Below, piece by piece: positions 1-46,452 of a DNA stretch of 46,452 bases (position 1 is its first letter; the number at the start of each line of letters is the position of its first letter). Both the position numbers and the translations under genes were made by a program. Source of the DNA: Acidobacteria bacterium AH-259-O06 (GTDB lineage Bacteria > Acidobacteriota > UBA6911 > RPQK01 > JADFOI01). A model generated the notes under the pieces. The model saw nothing but the letters and a program-made list of their open reading frames with translations. It searched no databases and was not told where the DNA came from. The stretch lies in contig JALLOM010000002.1 in assembly GCA_027717865.1 (NCBI GenBank), forward strand, positions 1 through 46,452, in the 5' to 3' direction.

Positions 1-138
1 TCGAGGCGCCGGGGCCAGATTACCCAGAGAGCAGATCGTTCTTTGGCGCGGTCCCTTGGGAGTCTGAACCGACTTCACCAGCAGGTAGTTCGTGTACTCC
101 TTGCCCTTGTAGATGCGACTGGTTTTTCGGATGTACAT
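1..138 (-). mobile_element. IS transposase gene, first 46 codons only; continues past the left window edge (IS1634/IS4-like, tentative)
   Basis: Reverse-strand ATG at 138 gives MYIRKTSRIYKGKEYTNYLLVKSVQTPKGPRQRTICSLGNLAPAPR, open to position 1. It resembles N-termini of IS1634-type transposases from memory. It is under 60 aa in this window, so absent from the ORF track. Confidence 0.45.
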
Positions 139-801
139 TCATCACTACATATATCATACCAACCTGACATATACAGTAATATACTTAGTCACGTTAGTCA
201 CTATTTTGCTAATCTGCAAAGACGCTCGCTGAAAACAAAGGACTTGCCGGCCCCGACTGCGCAAAATAGGCGGAAATCGCTCAGCGGACCGCGGAAGTTA
301 GGTTAGGCCGCGGGACCGCTTGAAGGAATGTATGCCACCGAACAGATCGCGCAGAAGTCTGAAACCGATTGTTGGCCCGGAGATTTATCAGGTCTGGGTA
401 GAGATGCTTTCTATCCTCGACGCTGGAAGGCACAGAATCATAACCTACTTGTGGTTGTCCCACCAGGATTGGGAACCGGTTCCCGTCATTTCAAGGGAAA
501 GGGTCCAGCCATAGCTTCCTTGGTGTCACAATGTCCCCTTGTTCCGTCGCCCGAGTCACGGAGGAAGGACACAATCGGACGATGGGCGAGCATTACGATG
601 ACCGGCACAGGGCAAAACAGACACAGATGCTCGGGAAACGTTTTCTGATTCGAGTGGATTTCTCGAGGCGGACCAGCGGCTGCCAACCGGCATCGAAGCA
701 GCATCCGGAACAACCTATGTCATTGTCGAGATATCTCTATACAGAACCTTATTCGCTTGAAGCCGAGGCCACCCCAAGTCCTGGATATACGGTCTATTCT
801 T

Positions 802-1212
802 TTATCGCCTGAGAGGCTCTTGCGGAATCTCTTTGAACTTTGTAAATTCCGGGTCTTTGTGGATCAAGGTTGCTTCGCAGGCAATCGCAGTGGCTCCGAT
901 CCAACTATCAGCCACCGATAATCTTGCCTGAGCTTTGAGCCGGGAGGCGATTTCAAGGATACCCGGCTCGCAGGAAACCCACTCCATAGCGAAGCAATCT
1001 ATCAGACGAAGTACTTGACGTGCTGCCTCTTCCCCCTCCTCGCGCCAGACGCAATAGAGAAGCTCCATTCGGCTCATGAACGAGACGAGCAACCGACACC
1101 GGCCCCCTTCTGCCTGCATGAGCAAGCTCTCCACTCGGTCGGCACCGGGCTCATCGCCGCGAAGGGCAAGTAGCGCGGAAGTATCGAGGACAAAGACATT
1201 CTTAAGAGGCAT
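802..1212 (-). CDS. vapC: PIN-domain toxin VapC
   Basis: 136 aa. The PIN acidic residues sit in typical contexts (VLDTSAL, SRMEL, SVADSWI, HKDPEF). It overlaps the upstream antitoxin gene by 11 nt. Confidence 0.9.
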   Translation of the reverse strand: MPLKNVFVLDTSALLALRGDEPGADRVESLLMQAEGGRCRLLVSFMSRMELLYCVWREEGEEAARQVLRLIDCFAMEWVSCEPGILEIASRLKAQARLSVADSWIGATAIACEATLIHKDPEFTKFKEIPQEPLRR

Positions 1213-1435
1213 TTTCCTGTTCTTGGTCCCGCCTCCTCTCGTCCAAAAGCCGCCTGACCATCCCCTTTTTACCCGAACCGCGAAAGGCTTTCAGTGGGTC
1301 GGACGGTAACGGTATGACCCTTGCCGTGTTGCCTTCCACCACCCATTCCAGCTTAGTGTCGGGACCGATCTTGAGTTTCTTTCGGACCTCGGACGGAATA
1401 GAAACCTGTCCGCGTTTTGTTACCTTTGTACGCAT
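1202..1435 (-). CDS. vapB: AbrB/SpoVT-type antitoxin VapB
   Basis: Internal ATG at 1435 of track ORF 1202..1657 gives the 77-aa MRTKVTKRGQVSIPSEVRKKLKIGPDTKLEWVVEGNTARVIPLP.., a SpoVT-AbrB swapped-hairpin signature. The upstream 74 codons of the long ORF look non-coding. Confidence 0.85.
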   Translation of the reverse strand: MRTKVTKRGQVSIPSEVRKKLKIGPDTKLEWVVEGNTARVIPLPSDPLKAFRGSGKKGMVRRLLDERRRDQEQENAS

Positions 1436-1769
1436 AAATCCAGACTGTACAAGATAAAAGACTGAACTGCAAGCAATTTTCCGAATAGTCGTGCGGTCAT
1501 GCCCGGCACACTGCCGTTGCCTTATCTTTCTCCCGAGGTGGTCCTGGAATTGGTAGAGCGCGAATGAATTCAGGGTCAGGTCAAAAATGTAACGGCCGTG
1601 GGCGATGACCGTCGACGAGACGGCCGAGACGGTTACGGCACGCGGTGGATTAGGCATTCCTGTCCGCGGACGAGTGGAAATATCTGGTTGGAGGTAAAAC
1701 CCTTGCAGGCGACGAGATCATTGTTGTCACCAAGTTGGGTGCAACAGGCAAATTAGTTATCATGACGGA

Positions 1770-3437
1770 ATGAGGGGACAAAGAATTCGACCTGCTTCTC
1801 TGGTGCTACTGCTATATATCGCTGGGTTCGCTTGGCAACTGCAGGCACACGAGCACCACGGACATCGCGGGCCAACCTACGAGGTGCGCAAGTCGATCGA
1901 GATTAAGTCTGGTGAAAAAAAACTACAGCTAACCGTCATCGATCAGCAGACAGGAAAGCCGACGGCGGCGCGGTTCAGCTTGATGGTCAACGGCGCTTCG
2001 TACACTCCGCATGGGCTGGGTAAAAACGGTCTGCGATTCGTTTCGATTCACCAGGGAAGGGGACAACGGTTCGTGGCTCTCTACACGCGCGGCAGCGGGG
2101 ACGTGGAAGTGCCCTTACCTGCCAATGCGCGCGGCGGAGTTGTTTTGGTAACCAAAGGTTTCGACTTTTTTCCCGAGCAGATTTCCTTCGAGGTCAAAGG
2201 TGACACGGCTAAAGTGAACACCAAGTTGTGGCGGTGGACCGACATCCGAGCTCAAGGTTGGCTGCCGGCCGACGAGCATTTGCATTACGATCGCTTGGAT
2301 CCGGCGCACGACAAGGACTGGCTCACCATACTGGACGCCGATGGCCTGACGCACGCCCATTTCCTGGTGCTGAAGGGAGGCAACCTGCCGGGAGTGTGGG
2401 CCCGGCAATTCGCTCACGGAAAGGCAGGCGAGGTGGGGGATGGCCAGCGACTGATCCGTCCGGGCGAAGAGTACCGTGACGGTAGCCAAGGTCATATTAA
2501 CCTGCTCGGCATCGGCGAGGTAATTCTTCCGATTTCTACCGGTGGGATCGGCCGGCCGCAGATCGTATACAACTACCCTCCTCTGTACGATATCTTGCAG
2601 CGGACGCGAGCGGTTGGCGGAATCGGAGGACCAGCACACGGGGGCACCCTGTCGCGCAGCCCCACGGCTGTGCTGGATACGGTACTCGGCGGGGTGGACT
2701 TCTTTGAGCTCGCCAACACCCATCTGTATGAGGTGGACGTGTGGTACCGGCTGATGAACTGCGGTTATGTGGTCCCTCCCGCGGCAGGAACCGACTTGCC
2801 CAACTTCCCTTTCCGAGACAGCTGGCAGCCGCTGATGGGCGAGACACGCATGTACGTGCGTGTTGGCCCGAAGCAAGATTTCCCGTCTTGGAAAGAGGCC
2901 GTCCGCCGCGGCGAGGTATTTATTTCCAGCGGGCCCATCATCAAATTTGCTGCAGGCGGTGCTGAACCTGGCGGGGTGATCCAGCTGCCAGCAGTCGGGG
3001 GCGACGTCCTGTTAGAAGCGGAACTGGCCAGCCCTCGACACCTGCAGGCTCTGGAAATCGTTCACAACGGCACGGTGGTCACAGCGCCCATTCGGAAAAC
3101 AAACGACGGGCCGATCCACCGGTGGCGCATCCGTCAGCGCCTGCGGATAACCGAAAGCAGTTGGCTGGCGGCTCGTGGTGTGGGGGCGGCCAAGCGGGCA
3201 CTCGAGGAACATACCACGTTCAAGCGAAACGCCATTGCCCATACGGCGGCCATACGAGTGCTAGTGGGAGACCAGCCTATACGATCATCCCAGGACGCGA
3301 AGATTTTGTTGCGCCAATTAAGGGATCAGCAAGAATATTACCGTACCCAAGCCAAGTACGAACAGACCGAGCATCGTACACGCTTTTTGCAACTTTTTGA
3401 CAGCGCGATTGCGGAAATTAAGCGTCAAGCAAACTAA
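1770..3437 (+). CDS. Secreted metal-dependent hydrolase-like protein (PHP/amidohydrolase-like; function uncertain)
   Basis: 555 aa with an N-terminal signal-like segment (LVLLLYIAGFAWQLQA) and His-rich motifs (HEHHGH, ADEHLHYD, GGPAHGG). GC-rich codon usage matches the flanks. Its last 39 nt are repeated at 25630-25668. Confidence 0.75.
   Translation: MRGQRIRPASLVLLLYIAGFAWQLQAHEHHGHRGPTYEVRKSIEIKSGEKKLQLTVIDQQTGKPTAARFSLMVNGASYTPHGLGKNGLRFVSIHQGRGQRFVALYTRGSGDVEVPLPANARGGVVLVTKGFDFFPEQISFEVKGDTAKVNTKLWRWTDIRAQGWLPADEHLHYDRLDPAHDKDWLTILDADGLTHAHFLVLKGGNLPGVWARQFAHGKAGEVGDGQRLIRPGEEYRDGSQGHINLLGIGEVILPISTGGIGRPQIVYNYPPLYDILQRTRAVGGIGGPAHGGTLSRSPTAVLDTVLGGVDFFELANTHLYEVDVWYRLMNCGYVVPPAAGTDLPNFPFRDSWQPLMGETRMYVRVGPKQDFPSWKEAVRRGEVFISSGPIIKFAAGGAEPGGVIQLPAVGGDVLLEAELASPRHLQALEIVHNGTVVTAPIRKTNDGPIHRWRIRQRLRITESSWLAARGVGAAKRALEEHTTFKRNAIAHTAAIRVLVGDQPIRSSQDAKILLRQLRDQQEYYRTQAKYEQTEHRTRFLQLFDSAIAEIKRQAN
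3393..3431. repeat. Left copy of the 39-bp perfect direct repeat (putative attL core)
   Basis: ctttttgacagcgcgattgcggaaattaagcgtcaagca is identical to 25630-25668. A further 8 nt (aactaact, 3432-3439) match 25672-25679 after a 3-nt indel. Confidence 0.85.
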
Positions 3438-3879
3438 CTAGCCTCCATCCGGAAAGGGTTTTCTGACGCGCTATGTTGTTGAAAAGTAATGTAGTGCGAG
3501 GTTCGGGTATTAATTCAAGCCTCTCAGTAATTGACTCAAGAGAATTGATCTTGTCGCCTAAGGTATCTGTGAAGGAGTTTACACGTTCGTACAAAGGCAC
3601 CGGACCAGGTTGCATGACGAGAGGACGGTGGGTGTGGGAGTACTTATATTCCTCTGCCAGTGCCTCAGTCGAGAAGATTCTCTTCAGCATTTCCAGATTG
3701 AAGTCATCCCATTTACTCCGATCTGACTTGGCGGCCTTTAACTCCGTCTCATTTGTAATGTCTCGTTGCTCTAGCTCCCGACCTACCTCAATACGTTGCA
3801 ACAAAAGTTCAGTGGCTTCTTCTCTGGACAAAGTAAGTTCCGGTTGCTGCGCTGGCTTCGGAGTCTTTTTCCTTGGCAT
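3418..3879 (-). CDS. Hypothetical protein, basic N-terminus plus predicted helical/coiled-coil body
   Basis: 153-aa ORF, last gene of the XRE-ImmA unit and 138 nt downstream of ImmA. No family recognised. Its 3' end runs into the att-like repeat and overlaps the convergent gene by 20 nt. Confidence 0.6.
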   Translation of the reverse strand: MPRKKTPKPAQQPELTLSREEATELLLQRIEVGRELEQRDITNETELKAAKSDRSKWDDFNLEMLKRIFSTEALAEEYKYSHTHRPLVMQPGPVPLYERVNSFTDTLGDKINSLESITERLELIPEPRTTLLFNNIARQKTLSGWRLVSLLDA

Positions 3880-4017
3880 AGGGCTATTTTACCAGCCGCA
3901 CTGCTGGTTCAGAGACCTTTATTTTAGCTGGGGTTGGCTGGAGTTGGTTCCTCGCGGGCACATTTCAGGCACAACCCCTTACGTAAAGGGAGCCATGTTC
4001 TCAGTAATTGGCACCTT

Positions 4018-4899
4018 TCAACGTCGGAACCGGGGTTTCCAGGATTCCATCATCTCTTCCTCCTCCTGAATCTCCTCAAAGTCCGGAAGGTCCGTCGGCG
4101 TGAGCACTGTCAAGGTCCTACCGTAGCTTCCCAGACCAATGACTTCTTCAGTGGTCTCGATGTTGAATCGACTGCCGAACCAGTCCTGCAGGTTGGAGGT
4201 GCCGGCGGTACGATTTGCTGATTCGACACGATAGGGGTCCCGATTAAACCTAAACGTAGCACTGTCTTGAGGAAGAGCTTCACCCTTTCTAATCCATTCA
4301 AGGCCCTCAACCTCCTTCAGTGTATCGGACATGAAGCAATAGTTAACCCGGTCGCCAGCACTAACGATGATCGCCATCGCATCGCGGGTGCATTGTGTAT
4401 AACGGATCGCTGTCGCTGTCAGGGAAGTGACGCATAGTTCCGCAAGGCTCTCAATGGCCGCGAACCCCTCGCCGGCGCAGTCGATTGCATCCGTGAATAA
4501 CGGCGTTGGCATCAGCAGGTTGGCGGCGAAATGGTCAGCTTCTATTTCATACCGATCGTTGGACCTGAAACCGGCGTGCGACTCATGAAGGTCACAATCG
4601 CCAAGCACAGCGTCGATGTGACCGGGCAAAAAGTAGTGACCCAGCTCGTGTGCGACACTGAAGTTCTGGAATCCGAGATTGTTGATGTGCGTGGCGTAGG
4701 CAATTCCAAAGGCATTTCCTACGCGTAGCAACATGCCCGATATGCCTTCAGTGCTGGCTTCTTTCGCCATAACTTCGATGTTCAGCGAGCGAGCCAACGC
4801 GATCGGGTCCACAGGAAGCGTTGTGATACCGTGTTCTTTGACGACTTTTCTAGCTTCTAGGGTGGCCCGCCAGGAGGATTCGTCACGGTCGCGGTTCAT
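4018..4899 (-). CDS. ImmA/IrrE-family (COG2856) zinc metallopeptidase with a ~150-aa C-terminal extension
   Basis: 293 aa with the HEXXH motif HELGHYFLPGH. A 4-nt ATGA overlap (4896-4899) couples it to the upstream XRE gene, the classic XRE-COG2856 pairing. Confidence 0.88.
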   Translation of the reverse strand: MNRDRDESSWRATLEARKVVKEHGITTLPVDPIALARSLNIEVMAKEASTEGISGMLLRVGNAFGIAYATHINNLGFQNFSVAHELGHYFLPGHIDAVLGDCDLHESHAGFRSNDRYEIEADHFAANLLMPTPLFTDAIDCAGEGFAAIESLAELCVTSLTATAIRYTQCTRDAMAIIVSAGDRVNYCFMSDTLKEVEGLEWIRKGEALPQDSATFRFNRDPYRVESANRTAGTSNLQDWFGSRFNIETTEEVIGLGSYGRTLTVLTPTDLPDFEEIQEEEEMMESWKPRFRR

Positions 4900-5258
4900 T
4901 CGTCCTCCTTTTTTGTATTACCCTTTGCCTTGCTGGCCAGGAACTCCACGATCCCCTCCGCCATCTCACGGTCACCACTGCTTAGCTGATCAAGGTGTCG
5001 ATACAGCCTGTCGGCACTGGCCAGGTCCTGTGTCTCGTCCACACGCCCCAGCAGGTAATCAGTAGTAACGTCAAGGGCATCGGCCAGCCGTCGAAGATTG
5101 TCGAACGACGGCTTGCGGGTTCCGGTCTCAAAATGCGAGATAGCAGAGGCCTGGAGGTTTGCACGCTTCGCAAGCCCTTCCTGGCTCAACTCGCGTTTGG
5201 CCCGGGCAGAGCGCAGACGTTCTGGAAAAAGTTCAGTTGGTGGCCTTGACTTTTTCAT
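4896..5258 (-). CDS. XRE-family HTH transcriptional repressor (ImmR-like)
   Basis: 120 aa. The HTH_3 signature is LRSARAKRELSQEGLAKRANLQASAISHFETGTRKPSFDNLRRLADALDVTTDYLLG. Confidence 0.9.
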   Translation of the reverse strand: MKKSRPPTELFPERLRSARAKRELSQEGLAKRANLQASAISHFETGTRKPSFDNLRRLADALDVTTDYLLGRVDETQDLASADRLYRHLDQLSSGDREMAEGIVEFLASKAKGNTKKEDE

Positions 5259-5379
5259 TACGACTCCGTATAGTGATATATGACGACTTCGTAGACTTTC
5301 AGCGGCGTTTTTTTGCCGCCCATATAGACGAACACGTCAAATATTACATGACGAAATAGGAAAGTACAAGGAGGATTTG
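5259..5379. promoter_or_regulatory. Divergent promoter/operator region between XRE (-) and the DUF2188/Ubl operon (+)
   Basis: Near-identical 11-mers ACGACTCCGTA (5260-5270) and ACGACTTCGTA (5283-5293). A GACG-N4-CGTC palindrome lies at 5327-5338. An AAGGAGG RBS at 5368-5374 precedes ATG 5380. Confidence 0.4.
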
Positions 5380-5604
5380 ATGACGAAACGCAATCAACAC
5401 ATTGTTCCTCATGAAGGAGGGTGGGCCGTTAAGGGTGCGGGTAACCAACGCGCGACTTCAGTACACGACACCCAACAAGAGGCCATCGACGTCGGGCGCA
5501 AGATCGCCGGCAATCAGAGTACTGAATTGTTTATTCATGGCAGAGATGGACGCATCCGGTACCGCGATTCCCATGGAAATGATCCATTTCCACCGAAAGG
5601 CTGA
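5380..5604 (+). CDS. DUF2188 family small protein
   Basis: Strong RBS. The sequence HIVPHEGGWAVKGAGNQRATSVHDTQQEAIDVGRKIAGNQSTELFIHGRDGRIRYRDSHGNDPFPPKG matches the DUF2188 pattern from memory. Confidence 0.8.
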   Translation: MTKRNQHIVPHEGGWAVKGAGNQRATSVHDTQQEAIDVGRKIAGNQSTELFIHGRDGRIRYRDSHGNDPFPPKG

Positions 5605-5706
5605 ATACGAAATGAGCAGCAGAAATAACATGGCACTGATGGATATCAGCCAGCTCCGTTCATGCTGGTAGACAGGAGATAACCACAAGAACGAAAGGAA
5701 TAAACC

Positions 5707-5949
5707 ATGGAAGAACTTACTCTTGAAATTGCTACTCCTAAAGGGCTTTTTGTCGGAACGTTTTCCAAGACCACGAAAGTGGAAGAGGTGATCTCCACCG
5801 TCATCACCGAGAAAGGCCTAGATGGCGCTGACTCCCTCGAATTGATCCACAACGGAAACGTCTTGGAACCAGTTCAGCGACCTTTAGTTAGCTTCGGATT
5901 GGAGGGCACCGTTCAACTTGAACTTGTAGCTACAGGTTCCGGGGTCTGA
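5707..5949 (+). CDS. Ubiquitin-like beta-grasp protein (Ubl), C-terminus ..VATGSGV
   Basis: 80 aa with an alternating beta/alpha pattern typical of a beta-grasp fold and a Gly-containing tail. It sits first in a Ubl-E2-JAB-E1 operon. Confidence 0.65.
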   Translation: MEELTLEIATPKGLFVGTFSKTTKVEEVISTVITEKGLDGADSLELIHNGNVLEPVQRPLVSFGLEGTVQLELVATGSGV

Positions 5950-5956
5950 TTTTGCG

Positions 5957-6409
5957 ATGACCGTTACAGAACTCGTTTTTGCAGAACAGTTTGAACACCT
6001 ACGCGAAATAGTAGCCGCCCGGAACTGGGAGTTGGAGCAAGCCGACGGATCAAGTTTTATTTTGAGGCTTCAGGCCCGGGACAACTCCTATTTTTGGCTA
6101 AAGGTCGAATGCAATGATTATCCAGCTCAACCACCAGCTTGGCATTGGTATAATCCAGATACAGGAGCTCTCGACCAACCTCCAGATACGCCCCGAGGAA
6201 GTAATTTTTTCCACGGCTCTGGTCGCATCTGTGCTCCTTGGAACCGCTTAGCCTATAGCTCCTATGACCCCAATGGACCACACGGGGATTGGCAATTTGC
6301 CAACTGGATCACCAATGCAAAGACGGCCAGTTGTACAACACTCGCCGCTATGGCTCTCCGCTTGGCGGTCGAACTTCACAGCACTCGATTTCGGGGAAGA
6401 ATGAACTGA
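5957..6409 (+). CDS. E2-like (UBC-fold) ubiquitin-conjugating enzyme homologue
   Basis: 150 aa with a DYPAQPP flap motif and FFHGSGRIC(92)APW, placing the candidate catalytic Cys at 6230-6232. It starts 7 nt after the Ubl stop. Confidence 0.7.
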   Translation: MTVTELVFAEQFEHLREIVAARNWELEQADGSSFILRLQARDNSYFWLKVECNDYPAQPPAWHWYNPDTGALDQPPDTPRGSNFFHGSGRICAPWNRLAYSSYDPNGPHGDWQFANWITNAKTASCTTLAAMALRLAVELHSTRFRGRMN

Positions 6410-6411
6410 TC

Positions 6412-6933
6412 ATGTGGACCCGGATATTTCAATTACTATCCGGGAAACAGCCATATAAGCCAGGCCCGCCCGCACCGCCTCGGGTCGTTCTGACTGAGGC
6501 CTGCCTCCATGCACTCCAAGAGTGCTTGGCACCTGAGACCATCCGGGGACATGAAGGTATCGCCTATCTTGTCGGACAAAACAATGGGTACACTACCTTG
6601 GCAGCTGGTGCGATCCGTCCTCGTGCAAGAACGACAGAGGCTAGTTTTGAGGTGGATGCATCAGCTATGGCAAACGTTGTACGAACCGCTGTCACAAATG
6701 GTCTAGAAGTGGTAGGTCAAGTTCATACTCATCCCGGTCATGCGTACCACAGTGGTGGAGATGAAACAGGGGCTCGAATTGCATATTCCGGCTATGTATC
6801 CATCGTACTCCCTTACTATGGTCGACAATTACCGTCTCTGACTGGCATAGCTGCATATATGTACCGAACAGGAATTGGCTTTGTACCTGTTGATCTGGAG
6901 TGCATCATGGTCCTACACGCAACACTGAAATGA
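6412..6933 (+). CDS. JAB/MPN (JAMM) metalloisopeptidase, deubiquitinase-like
   Basis: Internal ATG 6412 lies 2 nt after the E2 stop. The catalytic Glu is in HEGIAYL and the metal site HTHPGHAYHSGGD lies at 6724-6762. Confidence 0.85.
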   Translation: MWTRIFQLLSGKQPYKPGPPAPPRVVLTEACLHALQECLAPETIRGHEGIAYLVGQNNGYTTLAAGAIRPRARTTEASFEVDASAMANVVRTAVTNGLEVVGQVHTHPGHAYHSGGDETGARIAYSGYVSIVLPYYGRQLPSLTGIAAYMYRTGIGFVPVDLECIMVLHATLK

Positions 6934-8282
6934 ACCACCAGGACTACCGAGCCGAGCGTGATGACCGGCTACTCCGTTATGCTGGCCGGCAGCTCGATCC
7001 CAACCGCTGGATTTGCTTGCGCGTAGACTCAGAGTACGTGAGCACATTCTCCGGACAAGCTGCCTTTCTTACTGCTGCTACCCTCTTAGGGCGGATGTCT
7101 CCCTCAGTCGCTCTTGATACTCCCAATGTACCTGTCATCGAGTCATTGCCCTGGCAGGCTCAAAATATTTGTGATCTAACCCTCAAGAGGTTATACGAAA
7201 GCGACCCCCACGGTAACTTTTGCGAACGACCGTTCCGGGATGAGGACTTTCTAATCCACTTAGGTTCTGAAGGTGCACCCAGTATAACTCATGGTATTGG
7301 ATGGTATGCCTATGTCGGGCCAGAACCATCGCCGATCCCAACCACAGTAGAAATAAATCCTGTTGGAGCGTGTTTGGCCGCTGTGATTGCTGCTGCACGC
7401 TTATTCGTCCATGATTTCAACTCTCCTTCCTTCACCCTTCTTCTTAACGCCTTTGACTGGTCGGACGCCTCTGGACATGTCGATTCAGTACCCCCCCTGC
7501 CCGGGACGTTGGACCTTGGAGACATCTGGATGGTCGGCACTGGATCGGTTGGCACGTCGATCCTGTTCTTCCTGACACTGTCCACACAAAATTTCTCGAC
7601 TACTCTATTTGACATGGATCAAGTAAAGCGACTCAATATTACAAGATCCCCGATCTTCACCGAAGATCACATAGGACTGGAAAAGGTTGAAGCTGCAAGG
7701 AAGTATCTCCACAACTGTGGTGTAACTTCCGTTCGGGCAGAACCGTGTCCCCTACATGAGTCGGCGATTTGGAAACAACGACAGACAGGAAGTCCGGATT
7801 TGCTGATTTCAGCCGCCAATGAATTGAACGTACGTCACGGAATCGAAAACCAATACCCCCCTATTCAGATCTATGGGACAACAGGTCAAAACTGGCAGGC
7901 AGCGACAATCCGTCACATTCCACTCCTTGACCCCTGCTCGGTATGTCTCTTTCCTAATACTGAGTACTCCAAAACACTTTGCGCCACCGATACAAACCAA
8001 CGATCCACGGATCTAGACAACGAACAAGTAGATGCAGCGCTACCCTTTTTGTCATTCGCTGCTGGTCTTATGGCAACGGCTGAAATTTTAAAACTTACAC
8101 TACCGGAGTATCCGTTTTTACCAAACCGCACCTTCTTAAACACACTTCCAGAGCCACGATTTGTCTCCGCCTCCATGAAATCTCGGAAGGGGTGCCTCTG
8201 CACAAAAAGGAGCAATTCAATTCACTCTAAGTTACTTGCCGGCTCCCGCTTCGCCCATCTGTCGGCAAGGCAAAGGGATTGA
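6930..8282 (+). CDS. E1-like ThiF/MoeB-family adenylyltransferase (N-terminal inactive-like plus C-terminal active Rossmann domain)
   Basis: ATG 6930 overlaps the JAB stop (ATGA). Motifs are GTGSVG (7536-7553), FDMDQV, NITR, and the Cys clusters CSVC and CLC. The track start at 6900 is GTG. Confidence 0.85.
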   Translation: MNHQDYRAERDDRLLRYAGRQLDPNRWICLRVDSEYVSTFSGQAAFLTAATLLGRMSPSVALDTPNVPVIESLPWQAQNICDLTLKRLYESDPHGNFCERPFRDEDFLIHLGSEGAPSITHGIGWYAYVGPEPSPIPTTVEINPVGACLAAVIAAARLFVHDFNSPSFTLLLNAFDWSDASGHVDSVPPLPGTLDLGDIWMVGTGSVGTSILFFLTLSTQNFSTTLFDMDQVKRLNITRSPIFTEDHIGLEKVEAARKYLHNCGVTSVRAEPCPLHESAIWKQRQTGSPDLLISAANELNVRHGIENQYPPIQIYGTTGQNWQAATIRHIPLLDPCSVCLFPNTEYSKTLCATDTNQRSTDLDNEQVDAALPFLSFAAGLMATAEILKLTLPEYPFLPNRTFLNTLPEPRFVSASMKSRKGCLCTKRSNSIHSKLLAGSRFAHLSARQRD

Positions 8283-8581
8283 TCGAGCCTTACCCTGGCA
8301 GTTAGGTTGGTCCTGGGGTATTATTTTCATCCTGATAGTGTGAACGACAACAAGACACTGTTAGAGACGTTTGACCCGCACAGGATTCCCAATCCTGTGC
8401 GTTATTGTGCGAACGTCAACGGACGCGGCCTTTCGACAAGATTGTGCCTAGAATGTACCCGTAACCTTAGTGGGATTGAAATGTCCCGCGAGAGAAGAGG
8501 AGAGGGAGACACTAATCTTTTGGCGCAATCCAGTGGGACAGTCGCACATGTTCCAAACCCTTCCCCATCAGATGTAAGTGA

Positions 8582-8952
8582 AGATACTGGGGACAGAGTT
8601 TTCTGCCTCTATACGCCTACGGCACCGCGGACCCCTCGGCCGACGTGGCCACACAGGCGCACTTTGCCGAGGAACTGGCGTCATACCTCGAAACGGTTCC
8701 GGAAAGCGCCACACTGGGCGACTGGGCCCCCGTGTACGGGGAGCTTCTCACCTTCGACGACCCGGCGCGGCATCCCGCCTTCCCGCCATAGACCACCTGG
8801 AGGGCTTCCATCCTGGAGAGCGGAGCCTTTACAGCCGTATGCTTGTGCCGGTTCACGCCAGGGAGAGCATCGTCTTGGCATGGCTCTATGTTGGTGGTCA
8901 GCAGGTTGAAGGTCAGATAGTCCGAACCGGCAAGATTCGCTGGAAAAGTTAG
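8582..8952 (+). pseudogene. Possible frameshifted gene remnant, unassigned
   Basis: The stretch from 8582 to ~8770 has no start codon but looks coding (..YAYGTADPSADVATQAHFAEELASYLETVPESATLGDWAPVYGELLTFDDPARHPAFPP*). A second frame then continues (DHLEGFHPGERSLYSRMLVPVHARESIVLAWLYVGG..). A reverse-strand ORF also overlaps, so the call cannot be resolved by eye. Confidence 0.2.
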
Positions 8953-9159
8953 AGTCAATCGGTTAAATTAGGTTAAACTTGCCATACACTCGGAAAAACC
9001 GCTTGATGATGGGTCTTCTTCTGATATATTTTAGCCCTGTTTATCCTGGTTTGTCAGGATGAAAGGCCTCAAAGGCTGAACCATGGCAAACCTATCCATG
9101 AACCGATAGTAAGAGGCCGCTGCGAGACAACCTATGGCGCTAGGCGTGAGTGGAGACAA

Positions 9160-9366
9160 ATGATGGAAGATCGATGGCTCTCCGTGGATGAGATTGCAGA
9201 CCATCTCGGTATCAAACGGGACACGGTCTACAAGTGGATTAGTGAACGGCAAATGCCAGGACACAAAATCGGTCGACTCTGGAAGTTCAACCAAATGGAC
9301 GTCGATGAGTGGGTGCGTGGTGGAGGTGCCGACGACAAAAGACGCCAAAAGAAAACAGACCGGTAG
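9160..9366 (+). CDS. Excisionase/MerR-like HTH (HTH_17) DNA-binding protein
   Basis: 68 aa. LSVDEIADHLGIKRDTVYKWISERQMPGHKIGRLWKFNQMDVDEWV is the Xis/AlpA-type signature. It is the first gene of the BREX-like operon. Confidence 0.8.
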   Translation: MMEDRWLSVDEIADHLGIKRDTVYKWISERQMPGHKIGRLWKFNQMDVDEWVRGGGADDKRRQKKTDR

Positions 9367-9368
9367 GA

Positions 9369-10796
9369 ATGGTAAGCAGCAATATGGCAGAAAAAGGAAA
9401 AACAGGACACAGACAAAGACTCAGAGACCGCTTCTTAGCGGGCGATGCGGAGTCACGCTCTGATGAAATGTTGCTGGAACTGCTTCTTACCTTTGCTACC
9501 GGCCGCAAGGATGTCATGCCGCTCGCTCAAGAGCTTATTCGGGTCTTTGGCAGTCTTTCCCAGGTTCTTTCCGCCTCCCATGATGAACTATGTAAGGTGA
9601 AAGGAATGGGGCAGTCATCAACTACCTTGCTCAAGGTGGTTGATTTCATTCAATCAGGGACCACGTCCACCACAACAAGACCTTCACTTCCGAAAGGGGC
9701 AGCAGGAGCTACTCAGCAGAAGTCGTTTGAGAACCTGCCGGTTGAACAAACCCCAGATCAATCGTCTTCCAATACCGTAAACAAGAAACCGGTGGAGTCG
9801 AAAGAGCCTTCTGTCTCGGACAAGCAACCAGTAAAAGAGGATGGTACTTCAACGGGTTCTATCGTGGCAGATATACCTACAGCGCCTCAGCGTTCATCGC
9901 GATCTTCAAAGAAACAACCCGCAGCCAAAAAGAGCACTCGACGGAAATTTCAAGTCAGCAATGGCTACTTTCTGGAATTTGACCAACTTGCTCGCATTCT
10001 TCATTTTCTCATGGAACATCGGGACGCAAAAAAGATTAATCGCAAGACTCTGCAGGAAGCTACCGGCCTGGCAGATCGACAGGTGGAGAGCCTGGTCAGT
10101 ATGGGAGCGGCGATGGGCTTAATCACGCCAGGCCGCCAGGTACTGACTCCCGTGGGATTGCTTATCGCAGAACAAGACATTTTCATTGAAAAGAGAGGTT
10201 CTCTTGAATGGTGTCATTACGTCGGTGCCGGCTCCTTTCGGAATCTAATCTGGTTTGAGATCTTCAATCGTCTGCTGGCGGAAGCATCACCAATGACACA
10301 GGAGGAATGGAACGAACGGATGCGGAGCGATTTGGCCGGCAAATATTCCAAGCGAACTATCGGCAAGGGGCTTTACGAAGAGGTTCGCTTTGTAATCGAT
10401 GCCTATATGGAACGTAATTTCAGCAAACTGGAACTTCTGCATCGGTCGTCCGACGAACGGCTTTACCGTCGCCGCTACACCCAATTCGCCCCTCTTGTTC
10501 TCAGCGCCATGATCTATGATTTCTGCGCCACAAAAGAGACTCATCTTTCCCAGGTTGGCGAGATGGCGGTCACGCCTGGTTCTCCGGCTGTGGTCTTCGG
10601 GCTTGATGCCGCTTCGTTCCGACAGCAGATCGAAGGGCTTCACGACCGTGGCTGGCTGCGGTACGAAACCACGCACAATCTCGATCAAGTCCGTCTCAAA
10701 CCGGGTTTTTCGGCGCTCGAGTTCCTTACTGCGCATTTTGAAGACCGTGAGCCGCGCGAAGATAGCAAACCATCACCTGGAGGCATTTTTCAATGA
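9369..10796 (+). CDS. Fusion protein: RadC-N-terminal (UPF0758 HhH) domain, ~110-aa disordered S/T/P/K linker, and a ~270-aa C-terminal wHTH-containing domain of unrecognised family
   Basis: ATG 9369 lies 2 nt after the HTH stop. The N-terminus HRQRLRDRFLAGDAESRSDEMLLELLLTFATGRKDVMPLAQELIRVFGSLSQVLSASHDELCKVKGMG matches the RadC N-terminus. No JAB domain follows. Confidence 0.7.
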   Translation: MVSSNMAEKGKTGHRQRLRDRFLAGDAESRSDEMLLELLLTFATGRKDVMPLAQELIRVFGSLSQVLSASHDELCKVKGMGQSSTTLLKVVDFIQSGTTSTTTRPSLPKGAAGATQQKSFENLPVEQTPDQSSSNTVNKKPVESKEPSVSDKQPVKEDGTSTGSIVADIPTAPQRSSRSSKKQPAAKKSTRRKFQVSNGYFLEFDQLARILHFLMEHRDAKKINRKTLQEATGLADRQVESLVSMGAAMGLITPGRQVLTPVGLLIAEQDIFIEKRGSLEWCHYVGAGSFRNLIWFEIFNRLLAEASPMTQEEWNERMRSDLAGKYSKRTIGKGLYEEVRFVIDAYMERNFSKLELLHRSSDERLYRRRYTQFAPLVLSAMIYDFCATKETHLSQVGEMAVTPGSPAVVFGLDAASFRQQIEGLHDRGWLRYETTHNLDQVRLKPGFSALEFLTAHFEDREPREDSKPSPGGIFQ

Positions 10797-11257
10797 GCGG
10801 TCCTGTCAACATGGTTCAACTCGTGAGAGATTTGCCCTCCCGTCCCCGTGGAAGAGCTTGCATTGTCCTCACCCATGAGTATGGAGGCCAAAAAGAGTGG
10901 GCGGCGGAGTTGGCCCGCCAGACGGACTCCGAGCACCTCGACCTGCTGGAACTTTTCGCACAAGACAAAAAACTCAGCGGCAAGATTGGGCAGTTCCTGA
11001 TCCCCAGCCTTTTTGAGTTCTTGAAGAACCATGGCCAAGCCTCTGTTTTGGTTATTTCAGGTATGGAGTTCCTCAAGGCCACATGGGCCGGCCAATCGAA
11101 TGTCGTCGAACAGTTCGCCAGCCATGTGGAGACTTGGGACCAGAAGCCCTGCCTGCTCTTTGTTCTTCAATACGACAAGATCATCGCGACTCGCGAGTAT
11201 CGACGCTATCGTCAGTACACCTTTGTGGTCGATCAGAAGGAAACACTGGCACTATGA
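10793..11257 (+). CDS. Small 154-aa protein in the BrxB/BrxF position, with a degenerate P-loop-like segment
   Basis: ATGA overlaps at both ends (10793, 11254). CIVLTHEYGGQKEW sits where a Walker A would be, and VLVISGMEF resembles a Walker-B strand without the acidic pair. Confidence 0.6.
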   Translation: MSGPVNMVQLVRDLPSRPRGRACIVLTHEYGGQKEWAAELARQTDSEHLDLLELFAQDKKLSGKIGQFLIPSLFEFLKNHGQASVLVISGMEFLKATWAGQSNVVEQFASHVETWDQKPCLLFVLQYDKIIATREYRRYRQYTFVVDQKETLAL

Positions 11258-14200
11258 AGAATAACGGCCTGTTCAGCTCGCTTTTCATCGAGGAATTGAA
11301 AGACAGCGTCAAGCTCGACGACGCGGCCCAAGGCCGCATGGCCACACTGGCTCAGACATGGCGTACTCGCAACACCCAGGATACCGAGTCCCTGTGGGAG
11401 TCTTTCCTGAAACAGGCGTTGAGCTATCTTGAGTTCGTTCCACCCGGAAATCCAACCGCTCCAGGCGTTTACCCGCTTTATGAAGACTGGAGGTTCACAG
11501 ATTGCATCAGCGTCCTCTACCTCGCTCCGCCCGGATCGGACATTGACAATACATCAGTCGGAAATTTCTATCCCGCCAAACTTCTTGCGCGGCTTAAGGG
11601 ACGAAAACTCAACTGGGGAATTCTGACTGACGGTGCCAGCTGGCGGCTTTACTCCACCAAGAGTTCCAGACCATACGAAGATTATGTGGAACTTCCGTTA
11701 GAGGAAGCTTTGGAAGGATCGGATGAGGCCGAATACGGCCTTTTTGAGCGCTTCTTTCACAAGGATTCCTTCATTGCCGAAGAAACTGAGGGTACAGAGT
11801 ACGGGCAACAGGATGAATCCACCGCTATCTACAAGTGCCGCCTTGACCGCGACCGGGAGCAATCGGAACAGGTCCTCGATGAAGAGGTCAAAGCGCCGTT
11901 CCTTGCTCAGGTGGACGAGGTGCTGCAGTACATCTGCAACGGGTTCATTGTGGACACGCAAAAGAGCGGCGAAGAATACACGGAAGAGGAGCGAGGGGAA
12001 ATATTCGAAAGCGCCGCCAAACTGATCTACCGCTGCTTGTTCCTGTTCTATGCCGAGGCCCGCAGGCTGCTGCCGTCAGACCCGGACAAAGCCGATCTCT
12101 ACCGGCGGCACTCCGTGCAGGCGCTCTGCGAGGAGGCCCGCAAGTTCCGCTGGGGTGAACGCCGCGACACGGACCAGTATGATCTTTGGAAGCACCTGAA
12201 AGGCCTGATAAACGCCGTAAACGATGGTGACCCGGAATACGGCATCATGGGTTACAACGGCGGTTTGTTTGATGATGAAGAAGAGCGGTTCCTGGGGCAA
12301 CATCAACTGCGCAACGATTTTCTGTGCCGGGCGCTGTACCTGCTGGCGTTTGTGGAACCTTACGACAACGAACCGGACGAAGAATACGCCATACCGTACG
12401 AAGACCTGGAGGTTCGCCATCTCGGGGAGCTTTACGAGAACATACTGGAATACACGGTTCAGCTTGCCGACGCCGACCGCATCCGTCGCCGCACCAAAAA
12501 GGGTGTGGAAATGCTGTTGGTCTCCCAGACAACGAAAAAGACGGGTGACACGCTGATCAAAAAGGGAGATGTCTATTTCGGCGAGTCCGCGCTTGAGCGC
12601 AAACAGACGGGTTCCTATTACACTCCGGAATCACTGGTTCGCTTTCTCAATGAAAAAACAATCGTCCAGCCCCTTCGTGAAACCTTTGAACGGGAATACC
12701 GACAGCGATTCAAGGAGCTCCTGGAACAGGCCAGCAACGGACACGATGCCGGCACCCGTCGTGGGGCGGCCCAATCGGCTGCGGCACTTGTCGAGCGTTT
12801 TGTCGAAGAGGGGGTTCTAAACTTCAAGGTCTGCGATCCGGCCATGGGCAGCGGTCATTTTCTGGTGGATGCGGCCAACCAGATGGCCGGGCTGGTTGTT
12901 GCCCTGCTTGAGGAAGTGCCCCATGTCGAGGGGATAACGGTTTCGGTCACCAGTCGTCCCAACGACTGGCGGCGGCGTATCACCCGCCACTGCATCTACG
13001 GGGTCGATCTCAACCCGCTGGCTGTAAACCTGGCCAAGCTCTCGCTCTGGCTCAACTGCTTTGCCATCGAACATAAGCTGACCTTTCTCGATCACCATGT
13101 TCGCTGTGGAAACAGCCTGATCGGCATTCGATCACTCGATCAGCTTGCTTCCGTCCCGGAGCGCAAGAAAGAGAGCAAGAAAAAGAAAGACCCGCAAAGA
13201 CTGCTCTTTGATTACAACGATCTCTCGTCTGTCTTGACGGAGGCGGCCCAGAGAATTGCGTCTATTACTCAGATCGATGAGGACGACACCGATACCCAGA
13301 AGGCTGTTTTGGATGAAGCCCTGGAGGCCACATCCAACCTGCGCCCCCTGGCCGACCTGTACACGGCCTATCTGATGGACCCCGACATTCCAGTCGGCGA
13401 TTACAAGGAGATTTTCGAACGGCTTGCAAAGGGTAAGTCTGTCGCCAACACCCTGAATCCTGCCCTTCCTGAGATTCTGGAATCGGTAGATGCATATCGC
13501 GACTGGCACCACGTTTACCACTGGCCGCTGGAGTTTCCCGACGTGTTCGGTCCGGATGCGGTGGGCGGGTTCTCGGCAACCGTCGGCAATCCGCCGTGGG
13601 ATACCGTCTTACCCAACTCGCAGGAGTTTTTCTCAGCCTACGATCCTAAATTTCGCTCTTACAGAAAGCAGCAGGCCAAGCGAGTAGCTAAAATGCTAAT
13701 GAAAGATAACCCTGCTATTGCGAAAAAATGGGAGGACTGCGGAAACATGTTCTCCCAGCAAATCGCATATTTCAAGGAACCCATCAATTATAGCTCCATT
13801 GGGAAAATACACATCAATACTTATAAGCTCTTCCTGGAAAAGTTTTTCACTGTGCTTTGTAGTGGTGGCCGTATGGGCATAGTGGTACCCAGCGGTCTCT
13901 ACACCGACCAGGGCTGCGAACCTCTGCGGGAAGGGTTCTTCAATCAGAGTCGTATCGAGTTTCTCTACTGCTTTGAGAACCGCTGGCCTACTGTCTTCAC
14001 CGCCGTGGATGGCCGTTTCAAGTTCGTTACCTTCGGCACCCAAAAAGGCGGAAAAACCGACCGGTTCAAGTGTGCTTTCATGGAGCACGACCCGGAACGG
14101 CTGCCCATTATCGACGCGAGTGCTCTGCAATTGACATTCGAACAGGTCAGGAAATTATCCCCCGACACTTTAAGCATAATGGAGTTTGACAACGAGAGAG

Positions 14201-15180
14201 AGATAAACATTGCAGCAGCGATATATCACGATAATCCGCTCCTTGGAAACTACCTCAAAGCTAATTGGCAGTCAGCCTTTCAAGACGAGTTCAACATTAC
14301 ACATGATACTGAATTGTTTTTGACTGAAGAAGAGTGTTCAGGGGCAGATGTAACTCCGTTGTGGGAAGGAAAGGAAATCTGGATATTGACTAATGAGTTT
14401 GCTGCACCAACAAGATGGATGCTTCGGTCAAACACAAAGATAAAGCCAACAACTCAACATACCAGAGTGGTATACAGATCAGTAGCTTCGAACACAAACG
14501 AGCGGACATTGGTTCCTGCTATTATTCCCGCGAGCTTCCCCACAGGTAATTCTGTTGATGCGTGTCCTCTTCTCCCATCTGTTGCCATAAAGGTTGCCGT
14601 TATCACAGGATCTTTCGTGATAGATTGGATTCTTCGAAAGAAGGTCACGACAAATTTAAACAAATTCATCACCGCACAATTACCCATATTGGAAGAACTA
14701 AAGGACAACAATGCACCGAATATATTCGACTTGATCTTAGCGATGGGTAGTCGCCTGATATGTACGTCTTCAGCCTTCTCTACAATCTGGAATGATTGTT
14801 ACTCACAGAAATGGAATAACCAAGAATTCTGGTATGACAGCAATGCCCCCATCGACAGCTATGGCCCGGCCCACGAGCAGGAGATCCGCCGCTGCTTGCG
14901 GGACGAAGCCAAAAACCTGACTCCCGAATGGGGCCCACACTGCGGGGTGCATGATCGACTTCCCGACCGACGGGACACCGGTGACAGAGCTCAACTCCGT
15001 GCCGAGATCGACGCTTACGTGGCCCACCTTTACGATCTTTCGCGGGATGACTTCGCTTACATCCTTGACACCTTTCCGGTGCTCAAAAAGAAAGAGAAAA
15101 AGGCCTTCGGCGAGTTCATGTCCAAGCGCAAATGCCTGGAAGAATACGACCGGATAGGGAAAATTATGAATGCGGAATGA
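11254..15180 (+). CDS. pglX: BREX PglX-like N6-adenine DNA methyltransferase (Eco57I/type IIG-like architecture, no nuclease motif seen)
   Basis: ATG 11254 overlaps the upstream stop. Motifs are ILTDGASWRLY, YYTPESLV, motif I DPAMGSGHFL (12835-12864), motif IV NPPW (13588-13599) and the C-terminal tail AEIDAYVAHLYDLSRDDFAYILDTFP. Confidence 0.88.
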   Translation: MKNNGLFSSLFIEELKDSVKLDDAAQGRMATLAQTWRTRNTQDTESLWESFLKQALSYLEFVPPGNPTAPGVYPLYEDWRFTDCISVLYLAPPGSDIDNTSVGNFYPAKLLARLKGRKLNWGILTDGASWRLYSTKSSRPYEDYVELPLEEALEGSDEAEYGLFERFFHKDSFIAEETEGTEYGQQDESTAIYKCRLDRDREQSEQVLDEEVKAPFLAQVDEVLQYICNGFIVDTQKSGEEYTEEERGEIFESAAKLIYRCLFLFYAEARRLLPSDPDKADLYRRHSVQALCEEARKFRWGERRDTDQYDLWKHLKGLINAVNDGDPEYGIMGYNGGLFDDEEERFLGQHQLRNDFLCRALYLLAFVEPYDNEPDEEYAIPYEDLEVRHLGELYENILEYTVQLADADRIRRRTKKGVEMLLVSQTTKKTGDTLIKKGDVYFGESALERKQTGSYYTPESLVRFLNEKTIVQPLRETFEREYRQRFKELLEQASNGHDAGTRRGAAQSAAALVERFVEEGVLNFKVCDPAMGSGHFLVDAANQMAGLVVALLEEVPHVEGITVSVTSRPNDWRRRITRHCIYGVDLNPLAVNLAKLSLWLNCFAIEHKLTFLDHHVRCGNSLIGIRSLDQLASVPERKKESKKKKDPQRLLFDYNDLSSVLTEAAQRIASITQIDEDDTDTQKAVLDEALEATSNLRPLADLYTAYLMDPDIPVGDYKEIFERLAKGKSVANTLNPALPEILESVDAYRDWHHVYHWPLEFPDVFGPDAVGGFSATVGNPPWDTVLPNSQEFFSAYDPKFRSYRKQQAKRVAKMLMKDNPAIAKKWEDCGNMFSQQIAYFKEPINYSSIGKIHINTYKLFLEKFFTVLCSGGRMGIVVPSGLYTDQGCEPLREGFFNQSRIEFLYCFENRWPTVFTAVDGRFKFVTFGTQKGGKTDRFKCAFMEHDPERLPIIDASALQLTFEQVRKLSPDTLSIMEFDNEREINIAAAIYHDNPLLGNYLKANWQSAFQDEFNITHDTELFLTEEECSGADVTPLWEGKEIWILTNEFAAPTRWMLRSNTKIKPTTQHTRVVYRSVASNTNERTLVPAIIPASFPTGNSVDACPLLPSVAIKVAVITGSFVIDWILRKKVTTNLNKFITAQLPILEELKDNNAPNIFDLILAMGSRLICTSSAFSTIWNDCYSQKWNNQEFWYDSNAPIDSYGPAHEQEIRRCLRDEAKNLTPEWGPHCGVHDRLPDRRDTGDRAQLRAEIDAYVAHLYDLSRDDFAYILDTFPVLKKKEKKAFGEFMSKRKCLEEYDRIGKIMNAE

Positions 15181-15183
15181 TGA

Positions 15184-16641
15184 ATGATGAATTTTAAAGA
15201 ATTAAAAGACATCATCGCGCGGGGTGAAGGTGAGCAGGTAGAGTTTAAACGTTCCACCGGCCAGCGAACCAGTGCGGCCAAGGCAGTCTGTGCCATGCTC
15301 AACGGAATTGGCGGATTTGTCGTGTTCGGTGTAACTGACAGGGGCAAGATTGTTGGACAGCAGGTAAGTGCCGGGACGCTTGAAGATATTGCTGCGGAAC
15401 TCAGGGAAATAGAGCCCCCCGCTTTTCCTGACATTGAAACCGTGGCCTTGAAGCAAGGAACCTCTGCTGTTGTGCTGACAGTCCCGGGGGGAGGGGGACC
15501 TTTTACTTTTGACGGACGGCCTTATCTCCGTCAGGGACCGACAACGATTATGATTCCGCGTGAAGAATACGAACGGAGGCTTGTGGAGCGACTTCATGCC
15601 ACGCGGCGCTGGGAGAATGAGCCGGTGCCGGAGGGCGTTTCCATCAAGGATCTGGATGCCGACGAGATTCAAATTACTCTGGACAATGCTATTCGGCTGG
15701 GACGACTCGAAGCCACTGACCGGCGAGACACCAGATCCATTCTCCGTGGTTTGGAACTGATTCACGAAGGCAATCTCCTGAACGCCGCAATAGCGCTTTA
15801 TGGCAAGACCGACCGTCTCAAGACGCTTTATCCGCAGATGGGTATTCGTCTGGCCCGTTTCCGTGGAAAAAACCGACTGGCCGATTTCTCAGACAACCGC
15901 CAATACTGGGGGCACGCCTTTGCACTCCTGCGCCGGGCTGAATCTTTCCTGATGGATCATGTCCCCATAGCCGGGCGGGTTCTGCCGGGGAAAATGGTCC
16001 GCGAAGACCAGCCCTGGTATCCGCCAGGCGCCACACGCGAAGCCCTGGCCAATGCCATTTGTCACCGCGACTACACGATACCGGGCGGTGCCGTGGCCCT
16101 CGCCATGTACGACGATCATCTGGAAATAACCAATCCCGGCGCCCTGCACTTCGGCATCACACCGGAAAAGCTGGCCAAACCCCATGAATCCAAACCGTGG
16201 AACCCTATTATTGCCAATGTCTTTTACCGGGCAGGCATTATCGAGCGCTGGGGCACCGGCACGCTGAACATTATTGACTGGTGCGAGGAAAACGGCAACC
16301 CCGAACCCACCTGGCAGGAGCAGGCCGGTTCTGTGTATGTGAAGTTCCTGCCCGCCGTTTTGCCCGATACTCCGGAAGACACAGGGGATGTTGGGACCAA
16401 GTTGGGACTAAGTCGGGATCAAGTTCAAATCATCCGCAACCTTCTGAATGATAAAGCTATTACGGATTTGATGGAACTTCTGGGACGAACAAACCGGACC
16501 AAGTTCAGGGACCAAGTTCTTAACCCCCTAATCAAGACGGGGTTTGTAGAAATGACCATCCCGGACAAACCCCGCAGCAGCAGGCAAAAATACCGACTTA
16601 CGGACAAAGGCAGAGAATCGTTGAGGGTAATACTTCCATGA
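15184..16641 (+). CDS. AlbA_2 (Schlafen-like) plus HATPase_c_4 plus C-terminal wHTH protein ('putative DNA-binding/ATP-binding' family)
   Basis: Motifs are EGEQVEFKRS (AlbA_2) and NAICHRDYTIPGGAVALAMYDDHLEITNPG (HATPase_c_4). It starts 3 nt after the pglX stop. Confidence 0.82.
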   Translation: MMNFKELKDIIARGEGEQVEFKRSTGQRTSAAKAVCAMLNGIGGFVVFGVTDRGKIVGQQVSAGTLEDIAAELREIEPPAFPDIETVALKQGTSAVVLTVPGGGGPFTFDGRPYLRQGPTTIMIPREEYERRLVERLHATRRWENEPVPEGVSIKDLDADEIQITLDNAIRLGRLEATDRRDTRSILRGLELIHEGNLLNAAIALYGKTDRLKTLYPQMGIRLARFRGKNRLADFSDNRQYWGHAFALLRRAESFLMDHVPIAGRVLPGKMVREDQPWYPPGATREALANAICHRDYTIPGGAVALAMYDDHLEITNPGALHFGITPEKLAKPHESKPWNPIIANVFYRAGIIERWGTGTLNIIDWCEENGNPEPTWQEQAGSVYVKFLPAVLPDTPEDTGDVGTKLGLSRDQVQIIRNLLNDKAITDLMELLGRTNRTKFRDQVLNPLIKTGFVEMTIPDKPRSSRQKYRLTDKGRESLRVILP

Positions 16642-16656
16642 ATAAGCAACCGTTTA

Positions 16657-16721
16657 CGAGCGGAAAAAGCGCTAAATATATGCGCGCTCATAAATCTTTC
16701 GAGCGCGCACGTAATCGCTCG
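16657..16721. promoter_or_regulatory. Paired GC palindromes flanking an AT-rich box in the only real intergenic gap of the operon (possible internal promoter/operator)
   Basis: CGAGCG at 16657-16662 and 16700-16705. Complements CGCTC at 16685-16689 and CGCTCG at 16716-16721. TAAATATAT lies between them. Confidence 0.3.
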
Positions 16722-16749
16722 TATCTTTGAACGGTGGAATGAGAACAAC

Positions 16750-19700
16750 ATGTCGAGAATAGCAGAAGTTGTCAAACTGAAATCCGGCTACGCGAATTTC
16801 GTGCAGCTGAAAAGCGCTTTTGAGGCGGCCCAGGAGAACGCGGACCGGATGGCCATGTACCGACCGACCAAGGCTCACCGCGTGGCGTTTGAACGTATTT
16901 GTCGAGGGCTCTACCAGCCCAACGACAAGAAGTTCTATCTACTCAGCGGCTCGTATGGAACCGGTAAATCGCACCTGTGCTTGATGACGGCGAATGTTTT
17001 GAGCCGGTCCAGTGGAGACCCGGAGATTGCCGGTTTCCACGAGAACTATGCCAGGCTCGATCCCGAGAAGGCCAAGCTGCTCAAGAATATCCGCAAGGAC
17101 GGCCAGTACCTGGTGGCCATCTGTGACTACCACTCGGGGAGGCACTTCGAAGATGTTGTCATGAAAGCGATCTTCGAAGCCTGCAAGGCCAAGGGCCTGA
17201 ATGCCGGGGTGGAAACGGAGTTTGACGAGGCGGAACGTCAACTGGACGAGTGGGAGAAAAAGGGAGACAAGGGCGGCATCCGCAATTTCTACCAGGACTT
17301 TAGCAAAGCACTCGAATCAGTCGCACCTGGCCTCACCGCGGATCAGCTTCGCGCCGGGCTCAAGAACTACGACTCAAATGTGCTTGAGAAATTCCGTGCC
17401 GCCTTCAAGGCAATGATGGGAGGCGTTGAGTTTCAGGCCCAGGCCGGCAATCTGATTCCCATACTCAAAAAACTGGTTAAGAGCCAGGCTTTCAAAGAGC
17501 GCTTCAAAGGACTGGCAATCTTCTTCGACGAGTTTGGCTTCACCCTGGAAAAGGCAGGCTACTCAAAGGACATCCTGCAGGGATTCATGGAAACGATTTG
17601 TAAGAACGAACCGAACGTTCTCTTTGTAGGATGTATTCACAAGGATTTCAAATCCTATGCCGATCGTTTCAGCAAAGACGATGCGGCAGTCATGAGCGCC
17701 CGAATCACCCAGGTGGACCTGCTCAACGAAGGAATCGAGGAGATCATCGGGGCCATCGTCGAAACGGATAAGAAGAGCAATGCCTGGAAGAAAGAAATCG
17801 CGCCCAAGACGGGCGTCTTTGATCAATTGGTGCCGCCATGTAAGTCACTTGACCTGTTCCCCTGGATCGAAGATGTGAACCGTATTCGCGAACGGGTACT
17901 GGAGGATATCTATGGTGTGCATCCCATGGCCCTGTCCTGCTTGCTGAATCTGTCCTCGGAAATCGGTTCGGATGCGCGCAGCACCTTCACCTTTTTCTCG
18001 GGCGATGTGGGCGGAGAAAAGGGTTCATACGCGGGTTTTATTGAGAATGCCGAGGTGACGGTGGCTGGCGGGAAGCTGAACCTGTACACGGTGGATCAGC
18101 TGTTTACGTTCTTCAAAAAAGAACTCTCGCAAAAGAATCCGGAACTTCGGGAACGGCAGCGGCAGTTTGTCAACGGCTTTTACGCCAGCATGGACGCCCT
18201 GCGAAAGGCCGCTGAAGGAGAGCTGCTGGGGTTTCAGGAGGATGAGCGTATCCAGGTTCTCAGAACAATCCTTATCTACCAGCTCTGCCAGATTCCGACG
18301 AGCTTGGAAAACATTCAGTTTGGACTGTATTGCTTGAGCAACTCTGAAAAAAACCAGATTAAGCGATACTTGAAGGACCTGGTCAAAAACGGCGCTGTCT
18401 TCTTCCGGCAGCAGTCGAAAACCTATGAGCTGGCCGCAAGCACCGGCCAAGACCCCTATGATCTGATTGAGCGCTTTGTTGCCGACACCAAATTGCATCC
18501 ATCGGACACGGTGGCAGCTTTCCTCGAAGAATCCGGCGAAAAGCGTCTCTCGGAATATTCCGAAGCCAAGGGATACAACCTGCCCTTTGGGGAGGACAAA
18601 CGCTTTCGTACCCGTTTTGTACGAGCGAAGGATCTCGGGGATGCGCTTTGGGAGGAAATCCGTACAGACTATGAAGAGAGCCGTAACAAACCTGCGAAGA
18701 GCTTTGAAGGAACGCTCGTCTATGTACTGTGCGAAGACGAAGGAGAGATCAATGTGGCAAGGGAGGCGGCCAAGACCATTTCGGATGACAATGTGGCCCT
18801 GGCTGTGCCGCACGCACCTCAGCCCTTTACTGAAACCCTGCTTCGAGTGAAAGCATGCCGTCATTATCTGCCGCCAAACGAGGCGGAAAAGATAAGCGCC
18901 CAGACCGAGTCACGGCTGCGGGATATCTTTGAGAACCCCGAAGACGGATACCTGCCGACGCTGCATCGCGTGTTTCGAGACACCATGGAGGGCAGCGGAG
19001 CCTGCTGGTATTGGCAGGGAGGGAAAGTCCTGGTGGATAAACCCAAGCAATCCCACAAACCCGCGGACATGCTGTGCGACGAGCTGTTTAAGAAACGCTG
19101 CCGTATTAAGCACCCGGATCTGAATTTCTGCCACGACGAAAAATGGCGCACCGGGAAGAACATGGCTTTGAAGCAGGCCGTAGGCGTTTTGCTGGAAGCA
19201 GAAAGGGTTCTGATTGATAACGGGAACCCTGACAATCACGGCCAGAAGAGGTACCTGGAAAAAGTTCTGCTGAAAGGCGCAGGGGCCCTCAAGAAAGCCG
19301 GTTCAGAAGGTGTGGTTTCATATTTCGCGTGCGAGACCGATCCTGCCAAGCTCCACGATGATTTTCCGGTCTTCAAAGAACTGTGTGATCGGCTGTCAAA
19401 TCTCAATCCTGGGGAAATGTTCTCGGTTGGCGCTTTTCTTGAGGATGCAAAGGATGCGCCTTACGGCGTTGGTGGTACACCTTTGATGCTATCGCTGGCT
19501 CATGTCATTCGGGCCTATGGCGAGCGATTGATTGTGTACAAAGACTCCACCAGGATGGTGGAGCAGCCTCTTCGGTCCTATGACGATTTGGTTAAGATCG
19601 TGTCAGACCCTGCCGCCAAGACAGTCTTTGTGGTCCGTGATATTTCACAGGCCCAAATCACCCTCATCGATCTGGTCGCCAAAGCAGTTGACGCACCGCC

Positions 19701-20793
19701 GCTGAAGCATGGCGAAACCCGATCTCTTAACTCCGCCTTTGAGAAGCTCAAACAATGGTGGAGCGGTTTGCCAGCTGTTGCCAAAGTGATTAGCCTGTAT
19801 GAAAAAGATCGACAGGCTCGTTTGAACGCGCTCAAGAGTCTGATGGACGGATTGACCGGCAGCGTGGACCGATTTGATTTCATGCTCGAGCAATTGCCGG
19901 CGGTTTACAGTGGCGGTCCGGTTGGGGACACCCTCACAGAAAAGGACGCCAAAACCATCTGTGATGCCTTTGCCCAGGATGTGACACTTCTCAACTCGGG
20001 CGAACAGATTGCACAAGGCCAAGTGGCGCAGGCTGTTTGTGATATCTACGGTGCCAAAGGCGACATGATCGAATGTGAAAATGTGGTTAGTAAATGGTAC
20101 GCAAACTTGAACCCAAGCCAACGCGATCCACACAAGTGCGACCATGAGGATGCGAAACAGTTCCTTGTGCGCCTGGCCGATCAGTCCGTCAGTTTCAGTA
20201 CCAAGATTGTTAATCTTCTGTCGAAGGATTACGGATTTGGAGCGGTAGCGGAGTGGACATCGCTTCACATCAAGCACTACGCAGCCAAACTAAAACAGGC
20301 CAAGGCAGAGATCGATAAAGCCAAGCCGGTCGTCTATAGTCCGGCTGTTGATGAGGGCGTGCATGAAATTCGGGAATCACAGGAGATGTATGTCGAAATC
20401 CCCAAAGGGGCAGCTCGATTGATCTACACCCTGGATGGAAGCGACCCCCGTCACTCGGATAATGCCCAAACAACCGACAACAAGCTTGATCTGATCAGTC
20501 TTCTTGAAGACCGGCCCAATGTGAAGATAAAAATGCGGGCCGTGGACCAGGACGGCAATGCCAGCGATCTTGTCAGTGTCGAGCTGGTCAGCAAGGAACG
20601 AAAATACGAGATACAGGTGGACTCGAAACTCTTCGGTGAGAAGGAAGCGACGTTTAAGTGCCCGGATGACACGGAAGGGTTAGTGGCCGTCCTTAAATCC
20701 GTAATCAGCTATGGAGTGAAAAGGAAATTGCTGAGTAAGGGCAGGGCTCAAAAGATTGAAACGCTATTGAGTGACTTGAATAAGGATAAATGA
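16750..20793 (+). CDS. brxC: BrxC/PglY-like large P-loop NTPase
   Basis: 1347 aa. Walker A is GSYGTGKSH (16948-16974) and Walker B is LAIFFDEFG. Size and position next to PglZ fit BrxC. The C-terminus carries an IYTLDGSDP module. Confidence 0.72.
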   Translation: MSRIAEVVKLKSGYANFVQLKSAFEAAQENADRMAMYRPTKAHRVAFERICRGLYQPNDKKFYLLSGSYGTGKSHLCLMTANVLSRSSGDPEIAGFHENYARLDPEKAKLLKNIRKDGQYLVAICDYHSGRHFEDVVMKAIFEACKAKGLNAGVETEFDEAERQLDEWEKKGDKGGIRNFYQDFSKALESVAPGLTADQLRAGLKNYDSNVLEKFRAAFKAMMGGVEFQAQAGNLIPILKKLVKSQAFKERFKGLAIFFDEFGFTLEKAGYSKDILQGFMETICKNEPNVLFVGCIHKDFKSYADRFSKDDAAVMSARITQVDLLNEGIEEIIGAIVETDKKSNAWKKEIAPKTGVFDQLVPPCKSLDLFPWIEDVNRIRERVLEDIYGVHPMALSCLLNLSSEIGSDARSTFTFFSGDVGGEKGSYAGFIENAEVTVAGGKLNLYTVDQLFTFFKKELSQKNPELRERQRQFVNGFYASMDALRKAAEGELLGFQEDERIQVLRTILIYQLCQIPTSLENIQFGLYCLSNSEKNQIKRYLKDLVKNGAVFFRQQSKTYELAASTGQDPYDLIERFVADTKLHPSDTVAAFLEESGEKRLSEYSEAKGYNLPFGEDKRFRTRFVRAKDLGDALWEEIRTDYEESRNKPAKSFEGTLVYVLCEDEGEINVAREAAKTISDDNVALAVPHAPQPFTETLLRVKACRHYLPPNEAEKISAQTESRLRDIFENPEDGYLPTLHRVFRDTMEGSGACWYWQGGKVLVDKPKQSHKPADMLCDELFKKRCRIKHPDLNFCHDEKWRTGKNMALKQAVGVLLEAERVLIDNGNPDNHGQKRYLEKVLLKGAGALKKAGSEGVVSYFACETDPAKLHDDFPVFKELCDRLSNLNPGEMFSVGAFLEDAKDAPYGVGGTPLMLSLAHVIRAYGERLIVYKDSTRMVEQPLRSYDDLVKIVSDPAAKTVFVVRDISQAQITLIDLVAKAVDAPPLKHGETRSLNSAFEKLKQWWSGLPAVAKVISLYEKDRQARLNALKSLMDGLTGSVDRFDFMLEQLPAVYSGGPVGDTLTEKDAKTICDAFAQDVTLLNSGEQIAQGQVAQAVCDIYGAKGDMIECENVVSKWYANLNPSQRDPHKCDHEDAKQFLVRLADQSVSFSTKIVNLLSKDYGFGAVAEWTSLHIKHYAAKLKQAKAEIDKAKPVVYSPAVDEGVHEIRESQEMYVEIPKGAARLIYTLDGSDPRHSDNAQTTDNKLDLISLLEDRPNVKIKMRAVDQDGNASDLVSVELVSKERKYEIQVDSKLFGEKEATFKCPDDTEGLVAVLKSVISYGVKRKLLSKGRAQKIETLLSDLNKDK

Positions 20794-23216
20794 GGAGCTG
20801 GTGTGTGACTGTGGAAGATAAAAAGCAGGTATCGGTCAGCTATATCGGAGATCTGGCTCACACTCCTCCCGATGACGTCCTTTTGGTAGAGCGTGATGAG
20901 GATTATGTGCGGGCGTGCCAGGAGTTATCACCCAGAGGGTCATCGGGTGCCGGTCTGAAAGTGTGGGTGCGTTCAAAGAACCACTTTGCCTGGCTGCGGG
21001 ATTTCATCGAGCAGATTGGTTGCCACTCCATTTTCAAGGAAATGACGGCCCGCCTGGTATTGGCTGAACAGTGGAATGTGCGGGTGCGTGATTGGCTGAC
21101 CGATGCAGATGTTCTCGAACAGAGCCTGTTGGAGATAGAGGTTGATTCTCAGAAAGAACAGACGAGTTTCACCAATCGTTTACTGATACATCTCCTGGGC
21201 CCTGCATTTCAATCTGATATTCTCAATACGACAGACCTCGTCGATGTGATCAAAGCGCTCGTTAGTGATGACGCGAAAGCCGCATTCAAGCAATACCCTG
21301 TACTGTATCGCTGTTTAGAAACCAAATGTGAAAATTGGGCGGGGGGTAGTAATGAGACATGGGTTAAAGATATCAGCAACCGGCTTTATGAAAATGCAGG
21401 CGAAATCTGGCAGTGGCTCAGCCTATGGGCCTGCCTGCACGGCTACCCCGAGAAGCTGCTGGAATACGTGCTGGCTCCAGAGCAGGTTCTATTTGTACGG
21501 AAGATCCCTGCTGAGGGGGTTTACGATTTGCCCCTGGAGCCCACGGCCAGGGAACAGATACTGACCCAGGTTGAACTGCTTTTTGAAGAAATACGGAAGC
21601 AAGTAACTTCAAGCGATGAGTTTCAGAAAGTCGTGGGATGGACTTCCGGAAGGCTCTTTCAAGAATATCATTTTGTTTCAAGAATTCTCAAAGGCAATCT
21701 TTTTTCTCCAACTAAAGAAGACGTTCAAAAGGTCCAGGCCAAGTTCAGGTCTTGTCCCGGTGTGAGTGAAAACAAACTGAATTCCCTCCGCTACTATGTC
21801 ATGCCCAGCCGCCCAGCCCTGCTCGGGCCGGAAGAAGAATGGAGTAGCGTTGAGTGGATTCGATGGACAACGGAGGAATATGCCCCGTACCGCACCTGGC
21901 AGGTTCATAACGGCCATTATGATGAAGAATTAGAGAAAACAGTAGCACGCTTTTCAGAATGGTTTATTGAGGAATATGCGTCCATCCACAAAGATTCAAA
22001 CCTCAGCCTGATTCACTGCTTGAGAATCCTCTCATCGAGCGGTTCGGAAGACGAATTGTCGATCATCCTCCTTGTTGATTGCCTTCCTTTGACTTTTGTA
22101 AGCCTCCTGGACGACGCGCTTCGAAACGTCGGCTTTAGTCGGCATGATTTACATTATCGTTTCGCAGCGTTGCCGACCATTACGGAATACAACAAACCTG
22201 TTCTCCTGAGCGGAGAGTGGCAGAATGATGCAGGGAATTACGAGGCCATTCTCAAGGCGCGTGCAAAGGCCGACTGGAACAACAAACAGGTTGTATACCT
22301 GAACAACCTGAAGGCGATGTCCGAGATGGCGGCTCCGCAGGAGGCTACCATCGTCCTTCTTAATTTCCTAGACGGGGATGAGCTGCTTCACTCTGACGTG
22401 GAATCAAAAAACACATCGCATGAGCAGGAGTTGCATCGTCTCTTTGCACGTATGGCGGAGTCTGTAAACAGGCTGTCAAAGGAGTGGGCCGGGCCAAGGG
22501 AGCATTTCAGCGTTTATGTTGTAACGGATCACGGTGCCTGCCGCATTCTTGAAGAAGAAAAACGGTCTTTCGATTCTACGGTCGTCAATAAGCTGTTTCC
22601 TGACGAGAAGCACCGGTTCGCAGCGGTAGACGAAAAACAAGTGGATGATATTCCTGACAACCTGTGGGCATTGGGGCATAAATTCAAGCAGCCCTTTGTG
22701 TCGGATGACAAAATATTTTTCTTACCCAAAGGCCACAATACCGTTCGCCAGTCCGGCAGAGCAAAGGGCTACCTGCATGGGGGGGGTACCCCGGAAGAGG
22801 TTATCGTTCCAACAGCTATATACAAACTGGTAAAAGCTGCCTGGAAAACGCCTGCTGCGCGTTTTCTTAACCTGGACTTGGTAAAAGAAACGGGTAGGGC
22901 CAAATTCTATATCCAACGAGTCGTGACTCTGAAGGTTGAGATACAGAACCCGAACGCTATGGACATCCGTATTCTTCGAGCCAGTGTAACGTCCCCTGAA
23001 ACTGACCTCAAGACTTGTGAAGTTGCGGTAGTACCGGCTGGAAGCGTGAACGCCCTTCAAATGAGCTGCTATTTCAAGAAAGTGGCTTTGGGGGAAAAGA
23101 GTCTGGAAATCGAGATCGCATATGAAGTATCCGGCGAACAGCACACTCTTTCCCTCACGCTTGAATGTGAATTCAAATCAGCCATGGCGGGCGGGTTCAG
23201 TTTGAGAGACCTTTGA
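20790..23216 (+). CDS. pglZ: PglZ alkaline-phosphatase-superfamily protein
   Basis: ATGA overlap with brxC; an in-frame GTG at 20805 behind a GAGGAG is an alternative start. Motifs are ILLVDCLPL, ALPTITEYNKPVLLSG, VVTDHGA and YLHGGGTPEEVIVP. Confidence 0.88.
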   Translation: MRSWCVTVEDKKQVSVSYIGDLAHTPPDDVLLVERDEDYVRACQELSPRGSSGAGLKVWVRSKNHFAWLRDFIEQIGCHSIFKEMTARLVLAEQWNVRVRDWLTDADVLEQSLLEIEVDSQKEQTSFTNRLLIHLLGPAFQSDILNTTDLVDVIKALVSDDAKAAFKQYPVLYRCLETKCENWAGGSNETWVKDISNRLYENAGEIWQWLSLWACLHGYPEKLLEYVLAPEQVLFVRKIPAEGVYDLPLEPTAREQILTQVELLFEEIRKQVTSSDEFQKVVGWTSGRLFQEYHFVSRILKGNLFSPTKEDVQKVQAKFRSCPGVSENKLNSLRYYVMPSRPALLGPEEEWSSVEWIRWTTEEYAPYRTWQVHNGHYDEELEKTVARFSEWFIEEYASIHKDSNLSLIHCLRILSSSGSEDELSIILLVDCLPLTFVSLLDDALRNVGFSRHDLHYRFAALPTITEYNKPVLLSGEWQNDAGNYEAILKARAKADWNNKQVVYLNNLKAMSEMAAPQEATIVLLNFLDGDELLHSDVESKNTSHEQELHRLFARMAESVNRLSKEWAGPREHFSVYVVTDHGACRILEEEKRSFDSTVVNKLFPDEKHRFAAVDEKQVDDIPDNLWALGHKFKQPFVSDDKIFFLPKGHNTVRQSGRAKGYLHGGGTPEEVIVPTAIYKLVKAAWKTPAARFLNLDLVKETGRAKFYIQRVVTLKVEIQNPNAMDIRILRASVTSPETDLKTCEVAVVPAGSVNALQMSCYFKKVALGEKSLEIEIAYEVSGEQHTLSLTLECEFKSAMAGGFSLRDL

Positions 23217-25219
23217 TGGAGGCAAGAAAAAACATGATGTCATTTGAATGCAAAGCAAAAGACTATTACGGCGAGGTCGTTATCAACAAAGGTCTCATGG
23301 GAAAGGCCGGATTCGGCGCTCGAGCGATTCCCGTCTACGTTGGCGAATGGATCATCAGCCAGTTCATGGACGGAGATGAACTTACGGATGACGGCAGAAC
23401 CGAGATTGTCAATACGATCTCAAAATACTTACCGCAAAAAGCGGACAAGAATATGATCCTGAATCGCCTTATGGAGCAGGAAGAGGTCCGCATTCTGGAT
23501 GACTTTCGGGTCAACGTGAACCTGGAGCGCCACACGCACGATCTGAGCATTCCGCTGCTGGATGTCAGCAATGGGATGGTGCAAAAGGATATCATTGACA
23601 ACAACCCCATGCTCCTAAAAACGGGCATGTGGGGTCTGGGAACATTGCGGTATGTGCCCCCTGACGGCGAGGACGTGAAGAAAGGCCAAATATGGATGGT
23701 CGAATTCAAAGCGTTCCAAACCCCAGGGGTTGATTTAGACTATTTCCGGGATTCACGTAAACACTTCGATATAGATGAGTGGATAGACCTCTTGGTATCG
23801 AGTTGTCAATTCAATCCCGACGTTCACCGGTTGTCGCAGAAACTCTTGCTTCTCAGCAGAATAATCCCCTTGGTCGAGCCGAGGGTCAATATTACAGAAC
23901 TGGCACCGAAAGGTACTGGGAAGTCGTTCGTGTTCGATAATATCAGCCGATATGCAGCCGTGATACCAGGCGGGAAACTCTCGGCACCTGCTTTGTTTTT
24001 CAACAGCAACACAAAGCAAATCGGTCTCATTCCACGATATGATGTTGTTGTAGTCGATGAAATCCAAAAGATTCATACCGATGCGTCCGGCGAGGCCATG
24101 GCGGCTCTCAAGATGTATCTTGAAAGCGGCAGATATCGCAGAGCAACAGGAGACCTGGGAACGTCAGAGTCCGGCTTTGTGATGCTCGGCAATATCACGC
24201 TGAGTGTCAACCGGTTGCCGCTGTATGAAAGCGACGGGATATTTAAGGAACTGCCGACCGCCCTTCAGGAATCGGCCTTCATAGATCGAATCCACGGGCT
24301 GATTGAAGGGTGGTTCATGCCGCGTGTGTCCAGGAACACGCCCTCAAGAACGCTTGGATTCAAGGGAGATTTCTTTAGCGAGGTGTTACATGAGCTGCGT
24401 GTCGACCTGCGGTACGCGGACTATGTCTCACGAAGTTTGCACCTGCCGCAATGTGAGGATATGCGCGATAACAAAGCTATCGCTCGGTTGGCCGAAGGAT
24501 ATCTAAAGCTGCTTTTCCCCGACCTTGAACTAAGTGAAGAAGAATTCATTTCATACTGTGTGAATCCTGCAGTTCGGATGCGGCAGCAAATTCGGGATGA
24601 ATTGTCAAAGATCGACCAGGAGTACAAGTGGGTAACGATCAAGAGCGAGAGCCCTGACGACTTTCAGCTGTCTCATCCAGATGAACGGCCGAATCCCGAA
24701 CAAGAAGCGCAGAAGGTCGATCCATTGTCACCAGATCGAAGTCCCGAAGAAAAGACTCTGGACCTGGTTGAGGGGCAGAGGGGAATCTCGTATGAAAAAC
24801 TCTTCCTTCCCTATCTCAAGGGTGCAAAATCAATCAAGATATGTGATCCATACATTCGGTTGCAGTATCAAATCTACAATCTTATGTCTTTCTGCGAGAT
24901 GCTGGACCCATCGGAAGGGACATTGAAACTCGACCTTGTGACGGCATGTGATTCTTACCTGGAAACTGAGCTGAAAGACAAGCTCAATGAATTGAAAAAG
25001 GGACTAAGCCGGGATCATATCGAGTTTGATTATGTTTTAGAGGACAACCTCCATGATCGATGGATAGAAACAGACACAGGGTGGAGAATAATCTTGGGCC
25101 GTGGCCTGGATATGTTCCAGAAACCGGAGGACAAATTTACCCTGGGCTTCATGGATCAAACGAAACGGAAATGCAAGGCAACAACGATCACGTATACACG
25201 AGCAAAGGCAGTGCTGTGA
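23216..25219 (+). CDS. BrxL-like AAA+ ATPase lacking the Lon protease domain; C-terminal MIT_C/PLD-like domain
   Basis: ATG 23216 overlaps the pglZ stop (TGATG). The BrxL-type N-terminus is VVINKGL..IPVYVGEWIISQF. Walker A is APKGTGKS (23903-23926) and Walker B is YDVVVVDEIQ, with AFIDRIHGLIEGW downstream. The C-terminus has DPYIR (24845-24859) and HDRWIETDTGWRIILGRGLDMF (25052-25117). Confidence 0.8.
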   Translation: MEARKNMMSFECKAKDYYGEVVINKGLMGKAGFGARAIPVYVGEWIISQFMDGDELTDDGRTEIVNTISKYLPQKADKNMILNRLMEQEEVRILDDFRVNVNLERHTHDLSIPLLDVSNGMVQKDIIDNNPMLLKTGMWGLGTLRYVPPDGEDVKKGQIWMVEFKAFQTPGVDLDYFRDSRKHFDIDEWIDLLVSSCQFNPDVHRLSQKLLLLSRIIPLVEPRVNITELAPKGTGKSFVFDNISRYAAVIPGGKLSAPALFFNSNTKQIGLIPRYDVVVVDEIQKIHTDASGEAMAALKMYLESGRYRRATGDLGTSESGFVMLGNITLSVNRLPLYESDGIFKELPTALQESAFIDRIHGLIEGWFMPRVSRNTPSRTLGFKGDFFSEVLHELRVDLRYADYVSRSLHLPQCEDMRDNKAIARLAEGYLKLLFPDLELSEEEFISYCVNPAVRMRQQIRDELSKIDQEYKWVTIKSESPDDFQLSHPDERPNPEQEAQKVDPLSPDRSPEEKTLDLVEGQRGISYEKLFLPYLKGAKSIKICDPYIRLQYQIYNLMSFCEMLDPSEGTLKLDLVTACDSYLETELKDKLNELKKGLSRDHIEFDYVLEDNLHDRWIETDTGWRIILGRGLDMFQKPEDKFTLGFMDQTKRKCKATTITYTRAKAVL

Positions 25220-25441
25220 TGAATTGTCGCTGCAGACAGCTAATTGAATGGCAGTTGGAAACCCAGCCGGAATTCCTGAAGCAGCTAATGTTCACCGACA
25301 CAACAGCCCGAGCATTTTTTCCATTTCGCCTGGCGCACGTCTCCGGGAAGCACCTAGTATCTCTCTCACCTCGCTTGGCCCTGTCCTCCTGAAAAATGTC
25401 GTCCACCTTGTACAGCAACGACTTACAGAATCCTTGAGTAA

Positions 25442-25629
25442 GTGCTCTACTGGCGGAGAAAGTCGAAAGGGCTGCGAGGTCGGCCCCCCATACCGAAGGA
25501 GATGAGGGATACGATTCGTAAGCTGAGCCGGGAGAATCCTTTGTGGAGTGCCGAACGCATCCGAGATACCTTACGATTGCTTGGCTATGATCCTCCTTGT
25601 AGTGACACCATCCGCAAGTACATGGTCCA
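25442..25629 (+). pseudogene. Internal fragment of a transposase/integrase-core family gene (HTH region), truncated at both ends
   Basis: ..LYWRRKSKGLRGRPPIPKEMRDTIRKLSRENPLWSAERIRDTLRLLGYDPPCSDTIRKYMV matches the ..[45 protein letters not shown] region of a common transposase family from memory. A stop lies immediately upstream, and the homology ends at the right repeat. Confidence 0.6.
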
Positions 25630-25668
25630 CTTTTTGACAGCGCGATTGCGGAAATTAAGCGTCAAGCA
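25630..25668. repeat. Right copy of the 39-bp perfect direct repeat (putative attR core)
   Basis: Identical to 3393-3431. In the gene frame it reads LFDSAIAEIKRQADN*, an orphan copy of the hydrolase gene 3' end. Confidence 0.85.
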
Positions 25669-25892
25669 GACAACTAACTCCTGATTCAGCCGAAAGATGT
25701 GATTGTGGTTATGATTTTGAAAAAGGAACCGTTGAGTACTCGTACCACAAGCGGGAGCTTCCGAATGAACTAAATGTCCATTGCCTGTGTGGGACACCTC
25801 TGGGCCAGCCTGGAATATGGCCTTCCATTCACCAATGGCCTACCATTCCGCGGAGGGAGAAGGGCGCTTCGCTTCCAAGAAGGACACACCAA

Positions 25893-27938
25893 TCAATCGT
25901 TGTATGTCTTCAAGTATTTCGCGCCGGGCTGGAGTTTCTTGATCACAATCCAGTAGATGGTGTACGGCCGGTCGTAGATTTGGTAAAAGGGGACCAAGGT
26001 GACGTCTTCCGGTCTGCCCACGTTCTGGGTGCGAAACGTCAGCGGCTGGTCCTCGACCGGAACAATCCACTCGTTTGGATCCCCTTCGTCCACGAACAGA
26101 TCCGGCACTTCGGCCAGAAGATCCTCAGGCCTGGCATCCCGGTTCCCGAAGATCACATCCTGGCTGAGTTTGTCCTCAGCGAGCCGGCCAGCCAAAACCA
26201 GAGGACCGTACATGATGGCGGCCAGGTTCAACTCGTACCTGTGACCCCTCTCGGCGTGATACAGGACATTGTAGTTCTTTCGAGGATTGAGATTCTGCAT
26301 CGAGGCCAGATTGTCCGCATCCGGTAGTGGGGCCATGTGAAAGGTCATCGGCAGGGTCACTTCCACCTGATCGTTGTTGCTCCAGATTCTCTCCAGCCTC
26401 AGATAGGACTGGGGCTGGGCATCGACCTCCTGTTCCACCCCGTTAATCTTCAGCGTCACTCCCTTGGTTGCCCAGTAAGGAACCCGTATTCGCAGAACCA
26501 TCTGTTGAGACTCTGGGGTGCTCAAAGTGAGTATCGTTTTTCCTTCGCGAGGAAAAGGAGTTTCTTGACGAAGCGTGATTTCTCTTTCCTGCCAGCTCAG
26601 TTCAGAGGGAATAAAAAGATTGACGTAAATACCCTGATCATCATGAAAATAGATGCTGTCCCCATACTCTGCATGATTTTCAATTCCTGTTCCCGTGCAG
26701 CACCAGAAAGCATCCCGGGGGGTGTTGAAGACCTTCCAATGCCCCGGCTTGAGTGAGCAGAAGTAAAGCATCATCCCGTTTTCAGGATTTTGTGAAGCCA
26801 GAATAGCGTTGAACAACGCCCGCTCGTAATAGTCCGCGTAGCGGGCCTTCGGATTCCAGGTGAAAAGATGCTTCGTCAACTTGAGAAGGTTGTAGGAGCA
26901 GCAGGTCTCCGCTGTAGAAGCTCCGATTTCACTGGCCAGTTGATCCGGCCCGGTCCTCCAGTGCTCGTAACTGCTCGTCCCTCCCGTAGCAAAAGTGCGA
27001 TGCTGGGTGATCGTTTCCCACGCAAAAGACGCGATGCGTTCATAGTAAGGATCTCCTGTAACCTCATACTCTTTAGCGGCTCCCACGAATTTTGGGATTT
27101 GTGTATTGGCATGGAGCCCTTTCAGCTCATCCCTGCCATCGGCAAGCGGCTTAAAGATCCGCTGATGGTCAAATCGCTTCGCCATTAACAGATGGTCCGG
27201 ATCTTTCGTGACCTCATAGAGCCGGGCAAAGATGTCATTCATTCCTCCGAATTCGGTTTCCAGAATGTCCTGCATGTGCACTTCTGCCAGGGGATCGGTT
27301 CGATTCTTGGCCCACCGGGCCATGTTCTTCAGGATCTCCAGAGCCTGTTCGTTGTCCGAATGCAGATACACATCCAGCAGACCTGCCATAACCTTGTGAA
27401 GCGTATACCAGGGGGCCCAGACGGCTTCTCGGGCTTCCAGACGGTCAAAGAACTCTTCCGGAAAGGCACTCAGATAGCCATTCCCATGAGCCTGCTGGCA
27501 CTTGGCCAGTTCCCGCATGAGAAGATCGAGCTGGACCTTCAACGGCTCATCCCCGCTGCTGGCAAACATTTTCGCCGCTGCGGAAAGGTAATGACCTACA
27601 AAGTGACCTCTCAGCTCTCGGGCTTCCCACCCACCCAAAGGCCTGGCCGTGGAGGGAAAACCGGCCGTCTTGCGGAACATGTGGAGAAGTTCGTCCGCAT
27701 CAAAGGTGTGGAGATACTGCCGGTCCAGTTCCATGGCGTCCCTGAAAGGGCTGTCCAGAAGCCGCACCTGTTTCAGATCAAAGGCGTGCACGGCGGGCTC
27801 CACCGCAGTAATTCCCAAAGACATCTCACGGTCAGCCGCAAGGTCCTCCGAACCTTGGGAGCATCCCACCAGAAACAGGGTTCCCACAAAAAACATTCCG
27901 GCATAGAATTTTTCCCCCATAAATAATTTACCCGACAT
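25893..27938 (-). CDS. DUF1680/GH127-like glycoside hydrolase lipoprotein
   Basis: 681 aa with a lipobox LFLVGCS and the motif HFVGHYLSAAAKMF, typical of the beta-L-arabinofuranosidase-like family. Confidence 0.75.
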   Translation of the reverse strand: MSGKLFMGEKFYAGMFFVGTLFLVGCSQGSEDLAADREMSLGITAVEPAVHAFDLKQVRLLDSPFRDAMELDRQYLHTFDADELLHMFRKTAGFPSTARPLGGWEARELRGHFVGHYLSAAAKMFASSGDEPLKVQLDLLMRELAKCQQAHGNGYLSAFPEEFFDRLEAREAVWAPWYTLHKVMAGLLDVYLHSDNEQALEILKNMARWAKNRTDPLAEVHMQDILETEFGGMNDIFARLYEVTKDPDHLLMAKRFDHQRIFKPLADGRDELKGLHANTQIPKFVGAAKEYEVTGDPYYERIASFAWETITQHRTFATGGTSSYEHWRTGPDQLASEIGASTAETCCSYNLLKLTKHLFTWNPKARYADYYERALFNAILASQNPENGMMLYFCSLKPGHWKVFNTPRDAFWCCTGTGIENHAEYGDSIYFHDDQGIYVNLFIPSELSWQEREITLRQETPFPREGKTILTLSTPESQQMVLRIRVPYWATKGVTLKINGVEQEVDAQPQSYLRLERIWSNNDQVEVTLPMTFHMAPLPDADNLASMQNLNPRKNYNVLYHAERGHRYELNLAAIMYGPLVLAGRLAEDKLSQDVIFGNRDARPEDLLAEVPDLFVDEGDPNEWIVPVEDQPLTFRTQNVGRPEDVTLVPFYQIYDRPYTIYWIVIKKLQPGAKYLKTYND

Positions 27939-27975
27939 TCCTCATATTAACTTCGACGGAATACCCATGGTACAG

Positions 27976-30237
27976 TTACTCAAACTCGATGGAAACAGCC
28001 TGTCCGCGAAACTCGATCAAGCGGCTCTCGCCGGTGGTTACAAGGCGGACGCGAATTTGCCGGGAGGGCTGCAATAAGCGGGACCCTGGAGCGAGTCTCA
28101 ACTCGAGCCGCTTTTCCTCGTCCCTCCAGTCACACTGCAGTCTCATGAACTCTCCCTCGCGGAAGTCGAATGTCATGCCATCATCCTCGTATACACTTGC
28201 CGTGCCGTCACTGCCCGGGTACACCGAGAGAGTAATCGGTCCGTTCACCTCTTCCGCAGTGTATTGCTTCACGGGACCCGTCGGAATGATGGCACCACTT
28301 CTGACATAGAGCGGCGTCGTTTCAAGATCCACGTCACGTGTCACTTCCCTTCCGCCCTGCAGTTTTTCCCTCGTCCAAAAATCATACCAATGTCCCTCCG
28401 GGAGATAGACTTCTCGAGATGTGGCGCCTTTTTCGAAGACGGGAGCGACGAGGATATCCCGCCCCCACAGATACTCGTCGTCACGGAGAACCCCACGGGG
28501 GTCGTCCGAGTAATGGAGCCAAAGAGGCCGCATGAGCGGCATGCCGGTGTCCGTCGCTTCACGGGCGGCTGAATAGATGTATGGCAGCATGCGGTAACGG
28601 AGTTCAAGATACTTCCTGCAGATGGGCTCTACCGTAGGGTTGCTGAGTTGACTCACCTGTATGGGCGTTTTACCCTCCGGGCTGCGCTGTTCCATTTCAT
28701 CCGGACCCAACACGCCCGTATTCCAACCCCACGGAAGATGCGTGTACCAGGTTCTGCCATGTGCTCGGAACAGCGGGCTGAAGGACATGAACTGAAACCA
28801 TCGGAGGTAAAGCTCAGCGGTGTACTCTTTGGTGGGGTAAAAGCCCCCGATGTCAGTGCCCCAATAGGGGACTCCGCTCAAACCGGTATTGAGGGCGATG
28901 GGCAACTGATTTCTCAAAGTTTGCCATGTTGACTCGTGGTCTCCTGACCAGGTCCAGCCTCCATGGCGCTGCATGCCGGCATAGCCCGTGCGATGCAACG
29001 CGTAGGGCCGCTGGTTGGGGCGCTCCACTTGTGGCCCCTCCCAGTACATCTGAATCCGCGCCAGCCGTGACTGGACCGGGAGGTTTTCGCCAGCATCGGG
29101 CCACCACCCATCGATACCCAGTGGATAAAAGGGACGATGCCGACTCCAATAATGCCGCACCGCGTGGTCATCTGGCTTCCCGCTCTGATCGTGCACGGAG
29201 CCATACAGGCGGCGGGGGGGAAAGGTTGCGTGAAGAACGACGCGGAAGTTCAGCTGCTTGAGTGTTTGGATCTGTTCCTTCGGATTCGAGAAAACGTGAG
29301 GGTTGAATTCGAGGGAGTCGTGTCCCAAGTTCCAGCCCGAGGGACACCAGCCTGTACCAAGGTAAATCAAAGCGTCACATGGCAGCTTCTTTTCACGAAA
29401 ACTCTCTGCCACCCACAGGACTTCCGCAAAGTCTTTGAGTGTGCGATGAGACTGCTGATATCCCAAAGCCCAAAGCGGGGGCATGCTCGGGTGACCGGTG
29501 AGATCGGCATATTCGCTCATGAGTTCTGTCGGCTGTCCAAGCACGATAAAGAAATCGAGCGGTAACAAGTCGGCCTCGGGCTGCGGCGTGAACTTTCCGC
29601 TTTCCCGGGAAAGATCAATCCTTCCCTCAGGCCGATGAAAGAAGAGGCCCCAGCCGGCAGCGCTGACCAGCCAGGGAATGGGCATACGTCCCGCAAAGGT
29701 CCTGAGCTGGTAGGCGCCGTGGCGATTGACCATGGGGTAGGCATGGCCCCGGCGGTTGAACTGCGGCCCGCCCATCCCCAGGCCGAAAACGGGATGCTCG
29801 CCAAGCGCAAATGACAGCGAGCCACTCTGCGCATCGATTCGGATCTCCTGCCGCAATTCTCCCTGTGAATCCTCGACACGGAGAGCCAACGGTGCGGTTG
29901 TCACCCGAACAGAGTTGCCGCCCATGCGAAACACATCTGAGTACCCTTCCAGTGCCGAGCGCGAAACATAGCTTGGGTCCGGCCAATTCCGATCCACCAA
30001 AACCGGCTCACTCGGCACAGGCTGGGCAGTCAGGCTGCTGTCCAGGGGGGTGAAGCTGACGCGGAGCGTTTTCTCATTCACTTTCGTGAGGCTAAGCTCA
30101 ACCGGAGTTCCCCCTATCTCGAGTGGCGGCATCTTGGCCACCGATTGGGCGAAACTGCACATCACGGCAAAGGCGGCTCCACAGATGAACTTCAGTCCGA
30201 AAAAAACAGCATCTTCCGCTTTTCGAATCAACATCAT
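27976..30237 (-). CDS. Glycoside hydrolase family 31 (alpha-glucosidase/alpha-xylosidase-like)
   Basis: Motifs are IDGWWPDAGE and WSGDHESTWQTL..GVPYWGTDIGGF. An ATG at 30237 in front of the signal-like MMLIRKAEDAVFFGLKFICGAAFAV is preferred over the track start at 30309. Confidence 0.82.
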   Translation of the reverse strand: MMLIRKAEDAVFFGLKFICGAAFAVMCSFAQSVAKMPPLEIGGTPVELSLTKVNEKTLRVSFTPLDSSLTAQPVPSEPVLVDRNWPDPSYVSRSALEGYSDVFRMGGNSVRVTTAPLALRVEDSQGELRQEIRIDAQSGSLSFALGEHPVFGLGMGGPQFNRRGHAYPMVNRHGAYQLRTFAGRMPIPWLVSAAGWGLFFHRPEGRIDLSRESGKFTPQPEADLLPLDFFIVLGQPTELMSEYADLTGHPSMPPLWALGYQQSHRTLKDFAEVLWVAESFREKKLPCDALIYLGTGWCPSGWNLGHDSLEFNPHVFSNPKEQIQTLKQLNFRVVLHATFPPRRLYGSVHDQSGKPDDHAVRHYWSRHRPFYPLGIDGWWPDAGENLPVQSRLARIQMYWEGPQVERPNQRPYALHRTGYAGMQRHGGWTWSGDHESTWQTLRNQLPIALNTGLSGVPYWGTDIGGFYPTKEYTAELYLRWFQFMSFSPLFRAHGRTWYTHLPWGWNTGVLGPDEMEQRSPEGKTPIQVSQLSNPTVEPICRKYLELRYRMLPYIYSAAREATDTGMPLMRPLWLHYSDDPRGVLRDDEYLWGRDILVAPVFEKGATSREVYLPEGHWYDFWTREKLQGGREVTRDVDLETTPLYVRSGAIIPTGPVKQYTAEEVNGPITLSVYPGSDGTASVYEDDGMTFDFREGEFMRLQCDWRDEEKRLELRLAPGSRLLQPSRQIRVRLVTTGESRLIEFRGQAVSIEFE

Positions 30238-30461
30238 TCCGCACCTCCATCTGTTACGCTTCCTGGAAAGCAAGGAAAGACTTCCCTGCAACCTCCAAGA
30301 GATTGGCAAAAGGGTAGAGCCTGAGGTGAACTTCTTTCTAAGGTACGGAAATTGGGTAGCATTTCATCGAAGTCCCTCCCTCTGTAAAAAATTACCCAAT
30401 TATAATCTGTTCACCAGCGAAATCGGAATGCTCTTTTTTAGATTACCACTCCGGATGCGCC

Positions 30462-30595
30462 GGCTGTGGAGGGTTAGAAGGCAATGTCAACGGATGGCCG
30501 TATATGGGAAACCAATTAATAGATGGGTCCATTTAACCTACCATACGTAGGCAGATTCACTCCCCCGTCGGCACCAGCCGCTTGTATTTTGAATT
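30462..30595 (+). repeat. Copy a (shortest) of a dispersed intergenic repeat carrying a decayed '..KRLVPTGE*' gene tail on the reverse strand
   Basis: Aligns by eye with 33027-33223 and 35904-36106, e.g. gaaggcaat.., atgg(a/c)cccatct.. and tcactccccc.tcggcaccag.cgcttg. Confidence 0.55.
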
Positions 30596-30773
30596 ACTGA
30601 AAAATCAGCGCTACCTCGATGTTGTCAATCTAAGCTGCAGCCGCGTGACGGATGTCTCAATTCATGAGGACGAGGCATTTCAGGCCATTGCATCTCGCGC
30701 AGATCCTCCCTTTGGGTTAGGATGTTAATTCGTCCGGCCGGAACAGTAAACGGCACGTGATCTGCGAGCAAAT

Positions 30774-32858
30774 ATGCCCTTCGCATCGGAACAATTGAAG
30801 ACCCTCATCCTGAGCTGGCTGCCACTGGCCATTGGCCTTGCTTTCACCACATACCCGGCTTTGTCTCAATCAACCCCTTCTGAGGAGTCGGTCCAGCTCC
30901 GGGGAGTACCTCTTGGCCAAGTTGTCGTCCAGGATCAATTCTGGAGTCCCCGCGTGGAGACCAACCGGAGACGTAGTCTGGAACATCAGTACCAGCAGTG
31001 TGTCGACACGGGTCGGATCGCCAATTTCGAGGTTGCTGCCGGGTTAAAGGATGGTCAGTTCCAGGGACGCTTTTACAATGATTCGGACGTGTATAAGTGG
31101 ATTGAAGGTGCTTCCTATTCACTGACCACCCATCCGGATCGGGAACTGGAGAAGAAGTTGGACGAGGTCATTGCCAAGATCGCTGCCGCCCAGGAAGAGT
31201 CCGGTTATCTCAACACTTTCTTTCAGCTGGTGGACCCTTCCGCCAAGTGGACCAGTCTGGGGCGCCTGCACGAACTCTACTGTGCTGGACATCTCATCGA
31301 AGCCGCCGTGGCGCATCATGAAGCCACGGGGAAGCGCTCCTTGCTGGACGTGGCCATCAGATTTGCCGATCACATTGACTCCATCTTCGGAGCAGGCAAG
31401 CGGGACGGCACCGGGGGCCACGAGGAGATCGAGCTGGCTCTGATCAAGCTGTTCCGGGTGACGGGTGAGGAAAAATATCTGCGCCTGGCCGGGTTTTTCC
31501 TGGACCAGCGCGGTCAATCGCCCTCCTTTTTCCAGCGGGAATATGAGCGGTTGAAGGTACGTCCCTCCAAACCTTTTTCGTTCAAGGGAGAGATCCTCAA
31601 TTCCCGCATCATCACCGAACAGCGATTCATGCAAGACAGTAAGTTTGACACGCGCTACACACAGGATCATCTGCCAGTTCGTGAGCAGAGCACGGTGGAA
31701 GGGCACGCCGTCAGGGCCATGTATCTCTTTTCCGGCATGGCGGACGTGGCCTATGAGACGGGCGACACCGGTCTTCTGGCGGCGCTGCGCCGCCTGCACC
31801 ACAACGTCACCCAGCGCCGCATGTATGTGACGGGCGGCATCGGGCCGTCCAAGAACAATGAGGGGTTCACCGGGGATTATGATCTTCCCAACGATACCGC
31901 CTATCAGGAGACCTGCGCCTCGGTGGGAATGATCTTCTGGAATTACCGAATGCTCAACATGACCGGAGACGACCGCTACGCAGACGTCATGGAGAGAGCA
32001 CTCTACAACGGCATGCTGGCGGGAATATCCCTGTCCGGGGACCGCTTCTTCTATATCAACCCGCTTTACAGTTCCGGAAAGGAAGATGCCAGGGTGAGCC
32101 GGGGGCGGTTTTCCCTCAGGCGCCAGGCATGGTTTGACACGGCCTGCTGTCCCACCAACCTGGCCCGATTGTTTCCCTCCCTGGGGAAATACATTTACAG
32201 CCGGTCCGAAGACAACTTGTGGGTCAACCTTTACATTGGCAGTCGCCTCACCACCGAAGTGGCTGGCCAAACAGTCCTGTTGGAGCAGCAGAGCCGTTAT
32301 CCCTGGGACGGCAGGATGATGTTTCGGGTGAAGGGCCGCAGCCAGAGACGATTCTCTCTGAATCTGCGCATACCGGGCTGGGCACGAACTTGGGCCATCC
32401 GGGTCAATGAAGCAACGGTCTCTCCGCCGATGCTAAAAGGATATGCCCGGCTACAGAGGGCCTGGAAGGATGGGGATACGGTCGAGCTGACATTGCCCAT
32501 GCCGGTTGAGCGTGTGGTGGCACACCCCCTGGTGGTGCAAAATCGAGGCAAGGTGGTGTTGCGCCGGGGACCGCTGGTGTATTGTCTGGAGCAAAGGGAC
32601 CATGAAGTGGATCTTGATGAAATTGTCCTGCCGCTCTCGACGCGGCTGGAGACTCATTTCGAGCCCGGGCTGCTCGGGGGAGTCTCCGTGATCAGCGGAT
32701 CTGCCCGTACTCGGGGACAGAGCCAAGGACAGGATCAGCTGTATCGACCGTTGTCGGACGAGACCCCGAAAGAAATCAGGATCAAAGCCATTCCCTACTA
32801 TGCCTGGGCCAACCGGCAGCAGGGTAAAATGACCGTCTGGGTCGATTCCAGCCCCTGA
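30774..32858 (+). CDS. Glycoside hydrolase family 127 (beta-L-arabinofuranosidase-like)
   Basis: 694 aa with a signal peptide. Motifs are YCAGHLIEAAVAHHEATG, GHEEIELALIKLFRVTGEEKYL and CCPTNLARL. Confidence 0.88.
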   Translation: MPFASEQLKTLILSWLPLAIGLAFTTYPALSQSTPSEESVQLRGVPLGQVVVQDQFWSPRVETNRRRSLEHQYQQCVDTGRIANFEVAAGLKDGQFQGRFYNDSDVYKWIEGASYSLTTHPDRELEKKLDEVIAKIAAAQEESGYLNTFFQLVDPSAKWTSLGRLHELYCAGHLIEAAVAHHEATGKRSLLDVAIRFADHIDSIFGAGKRDGTGGHEEIELALIKLFRVTGEEKYLRLAGFFLDQRGQSPSFFQREYERLKVRPSKPFSFKGEILNSRIITEQRFMQDSKFDTRYTQDHLPVREQSTVEGHAVRAMYLFSGMADVAYETGDTGLLAALRRLHHNVTQRRMYVTGGIGPSKNNEGFTGDYDLPNDTAYQETCASVGMIFWNYRMLNMTGDDRYADVMERALYNGMLAGISLSGDRFFYINPLYSSGKEDARVSRGRFSLRRQAWFDTACCPTNLARLFPSLGKYIYSRSEDNLWVNLYIGSRLTTEVAGQTVLLEQQSRYPWDGRMMFRVKGRSQRRFSLNLRIPGWARTWAIRVNEATVSPPMLKGYARLQRAWKDGDTVELTLPMPVERVVAHPLVVQNRGKVVLRRGPLVYCLEQRDHEVDLDEIVLPLSTRLETHFEPGLLGGVSVISGSARTRGQSQGQDQLYRPLSDETPKEIRIKAIPYYAWANRQQGKMTVWVDSSP

Positions 32859-33026
32859 GATCCCGGATTTCAGGACTTGGATGTGTCGTAGGCAACAGCC
32901 AGAGCCGAAGGAGATTCAAGCATGATTTTGAGACGGGCAGAGATTCTGATGGGGTCGACGCTTCTCGGTCTTTCCGACCATGAAGTCGCCTTTCCTCGAT
33001 TGGGTAGAAGAAATTTCCCCTAAATG

Positions 33027-33223
33027 ATAAGCCTACAGGGAGTTGAAGGCAATCTTAAGTGGATTTATGTTAAATGGGACGAACAGATGGGGCCATTCTA
33101 CCCACAATATTCAGCCTGAAAGTAGCGGTCACTCCCCCCTTCGGCACCACGCGCTTGAGTTCTTGGAACCAGTTGAGGACGACGGTGATGGCTTGAGCGG
33201 CACCCGCCATCACTTTCAAAACC
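33027..33223 (+). repeat. Copy b of the dispersed intergenic repeat; reverse strand encodes MAGAAQAITVVLNWFQELKRVVPKGG..
   Basis: Shares its start (acagggagttgaaggcaat) and end (caaaacc) with copy c. It contains a gene-tail fragment with no upstream body. Confidence 0.6.
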
Positions 33224-33231
33224 GGAACGGG

Positions 33232-34494
33232 TCAGCTCTGGATCGACCAACGGGCTTGACGCAGAACGGCTCGCGGCAGGTTGTCCGTCATGTTGTACCA
33301 AGCTTCATCGCGGCCTCTGGTGTCGTAATGGGCTAAGTCACCGCGCGGGCTTCCCCTCAACTCGTACCACACCGTCAAAAGCGAGCCGTCGGCGAGCTCC
33401 ACCGTCGAGGGATAGCCCAGATCGCTCGAAGTCCCGTCCCCGGAAATGATCATGGCGTTGGACCACGTCCGGCCATGGTCTTTGCTCAAGCGTGCCTGGT
33501 TGCCAAGCGGCTGGCGGCGGTGCCCGTAGCTCATGAGCAGCCGCCCGTCGCGCAGCCGCAGCAGGTGAGAAGGAAAACCCCACACCCCGATCGGATGTGG
33601 CGTCGACCAAGTTCTGCCGGCATCGTGGGATTCACTCTGAAGCGTTTCCCGTTCATTGACTTTGTTGTGATTGCGGATCTGGGCAACGATGCTGTGGTCG
33701 GCGGCTTCTACGGCGTGCAACTCGTGATAGTTGTCTAGGCTGTCACCGGGGCGCGTCGGAATGTCCGCGAGCCAGCGCCAGCTCTGTCCATCATCCGTTG
33801 ACTCGCACACACCAATCTGTCCAGCCCTCTGACCGCTCCGACCGTACCAGAACATCTTGCCGGCGTACAGCAGACGGCCGTCGGAAAGCTGAATCGGCCC
33901 GTGGGGACTGTTCACTGGACAGCGATAGCGTGCCGACCACGACTGTCCCCCGTCGGTCGAGCGGATCATCCAACTGCCTAGCTCGATTTCCCGTTGTGCT
34001 GGGTCAAGCCGACGGTGCGCCGCCTGCCAACGGCGAAGCTTTTCCTCCGGCCAGGCCTTTTCTGTTCCCGGTTTCATCTCCGTCGCTTCTTTGAGTCTCG
34101 ATTCGTAGGCCACTGAAGTGAAAGTGGTCACCAACAGTGAGCCCCTACTCGTTTCCACCACACCGGTGTCGCGATCATCGATGGGGCCGTCGATCAACAC
34201 CCGTGGAAAGCTCCAAGTGCGGCCTTCGTCCTTCGAACGCATCAGCTCAACTCGCCCGAACGGACACACGTGGGCCTCTCGTCCCCCGGAGCACACCACC
34301 AGCAGCTCGCCGCTGCGCCGGCGCGCTACTGTCGGCCAGCCATGATACAGGGAAGGTTGCTGACTAATAACAGTTGTAGTTTCAATGGTGGCACGCGGGG
34401 CGGCATGGGCTCGCCGGTTCATGGTGAACACAAGCCCGGTTGCAGCAGCACAGCTCCTACTCAACATCCTCCGTCGACTGATTAAACCTGGCAT
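33232..34494 (-). CDS. BNR/Asp-box repeat sialidase-like protein with Tat signal
   Basis: Tat motif SRRRML. There are five SxDxGxxW boxes: SKDEGRTW, STDGGQSW, STDDGQSW, SHDAGRTW and SKDHGRTW. Confidence 0.82.
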   Translation of the reverse strand: MPGLISRRRMLSRSCAAATGLVFTMNRRAHAAPRATIETTTVISQQPSLYHGWPTVARRRSGELLVVCSGGREAHVCPFGRVELMRSKDEGRTWSFPRVLIDGPIDDRDTGVVETSRGSLLVTTFTSVAYESRLKEATEMKPGTEKAWPEEKLRRWQAAHRRLDPAQREIELGSWMIRSTDGGQSWSARYRCPVNSPHGPIQLSDGRLLYAGKMFWYGRSGQRAGQIGVCESTDDGQSWRWLADIPTRPGDSLDNYHELHAVEAADHSIVAQIRNHNKVNERETLQSESHDAGRTWSTPHPIGVWGFPSHLLRLRDGRLLMSYGHRRQPLGNQARLSKDHGRTWSNAMIISGDGTSSDLGYPSTVELADGSLLTVWYELRGSPRGDLAHYDTRGRDEAWYNMTDNLPRAVLRQARWSIQS

Positions 34495-34542
34495 CAACTT
34501 CTCCTCGGATCCAGCCCGAATCCACGACGATAACGCTATTAT

Positions 34543-35868
34543 CTATCGGCTCCGGCCCTTGGGCTCCAACTCAGCAATGTCGAAGCGGTAGAAGGTAATC
34601 TCGCCGTAACTGGGAGCTGCGCCCTTGGCTGTTTCTACCAACAGGCCGATTGTGCCGTCGGCCAGACGTTGTAGAACCGAGTAGGCGGCAAATCCGCTGT
34701 TGAATTGAACCGGATTGATGAAAGTCTTGCCTTCGTCGTAGCTGCTCCAGACCGTGATATTGTTGCGGTTGAGGCCGTTTTCACCGCGCGCCCCAGAGAA
34801 AAGGATCCGATCTTTTTCGTGCCTGGCGCGTTTGGCGGAGTAGCGGACCATCGAGCCATCTACTTGTGTAATGGGGATATCGTCCGGATTGTCGGGTCCC
34901 CACGTGACTCCACCATCTGTGCTGATATGGCGGCGGCGGAAATTGCCGTCATTTTGCCGCGCGTCCAGCAACACTCTGCCGTCGGTTAGCTCGACGACTT
35001 CATCCTCGTTGGCATCAGGTCCAGGTGTGACGTTGCCGACTTGCCAGGTGTTACCGTGGTCGTCGGAATAAAAGACAAACGTCTCGACAGTAGCTGGTCC
35101 TTCTGGCGTGCTGGAACCGCTCCGCTTGGCCGGAATGATGAGACGGCCGTTGCGCGACGCCTCTTCATCCTGCCATTGGAGTTGGATGCCGTTCCCCGGA
35201 CCGGGTTCGGCTTGCCGCCAATAGAGTCCATCGCTGGTTTCGTGCGGCTCGTCCGGATACACAACTTGTTTGCGATCCGACCATGTCTTGCCATTATCGG
35301 TACTGCAACGGACCCACACAACCTGGTTACCGTCATCGGGGTCGGCACTTTGGCCGTGTTTCACGGTACGCGGCCCAAGGTCCGGCCATTGCCCGTAGAA
35401 CAAGAAGACCGTCTTGGTCTCCGCATCGAGCACCGGCGTCGGGTCACCGAAGTCGACCAAATCACCGTTGGCACGGAATCCGGAATCGATCACGACCATC
35501 GGCTGCCAGGTTCGGCCGTTGTCGGTACTCCGCCGCATGACCAAATCGATGGGGGCGTTCTCATCGCGACGCGGGTCACTGCCGTCTCCGCGCCGCCCTT
35601 CGGCAAAGGCCAATACCGAACCGTCCTGCGCGACGATCATGCCCGGAATGCGAAATGTGTGGTAGCGGTCCTTCTGGGTGACATAGCTTCCCTTGGGGGA
35701 AACAAATGGTTCCGTAACCGAAATAACTTCGGCGGCTGCCTGGAAATGTGAGATCCACGTCGCCAGAAAGACCAGGGTCACGATACCAGGAACATGTGTA
35801 CTCGATCGCGTCCCACCCTCGCCGAGCTGGTCTATAATCTTGTCGTGCGAAATGATCAGGTCGACCAT
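34543..35868 (-). CDS. Exo-alpha-sialidase (GH33-like)
   Basis: FRIP motif (YHTFRIPGMIV) plus Asp-boxes STDNGRTW, STDNGKTW, SDDHGNTW and STDGGVTW. ATG 35868 is preferred over the TTG at 35889. Confidence 0.85.
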   Translation of the reverse strand: MVDLIISHDKIIDQLGEGGTRSSTHVPGIVTLVFLATWISHFQAAAEVISVTEPFVSPKGSYVTQKDRYHTFRIPGMIVAQDGSVLAFAEGRRGDGSDPRRDENAPIDLVMRRSTDNGRTWQPMVVIDSGFRANGDLVDFGDPTPVLDAETKTVFLFYGQWPDLGPRTVKHGQSADPDDGNQVVWVRCSTDNGKTWSDRKQVVYPDEPHETSDGLYWRQAEPGPGNGIQLQWQDEEASRNGRLIIPAKRSGSSTPEGPATVETFVFYSDDHGNTWQVGNVTPGPDANEDEVVELTDGRVLLDARQNDGNFRRRHISTDGGVTWGPDNPDDIPITQVDGSMVRYSAKRARHEKDRILFSGARGENGLNRNNITVWSSYDEGKTFINPVQFNSGFAAYSVLQRLADGTIGLLVETAKGAAPSYGEITFYRFDIAELEPKGRSR

Positions 35869-35903
35869 CGGACCCTCCCCAGGCCGCAAAATCTTTTCTA
35901 ATA

Positions 35904-36106
35904 ATAGGCTTACAGGGAGTGGAAGGCAATTAGAATCAGAGGGAGGATCTTAGCCGATATATCGGAAGTTCAAAGCGCACTGGGGGTATTCTGCCCACAA
36001 TATTTGAGCAGGTGTCACTACCTGTGAGCACCAGGCGCTGGAGTTCTTCAAACTAGCCTAACTTCCGCAGTTGAGGACGGCCTTGATTTGCGCTTTTTTC
36101 AAAACC
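35904..36106 (+). repeat. Copy c of the dispersed intergenic repeat; the reverse-strand tail ..AVLN/FEELQRLV.. is interrupted by ~17 nt
   Basis: Aligns with copy b along its whole length, with an insertion/substitution at about 36050-36068. Confidence 0.6.
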
Positions 36107-36698
36107 TTCTTGGCAGTGCCGCCTTCCTTGGATAGCAACCGCCTGTCAGTCCGCGATCTCTGGCACATCGTACCCAGGTGCGAGACGAACCTGATCCTGG
36201 CCGAGTAAACAGGCGATATTAGGAGAGTGCCTGGAAAATTGTTAGACGCATGCGTGAATGCCCTGCTGACGTGGGGTCAAAAACCTTGGACAAGACTTAA
36301 ACAGCGTGGCCCAGCCCGGATGCCAACCTATGGCTTTGGCGGTGTCGTACTCGGTAATGTTATGCGCCTGTAATGCCGCCTGGGGTCCCATTGTCCGTCT
36401 GGAGACAGGCTTTGATGAACTCTTATAGTTAACATGTTAACAAACACGACTTGTTACGTGTCAGCTTTCTCATTTGTAGAAGGCCCTGATGTAGAGGCCC
36501 AGTGCTCGCCTTAAGACGCCGGACATTGACCGCTCTTCGACCTTGCCCACATGCCGCAGCCAGCCTGTCGAAAATTTCTGACCAGTCAGACGGATAAGTG
36601 CGGCAGGGGCGAGGTGTACAATGAATTCCCTTGTGCTAGCGCTAGGACATGATGTAAGAGTGGGATGACTCCACTTCCTCCAACTGAGGAGGTACTTT

Positions 36699-37697
36699 AT
36701 GCCAACCAGAACGATTATCGCCATGTTACTGGCAATACTAATGCCCTTCACTGCCTATGCGCAGGACGTTAATTCAAAGTTGATAGAAGCAGCACGTGCC
36801 GGTCAAACTGAGGAAGTTCAGGCTTTGTTGGATGCGGGCGCAGACGTGAATGGAAAGGACAAGGATGGACAAACCGCTTTGATGTGGGCGGCATTTATGG
36901 GACACACCGAAATCGTCGAGTTGCTCAGGAAGTCTGGAACTGAGCTATCAGCTTGGGATGAATATTTGCAAGTGAGAAGCCGGTTCTATTACCTCGACCA
37001 ACAAGATTTCAATGATATTTCTTGTAAGGTGGAGGCTCCTACGCTTACAAACCTTATAAGCCAGGCACAATTGGCACTGACACCATTTAAAGACAATTTG
37101 GAAATCCAAGATAACTTGTCAGAGTTTAGGTTAAACTTTAATAAGAGTACCGGACTCCTTATAGACTCACCAAAGCTTGATGTAAAAATCACATCAGAAA
37201 GCGGCATGCCAGATCCGGCAAGGTTAAGATCTGGAATTCAAAGCCTGAAAACTCATTTTAAACGATTACTTGACAGTGTAGAGGCAATGTTAAGAAGTAT
37301 ATTTGTGTTCTATACGTTTCCAAAGAAGCAAGATGAAATAACTCAGGTCGTCGAAGATAACGGTGTATACACATTCATTTACAGGAAAGAAGGAATTGAG
37401 GTTATAGAAATCTATTCCGGCAATCAAATTGAAAGGAAACAAACAGAAATGGGTGGCGAAATACTTTCAAAGGAGAACCATGTAAAAACCGCTGACGGCA
37501 AACTGATCCTGACAGATGCTAATACGAGCATTAATCAACCCATGGTCAACATAGACACGAACGTTTCAGTGTCCTACCAAGAAATAGGTTCTATTGTCTT
37601 TCCAAGTCATATAGTTAGCCATTCTAAACAGTCAATTCAAAGTATGCGTACAGAGACCCAAATAGATATTTACCTTAAAGATTGTAAAGCCTATTGA
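36699..37697 (+). CDS. Secreted ankyrin-repeat protein with an unrecognised C-terminal domain
   Basis: GAGGAGG RBS and a signal peptide. The ANK repeats are LIEAARAGQTEEVQALLDAGADVNGKDKDGQTALMWAAFMGHTEIVELL. The gene is strikingly AT-rich compared with its neighbours. Confidence 0.8.
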   Translation: MPTRTIIAMLLAILMPFTAYAQDVNSKLIEAARAGQTEEVQALLDAGADVNGKDKDGQTALMWAAFMGHTEIVELLRKSGTELSAWDEYLQVRSRFYYLDQQDFNDISCKVEAPTLTNLISQAQLALTPFKDNLEIQDNLSEFRLNFNKSTGLLIDSPKLDVKITSESGMPDPARLRSGIQSLKTHFKRLLDSVEAMLRSIFVFYTFPKKQDEITQVVEDNGVYTFIYRKEGIEVIEIYSGNQIERKQTEMGGEILSKENHVKTADGKLILTDANTSINQPMVNIDTNVSVSYQEIGSIVFPSHIVSHSKQSIQSMRTETQIDIYLKDCKAY

Positions 37698-37729
37698 TTC
37701 CCCCCCTAAATCTGTAGACCAGCTATTTT

Positions 37730-38227
37730 ATGACCAAGATGACCAATTCAGGATGCGGCAATTCGTTCCGAGTGGAGCAGGTAGATCACATCGAAGTGTT
37801 TGTGCCGAACCGTTACGAGGCGGCCGAGTGGTACGAGAAAGTCCTGGGGCTGGAGATAGTTCTGAGTTACGAGCAGTGGGCAGAAGATTCCCGCGGACCG
37901 CTCATGATTTTCAGTGATAACGGGAATACCAAGCTAGCGTTGTTCGAAGGCCAACCTCAGGGGTCGAGAGAAACGGCCGGCTTCCACCGGGTCGCCTTTC
38001 GGGTCGATGCTGCAAGCTTCTTTGAATTCGTCAAGAGAGTCGCCGACTTGCACCTCAAGGATCACCGCGGCCGACTCGTAACATCCCAGGCAGTGGTTGA
38101 CCACCAGAAGGCGTACTCGATTTATTTCTGTGATCCCTACGGTCATCGTTTGGAGGTAACGACCTACGATTACGACGAGATAAAGAGGGCACTGCAGAGG
38201 CGCGCGACCGAGAATATGAGACTTTAG
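37730..38227 (+). CDS. VOC (glyoxalase/bleomycin-resistance/dioxygenase) family protein
   Basis: 165 aa with VDHIEVFVPNRYEAAEWYEKVLGLEIV and the C-terminal YFCDPYGHRLEV. Confidence 0.8.
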   Translation: MTKMTNSGCGNSFRVEQVDHIEVFVPNRYEAAEWYEKVLGLEIVLSYEQWAEDSRGPLMIFSDNGNTKLALFEGQPQGSRETAGFHRVAFRVDAASFFEFVKRVADLHLKDHRGRLVTSQAVVDHQKAYSIYFCDPYGHRLEVTTYDYDEIKRALQRRATENMRL

Positions 38228-38244
38228 CCCCAGGGAGGTGTGAG

Positions 38245-38610
38245 ATGAAGGTGTACAGCTCCCCAAATCTGGCGATGGTTGGCCATTTCAAGAATGTCCT
38301 CGAAATGTACAGTATCGCCTGTGATATCCGCGGCGAATACAGGTGCGCAGCGGCCGGTGAAATTCCACCGATCGAGTGTTGGCCGGAACTATGGGTCGTG
38401 GAAGAATCGCAAGCCGAACAAGCAAGACAGATAATAAGGGAGGCCTTGGAGCCTACCGAGAATGACCCTGGCCTCTGGAAATGTCCAAGTTGCGACGAGG
38501 AAGTGGAGGGTCAATTTACCGAGTGCTGGGATTGCGGAACGAATCGTCCTGACGACGAAGACACTTTCCAAGGAGCTACGAAGTTCGGGCAACGTGGTGA
38601 AGTGCGGTAA
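38245..38610 (+). CDS. DUF2007-like protein with C-terminal zinc ribbon
   Basis: 121 aa. The N-terminus MKVYSSPNLAMVGHFKNVLE fits the DUF2007 pattern. The ribbon is CPSCDEEVEGQFTECWDCG. Confidence 0.65.
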   Translation: MKVYSSPNLAMVGHFKNVLEMYSIACDIRGEYRCAAAGEIPPIECWPELWVVEESQAEQARQIIREALEPTENDPGLWKCPSCDEEVEGQFTECWDCGTNRPDDEDTFQGATKFGQRGEVR

Positions 38611-38953
38611 GTGTTTTAGGTGCAATAGATTGTAGTCTTCGCCCGCTTAATCGAGCTCCTTGTCTTCGCGCGGCCGCGAAGCGGCATAACGCCGGCTAAC
38701 AAGCGGCTCCAGCGGAGCGCGCCCACGCACGGCATTTTCTAAACACAGTAAAACCGGGTCTCTTGCGCGCTCGTTTTCACCGATTCTTGCAAAACCGTTC
38801 AGATAGATTTTAAATGAGGCAACGGGTATCCGAGAATAGCAGGAGCCATTCTTCGGGTTTAACATAGAACTAATCAGTTGACATTGCCTTTCCCGGCATA
38901 AGGATTTAGCATCTAACCAACGAAATTGTCTCGCAAGCAGGAACTGGAGGAAA

Positions 38954-41596
38954 GTGTTGGTTGGTAAGACCATCTCTCATTACCGCATCCTTGAAAAACT
39001 CGGCGAAGGCGGCATGGGTGAGGTCTACCTGGCCCAAGACACCAAGCTCAAGCGCCAGGTGGCTCTCAAGGTGTTGCCCGAGTCCCTACGCCATGACCCC
39101 CAGCGGCTGCGGCGCTTCCAGACGGAAGCGGAAGCAGCGGCCAAGCTGAACCACCCCAACATCGCCCATGTGTACACGGTGGAGGAGGACCAGGGCACCC
39201 GCCTCATCACGATGGAGTATGTGGAAGGGCAGCCGCTGAAGGAGCTCATCCCAGAGGATGGCCTGGACCTCGACACTTTCTTTGCCTGGTTTATTCCCCT
39301 GGCCGATGCCTTGACTCAAGCTCATGAGAAAGGCGTGAGGCATAGGGACATCAAGCCCAGCAACATCATGATGACACCGCAGAGGGTGCCGAAGATCCTG
39401 GACTTCGGACTGGCACAGATCATTAGTCCTGAGGTGAAGGAGGATAGTGCTACTTGGAGGCAGACGCTAACCGAACCAGGCGCGATCCTGGGCACAGCCG
39501 CCTATATGTCGCCAGAGCAGGCTGAAGGGAAACCGGCAGACCACCGCAGTGATATCTTTAGCTTTGGTGTGGTGATGTACGAGGCCTTGACGGGGCAACG
39601 ACCCTTCAAGGGCGAAACCTATGCGTCCACAGTTGGCAGCATTCTCAAGGAGGAGCCTGAGCCAATCAAGGTGCTTAAACCAGAGATGCCCTACCTCTTG
39701 GGGCACGCCGTCAATAAGTGCCTGCGGAAGAACCTTCGTCGACGTTACCAGTCCATGCTGGAAGTACGGAATGATCTGGAAGCGGTGAAAGCCGAGGTTG
39801 ATGCGGGTGTGATTGTGGGGCTGGGAACCGAAGCTGCTGGCGCGTCGGCCCTCGTCTCCCGCTGGCGATGGCCAGTATGGGTTGGCACGGCGGTGCTGTT
39901 GGCCGCCATCGTTGCATGGGCTACCTGGACCCTGGGGCGGATGTTCGCTCACCCTGAACTGCCCTTGTTGAAATTCCAGCTTGCCTTGGTGGATCAGGCA
40001 ACCGATATTGCCGCCATCTCGCCAGACGGTATGATGGTGGTCTACAGGGACCGCGGCCGGTTGTGGATCCGGGATCTGGATAAGCTCGAATCCCGGGAGA
40101 TCCCGGTCACGGACGGCGTCTACAACCTGTTTTGGTCACCCACCAGCGACTTCATAGGATACGCTGTGGGAAATACCCTGTGGAAGGTTTCGGCGCAAGG
40201 GGGACCGAGCACCCAACTCTGTGAACTGCCAGGTTTGTTGGCGGGTGCCACCTGGGGACAAGAAGGGACCATTGTCTTAGCCGCAAGTTCGGGTGAACTG
40301 TTTGCGGTTTCGGCCCAGGGTGGTGAGCCTCAATTGCTCATGAAGCCCGACTCCAGCAAAGGAAATTTAGCCTTTCACACCCCCCACTTATTACCCGATG
40401 GACAGAGCCTACTGTTCAGTATTGTAAAGGACGATAATGCTTGGGAAATCGTCACCCGGTCTGGGGAGACCACGAAACGTCTCATTCATCATGCTGGGGA
40501 ACGGATAGGCTGGCCTACTTACTCATCCACGGGACATATTCTCTACCAACGCGGATGGCCCATTAGCCATGGCGTTTGGGCGGTGCCCTTCTCCCTTTCC
40601 ACCCTGAGGGTGACTGGCGACCCCTTTGTGGTGGCCCCAGATGGTGCCTTTCCCAGCGTCTCTTCTAGTGGAACGCTTTTGTATGAGTCGCCATCGACGA
40701 CTGGGGGTAGCCAGCAGCTGGTGTGGGCAGACCGCAGCGGCCGGGTTGAAGGCTCCATCGGCCAGTCGCATGAGCAAATTCTTGGGCTGGCCCTCTCCCC
40801 CGGTTACAGGCGGGTTGCGGTTAGTGGGGTGGAAAATGGCAACGCCGACATCTGGATTCACGACATAACCCGTAGCACCAAGACCCGACTGACTTTTGAT
40901 CCTGCTGTTGACTATCAGCCGGTTTGGTCCCCTTCGGCTGACCAGATTGTGTTTTCATCCTTACGCAGCGGTTCTGGCGACATCTTCATCAAAGCCGCTG
41001 ACGGGAGTGGTGCGGTCCAACCCCTGGTGCGCGGGCCGCTGGTGGAAGGCGCTTCTCAGTGGTCCCAAGACGGGCGATACCTGGTTTACCATGTCATTGA
41101 TCCGATCCATCGCGATCTGTGGTATGTGCCTTTGACGGGCGACAGGCAAGCCGTGGCCCTCCTGCAAACCCCCTTTGACGAACTCCTGGCGCAGATATCC
41201 CCCGATGGCCGGTATGTGGCCTACCAGTCCAATGAATCGGGACGCTGGGAGGTATACGTAAAGCCCTTTCCCCGTGGCGAGGGTAAATGGCAGGTTTCGG
41301 TGAATTCGGCTAATGGAGGTGTACATCCCAAATGGGACCCTCGGGGTAATGAGCTGTTTTATGTGGACGGGAACAATCTGATGGCGGTGCCGGTCCAGAC
41401 CCGGCCGGGTTTCAGGATGGATATTCCTTACCAGCTTTTCACAGGAGAACAGGTAGGGACATCGTTATCTTCTGACCCGTTTAACCCGATCTATGACGTA
41501 GCCCCCGATGGCGAGCGGTTTGTGGTGGTTCAGAACGTGGCCGAAGGTACTACAACGATAACGATTGTACAGAGCTGGTTTGTGGCGTTTGAATAG
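38954..41596 (+). CDS. Ser/Thr protein kinase, TM segment, and TolB/PD40-type beta-propeller
   Basis: GTG start. Kinase motifs are GEGGMGEVY, ALKVL, HRDIKPSN, DFG and SPEQ. WD40/PD40-like repeats follow, and the tail is ..TITIVQSWFVAFE*. Confidence 0.9.
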   Translation: MLVGKTISHYRILEKLGEGGMGEVYLAQDTKLKRQVALKVLPESLRHDPQRLRRFQTEAEAAAKLNHPNIAHVYTVEEDQGTRLITMEYVEGQPLKELIPEDGLDLDTFFAWFIPLADALTQAHEKGVRHRDIKPSNIMMTPQRVPKILDFGLAQIISPEVKEDSATWRQTLTEPGAILGTAAYMSPEQAEGKPADHRSDIFSFGVVMYEALTGQRPFKGETYASTVGSILKEEPEPIKVLKPEMPYLLGHAVNKCLRKNLRRRYQSMLEVRNDLEAVKAEVDAGVIVGLGTEAAGASALVSRWRWPVWVGTAVLLAAIVAWATWTLGRMFAHPELPLLKFQLALVDQATDIAAISPDGMMVVYRDRGRLWIRDLDKLESREIPVTDGVYNLFWSPTSDFIGYAVGNTLWKVSAQGGPSTQLCELPGLLAGATWGQEGTIVLAASSGELFAVSAQGGEPQLLMKPDSSKGNLAFHTPHLLPDGQSLLFSIVKDDNAWEIVTRSGETTKRLIHHAGERIGWPTYSSTGHILYQRGWPISHGVWAVPFSLSTLRVTGDPFVVAPDGAFPSVSSSGTLLYESPSTTGGSQQLVWADRSGRVEGSIGQSHEQILGLALSPGYRRVAVSGVENGNADIWIHDITRSTKTRLTFDPAVDYQPVWSPSADQIVFSSLRSGSGDIFIKAADGSGAVQPLVRGPLVEGASQWSQDGRYLVYHVIDPIHRDLWYVPLTGDRQAVALLQTPFDELLAQISPDGRYVAYQSNESGRWEVYVKPFPRGEGKWQVSVNSANGGVHPKWDPRGNELFYVDGNNLMAVPVQTRPGFRMDIPYQLFTGEQVGTSLSSDPFNPIYDVAPDGERFVVVQNVAEGTTTITIVQSWFVAFE

Positions 41597-41708
41597 GGAC
41601 CCGGCGTGCCCTGTTCCGGGTACTGGCCTGCGCGGCCCCAGGTAAAGGTATGTCCCTATTTCGTCAATCTAAGTGCCGAGACTTAGAGCCAGTAAAGGAG
41701 GAAACCTT

Positions 41709-42500
41709 ATGCGGACGCAAATGTGGATGCTCATCGTCATGTCCTGGTTGGCCGGCACTGCCGAACTGGGGTCGCAGCCCCGGTCGGAACTCGAAATCCA
41801 GATTATTTATGACAATACGTCGGCGCGGGAAGATATGCGCGCCGATTGGGGGTTTGCTGCGCTGGTTACATTTCGTGGGCACCGGGTTTTGTTTGACTCG
41901 GGCGCTTATCCCGAACTGTTTCTGGAAAATCTAAAGAAAATGGGGGTCGACCCAAGCTCGATTGAACACGCCGTCATCTCACACCACCACATGGATCATC
42001 GGAGCGGCATTTATCAACTGTATGGACAGAACCCTTCGATGAAGGTGCATTTCCTCGATAACTTCCCGGTTCAAGCCTTTGAGGCAGCAGATACAATCGG
42101 CATGGAGCCCCACCGAGTCATGGGTTCCTTCCAAGTCGTGTCGGGCATCTACTCCACCGGGATTATTGAGGGCAGTCCGCCCGAACAGTCGCTCATAATT
42201 GAGACCGCCAAAGGTATCGTTTTGCTGACGGGATGCTGTCACCCGGGGGTCGTAAAGATGGTCGAGACGGTTCAAAAGCAACGGGGAAAGGACTCGATTC
42301 ACCTGTTGATAGGCGGCTTGCACATGTTTATGCAGAATGCCGATCAGATTAAGGCAACGATTGCCCGACTGAAGCAGATGAACGTGGCCACCGTCATACC
42401 TGCGCACTGCTCTGGTGATCTGGCCAAGCAATTGTTCCAAGAAGCTTTTGGCAAAGGCTTTGACACCGCTGGGGCCGGCAGACGGATTGCCCCCGATTGA
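41709..42500 (+). CDS. MBL-fold metallo-hydrolase (secreted)
   Basis: An AAGGAGG RBS precedes ATG 41709. The motif is ISHHHMDHRSG (HxHxDH). Confidence 0.85.
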   Translation: MRTQMWMLIVMSWLAGTAELGSQPRSELEIQIIYDNTSAREDMRADWGFAALVTFRGHRVLFDSGAYPELFLENLKKMGVDPSSIEHAVISHHHMDHRSGIYQLYGQNPSMKVHFLDNFPVQAFEAADTIGMEPHRVMGSFQVVSGIYSTGIIEGSPPEQSLIIETAKGIVLLTGCCHPGVVKMVETVQKQRGKDSIHLLIGGLHMFMQNADQIKATIARLKQMNVATVIPAHCSGDLAKQLFQEAFGKGFDTAGAGRRIAPD

Positions 42501-42546
42501 GACCACCCGGAGACAGTGCAGGAGAGCATGGCCCCTGTGTTGTGCC

Positions 42547-44004
42547 CTACCACAGGCCTATTACTTTCCACCACAAACCACCGATCCCGAGCCAGATAAT
42601 GATGTTGATGACGCTGATGAGTGCTCCCAGTTTCCACCAAATGCCCATCTCCACGTAGCCAGACCCAAACAGCACAGGTGCGGGCCCCGTACCATAGTGG
42701 GTCATGCTGCTGAACAGATTGCTGAAGAAAGCTAATACCAAAGCGGCCAACATGGGTGGTGTACCCACGGCAATGGCAACGGCCAGAAACGCACCGTACA
42801 TGGAACTGACATGAGCGGTGTTGCTGGCGAAAAAATAGTGGCTGTAAAAATAGACCAAACTCAGAATCAGAAAGGAAGTCACCCAACTGATGCCTGCTAC
42901 GGCAGCGCCCATCATCTCACCAAACCAAGGAATTAATCCCAATTCGTTCAGGTAAGTAGCCATCATCACCAGAGCTGCGAACCAAACCAGCGTGTTCCAG
43001 GCCCCCTTTTCCTGAAGAATATCGTTCCAGGTCAATGCGCCGCTAAGCAGCAAAACGCCCAAGCCGACAAAAGCCGCAGTGGTACTATGGATACCCAGTT
43101 CACTGCCGAAGATCCACAAGAACAACAGCAGAAAGAAAGTACCCAACATCATCCATTCGCTAGGCTTCAACTTTCCCATTTCCACAAGTTGATCCCTAGC
43201 AATTTGTGTAGCGCCAGGTGTTTCCTTTATTTCCGGCGGGTAAACTTTGTAGAGAACCCAAGGCACTACAGCCAGGCTGACAAGACCGGGGACAATTGCA
43301 GCAAGTGCCCAACCCCCCCAGGTGATTTCAACACCCACGTCCCCGGCCAACTTGGCCGCCAGCGGATTGGCCGCCATGGCTGTTAAAAACATGGCACTGG
43401 TGATGACTGTGCCCTGGAAGGAAGTCTTGATCAAAAAAGCACCGATCTTGCGGGCCGTCCCATCATCCGGCTCGCTGCCGTAAGATTTTGCGATTGACCT
43501 TAGAATTGGGAAGATGACCCCTCCGGCGCGAGCTGTGTTGCTGGGGATGGCTGGGGCTAAGACCAAATCGGTGGCGACCATACTGTAAGCCACACCCAGG
43601 GACTTTTTTCCGACAGCCGCCATGAACAAATAAGCGATCCGAGCCCCCAAGCCGGTCTTGATAAAGCCACGAGAGATGAAGAAGGCTATTACAATGAGCC
43701 AGATGACGCGGTTGCCAAAACCGCTCAAGGATTCGCTAATAGTGAGAGTGCCTGTGAAGGCGGTAACTGCAATGCCCAACATGGCGACTGCACCCATTGG
43801 CAAGGGTTTGGCGATGATACCCACAATTGTGGCTGCAAAGATGGCCAGAAGGTGCCATGCTTTGATGTCCACACCTTCAGGGGCCGGAATGAGCCAAATG
43901 ACGGTGCCCACAAGCACGGTGACTAACACTGGCACCAGCTTGGCCCCCTCTAAAGACGTCTTAGGTAGACTTGAAGTTTTTTCTTTTGCCGTAATGTTCG
44001 CCAT
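42547..44004 (-). CDS. DASS/SLC13-family anion (di/tricarboxylate) symporter
   Basis: About 485 aa and polytopic. It shows the typical N-terminal KLVPVLV..IWLIPAPEGV..AWHLLAIF and duplicated SNTA-like hairpin motifs (IPSNTARAG, ASNTAHVS). Confidence 0.8.
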   Translation of the reverse strand: MANITAKEKTSSLPKTSLEGAKLVPVLVTVLVGTVIWLIPAPEGVDIKAWHLLAIFAATIVGIIAKPLPMGAVAMLGIAVTAFTGTLTISESLSGFGNRVIWLIVIAFFISRGFIKTGLGARIAYLFMAAVGKKSLGVAYSMVATDLVLAPAIPSNTARAGGVIFPILRSIAKSYGSEPDDGTARKIGAFLIKTSFQGTVITSAMFLTAMAANPLAAKLAGDVGVEITWGGWALAAIVPGLVSLAVVPWVLYKVYPPEIKETPGATQIARDQLVEMGKLKPSEWMMLGTFFLLLFLWIFGSELGIHSTTAAFVGLGVLLLSGALTWNDILQEKGAWNTLVWFAALVMMATYLNELGLIPWFGEMMGAAVAGISWVTSFLILSLVYFYSHYFFASNTAHVSSMYGAFLAVAIAVGTPPMLAALVLAFFSNLFSSMTHYGTGPAPVLFGSGYVEMGIWWKLGALISVINIIIWLGIGGLWWKVIGLW

Positions 44005-44119
44005 GTAAGTTATTTTCAACCCCTTTTTTGGATTTCGAGCGTATTTATGAACCAGAGTACTAACCCGCAGGTCGGCGCTTCCGCCGCTTCGTCACGAGCC
44101 GGTGTGAGAAATGCGGGCT

Positions 44120-46393
44120 CTAAGGCTCCAACCCCAGGCGGCGCAGCAGGTCGGTGAAGCGAGGATCGGAGCGAAGGGGGTCCCAAATGGGGTCGGCTTT
44201 GAGATAGACCAACCATCCATAGCGCTCCCTATAAGCTTTTTCTAACCATGCAAAGGCCTCATCCTTCTCGCCAAGCCCCGTATGGACCAGTGCAATATCA
44301 TAGGGTGGGACATACTCTTGGTTTGACCGTTCCTTTAATTCGACGAGTACTTTTCGGGCCTCATCCGTCTCGCCCGACGCCGCGTAGGCGTATCCCAGGG
44401 AAGCCACCATTAACGTGCCGCGCCCTGAAAGGGCTACACTCTTCTGTGCCTCTGCGACGGCCTCCTGATGCATTGACTTTTGAGCATAAACCCAGCCGAG
44501 CAAGTGGTGTGCCAGGGCGAAATTTGGGTCTAGGTCGAGTGTCTTCTGGCACTGCTCTACCGCTGGGTCATACTGGCGCGCCCGGTAGAAAACCCATGCC
44601 ACGATCGTGTTGATAATGAGGGAGAGTGAATCCAGCTCCTGGGCTCGTTTAATCTCTGCGATAGCTTCATCCATGCGTCCCATTGCTGTTAAGTACTCGG
44701 CATACAATTGGTGCGCTGTGGCATAGCTCGGGTTGAGTTCAATGGCTCGCTTGAATTCTCGCTCAGCAACCAACCAGTCCCAGTCGTAGAGCATAATTGG
44801 ATAGGCCAGCGAGGTGTGCGCTTCGGCGAAAGTGCTGTCAATTTCCAACGCTTTCACCGCCGCTCTCTTCGCTTTTGATCGGACCTCCATCGGAGAGAGA
44901 TAACCGTAGTCCCCCAGCTGGTTGTAGCAGTCAGCCAAGCCTGCGTAAGCCTGAGCGTAGTTCGGATCTTCTTTGACCGCCTGCTCGAAGAACTCGATCC
45001 CCTTCTTGAACGCCTCTTCCGTCCTCTTGTTCCAGTGGTAGCGGCCCTTCAAGTAAAGGTTGTAGGCGTCCAAATTCTCGGTATAGCGCTTGACAAGCGG
45101 AATGCCCTGTTTACTTACAAGCTTGACCTTCAGTATGTTGACGATTTCCTGAGTAATTTCATCCTGAATAGCAAATACATCGCCCATTTCACGATCGTAG
45201 CGATCCGACCAGAGCTGGTAGCCGTCCGCGCTATTGATCAGCTGTGCCGTGATCCTAAGTCGGTTGCCCGCTTTGCGGACACTTCCTTCCAGGATGGTTG
45301 CCACCTTCAGTTTCTTTCCGATCTCGCGGATGTCCTGCTTTCCTCCTTTAAATGAAAACGCCGAAGTGCGAGCGACCACCCGTAGGTTCTCGAGTTTAGT
45401 CAGCGAGTTAATGAGCTCTTCGGACAGGCCATCACAGAAATATTCCTGATCTTTCTCTGGACTTATATCTGCGAAAGGCAGAACTGCAATCGAGGGGCCG
45501 GCGGTCTCGGCCTGAACCCCAGCGCGTCGCCAATCCCAATCTCGCCTCACCCGCTTCAGGTCCGCTAATAGCTCCTTGGCTGACTGGTAACGAACCTCAC
45601 GCTTCTTCTCCAGCGCCTCATTGATGACTTGCTCCAATCCATGGGGCAAACCTGGATTGAAACTTGCGGGCGAAGGGGGAGTGCCATGCAGGATCCCATC
45701 AAACACCAGAGCCGTGGTCGTCGCTCTGAACGGGAGAGTGCCCGTGGCCATTTCGTAGAGAACGACACCAAATGAGAAGAGGTCTGTCCGCACGTCCAAC
45801 TCCTGCCCTCGAGCCTGCTCAGGAGACATGTACACGATCGTGCCTACAGCAGTACCGGGACTGGTCAAGAGTTCCTCGGAGATTGGAGCCGTTGGCATAG
45901 CTGAATCGACTGCTGGGCGCTCCTCCATCAACTTGGCCAGCCCAAAGTCCAGCATCTTGGCGTCACCCCGCTCTGTGATGAAGATGTTGCCCGGTTTAAT
46001 ATCTCTATGGACAATCCCCTTCGAGTGAGCAGCGTCCAGTGCATCGGCTATCTGAATCCCCAACTCCAGAAGCCGATCCGTCTTCAGCGCTTTGCCCTGG
46101 ATGCGATGTTTCAGAGTCTGCCCTTCTAGAAACTCCATCACGATGAAGGGCTGTCCTTCGTGCTCACCAATGTCATAGATTGTGCAGATATTGGGATGAT
46201 TCAGCGCAGAGGCAGCACGAGCTTCTCTTTGGAAGCGTTCCAATGCCTGGCGATTGTGTGCGAACTTGTCAGGCAGAAACTTCAAGACCACATAGCGGCC
46301 CAGCCGGATGTCTTCAGCCTTGTAGACAACCCCCATCCCACCACTACCGAGCTTTTCGAGAATCTTGTAATGAGAAATGGTCTTGCCGATCAT
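44120..46393 (-). CDS. Ser/Thr protein kinase, central domain, and C-terminal TPR repeats
   Basis: ATG 46393 ([24 protein letters not shown]) is preferred over the TTG at 46414. Motifs are HRDIKPGN and DFG, and the C-terminus is TPR-rich. Confidence 0.9.
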
Positions 46394-46452
46394 GTCACTC
46401 GCCTGCGGGGACAAGCCCCTTGAGTTCTGTTTTGGAAAACTGGAATCAGCTC

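Follow-up and report, generated by a model that had tools for sequence, protein, structure and literature searches.

The question raised by this locus is whether its four genes, encoding a ubiquitin-like protein (Ubl), an E2, a JAB peptidase and an E1, form a genuine conjugation-type operon, and whether this operon belongs to one of the described types of BilABCD systems. The whole stretch that was analysed, 46,452 nt of contig JALLOM010000002.1 from Acidobacteria bacterium AH-259-O06, is referred to here as the window.

The Ubl-E2-JAB-E1 operon and its products

The ORF listing and the sequence gave four co-directional genes at positions 5707–8282 of the forward strand. The Ubl (5707–5949, 80 aa) and E2 (5957–6409, 150 aa) were taken from the listing, and JAB (6412–6933, 173 aa) and E1 (6930–8282, 450 aa) were counted from the ATG at 6412 and at 6930, respectively. 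The 7-nt gap between Ubl and E2 (5950–5956), the 2-nt gap between E2 and JAB (6410–6411) and the ATGA overlap of JAB and E1 (6930–6933), all described in the initial annotation, were borne out, and each of the E2, JAB and E1 motifs that it named was found where it had been placed. The lengths of the homologues (80–82 aa for Ubl, 147–152 aa for E2 and about 445 aa for E1) back the start codons, that of E1 being also backed by the N-terminal alignment. A candidate sigma-70-like promoter (TTGACT-17-TATAGT, 5246–5274, forward strand) with 10 of 12 consensus matches lies in the divergent control region, and a consensus scan gave a terminator-like hairpin with an 11-bp stem (8377–8401, forward strand) 95 nt past the E1 stop; both are pattern matches only.

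We conclude that the four-gene set is a real bacterial ubiquitin-like conjugation-type operon, homologous to BilABCD. Since this quartet recurs in unchanged order in 37 of the 46 genome loci found with E1, the gene set and its order are far beyond chance. The order is that of BilABCD, as had been proposed, and the homology was recovered through PADLOC, the PDB entry 8TYX, hhalign and the E2 model. The expected folds were also recovered, using AlphaFold2 and Foldseek for Ubl and E2, and Pfam for JAB and E1.

The AlphaFold2 model of the Ubl (pLDDT 90.5) had 383 Foldseek matches at E ≤ 1e-3 and resembled ubiquitin, SUMO, NEDD8 and the C-terminal domain of ISG15 with TM scores of 0.78–0.83; neither ThiS nor MoaD was among its best 50 hits, and hhalign gave a probability of 85 with ubiquitin. 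The protein is a single ubiquitin-type beta-grasp with the C-terminal end ...VATGSGV, at which the conserved Gly79 (5941–5943, forward strand) is followed by a one-residue cap, Val80 (5944–5946, forward strand). G-x-G-[VA] was near-invariant at the C-terminus in sets of 36 and of 40 homologues, with G77 and G79 invariant in the 40. The end is almost invariably Gly-x-Gly-Val, which would imply that JAB trims one residue; it is paralleled by the Type II BilA of Ensifer, whose Gly97-Ala98 end is trimmed by BilC (PMC10557695). The Ubl had no match to PADLOC BilA (191–210 bits for true Type I BilA) or to Pfam DUF2604 (121 bits for the NGR234 Ubl). The initial annotation regarded a single short beta-grasp as unusual, a view that did not hold, as 105 of 134 Type II Bil operons (78%) have a single beta-grasp Ubl (PMC11601603) and single-Ubl subtypes are already noted by Millman et al. 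(10.1101/2022.05.11.491447). In one of the related loci, L049, the first two domains of the Ubl resemble Type I BilA.

The E2 model was compact, with pLDDT 94.2 overall and at least 87 throughout, and its best PDB matches by Foldseek were the Ensifer BilB chains 8TZ0_C/D and 8TYZ_C (TM 0.65), followed by Rad6. Going by this model, E2 is a UBC-fold conjugating enzyme that is structurally closest to BilB. It has the flap YPxxPPAW, Cys92 (6230–6232, codon TGT) and, 17 residues further, His109 (6281–6283), both on the forward strand. The Cys92 put forward in the initial annotation proved invariant, together with H109 and P59, in sets of 37 and of 40 homologues. Matches to family models were low: 22.9 bits (1.4e-5) with PADLOC BilB, and 20.2 bits with Pfam DUF7665 (BilB-like), under the cut-off of 27, compared to 230 bits for a Type I BilB. 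At E ≤ 1 no match was found to any of the Prok-E2_A–E families of Pfam, nor to Metal_CEHH, which matches the NGR234 BilB with 327 bits. The CEHH spacing (C-x5-E-x-H-x4-H) is absent, positions +6, +8 and +13 from Cys92 being Leu, Tyr and Pro, and so is the long disordered loop proposed for target recognition in Type II BilB.

JAB matched Pfam Prok-JAB with 30.9 bits (cut-off 25) and PADLOC BilC with 48.7 bits (1.4e-13). All residues of the JAMM motif are present, namely E48 within HEGIAYL (codon 6553–6555) and H105, H107, S114 and D117 within HTHPGHAYHSGGD (H105-x-H107...S114-x2-D117, 6724–6762), both on the forward strand. Compared with Ensifer BilC (8TYX_B; 5.2e-11), the motif aligned with the catalytic E33 and D106, and hhalign related the JAB family to NGR234 BilC with a probability of 99.2.

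E1 matched Pfam ThiF with 46.9 bits (cut-off 28.1) and PADLOC BilD over residues 29–306 with 32.8 bits (7.3e-9), and its family aligned with Type II BilD over residues 26–342, across both adenylation domains, with an hhalign probability of 97.9. This profile alignment suggests a two-domain pseudo-dimer, in which a putatively inactive N-terminal adenylation-like domain (about residues 1–190) precedes a predicted active ThiF-type domain. The homologues carry Pfam BilD_N (PF27312); the N-terminus had no match to Pfam Prok-E2_C, which gives 258 bits with the NGR234 protein. The forward strand encodes GTGSVG at 7536–7553, the predicted zinc motif CSVC at 7935–7946 and CLC at 8193–8201. GxGxxG, D228/D230, N236, R239 and K252 were invariant, as were C336, C339, C422 and C424 in 26 sequences, these four aligning with Cys340/343/491/493 of the NGR234 protein. 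The candidate catalytic residue, Cys351 (7980–7982, forward strand), was at least 90% conserved in the family alignment and aligned with Type II Cys417 and with Type I Cys385; according to Millman et al. (10.1101/2022.05.11.491447), C385A in the Type I E1 abolished defence. A mobile alpha-helical CYS domain in the crossover loop is attributed to the E1s of both Bil types (PMC11601596), and in our alignment the insertion at this site is about 70 residues in Type II and 20–25 residues in Type I, whereas C339 and C351 of the window E1 are just 11 residues apart and the insertion is missing. Where E1 enzymes have their Mg-binding Asp, the window E1 has Asn297, with Glu298 next to it (7818–7823, forward strand), so the adenylation chemistry could differ or be weaker.

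The divergent regulator and the surroundings

Two genes on the reverse strand are divergent from the operon. The first encodes a capP-like ImmA/IrrE (M78) metallopeptidase (4018–4899, 293 aa; Pfam Peptidase_M78 1e-11; full-length match to PADLOC capP, 4.2e-63, 211 bits), and the second a capH-like XRE helix-turn-helix repressor (4896–5258, 120 aa; Pfam HTH_3 5.9e-15; PADLOC capH 6.1e-24, 83 bits). On the forward strand, the first gene past the divergent promoter encodes a 75 aa DUF2188 protein (5377–5604; Pfam DUF2188 6.3e-26), which phmmer did not find in the 46 related loci. Judged by these profile matches, the upstream switch, called ImmR/ImmA in the initial annotation, is CapH/CapP, a known DNA-damage regulator of Bil, CBASS and DUF2188 operons, the mechanism of which was described by Lau et al. 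2022 (10.1101/2022.04.27.489752). It shares with those modules the full-length capP and capH model matches, the divergent orientation, the common control region and the DUF2188 neighbour, and nothing distinctive was detected. Downstream, PADLOC identified BrxL (441 bits) in a BREX-like cluster. The operon is flanked by this cluster and by toxin-antitoxin genes; no metabolic genes are adjacent to it. The context described earlier was thus recovered in its parts, DUF2188, the HTH and M78 genes upstream and BrxL downstream, but not as something unusual, since earlier work places CapH/CapP ahead of 15% of Type II Bil operons (PMC10557695) and also in DUF2188-containing operons (10.1101/2022.04.27.489752).

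In 27 of the 34 family loci (about 80%) the 3 kb upstream contain a CapP-like gene, and in 23 they contain CapP and CapH together. The relatives are surrounded by toxin-antitoxin genes, IS elements, integrases and defence-type ATPases. One relative (L063) sits among housekeeping genes.

Placement relative to Type I and Type II Bil

The family comprises at least 330–370 protein clusters, with 37 complete loci among the 46 genome hits, in Proteobacteria, Acidobacteria, Nitrospirae, Cyanobacteria and Dehalococcoidia; several of the 46 loci hold E1 fragments only. The family is mobile and scattered in its occurrence, a pattern typical of defence genes. The reference copies were pNGR234a (L047) for Type II, and Xanthomonas pXCV183 (L052), Rhizobium pRL11 (L051) and Variovorax (L053) for Type I.

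The operon shares with Type II BilABCD (CEHH/6C; Ensifer aridi TW10, 8TYX/8TYY/8TYZ/8TZ0) the order Ubl-E2-JAB-E1, a single beta-grasp Ubl with a conserved Gly and one extra residue, a JAB that is about 30% identical with identical JAMM spacing, an E1 with inactive N-terminal and active C-terminal adenylation domains as predicted from the hhalign match, and a predicted zinc site in E1, made up of a crossover-loop CxxC and a CxC close to the C-terminus; a divergent CapH/CapP lies upstream in part of the operons of both. However, the Type II E2 has 205 aa, Metal_CEHH and the long loop, whereas the window E2 has 150 aa and none of these; the Type II Ubl and E1 N-terminus belong to DUF2604 and Prok-E2_C, which the window proteins do not match; the alpha-helical CYS domain of about 70 residues is missing, Cys351 lying 11 residues past CxxC; the Mg-Asp position is Asn-Glu; and CapH/CapP precedes 15% of Type II operons compared to a CapP-like gene in about 80% of the family loci.

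With Type I BilABCD (Collimonas sp. OK412) the operon shares the gene order and the protein sizes (E2 about 155, JAB about 165 and E1 about 455 aa), the closest E2 by sequence (BLAST 1e-5 to 1e-6, together with the weak DUF7665/BilB-like match), an E1 N-terminal domain recognised by PADLOC BilD and Pfam BilD_N, and the catalytic Cys column (Cys385 and Cys351). The Type I BilA, on the other hand, is ISG15-like with two beta-grasps and a Gly end, unlike the single beta-grasp and Gly-Val end found here; the Type I E1 lacks the zinc cysteines and has a 20–25 residue insertion before Cys; and upstream of the Type I reference copies lies a UvrD-like helicase instead of CapH/CapP. PADLOC scores are 10–20 times lower than for true Type I: the models gave 0, 22.9, 48.7 and 32.8 bits on the window proteins corresponding to BilA, B, C and D, compared to 191–580 bits on true Type I operons (BilB 200–210, BilC 204–221 and BilD 577–580 bits). 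DUF2604, Metal_CEHH and Prok-E2_C, the Pfam families of Type II, gave 121–327 bits on the NGR234 proteins and no match to the window proteins, and pairwise identity to both types was only 23–30%.

Neighbour-joining distance trees of E1, E2 and JAB were computed with 200 bootstraps from very divergent sequences and a small reference sample. In these trees the family was monophyletic in 200 (E1), 200 (E2) and 135 (JAB) of the 200 replicates, the family with its sister groups was split from Type I with Type II in 199, 188 and 194, respectively, and Type I formed a separate clade excluding the family in 200 of 200 for all three proteins. The operon does not fall inside the characterised Bil clades; what the initial annotation missed is the distinctive point, namely the third-clade placement and the different E1 architecture. 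The comparisons suggest that the operon is a member of a widespread third lineage outside Type I and Type II Bil, with a simpler E1, which is not described in the literature searched. The single-Ubl subtypes of Millman et al. may include this clade. Current Pfam labels many family E1s as BilD_N and some family E2s as BilB-like, so database curators already group the family with Bil.

Probable function and alternative readings

We consider it probable that the region encodes a DNA-damage-inducible Ubl conjugation system of the Bil kind, from a third lineage distinct from Types I and II. What was observed are its genes, the folds and conserved catalytic residues of their products, its place in the family and its association with the regulator. 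It is improbable that the operon is simply one more Type I or Type II system, identical in architecture and with nothing new: the gene order is the same, the proteins are homologous, single-domain Ubls, CapH/CapP and the CxxC and CxC cysteines of E1 occur in Type II, and BilD_N and BilB-like match family members, but the low PADLOC and DUF7665 scores beside those of true Type I proteins, the unmatched Type II families and missing CEHH spacing, the identity of 23–30%, the bootstraps (188–200 of 200) setting the family apart and the absence of the CYS-domain insertion all speak against it. More weight, though still well short of favouring it, can be given to functional Ubl conjugation that is not primarily anti-phage, in which a DNA-damage or stress response would modify host proteins, an option also proposed for Bub. 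CapH/CapP are triggered by DNA damage generally and a CapP-like gene precedes 27 of the 34 family loci, Bub operons with CapH/CapP lack demonstrated phage defence (PMC13373217), some relatives such as L063 lie among housekeeping genes, and in E. coli, Ensifer BilD/BilB attach Ubl to cellular proteins without specificity (PMC10557695). Against this stand the BrxL-containing BREX-like cluster and toxin-antitoxin genes flanking the window operon, the IS elements, integrases, toxin-antitoxin modules and defence-type ATPases adjoining its relatives, the sporadic, mobile distribution with loci reduced to E1 fragments, as in defence genes, and the anti-phage activity of Type I Bil, the only relatives assayed for function.

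A ThiS/MoaD-ThiF/MoeB-JAB type module that serves sulfur carriage or the biosynthesis of a cofactor or siderophore is barely credible and already largely refuted. JAB, E1 and a small beta-grasp protein do occur together in such pathways (PMC1779556) and E1 has weak NCBIfam matches to ThiF/MoeB/UbaA models, but these are all far under their cut-offs (e.g. 29 vs 275 bits), the operon includes an E2 whose Cys is invariant, E1 has the extra BilD-like inactive domain and no rhodanese domain, and neither the best 50 matches of the Ubl model nor the adjacent genes point to such metabolism. Cap2 and ATG7 are non-canonical E1s whose catalytic Cys is carried by the crossover loop (10.1101/2022.03.31.486616), as the candidate Cys351 would be; however, Cap2 (Type II CBASS), ATG7, MoeB and ThiF-like E1s are homodimers of one adenylation domain, whereas the window E1 has a BilD-like inactive domain fused in cis, with E2 as a separate protein and a dedicated Ubl, not a CD-NTase, as substrate. 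It is equally hard to place the operon in an older class of Ubl/E2/E1/JAB operons, i.e. 6a–6e of Iyer, Burroughs and Aravind, Bub/6E or CBASS Cap2/Cap3. Class 6d combines a small free-standing Ubl with JAB, E1 and an E2 in which a conserved His follows Cys (PMC1779556), recalling His109 17 residues past Cys92, but the Prok-E2_A–E families were unmatched at E ≤ 1, and the fifth, alpha-helical protein and the JAB-N domain described for 6d are absent. Type II CBASS (6b, Cap2/Cap3) was rejected because E2 and E1 are unfused and no CD-NTase is nearby; the PADLOC E1-E2 models matched the window E1 weakly, over the ThiF core only. Bub (6E/DUF6527), which is Cys-less and fused and has BubE (PMC11601596), was rejected because the window E1 and E2 are separate and keep their conserved cysteines and because the flanking ORFs scanned had no Pfam family that could indicate a BubE (DUF6527) gene.

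For the DNA-damage-inducible conjugation system that we favour, the biochemistry is predictable by analogy with the characterised systems, and the steps, their order and the anti-phage role would be as follows. CapH (4896–5258) would repress the divergent promoter until CapP (4018–4899), activated by single-stranded DNA after DNA damage or phage infection, cleaves it, and DUF2188, Ubl, E2, JAB and E1 would then be transcribed as one unit. The JAMM peptidase would remove Val80 of the Ubl and expose Gly79, to be adenylated by the C-terminal adenylation domain of E1. The Ubl would pass as a thioester to Cys351, which is predicted to lie on a short zinc-braced crossover loop and not on a mobile CYS domain, then to Cys92 of E2, which would attach it to lysine residues of its targets with no need for a separate E3. 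JAB could probably reverse this attachment as well. If Type I Bil is a guide, phage structural proteins would be the likely targets and defective virions the outcome.

Gene content and folds of the operon

We found four co-directional genes in the window: Ubl (5707-5949, +, 80 aa) and E2 (5957-6409, +, 150 aa), both taken from the ORF listing, followed by JAB (6412-6933, +, 173 aa counted from the ATG at 6412) and E1 (6930-8282, +, 450 aa counted from the ATG at 6930). Shorter starts were favoured over the longest ORFs, based on homologue lengths and N-terminal alignments. The ORF listing and the sequence bore out the arrangement claimed by the initial annotation, with gaps of 7 nt and 2 nt and then an ATGA overlap between JAB and E1, and every motif it had named was found where it had placed it: the TGT codon of E2 Cys92 (6230-6232), HTHPGHAYHSGGD in JAB (6724-6762), and GTGSVG (7536-7553), CSVC (7935-7946) and CLC (8193-8201) in E1. 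In the source record, the E1 is called as a 299-aa protein starting from GTG 7383 (P0001), which leaves 6930-7382, and thus the entire N-terminal inactive adenylation domain, without annotation. In one Acidobacteriaceae genome (L012:5434-7365), JAB and E1 form a single 643-aa ORF; either the two genes are fused there, or a frameshift at the ATGA overlap usual for this pair is an artefact.

JAB (Prok-JAB, 30.9 bits) and E1 (ThiF, 46.9 bits) passed the Pfam curated cut-offs. JAB aligned with Ensifer BilC (8TYX_B, 5e-11), with E48, H105, H107, S114 and D117 lined up with the catalytic residues of BilC, and the E1 family profile matched the Type II BilD of pNGR234a in hhalign (probability 97.9) over residues 26-342, a stretch that takes in the inactive N-terminal domain and continues through the active adenylation domain as far as the CxxC. 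In a sequence search of the PDB, the Ensifer BilD, BilB and BilA chains were not retrieved by E1, E2 and Ubl, and BilC was retrieved by JAB only. As the sequence matches of E2 and Ubl were weak, and hhalign was insignificant for the E2 family paired with UBE2D2 or Type II BilB and for the Ubl family paired with Type II BilA or SUMO1 (the sequences used as references for ubiquitin, SUMO1 and UBE2D2 may be inexact), both proteins were modelled, using alignments of 40 homologues built from protein-search matches. The nearest PDB structures to the E2 model (pLDDT 94.2) were Ensifer BilB chains 8TZ0_C/D and 8TYZ_C, from the E1-E2-Ubl complex (TM 0.65, probability 0.96-1.00), with Rad6 ranking after these. 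The Ubl model (pLDDT 90.5) had 383 structural matches at E<=1e-3, with TM values of 0.78-0.83 to ubiquitin variants, Caldiarchaeum ubiquitin, SUMO, NEDD8 and the ISG15 C-terminal domain. From the Pfam scores, the two models and the JAB and E1 alignments, the window operon holds the full Ubl-E2-JAB-E1 complement and is homologous to BilABCD. The basic interpretation in the initial annotation, a real operon in Bil-like order, was right, and the folds it expected were recovered, ubiquitin and UBC by modelling and structure search, JAB and ThiF/E1 by Pfam.

The E2 Cys92, whose conservation among homologues had been put forward as a check, lies inside an invariant ICAPWNR motif, and an invariant His109 follows 17 residues on. 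The E2 also has a YPxxPPAW flap, and its His86 is nearly invariant; it lacks the CEHH spacing, and there is no long disordered loop in its model. The C-terminus of Ubl, LVATG-x-G-V, is almost invariable, with A sometimes in place of V, and the G-x-G-V ending is kept in tandem, coiled-coil-extended and three-domain variants. This one-residue cap resembles Gly97-Ala98 of the Ensifer (Type II) BilA, in which the Ala98 after Gly97 is removed by BilC (PMC10557695). A single short beta-grasp had been regarded as unusual; rather, most Type II Bil Ubls have just one (105/134; PMC11601603), and single-Ubl subtypes of the ISG15-like system were already noted by Millman et al. (10.1101/2022.05.11.491447).

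Family spread and placement relative to Type I and Type II Bil

Protein searches returned at least 369 clusters for E1 (a lower bound, as the search was candidate-limited), 328 for Ubl and 342 for E2, nearly all without a name or labelled hypothetical, with 48-80% identity to the window proteins among the best 120 matches listed for each. Scanning one genome per species yielded 46 loci, from Alpha- and Gammaproteobacteria, Acidobacteria, Nitrospirae, a Leptolyngbyaceae cyanobacterium and Dehalococcoidia. E2, JAB and E1 were in the same order in 37 of the 46 loci, with an Ubl ORF seen in 36 of these 37, while E1 fragments alone, with the other three genes absent, were found in the remaining 9/46 (L032, L035, L038, L041 and L043-L046 among them), suggesting that the system often decays. 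Searching 1.84 billion representative proteins with the Ubl profile gave just 143 relatives, mostly of 80-100 aa. In the viral contigs searched, we found one weak E1 relative only, and a phage-borne origin was set aside for this reason.

Reference operons were taken from annotated plasmids. Type II was represented by pNGR234a, Rhizobium sp. BT04 and a further two copies that are divergent, and Type I by operons of Xanthomonas pXCV183, Rhizobium pRL11, Variovorax, Roseovarius and Cupriavidus, located via the BilA-like N-terminus of the protein P0410. With the PADLOC Type I models, the window had no match to BilA (true members, 191-210 bits) and scored 22.9 bits against 200-210 for BilB, 48.7 against 204-221 for BilC and 32.8 against 577-580 for BilD. 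Pfam DUF7665, now BilB-like, gave 230 bits for Type I BilB and 20.2 bits for the window, under its cut-off of 27. The models that detect Type II, DUF2604 (Ubl, 121 bits), Metal_CEHH (E2, 327 bits) and Prok-E2_C (E1 N-terminus, 258 bits), had no match in the window. Family models separate the window from both Bil types. The newer Pfam labels BilD_N, on many E1s of the relatives (often weak), and BilB-like, on some of their E2s (weak), indicate that the curators' models touch the family at their margins. By BLAST, the window E2, JAB and E1 were 23-30% identical to either type, E2 being closer to Type I and JAB and E1 slightly closer to Type II in pairwise comparison, and Ubl gave no significant alignment to the Type I or Type II references.

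In neighbour-joining trees (200 bootstraps) of E1, E2 and JAB, which are simple distance trees of a small sample and agree with the independent HMM evidence, the family was monophyletic in 200, 200 and 135 of 200 replicates, respectively, Type I in 200, 200 and 200, and Type II in 194, 199 and 183. The family, together with the small sister group L039/L040/L042 and the haloarchaeal operon L059, was split from Type I plus Type II in 199, 188 and 194 replicates. Thus, on the trees and the HMMs, the family falls outside the already characterised Bil clades, the placement that the initial annotation had asked about, and the operon represents a lineage outside both types that is conserved and widespread. 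Assignment of L039, L040 and L042 to Type I was rejected, as their PADLOC BilD scores were just 16-66 bits. The four-gene order recurs on haloarchaeal plasmids, as in the L059 operon (L059:2148-4910; Ubl, 86 aa; E2, 158 aa; JAB; E1, 477 aa) of a Natrinema zhouii plasmid, with H17 and H19 as further matches; the E1 is 27-30% identical to the window E1 and branches with the family rather than with Type I or II. On a metagenome scaffold (L049:6001-9087), a family operon has an Ubl of three beta-grasps, at which domains 1-2 strongly match Type I BilA (134 bits) and domain 3 is of the family type, ending in ATGSGV; its E2, JAB and E1 are 43-46% identical to their window counterparts.

In the crossover region of the family E1, a CxxC (C336, C339) is followed by 11 residues and Cys351, and a CxC (C422, C424) lies near the C-terminus; all five cysteines are invariant or nearly so in the family alignment. 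The Cys351 column is aligned with Cys417 of the Type II E1 and with Cys385 of Type I, whose mutation abolished defence (10.1101/2022.05.11.491447). The zinc-brace cysteines are common to the family and Type II E1s. Between the CxxC and the Cys, Type II E1s carry ~70 inserted residues, which make up the mobile CYS domain. Type I has a 20-25-residue insertion and none of the four zinc cysteines, whereas the family carries all four. The cysteine on a bare crossover loop is shared with Cap2 and ATG7 (10.1101/2022.03.31.486616). Judging from the spacing around C336/C339/C351/C422/C424, the family E1 thus seems to have the Type II zinc brace plus a Cap2/ATG7-like loop cysteine; both Bil types have been described as IAD-AAD-CYS (PMC11601596). 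Two independent alignments placed Asn297-Glu298 (7818-7823; an invariant ANE) at the Asp position of the Type I DN and the Type II DT/DS, and Asn followed by Glu at this column was also found in the sister group L039/L040/L042. The Asp at that column coordinates Mg-ATP in E1/ThiF enzymes generally.

The upstream switch and its neighbourhood

The pair upstream of the operon had been read as an unusual ImmR/ImmA-type switch; it matches the CapH/CapP pair (XRE HTH repressor and M78 peptidase) in divergent orientation, with PADLOC scores of 211 bits over the full model length for capP (4018-4899, -) and 83 bits for capH (4896-5258, -). Divergent CapH/CapP has been reported upstream of Type II Bil (PMC10557695), so the association with Bil was known. 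When 132 ORFs upstream of the operon in 34 family loci were scanned with Pfam, 24 HTH_3 and 20 Peptidase_M78 proteins were found. With iterated local HMMs, a CapP-like gene was detected within 3 kb upstream in 27/34 loci, far more commonly than in Type II (15%; PMC10557695), and both genes in 23/34. Most pairs are divergent, three are co-directional, and in six loci (L013, L016, L017, L019, L021 and L025) HTH and M78 are fused in one ORF of ~380-400 aa. The lineage has an E1 of distinct build, an Ubl with a capped C-terminus and a CapH/CapP switch that is close to obligate.

By pattern match only, we identified a sigma-70-like promoter candidate in the shared control region (5246-5274) and a terminator-like hairpin after E1 (8377-8401). 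Between the CapH promoter region and Ubl lies a DUF2188 gene (5377-5604), present in the window and not found in the 46 related loci; its protein has no PDB relative by sequence. Its position by CapH/CapP, also noted as unusual, has precedent, since CapP+CapH operons with DUF2188 proteins are in the list of Lau et al. (10.1101/2022.04.27.489752). DUF1508/YegP domains are fused to some published Ubls (PMC11601603).

The claim that the island carries BREX stood in part: BrxL is unambiguous (441 bits), but PglZ (29 bits), BrxC and the methylase are weak or nearer to Ssp, DISARM or type IIG models. This cluster (9309-25219) is atypical, as its large ATPase is nearer to SspC than to BrxC, its methylase is nearest to DrmMI and type IIG models, and its first gene is DUF4007 (BrxP/SspB-like). 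Within it lies an SLFN/AlbA_2 + HATPase_c_4 + Fic-like_C gene (15184-16641), and a similar gene is near the L049 operon. The ~880 bp past E1 (8283-9160) hold no convincing gene, the 200-aa ORF at 8307-8909 having no Pfam match. Neither of the ORFs beside capP (1770-3437, +, 555 aa; 3418-3879, -, 153 aa) had a Pfam or PADLOC match; a protein with a MazE-like antitoxin domain is encoded at 1202-1657. Scanning the window for Rfam families and tRNA genes gave no matches.

Proposed mechanism, role and significance

The best-supported model is drawn by analogy with both known Bil types. The operon would be de-repressed when CapP cleaves CapH, after which JAB would trim Val80 off Ubl and the active adenylation domain of E1 would adenylate Gly79. 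Ubl would then form a thioester on E1 Cys351 and be handed over to E2 Cys92, and E2 would modify target lysines without an E3, a modification that JAB could undo.

An anti-phage role of the operon is favoured, as suggested by the neighbouring BREX-like cluster and toxin-antitoxin genes, the mobile, defence-type neighbourhoods of the relatives, the decay to which the loci with only E1 fragments point, and the tested function of Type I Bil (10.1101/2022.05.11.491447). Its main rival is a broader role in DNA damage or stress, which is still under discussion for Bub (PMC13373217). Sulfur-carrier chemistry, Bub and CBASS were considered and not supported, and class 6d of Iyer et al. (PMC1779556) was set aside on gene content.

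The grounds of novelty in the initial annotation, the single Ubl and the upstream switch, are already in the literature. What appears to be new is that the operon stands for a widespread and conserved lineage lying outside Types I and II. No description of this lineage, as a Type III Bil or a like lineage, was found in the searchable literature, the supplementary lists of earlier surveys being outside its scope. We tentatively consider, at somewhat short of an even chance, one joint reading in which this is a Type III Bil lineage that has gone undescribed, no less abundant than Types I and II, present in many phyla and with sister groups on haloarchaeal plasmids, having an E1 that is an evolutionary intermediate, a hard-wired CapH/CapP switch and an obligatory one-residue Ubl maturation. 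Under the Type III reading, the E1 would have eukaryote-like fused inactive and active adenylation domains with the zinc brace already present, would keep its catalytic Cys on a bare crossover loop like Cap2, ATG7 and MoeB, and would also have Asn-Glu replacing the Mg-binding Asp. Given the CapH/CapP wiring and the obligatory maturation, the trigger and targets of Type III could differ from those of Types I and II.

To our knowledge, the function of bacterial ubiquitination-like systems was demonstrated no earlier than 2023-2024, and we know of only two Bil types studied so far. A third clade would offer a minimal and probably tractable model (Ubl of 80 aa, E2 of 150 aa, and E1 of 450 aa without a CYS domain) and would make it possible to test directly if the tandem-domain E1 is older than the mobile cysteine domain, a question relevant to the evolution of canonical eukaryotic E1 enzymes. 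There is also a gain for annotation, as NCBI names the Ubl and E2 of the relatives hypothetical, the source record truncated the window E1, and PADLOC-type models give the window proteins only weak scores; if the family is just a divergent Bil, the practical gain would be better models to detect such operons.

Among the Type I plasmid operons fetched, all four (L051, L052, L053 and L057) are immediately preceded by a UvrD-like helicase gene in the same orientation, encoding ~1100 aa where the gene is wholly inside the fetched stretch, and two of these loci have a LuxR-type regulator and a small ORF ahead of the helicase.

What the first reader, a model, noticed from the sequence alone, without database searches (positions are those of the whole stretch)
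23216..25219. BrxL-type AAA+ protein with the Lon protease domain swapped for a MIT_C/PLD-like domain
Residues ~1-470 follow the BrxL pattern:
- N-terminal ..VVINKGL..IPVYVGEWIISQF.
- Walker A APKGTGKS at 23903-23926.
- LFFNSNTKQIGLIPRYDVVVVDEIQ, then MYLESGRYRR and AFIDRIHGLIEGWFMP.

In place of the S16 Lon protease domain there is an acidic/Pro-rich linker (~24640-24757). A ~150-aa module follows (24758-25216). It carries DPYIRLQYQIYNLMSFCE and HDRWIETDTGWRIILGRGLDMFQKPEDKFTLGF..TTITY.

From memory this matches the phospholipase-D-like MIT_C domain of eukaryotic MITD1 (DPYIR .. HDR.I.F.NGW.IK.GRGLD.F).

If so, the terminal BREX component would have changed chemistry. It would be a possible nucleic-acid- or membrane-binding PLD fold rather than a protease.
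Basis: partly seen in the sequence, partly recalled or inferred. Interest (0 to 1): 0.72.

Follow-up and report, generated by a model that had tools for sequence, protein, structure and literature searches.

The report
BrxL motor with PLD-nuclease tail

Summary
ORF 23216-25219 (+) encodes a 667-aa protein with BrxL_N, BrxL_ATPase and a full-length MIT_C domain (Pfam E=1.4e-44). The tail matches human MITD1 directly (E~1e-25). Its AlphaFold model superposes on MITD1 at TM 0.86-0.89. There is no Lon_C match.

The novelty claim fails:
- More than 120 database clusters share the architecture, and NCBI already names them BrxL.
- A 2023 PADLOC BrxL model includes the tail.
- Li et al. (NAR 2025) reported MIT_C on many BrxL proteins.
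- Rakesh & Krishnan (NAR 2026) counted this tail in 1,030 of 2,913 BrxL-bearing type 1 BREX taxa and predicted it to be an active nuclease.
- The Lon-like domain it replaces is not a protease, so there was no protease chemistry to change.

Most likely function (inferred): a DNA-loading AAA+ ring carrying a PLD-type nuclease whose active site forms when two tails pair. No biochemical test of such a BrxL was found.

One less ordinary point is the host operon. It runs HTH, DUF4007 protein, degenerate P-loop protein, type IIG-like methyltransferase, variable slot, SspC-like ATPase, divergent PglZ, BrxL. It looks like a methylation-based relative of type 4 BREX. It is conserved across more than 12 phyla and I did not find it described.

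The parts
23216..25219 (+). brxL gene, MIT_C/HKD-tailed form, 667 aa. A TTG at 23213 is an alternative start.
   Evidence: ORF list. Pfam BrxL_N + BrxL_ATPase + MIT_C. TIGR02688 above its cut-off. PADLOC BrxL PDLC02508 at 1.7e-132.
23264..23653 (+). BrxL N-terminal DNA-binding region, residues 17-146 (HTH-like helices followed by an OB-like beta-barrel).
   Evidence: Pfam PF20442 at 2.8e-26. The full-length AF2 model shows helices and then strands 91-166 at pLDDT ~85-90. The domain names follow PMC12839542.
23693..24631 (+). MCM/Lon-clade AAA+ ATPase core, residues 160-472. Walker A K236/S237 lies within 23903-23926. Walker B D281/E282 is at 24056-24061.
   Evidence: Pfam PF13337 at 2.7e-100. 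Alignment to 8EMC places E282 opposite the Walker B residue E280. K236, S237, D281 and E282 are invariant in 121 of 121 clade members.
24632..24781 (+). Acidic/Pro-rich flexible linker, residues ~473-522.
   Evidence: It has the lowest conservation in the protein, 74% mean identity against 92% for the ATPase. The model has a low-confidence segment at 496-500.
24782..25198 (+). MIT_C domain, residues 523-661: a PLD-superfamily, HKD-like putative nuclease domain. D544 of DPYIR is at 24845-24847. The H613-D-R615-x4-D620 motif is at 25052-25075.
   Evidence: Pfam PF16565 at 1.4e-44. MITD1 match at 1e-25. TM 0.86-0.89 to 4A5Z/2YMB. H613 and R615 are invariant and D544 is D/E in 136 of 139 diverse representatives; H-x-R-x4-D is kept in 123 of 139.
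20790..23216 (+). Divergent PglZ-like protein (808 aa), translationally coupled to brxL.
   Evidence: There are only weak matches: NCBIfam BREX_PglZ_4 at 1.4e-10, below its cut-off, PADLOC PglZ at 9.8e-8, and no Pfam PglZ hit. It lies directly upstream of brxL in every related locus.
16750..20793 (+). SspC/BrxC-like large P-loop ATPase (1347 aa).
   Evidence: PADLOC SspC at 1.9e-32 and BrxC at 1.3e-13. It is syntenic in all related loci.
15184..16641 (+). Gene in the variable slot: Schlafen/AlbA_2 + HATPase_c_4 + Fic-like_C protein. Probably an accessory gene or regulator, not part of the core.
   Evidence: Pfam. In relatives the slot holds 0-3 different genes.
11083..15180 (+). Type IIG-like N6-adenine DNA methyltransferase (Eco57I/MmeI type), the PglX analogue. 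The true start is probably near 11254.
   Evidence: Pfam Eco57I, MmeI_Mtase and N6_Mtase. PADLOC DrmMI at 2.8e-74 and type IIG at 2.2e-72, against PglX at 4e-8. It is syntenic. Several homologue matches begin at residue 58.
10793..11257 (+). Conserved 154-aa protein, a degenerate (inactive-looking) P-loop NTPase. It may be the BrxB analogue.
   Evidence: It is present at 45-95% identity in about 50 loci. hhalign to the Walker-A-bearing 161-aa protein of plasmid pIAD-21 gives probability 89.5%, E=2e-6. There is no Pfam or PADLOC hit and no match to the pAL1 BrxB.
9309..10796 (+). RadC_N-like + DUF4007 protein (SspB / BrxP C-terminus / BrxA-like DNA-binding module).
   Evidence: Pfam DUF4007 at 7e-13 and UPF0758_N at 2e-9. 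PADLOC BrxP C-terminus and SspB. It is syntenic upstream of the MTase.
9160..9366 (+). Mad1-like excisionase-type HTH protein, probably the first gene and regulator of the cassette.
   Evidence: PADLOC mad1 at 2e-12. It is conserved directly upstream of the DUF4007 gene in 14 metagenomic loci.

Best explanation
The gene encodes the MIT_C-tailed ("HKD-endoDNase") form of BrxL. This is the ATP-dependent, DNA-encircling AAA+ component of a BREX-type phage-exclusion system.

**Shown here**
- The N-terminal DNA-binding region and the AAA+ core are intact, with invariant Walker A and B motifs.
- A variable linker joins them to a PLD-superfamily domain homologous to MITD1.
- That domain keeps an invariant His-x-Arg-x4-Asp motif and the Asp of DPYIR.

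**Inferred**
- Like Acinetobacter BrxL, the protein assembles as hexameric rings on double-stranded DNA when ATP is present.
- One PLD-family active site needs two His motifs. MITD1's MIT_C homodimerises, and DruE uses two tandem MITD1-like domains for one nuclease site. Pairs of BrxL tails would therefore build composite phosphodiesterase sites.
- The pairs could form between two rings meeting tail to tail, which is where the Lon-like domain pairs rings in canonical BrxL. Alternatively they could form between neighbouring subunits of one ring.
- These sites would cut the DNA held by the motor.
- The operon's methyltransferase marks host DNA. The DUF4007 protein, the SspC-like ATPase and PglZ recognise unmodified DNA and license BrxL, which acts as a motor-coupled nuclease effector.

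The tail is not an innovation of this locus. It is one of the two common C-terminal forms of BrxL.
For: **Domain identity**
-.

**Conservation**
- H613 and R615 are invariant in 139 diverse MIT_C representatives.
- D544 is D/E in 136 of 139.
- H-x-R-x4-D is kept in 123 of 139.
- All of these residues, plus Walker A and B, are invariant in 121 clade members.
- MIT_C averages 79% identity within the clade, against 74% for the linker.
- Between distant BrxL lineages the tail is more conserved than the motor (40-47% against 26-31%).

**Position of the motif residues**
- D544 follows strand 2 and HDR precedes strand 5. This matches the catalytic site described for MIT_C and PB-PLD1 (PMC12065111).

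**Experimental precedent**
- The two MITD1-like PLD domains of DruE form a nuclease site containing Asp, His and His-x-Arg residues.
- D1740A abolishes ssDNA cleavage, and the D1917A and R1918A mutants lose phage defence (bioRxiv 10.64898/2026.05.13.724313).

**Fusion partners**
- Other bacterial partners of MIT_C are nucleic-acid binders: IF2_N, S1, PC4, Helicase_C and AlbA_2.

**Dimerisation**
- MITD1 dimerises through this domain (PMC3496609).
- The C-terminal domain of canonical BrxL pairs rings around DNA (PMC10164562).

**Published prediction**
- The same nuclease role is predicted for BrxL-HKD in PMC12839542.

**Operon linkage**
- brxL is strictly linked to PglZ, the SspC-like ATPase and the MTase in about 60 related loci.
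Against: - No nuclease activity has been shown for any BrxL-MIT_C protein or for MITD1. A literature search found only predictions.
- The motif has Arg where classical PLD enzymes have Lys, and the downstream G-S-x-N element is not kept in register.
- Sequence searches do not connect the tail to DruE or to any solved nuclease. Only MITD1 is found, and the similarity to catalytic PLD enzymes is fold-level only (TM 0.4-0.5).
- The dimer geometry, and hence a composite active site, could not be modelled here.
- The full-length AF2 model is poor in the AAA+ core.
- MITD1's known property is membrane binding.
Confidence: 0.6

Rival explanations
1. The tail is a non-catalytic assembly module. MIT_C takes over the job of the inactive Lon-like domain, pairing rings or subunits through its homodimer interface. 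The conserved His, Arg and Asp residues stabilise the fold or bind a ligand.
For: - The C-terminal domain of canonical BrxL is structural and mediates tail-to-tail ring dimerisation (PMC10164562).
- MITD1 dimerises through MIT_C, and no enzymatic activity is known for it (PMC3496609).
- The tail occupies the same position.
- A tail-less BrxL sits in a related cassette, so the tail is dispensable in some systems.
Against: - His613 and Arg615 are absolutely invariant, and the full H-x-R-x4-D motif is largely kept (123 of 139), across 139 very diverse proteins in many architectures. This is the pattern expected of a catalytic site rather than an interface.
- Equivalent residues are required for DruE nuclease activity and defence.
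Confidence: 0.2
2. The tail is a phosphodiesterase with a non-DNA-cleaving substrate. Candidates include a nucleotide or cyclic-nucleotide signal, a phospholipid, or a protein-DNA adduct as in TDP1.
For: - The PLD superfamily includes lipid enzymes and TDP1. The best catalytic fold matches are phosphatidylserine synthase and PLD1/2.
- PB-PLD1 and MIT_C resemble TDP1 structurally (PMC12065111).
Against: - The domain is tethered to a DNA-encircling motor, and elsewhere to nucleic-acid-binding domains.
- The DruE precedent is DNA cleavage.
Confidence: 0.1
3. The tail is a membrane-targeting module as in human MITD1. It would hold BrxL at the inner membrane, where phage DNA enters.
For: The MITD1 PLD-like domain binds membranes. 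This rests on the title and abstract of Hadders et al. 2012 as cited; the paper itself was not held.
Against: - Bacterial MIT_C fusion partners are nucleic-acid binders. None is a recognisably membrane-associated module, apart from single PKD/Ig-type cases.
- Only 4 of 139 representatives carry the eukaryotic MIT domain.
- The invariant catalytic-type residues are not explained by lipid binding.
Confidence: 0.05

Closest known systems
BrxL with C-terminal HKD-endoDNase ("HRD") domain of type 1 BREX (Rakesh & Krishnan, NAR 2026, PMC12839542; first noted by Li et al., NAR 2025, PMC12065111). Examples are Arthrobacter pAL1 WP_011928051.1 and Thioflavicoccus pTHIMO01 WP_015282545.1.
   Same: - The domain order is identical: HTH/OB N-terminus, AAA+ core, linker, MIT_C.
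- The HDR motif and the Asp are the same.
- The PADLOC model (PDLC02508), the NCBIfam model (TIGR02688) and the NCBI product name are the same.
   Different: - Identity is only 26-30% in the N+ATPase part and 40-43% in the tail.
- Those proteins sit in BrxA-BrxB-BrxC-PglX-PglZ-BrxL operons.
- The window's partners are instead a DUF4007 protein, a degenerate P-loop protein, a type IIG-like MTase, an SspC-like ATPase and a very divergent PglZ.
Acinetobacter BrxL with an inactive Lon-like C-terminal domain (PDB 8EMC/8EMH; Shen et al. 2023, PMC10164562).
   Same: The N-terminal domain and AAA+ core are homologous over residues 16-467 (E=5e-53), with Walker A and B conserved. It has the same position and role as the last gene of a BREX operon.
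   Different: Its C-terminal 200 residues have a Lon/RadA-like fold, where the window has MIT_C. The DNA-contact residue K287 is not conserved; it aligns to D289 in the window's protein (read off the alignment).
Short, tail-less BrxL of type 4 BREX, and of the related cassette on Abditibacteriota plasmid pIAD-21 (AP024153).
   Same: - The pIAD-21 BrxL is 55% identical over N+ATPase, closer than any type 1 BrxL in hand.
- Its operon has the same parts: MTase, DUF4007, small P-loop protein, SspC-like ATPase, PglZ, BrxL.
- The window's N+ATPase scores 406 bits on the 482-position PADLOC BrxL model.
   Different: There is no C-terminal domain. True type 4 systems use a PAPS-reductase (BrxP) phosphorothioation module rather than a methyltransferase (PMC12839542; PMC12914056).
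Human MITD1 C-terminal PLD-like domain (PDB 2YMB, 4A5Z).
   Same: Identity is 34-35%, TM 0.86-0.89 and rmsd 1.6 A. It shares DPYIR, HDR and GRGLD, and the domain dimerises.
   Different: MITD1 is a eukaryotic ESCRT-III cofactor with an N-terminal MIT domain. It has Asn at the position of D620 (alignment). Its known property is membrane binding, not catalysis.
Druantia DruE C-terminal tandem MITD1-like PLD nuclease (bioRxiv 10.64898/2026.05.13.724313) and Menshen NsnC PB-PLD1 (PMC12065111).
   Same: A MITD1-like PLD fold is attached to an NTP-driven DNA motor in a defence system. The active site is built from Asp plus His-x-Arg elements. In DruE, mutagenesis has validated it as a nuclease. The tail gives a weak direct hit to PADLOC NsnC (6.8e-6).
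   Different: DruE is an SF2 helicase with two PLD domains in one chain. Neither a PADLOC scan of the tail nor a PDB-wide profile search returned a DruE match.

Membership tests
BrxL (BREX AAA+ component; TIGR02688 / PF13337 + PF20442) | N-terminal BrxL_N domain plus BrxL-type AAA+ ATPase scoring above the curated thresholds | tested here: met
   PF20442 scores 92.5 bits (cut-off 28.2). PF13337 scores 335.6 bits (cut-off 25). TIGR02688 scores 440.8 bits (cut-off 329.3).
BrxL (BREX AAA+ component; TIGR02688 / PF13337 + PF20442) | Intact Walker A and Walker B motifs | tested here: met
   GTGKS (K236/S237) and VVVDE (D281/E282) are invariant in 121 of 121 homologues. E282 aligns with the Walker B residue E280 of 8EMC.
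BrxL (BREX AAA+ component; TIGR02688 / PF13337 + PF20442) | Encoded next to pglZ as the terminal gene of a BREX-type operon | tested here: met
   A PglZ-like gene lies directly upstream with a 1-nt overlap. The PglZ-BrxL adjacency holds in all related loci.
BrxL (BREX AAA+ component; TIGR02688 / PF13337 + PF20442) | ATP-dependent hexamer or heptamer assembly on dsDNA | not testable with these tools
   Known only for Acinetobacter BrxL (PMC10164562). Here it is inferred from homology.
MIT_C domain (PF16565) | Full-length match to the Pfam model above the gathering score | tested here: met
   151.9 bits against a cut-off of 25, covering model positions 1-141 of 142.
MIT_C domain (PF16565) | Same fold as the MITD1 C-terminal domain | tested here: met
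   The AF2 model has pLDDT 95.6. Foldseek to 4A5Z/2YMB gives TM 0.86-0.89 and rmsd 1.6 A.
PLD superfamily (HKD) phosphodiesterases/nucleases | H-x-K-x4-D catalytic motif | tested here: inconclusive
   The window has H613-x-R615-x4-D620, with Arg in place of Lys. His and Arg are invariant, and Asp is kept in 123 of 139 representatives. The literature regards the substitution as conservative. The downstream G-S-x-N element is not kept in register.
PLD superfamily (HKD) phosphodiesterases/nucleases | Two HKD motifs brought together (tandem domains or a dimer) to form one active site | not testable with these tools
   The tool predicts only monomers. Indirect support comes from the MITD1 dimer and the DruE tandem domains.
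PLD superfamily (HKD) phosphodiesterases/nucleases | Phosphodiesterase or nuclease activity | not testable with these tools
   No experiment on any BrxL-MIT_C protein was found.
Lon protease S16 domain (Lon_C) | Lon_C fold with the Ser-Lys catalytic dyad | tested here: not met
   There is no Lon_C hit at E<=0.01. The C-terminus is MIT_C. The TIGR02653 Lon-type BrxL model scores 253.6 bits, below its cut-off of 628, and matches only residues 14-468.
BREX type 1 system | BrxA (PF08849/DUF1819), BrxB (DUF1788), BrxC, PglX, PglZ and BrxL recognisable by their family models | tested here: not met
   - No BrxA or BrxB family hit appears in the cassette.
- PglX models score far below their cut-offs (44.6 against 500).
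- No BREX-1 PglZ model hits, and BrxC matches are weaker than SspC matches.
- tblastn against the type 1 operons of pAL1 and pTHIMO01 finds only BrxL plus two short marginal matches, one to PglZ and one to the MTase.
- Functional analogues of all six parts are present.
BREX type 4 system | BrxP with a PAPS-reductase (phosphorothioation) domain, plus BrxC/SspC-like ATPase, PglZ and a short BrxL | tested here: not met
   The DUF4007 part, the SspC-like ATPase and the best-hit PglZ_4 model point towards type 4. However, there is no PAPS-reductase domain, a type IIG-like methyltransferase is present, and BrxL carries a tail.

The most novel reading that the evidence does not exclude
The BrxL tail is known, but the operon around it may be a BREX subtype that has not been formally described. 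It would be a methylation-based sister of type 4 (phosphorothioation) BREX.

- **Composition.** Mad1-like HTH, RadC_N-DUF4007 protein, degenerate P-loop protein, type IIG-like MTase, variable accessory slot, SspC-like ATPase, highly divergent PglZ, BrxL-MIT_C.
- **Spread.** It is found across more than 12 phyla.
- **Unusual conservation.** BrxL stays 73-96% identical while its partners drift to 39-60%.
- **Conflict with the literature.** This would contradict the published statement that HKD-tailed BrxL is specific to type 1 BREX.
- **Possible role.** The motor-nuclease may be the constant effector of the system, with the other parts diversifying.
Probability: 0.4. Interest if true: 0.5.

Novelty: already known. 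Interest (0 to 1): 0.25.

Why it matters
How BREX stops phage is still unresolved. A BrxL that carries a real nuclease would give a direct restriction mechanism for about a third of type 1 systems, and for the cassette seen here. The point has already been raised in the literature (NAR 2025 and NAR 2026), so this window adds only another member.

Two things are of modest additional value:
- The tailed BrxL occurs in a type-4-like, methyltransferase-bearing cassette that existing family models barely recognise.
- The very high conservation of this BrxL across phyla makes it a convenient candidate for the missing biochemical test.

The strong bacterial-human similarity of MIT_C (34-35% identity) also bears on whether human MITD1 is, or descends from, an enzyme. 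That question too has been raised before.

Tried and rejected
- **Diverged Lon protease tail.** Rejected. There is no Lon_C hit, and the tail is a full-length MIT_C.
- **Chance resemblance to MITD1.** Rejected. E is 1e-25 by sequence and TM is 0.86-0.89 by structure.
- **JAB/E1 genes upstream as part of the system.** Rejected. They are absent from all related loci.
- **154-aa protein as a canonical BrxB.** hhalign to the pAL1 BrxB gave nothing (probability 0.7%). It does match a P-loop protein in the pIAD-21 cassette.
- **A single gain of the tail by a short type-4-like BrxL.** Not supported. Tailed proteins at 76% and 50% N+ATPase identity bracket the tail-less pIAD-21 protein at 55%, so loss is equally likely.
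- **Exact look-up of the window protein.** Not on record.
- **Hadders et al. 2012 (PMC3491508).** Not held, so the MITD1 dimer geometry and active-site discussion could not be read.
- **Supplements of PMC12839542.** They do not list taxa, so the paper's classification of this clade could not be checked.
- **Profile search of the PDB.** It found only MITD1, with no solved BrxL-MIT_C or DruE.
- **Viral structure library.** Only weak generic PLD hits.
- **Full-length AF2 model.** Too weak in the AAA+ core (pLDDT below 50 for most of residues 225-366) to use for docking arguments.
- **Boundary scans.** No terminator-like site after brxL and no tRNA in the window.
- **Base composition.** There is no sharp boundary. 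The 3' half of the cassette has a slightly lower GC content, 0.50 against 0.53-0.58 in the flanks.

Full report
**1. The observation**

The ORF is real. It runs from 23213 (TTG) or 23216 (ATG) to 25219 on the + strand and gives 667 aa from the ATG. Its ATG overlaps the stop codon of the upstream gene by one base (TGATG), which suggests translational coupling.

Domain and structure evidence:
- Pfam finds BrxL_N (residues 17-146, 2.8e-26), BrxL_ATPase (160-472, 2.7e-100) and MIT_C PF16565 (523-661). The MIT_C match covers 141 of 142 model positions at 1.4e-44. No Lon_C family appears.
- NCBIfam's BrxL equivalog TIGR02688 is passed (440.8 bits against a cut-off of 329.3). The Lon-type BrxL model TIGR02653 is not passed, and it covers only residues 14-468.
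- Against PDB sequences, residues 16-467 align to Acinetobacter BrxL 8EMC (5e-53). Residues 511-660 align to human MITD1 2YMB/4A5Z (about 1e-25).
- An AlphaFold2 model of the tail, built on 139 diverse homologues, has pLDDT 95.6.
- That model superposes on MITD1 with TM 0.86-0.89, rmsd 1.6 A and 34-35% identity. Catalytic PLD-superfamily enzymes follow at E~1e-4.

**2. How common is the architecture?**

It is very common.
- A search of 5.8 billion proteins returned 2,727 hits at E<=1e-10. Each of the 120 best clusters (81-96% identical, 640-669 aa) carries the same three Pfam domains. Those with NCBI names are already called "BREX system Lon protease-like protein BrxL".
- A scan of one genome per species found the gene at 69-95% identity in 32 loci from more than a dozen phyla.
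- PADLOC's 2023 BrxL model PDLC02508 includes the tail. The window's C-terminus matches model positions 533-696 of 698 at 1.6e-43.
- In PLSDB, 315 plasmids encode a BrxL N+ATPase relative. Of these, 23 (about 7%, from many genera) also encode the MIT_C tail, and nearly all of the 23 are annotated brxL.
- Two of them sit in textbook type 1 BREX operons. Arthrobacter pAL1 has BrxA-BrxB-BrxC-PglX-PglZ-BrxL, and Thioflavicoccus pTHIMO01 has a comparable set.

**3. The literature**

- Li et al. [quoted passage not shown] They note a conserved acidic residue after strand 2 and an HDR motif before strand 5, and propose that BrxL and MITD1 may be enzymes.
- Rakesh & Krishnan (NAR 2026, PMC12839542) report that the Lon-like domain is replaced by this "HKD-endoDNase" in 1,030 of 2,913 BrxL-bearing type 1 BREX taxa. 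They describe a Lys-to-Arg ("HRD") motif and predict an auxiliary nuclease effector.
- The same paper and Shen et al. (2023, PMC10164562) establish that canonical BrxL's Lon-like domain lacks the Ser-Lys dyad. It acts to pair two rings tail to tail around DNA.

I found no experimental test of a BrxL-MIT_C protein.

**4. What the tail probably does**

An exhaustive search of 1.84 billion representatives with the tail alone found 1,125 clusters at E<=1e-3. I examined 139 diverse representatives.
- His613 and Arg615 are invariant. Asp544 (of DPYIR) is Asp or Glu in 136. The full PLD-type signature H-x-R-x4-D is kept in 123.
- In the model, Asp544 follows strand 2 and HDR precedes strand 5. This matches the published description of the site.
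- Fusion partners other than BrxL (15 of 139) are mostly nucleic-acid binders: IF2_N, S1, PC4, Helicase_C and AlbA_2. Only 4 carry the eukaryotic MIT domain.
- Within the window's clade, the Walker A/B residues and almost all of the putative catalytic residues are invariant in all 121 sequences; R615, R651 and C653 each differ in one. The tail averages 79% identity against 74% for the linker.
- Between distant BrxL lineages, the tail is more conserved than the motor (40-47% against 26-31%).

The key experimental precedent is the Druantia effector DruE. Its two tandem MITD1-like PLD domains form one pocket lined by Asp, His and His-x-Arg residues. D1740A abolishes ssDNA cleavage, and the D1917A and R1918A mutants lose defence (bioRxiv 10.64898/2026.05.13.724313). 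In addition, MITD1 dimerises through this domain (PMC3496609).

From this I infer the following; none of it is shown.
- BrxL-MIT_C loads on DNA as an ATP-dependent ring.
- Pairs of tails build composite phosphodiesterase sites. The pairs could form between rings, where the Lon-like domain pairs rings in canonical BrxL, or between neighbouring subunits.
- These sites would cleave the enclosed DNA.

Rival explanations are a purely structural pairing module, a phosphodiesterase with a non-DNA substrate, and membrane targeting as in MITD1. They are listed with their tests in the rivals section.

**5. The surroundings**

Synteny analysis of 32 genome loci and 78 metagenomic loci defines a conserved cassette:

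| Window coordinates | Gene |
|---|---|
| 9160-9366 | Mad1-like HTH |
| 9309-10796 | RadC_N + DUF4007 protein |
| 10793-11257 | Conserved 154-aa protein |
| ~11254-15180 | Type IIG-like methyltransferase |
| 15184-16641 | Variable slot (here a Schlafen/AlbA_2 protein); relatives hold 0-3 genes |
| 16750-20793 | SspC/BrxC-like ATPase |
| 20790-23216 | PglZ-like protein |
| 23216-25219 | BrxL-MIT_C |

- The 154-aa protein is a degenerate P-loop NTPase. hhalign gives 89.5% probability to a Walker-A-bearing homologue in a related cassette. By position and nature it could be the BrxB analogue, but it shows no similarity to a canonical BrxB.
- Apart from BrxL, the components are barely recognised by BREX family models. 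The ATPase scores better as SspC than as BrxC. PglZ hits only the type 4 model, well below its cut-off. The MTase scores as DrmMI or type IIG rather than PglX.
- tblastn against true type 1 operons recovers only BrxL plus two short marginal matches, one to PglZ and one to the MTase.
- A distant version on Abditibacteriota plasmid pIAD-21 has MTase-DUF4007-P-loop-SspC-like-PglZ and a tail-less BrxL. That BrxL is 55% identical to the window's motor.
- Tailed BrxLs at 76% and 50% motor identity bracket the tail-less one, so the tail has been gained or lost more than once.

The cassette therefore looks like a methylation-based relative of type 4 (phosphorothioation) BREX that carries the tailed BrxL. 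The 2026 survey describes that combination as type-1-specific, and I did not find it described. One paper mentions a brxL-brxZ-sspB-methyltransferase cluster in passing (PMC12914056). The supplementary taxon lists were not available, so I could not check how the survey classified these loci. This remains a possibility, not a finding.

**6. Verdict**

The domain call and the swap are right. The "changed chemistry" premise and the novelty claim are not.
- The feature is already known and annotated, and its proposed nuclease role is still untested.
- Interest is low for the finding as stated. The unusual cassette and the exceptional conservation of this BrxL add a modest amount.

Noticed in passing
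window 5707-8282 (+): This is a four-gene Bil-like ubiquitin-like conjugation set. It comprises an 80-aa Ubl-like ORF (5707-5949), an E2/BilB-like protein (5957-6409, PADLOC 1.4e-5), a JAB/BilC-like protein (6289-6933, 2.6e-13) and an E1/BilD-like ThiF protein (6900-8282, 7.8e-9). It is a separate defence module and is not syntenic with the BREX-like cassette elsewhere.
   Followed up: partly
window 9160-25219 (+); loci L035-L112: The whole cassette is conserved across more than 12 phyla: Mad1-like HTH, DUF4007 protein, degenerate P-loop protein, type IIG-like MTase, slot, SspC-like ATPase, PglZ, BrxL-MIT_C. BREX type 1-6 family models barely recognise it. It may be an undescribed methylation-type relative of type 4 BREX.
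   Followed up: partly
window 10793-11257 (+): A conserved 154-aa ORF overlaps the annotated start of the MTase ORF. It encodes a P-loop NTPase with degenerate Walker A and B motifs (THEYGGQKE where the pIAD-21 homologue has GPPLSGKS). No family model hits it. The MTase probably starts near 11254.
   Followed up: partly
loci L001-L032 and L035-L112 compared with window 16750-25219: BrxL evolves much more slowly than its operon partners. In L019, for example, BrxL is 73% identical, the SspC-like ATPase 60%, the MTase 53% and PglZ 39%. This is unusual for a defence gene. It suggests a constant motor/effector alongside diversifying recognition parts.
   Followed up: partly
window 15184-16641 (+) and the equivalent slot in L002-L029: The gap between the MTase and the SspC-like ATPase is a variable accessory slot. 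It is empty in L003, L016 and L023. It holds a Schlafen/AlbA_2-HATPase_c_4 protein here and in some relatives, and two or three unrelated genes in others.
   Followed up: no
window 5377-5604 (+): A 75-aa protein matches PADLOC phage-defence candidate PDC-S16 at 3e-41.
   Followed up: no
window 802-1657 (-) and 4018-5258 (-): There is a PIN toxin with a MazE/AbrB-type antitoxin (802-1657) and an HTH_3 repressor with a Peptidase_M78/IrrE-like protein (4018-5258). Both pairs are typical defence-island or mobile-element cargo.
   Followed up: no
window 25442-27938: An HTH_32 transposase fragment (25442-25684) is followed by a GH127 beta-L-arabinofuranosidase on the minus strand (25893-27938). This marks the right edge of the defence island. 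No terminator-like site follows brxL, and there is no tRNA in the window.
   Followed up: no
window 8307-8909 (+): This 200-aa ORF is Pro/Arg-rich and of low complexity, with no family hit. Only a 34%-coverage match appears in two loci. It is probably not a real gene.
   Followed up: no
alignment A1 (MIT_C representatives): Ten of 139 MIT_C representatives have Asn instead of Asp at the +7 position of H-x-R-x4-D. Human MITD1 has Asn at the same position in its pairwise alignment with the window's tail. Some lineages may have lost catalysis while keeping the fold.
   Followed up: partly
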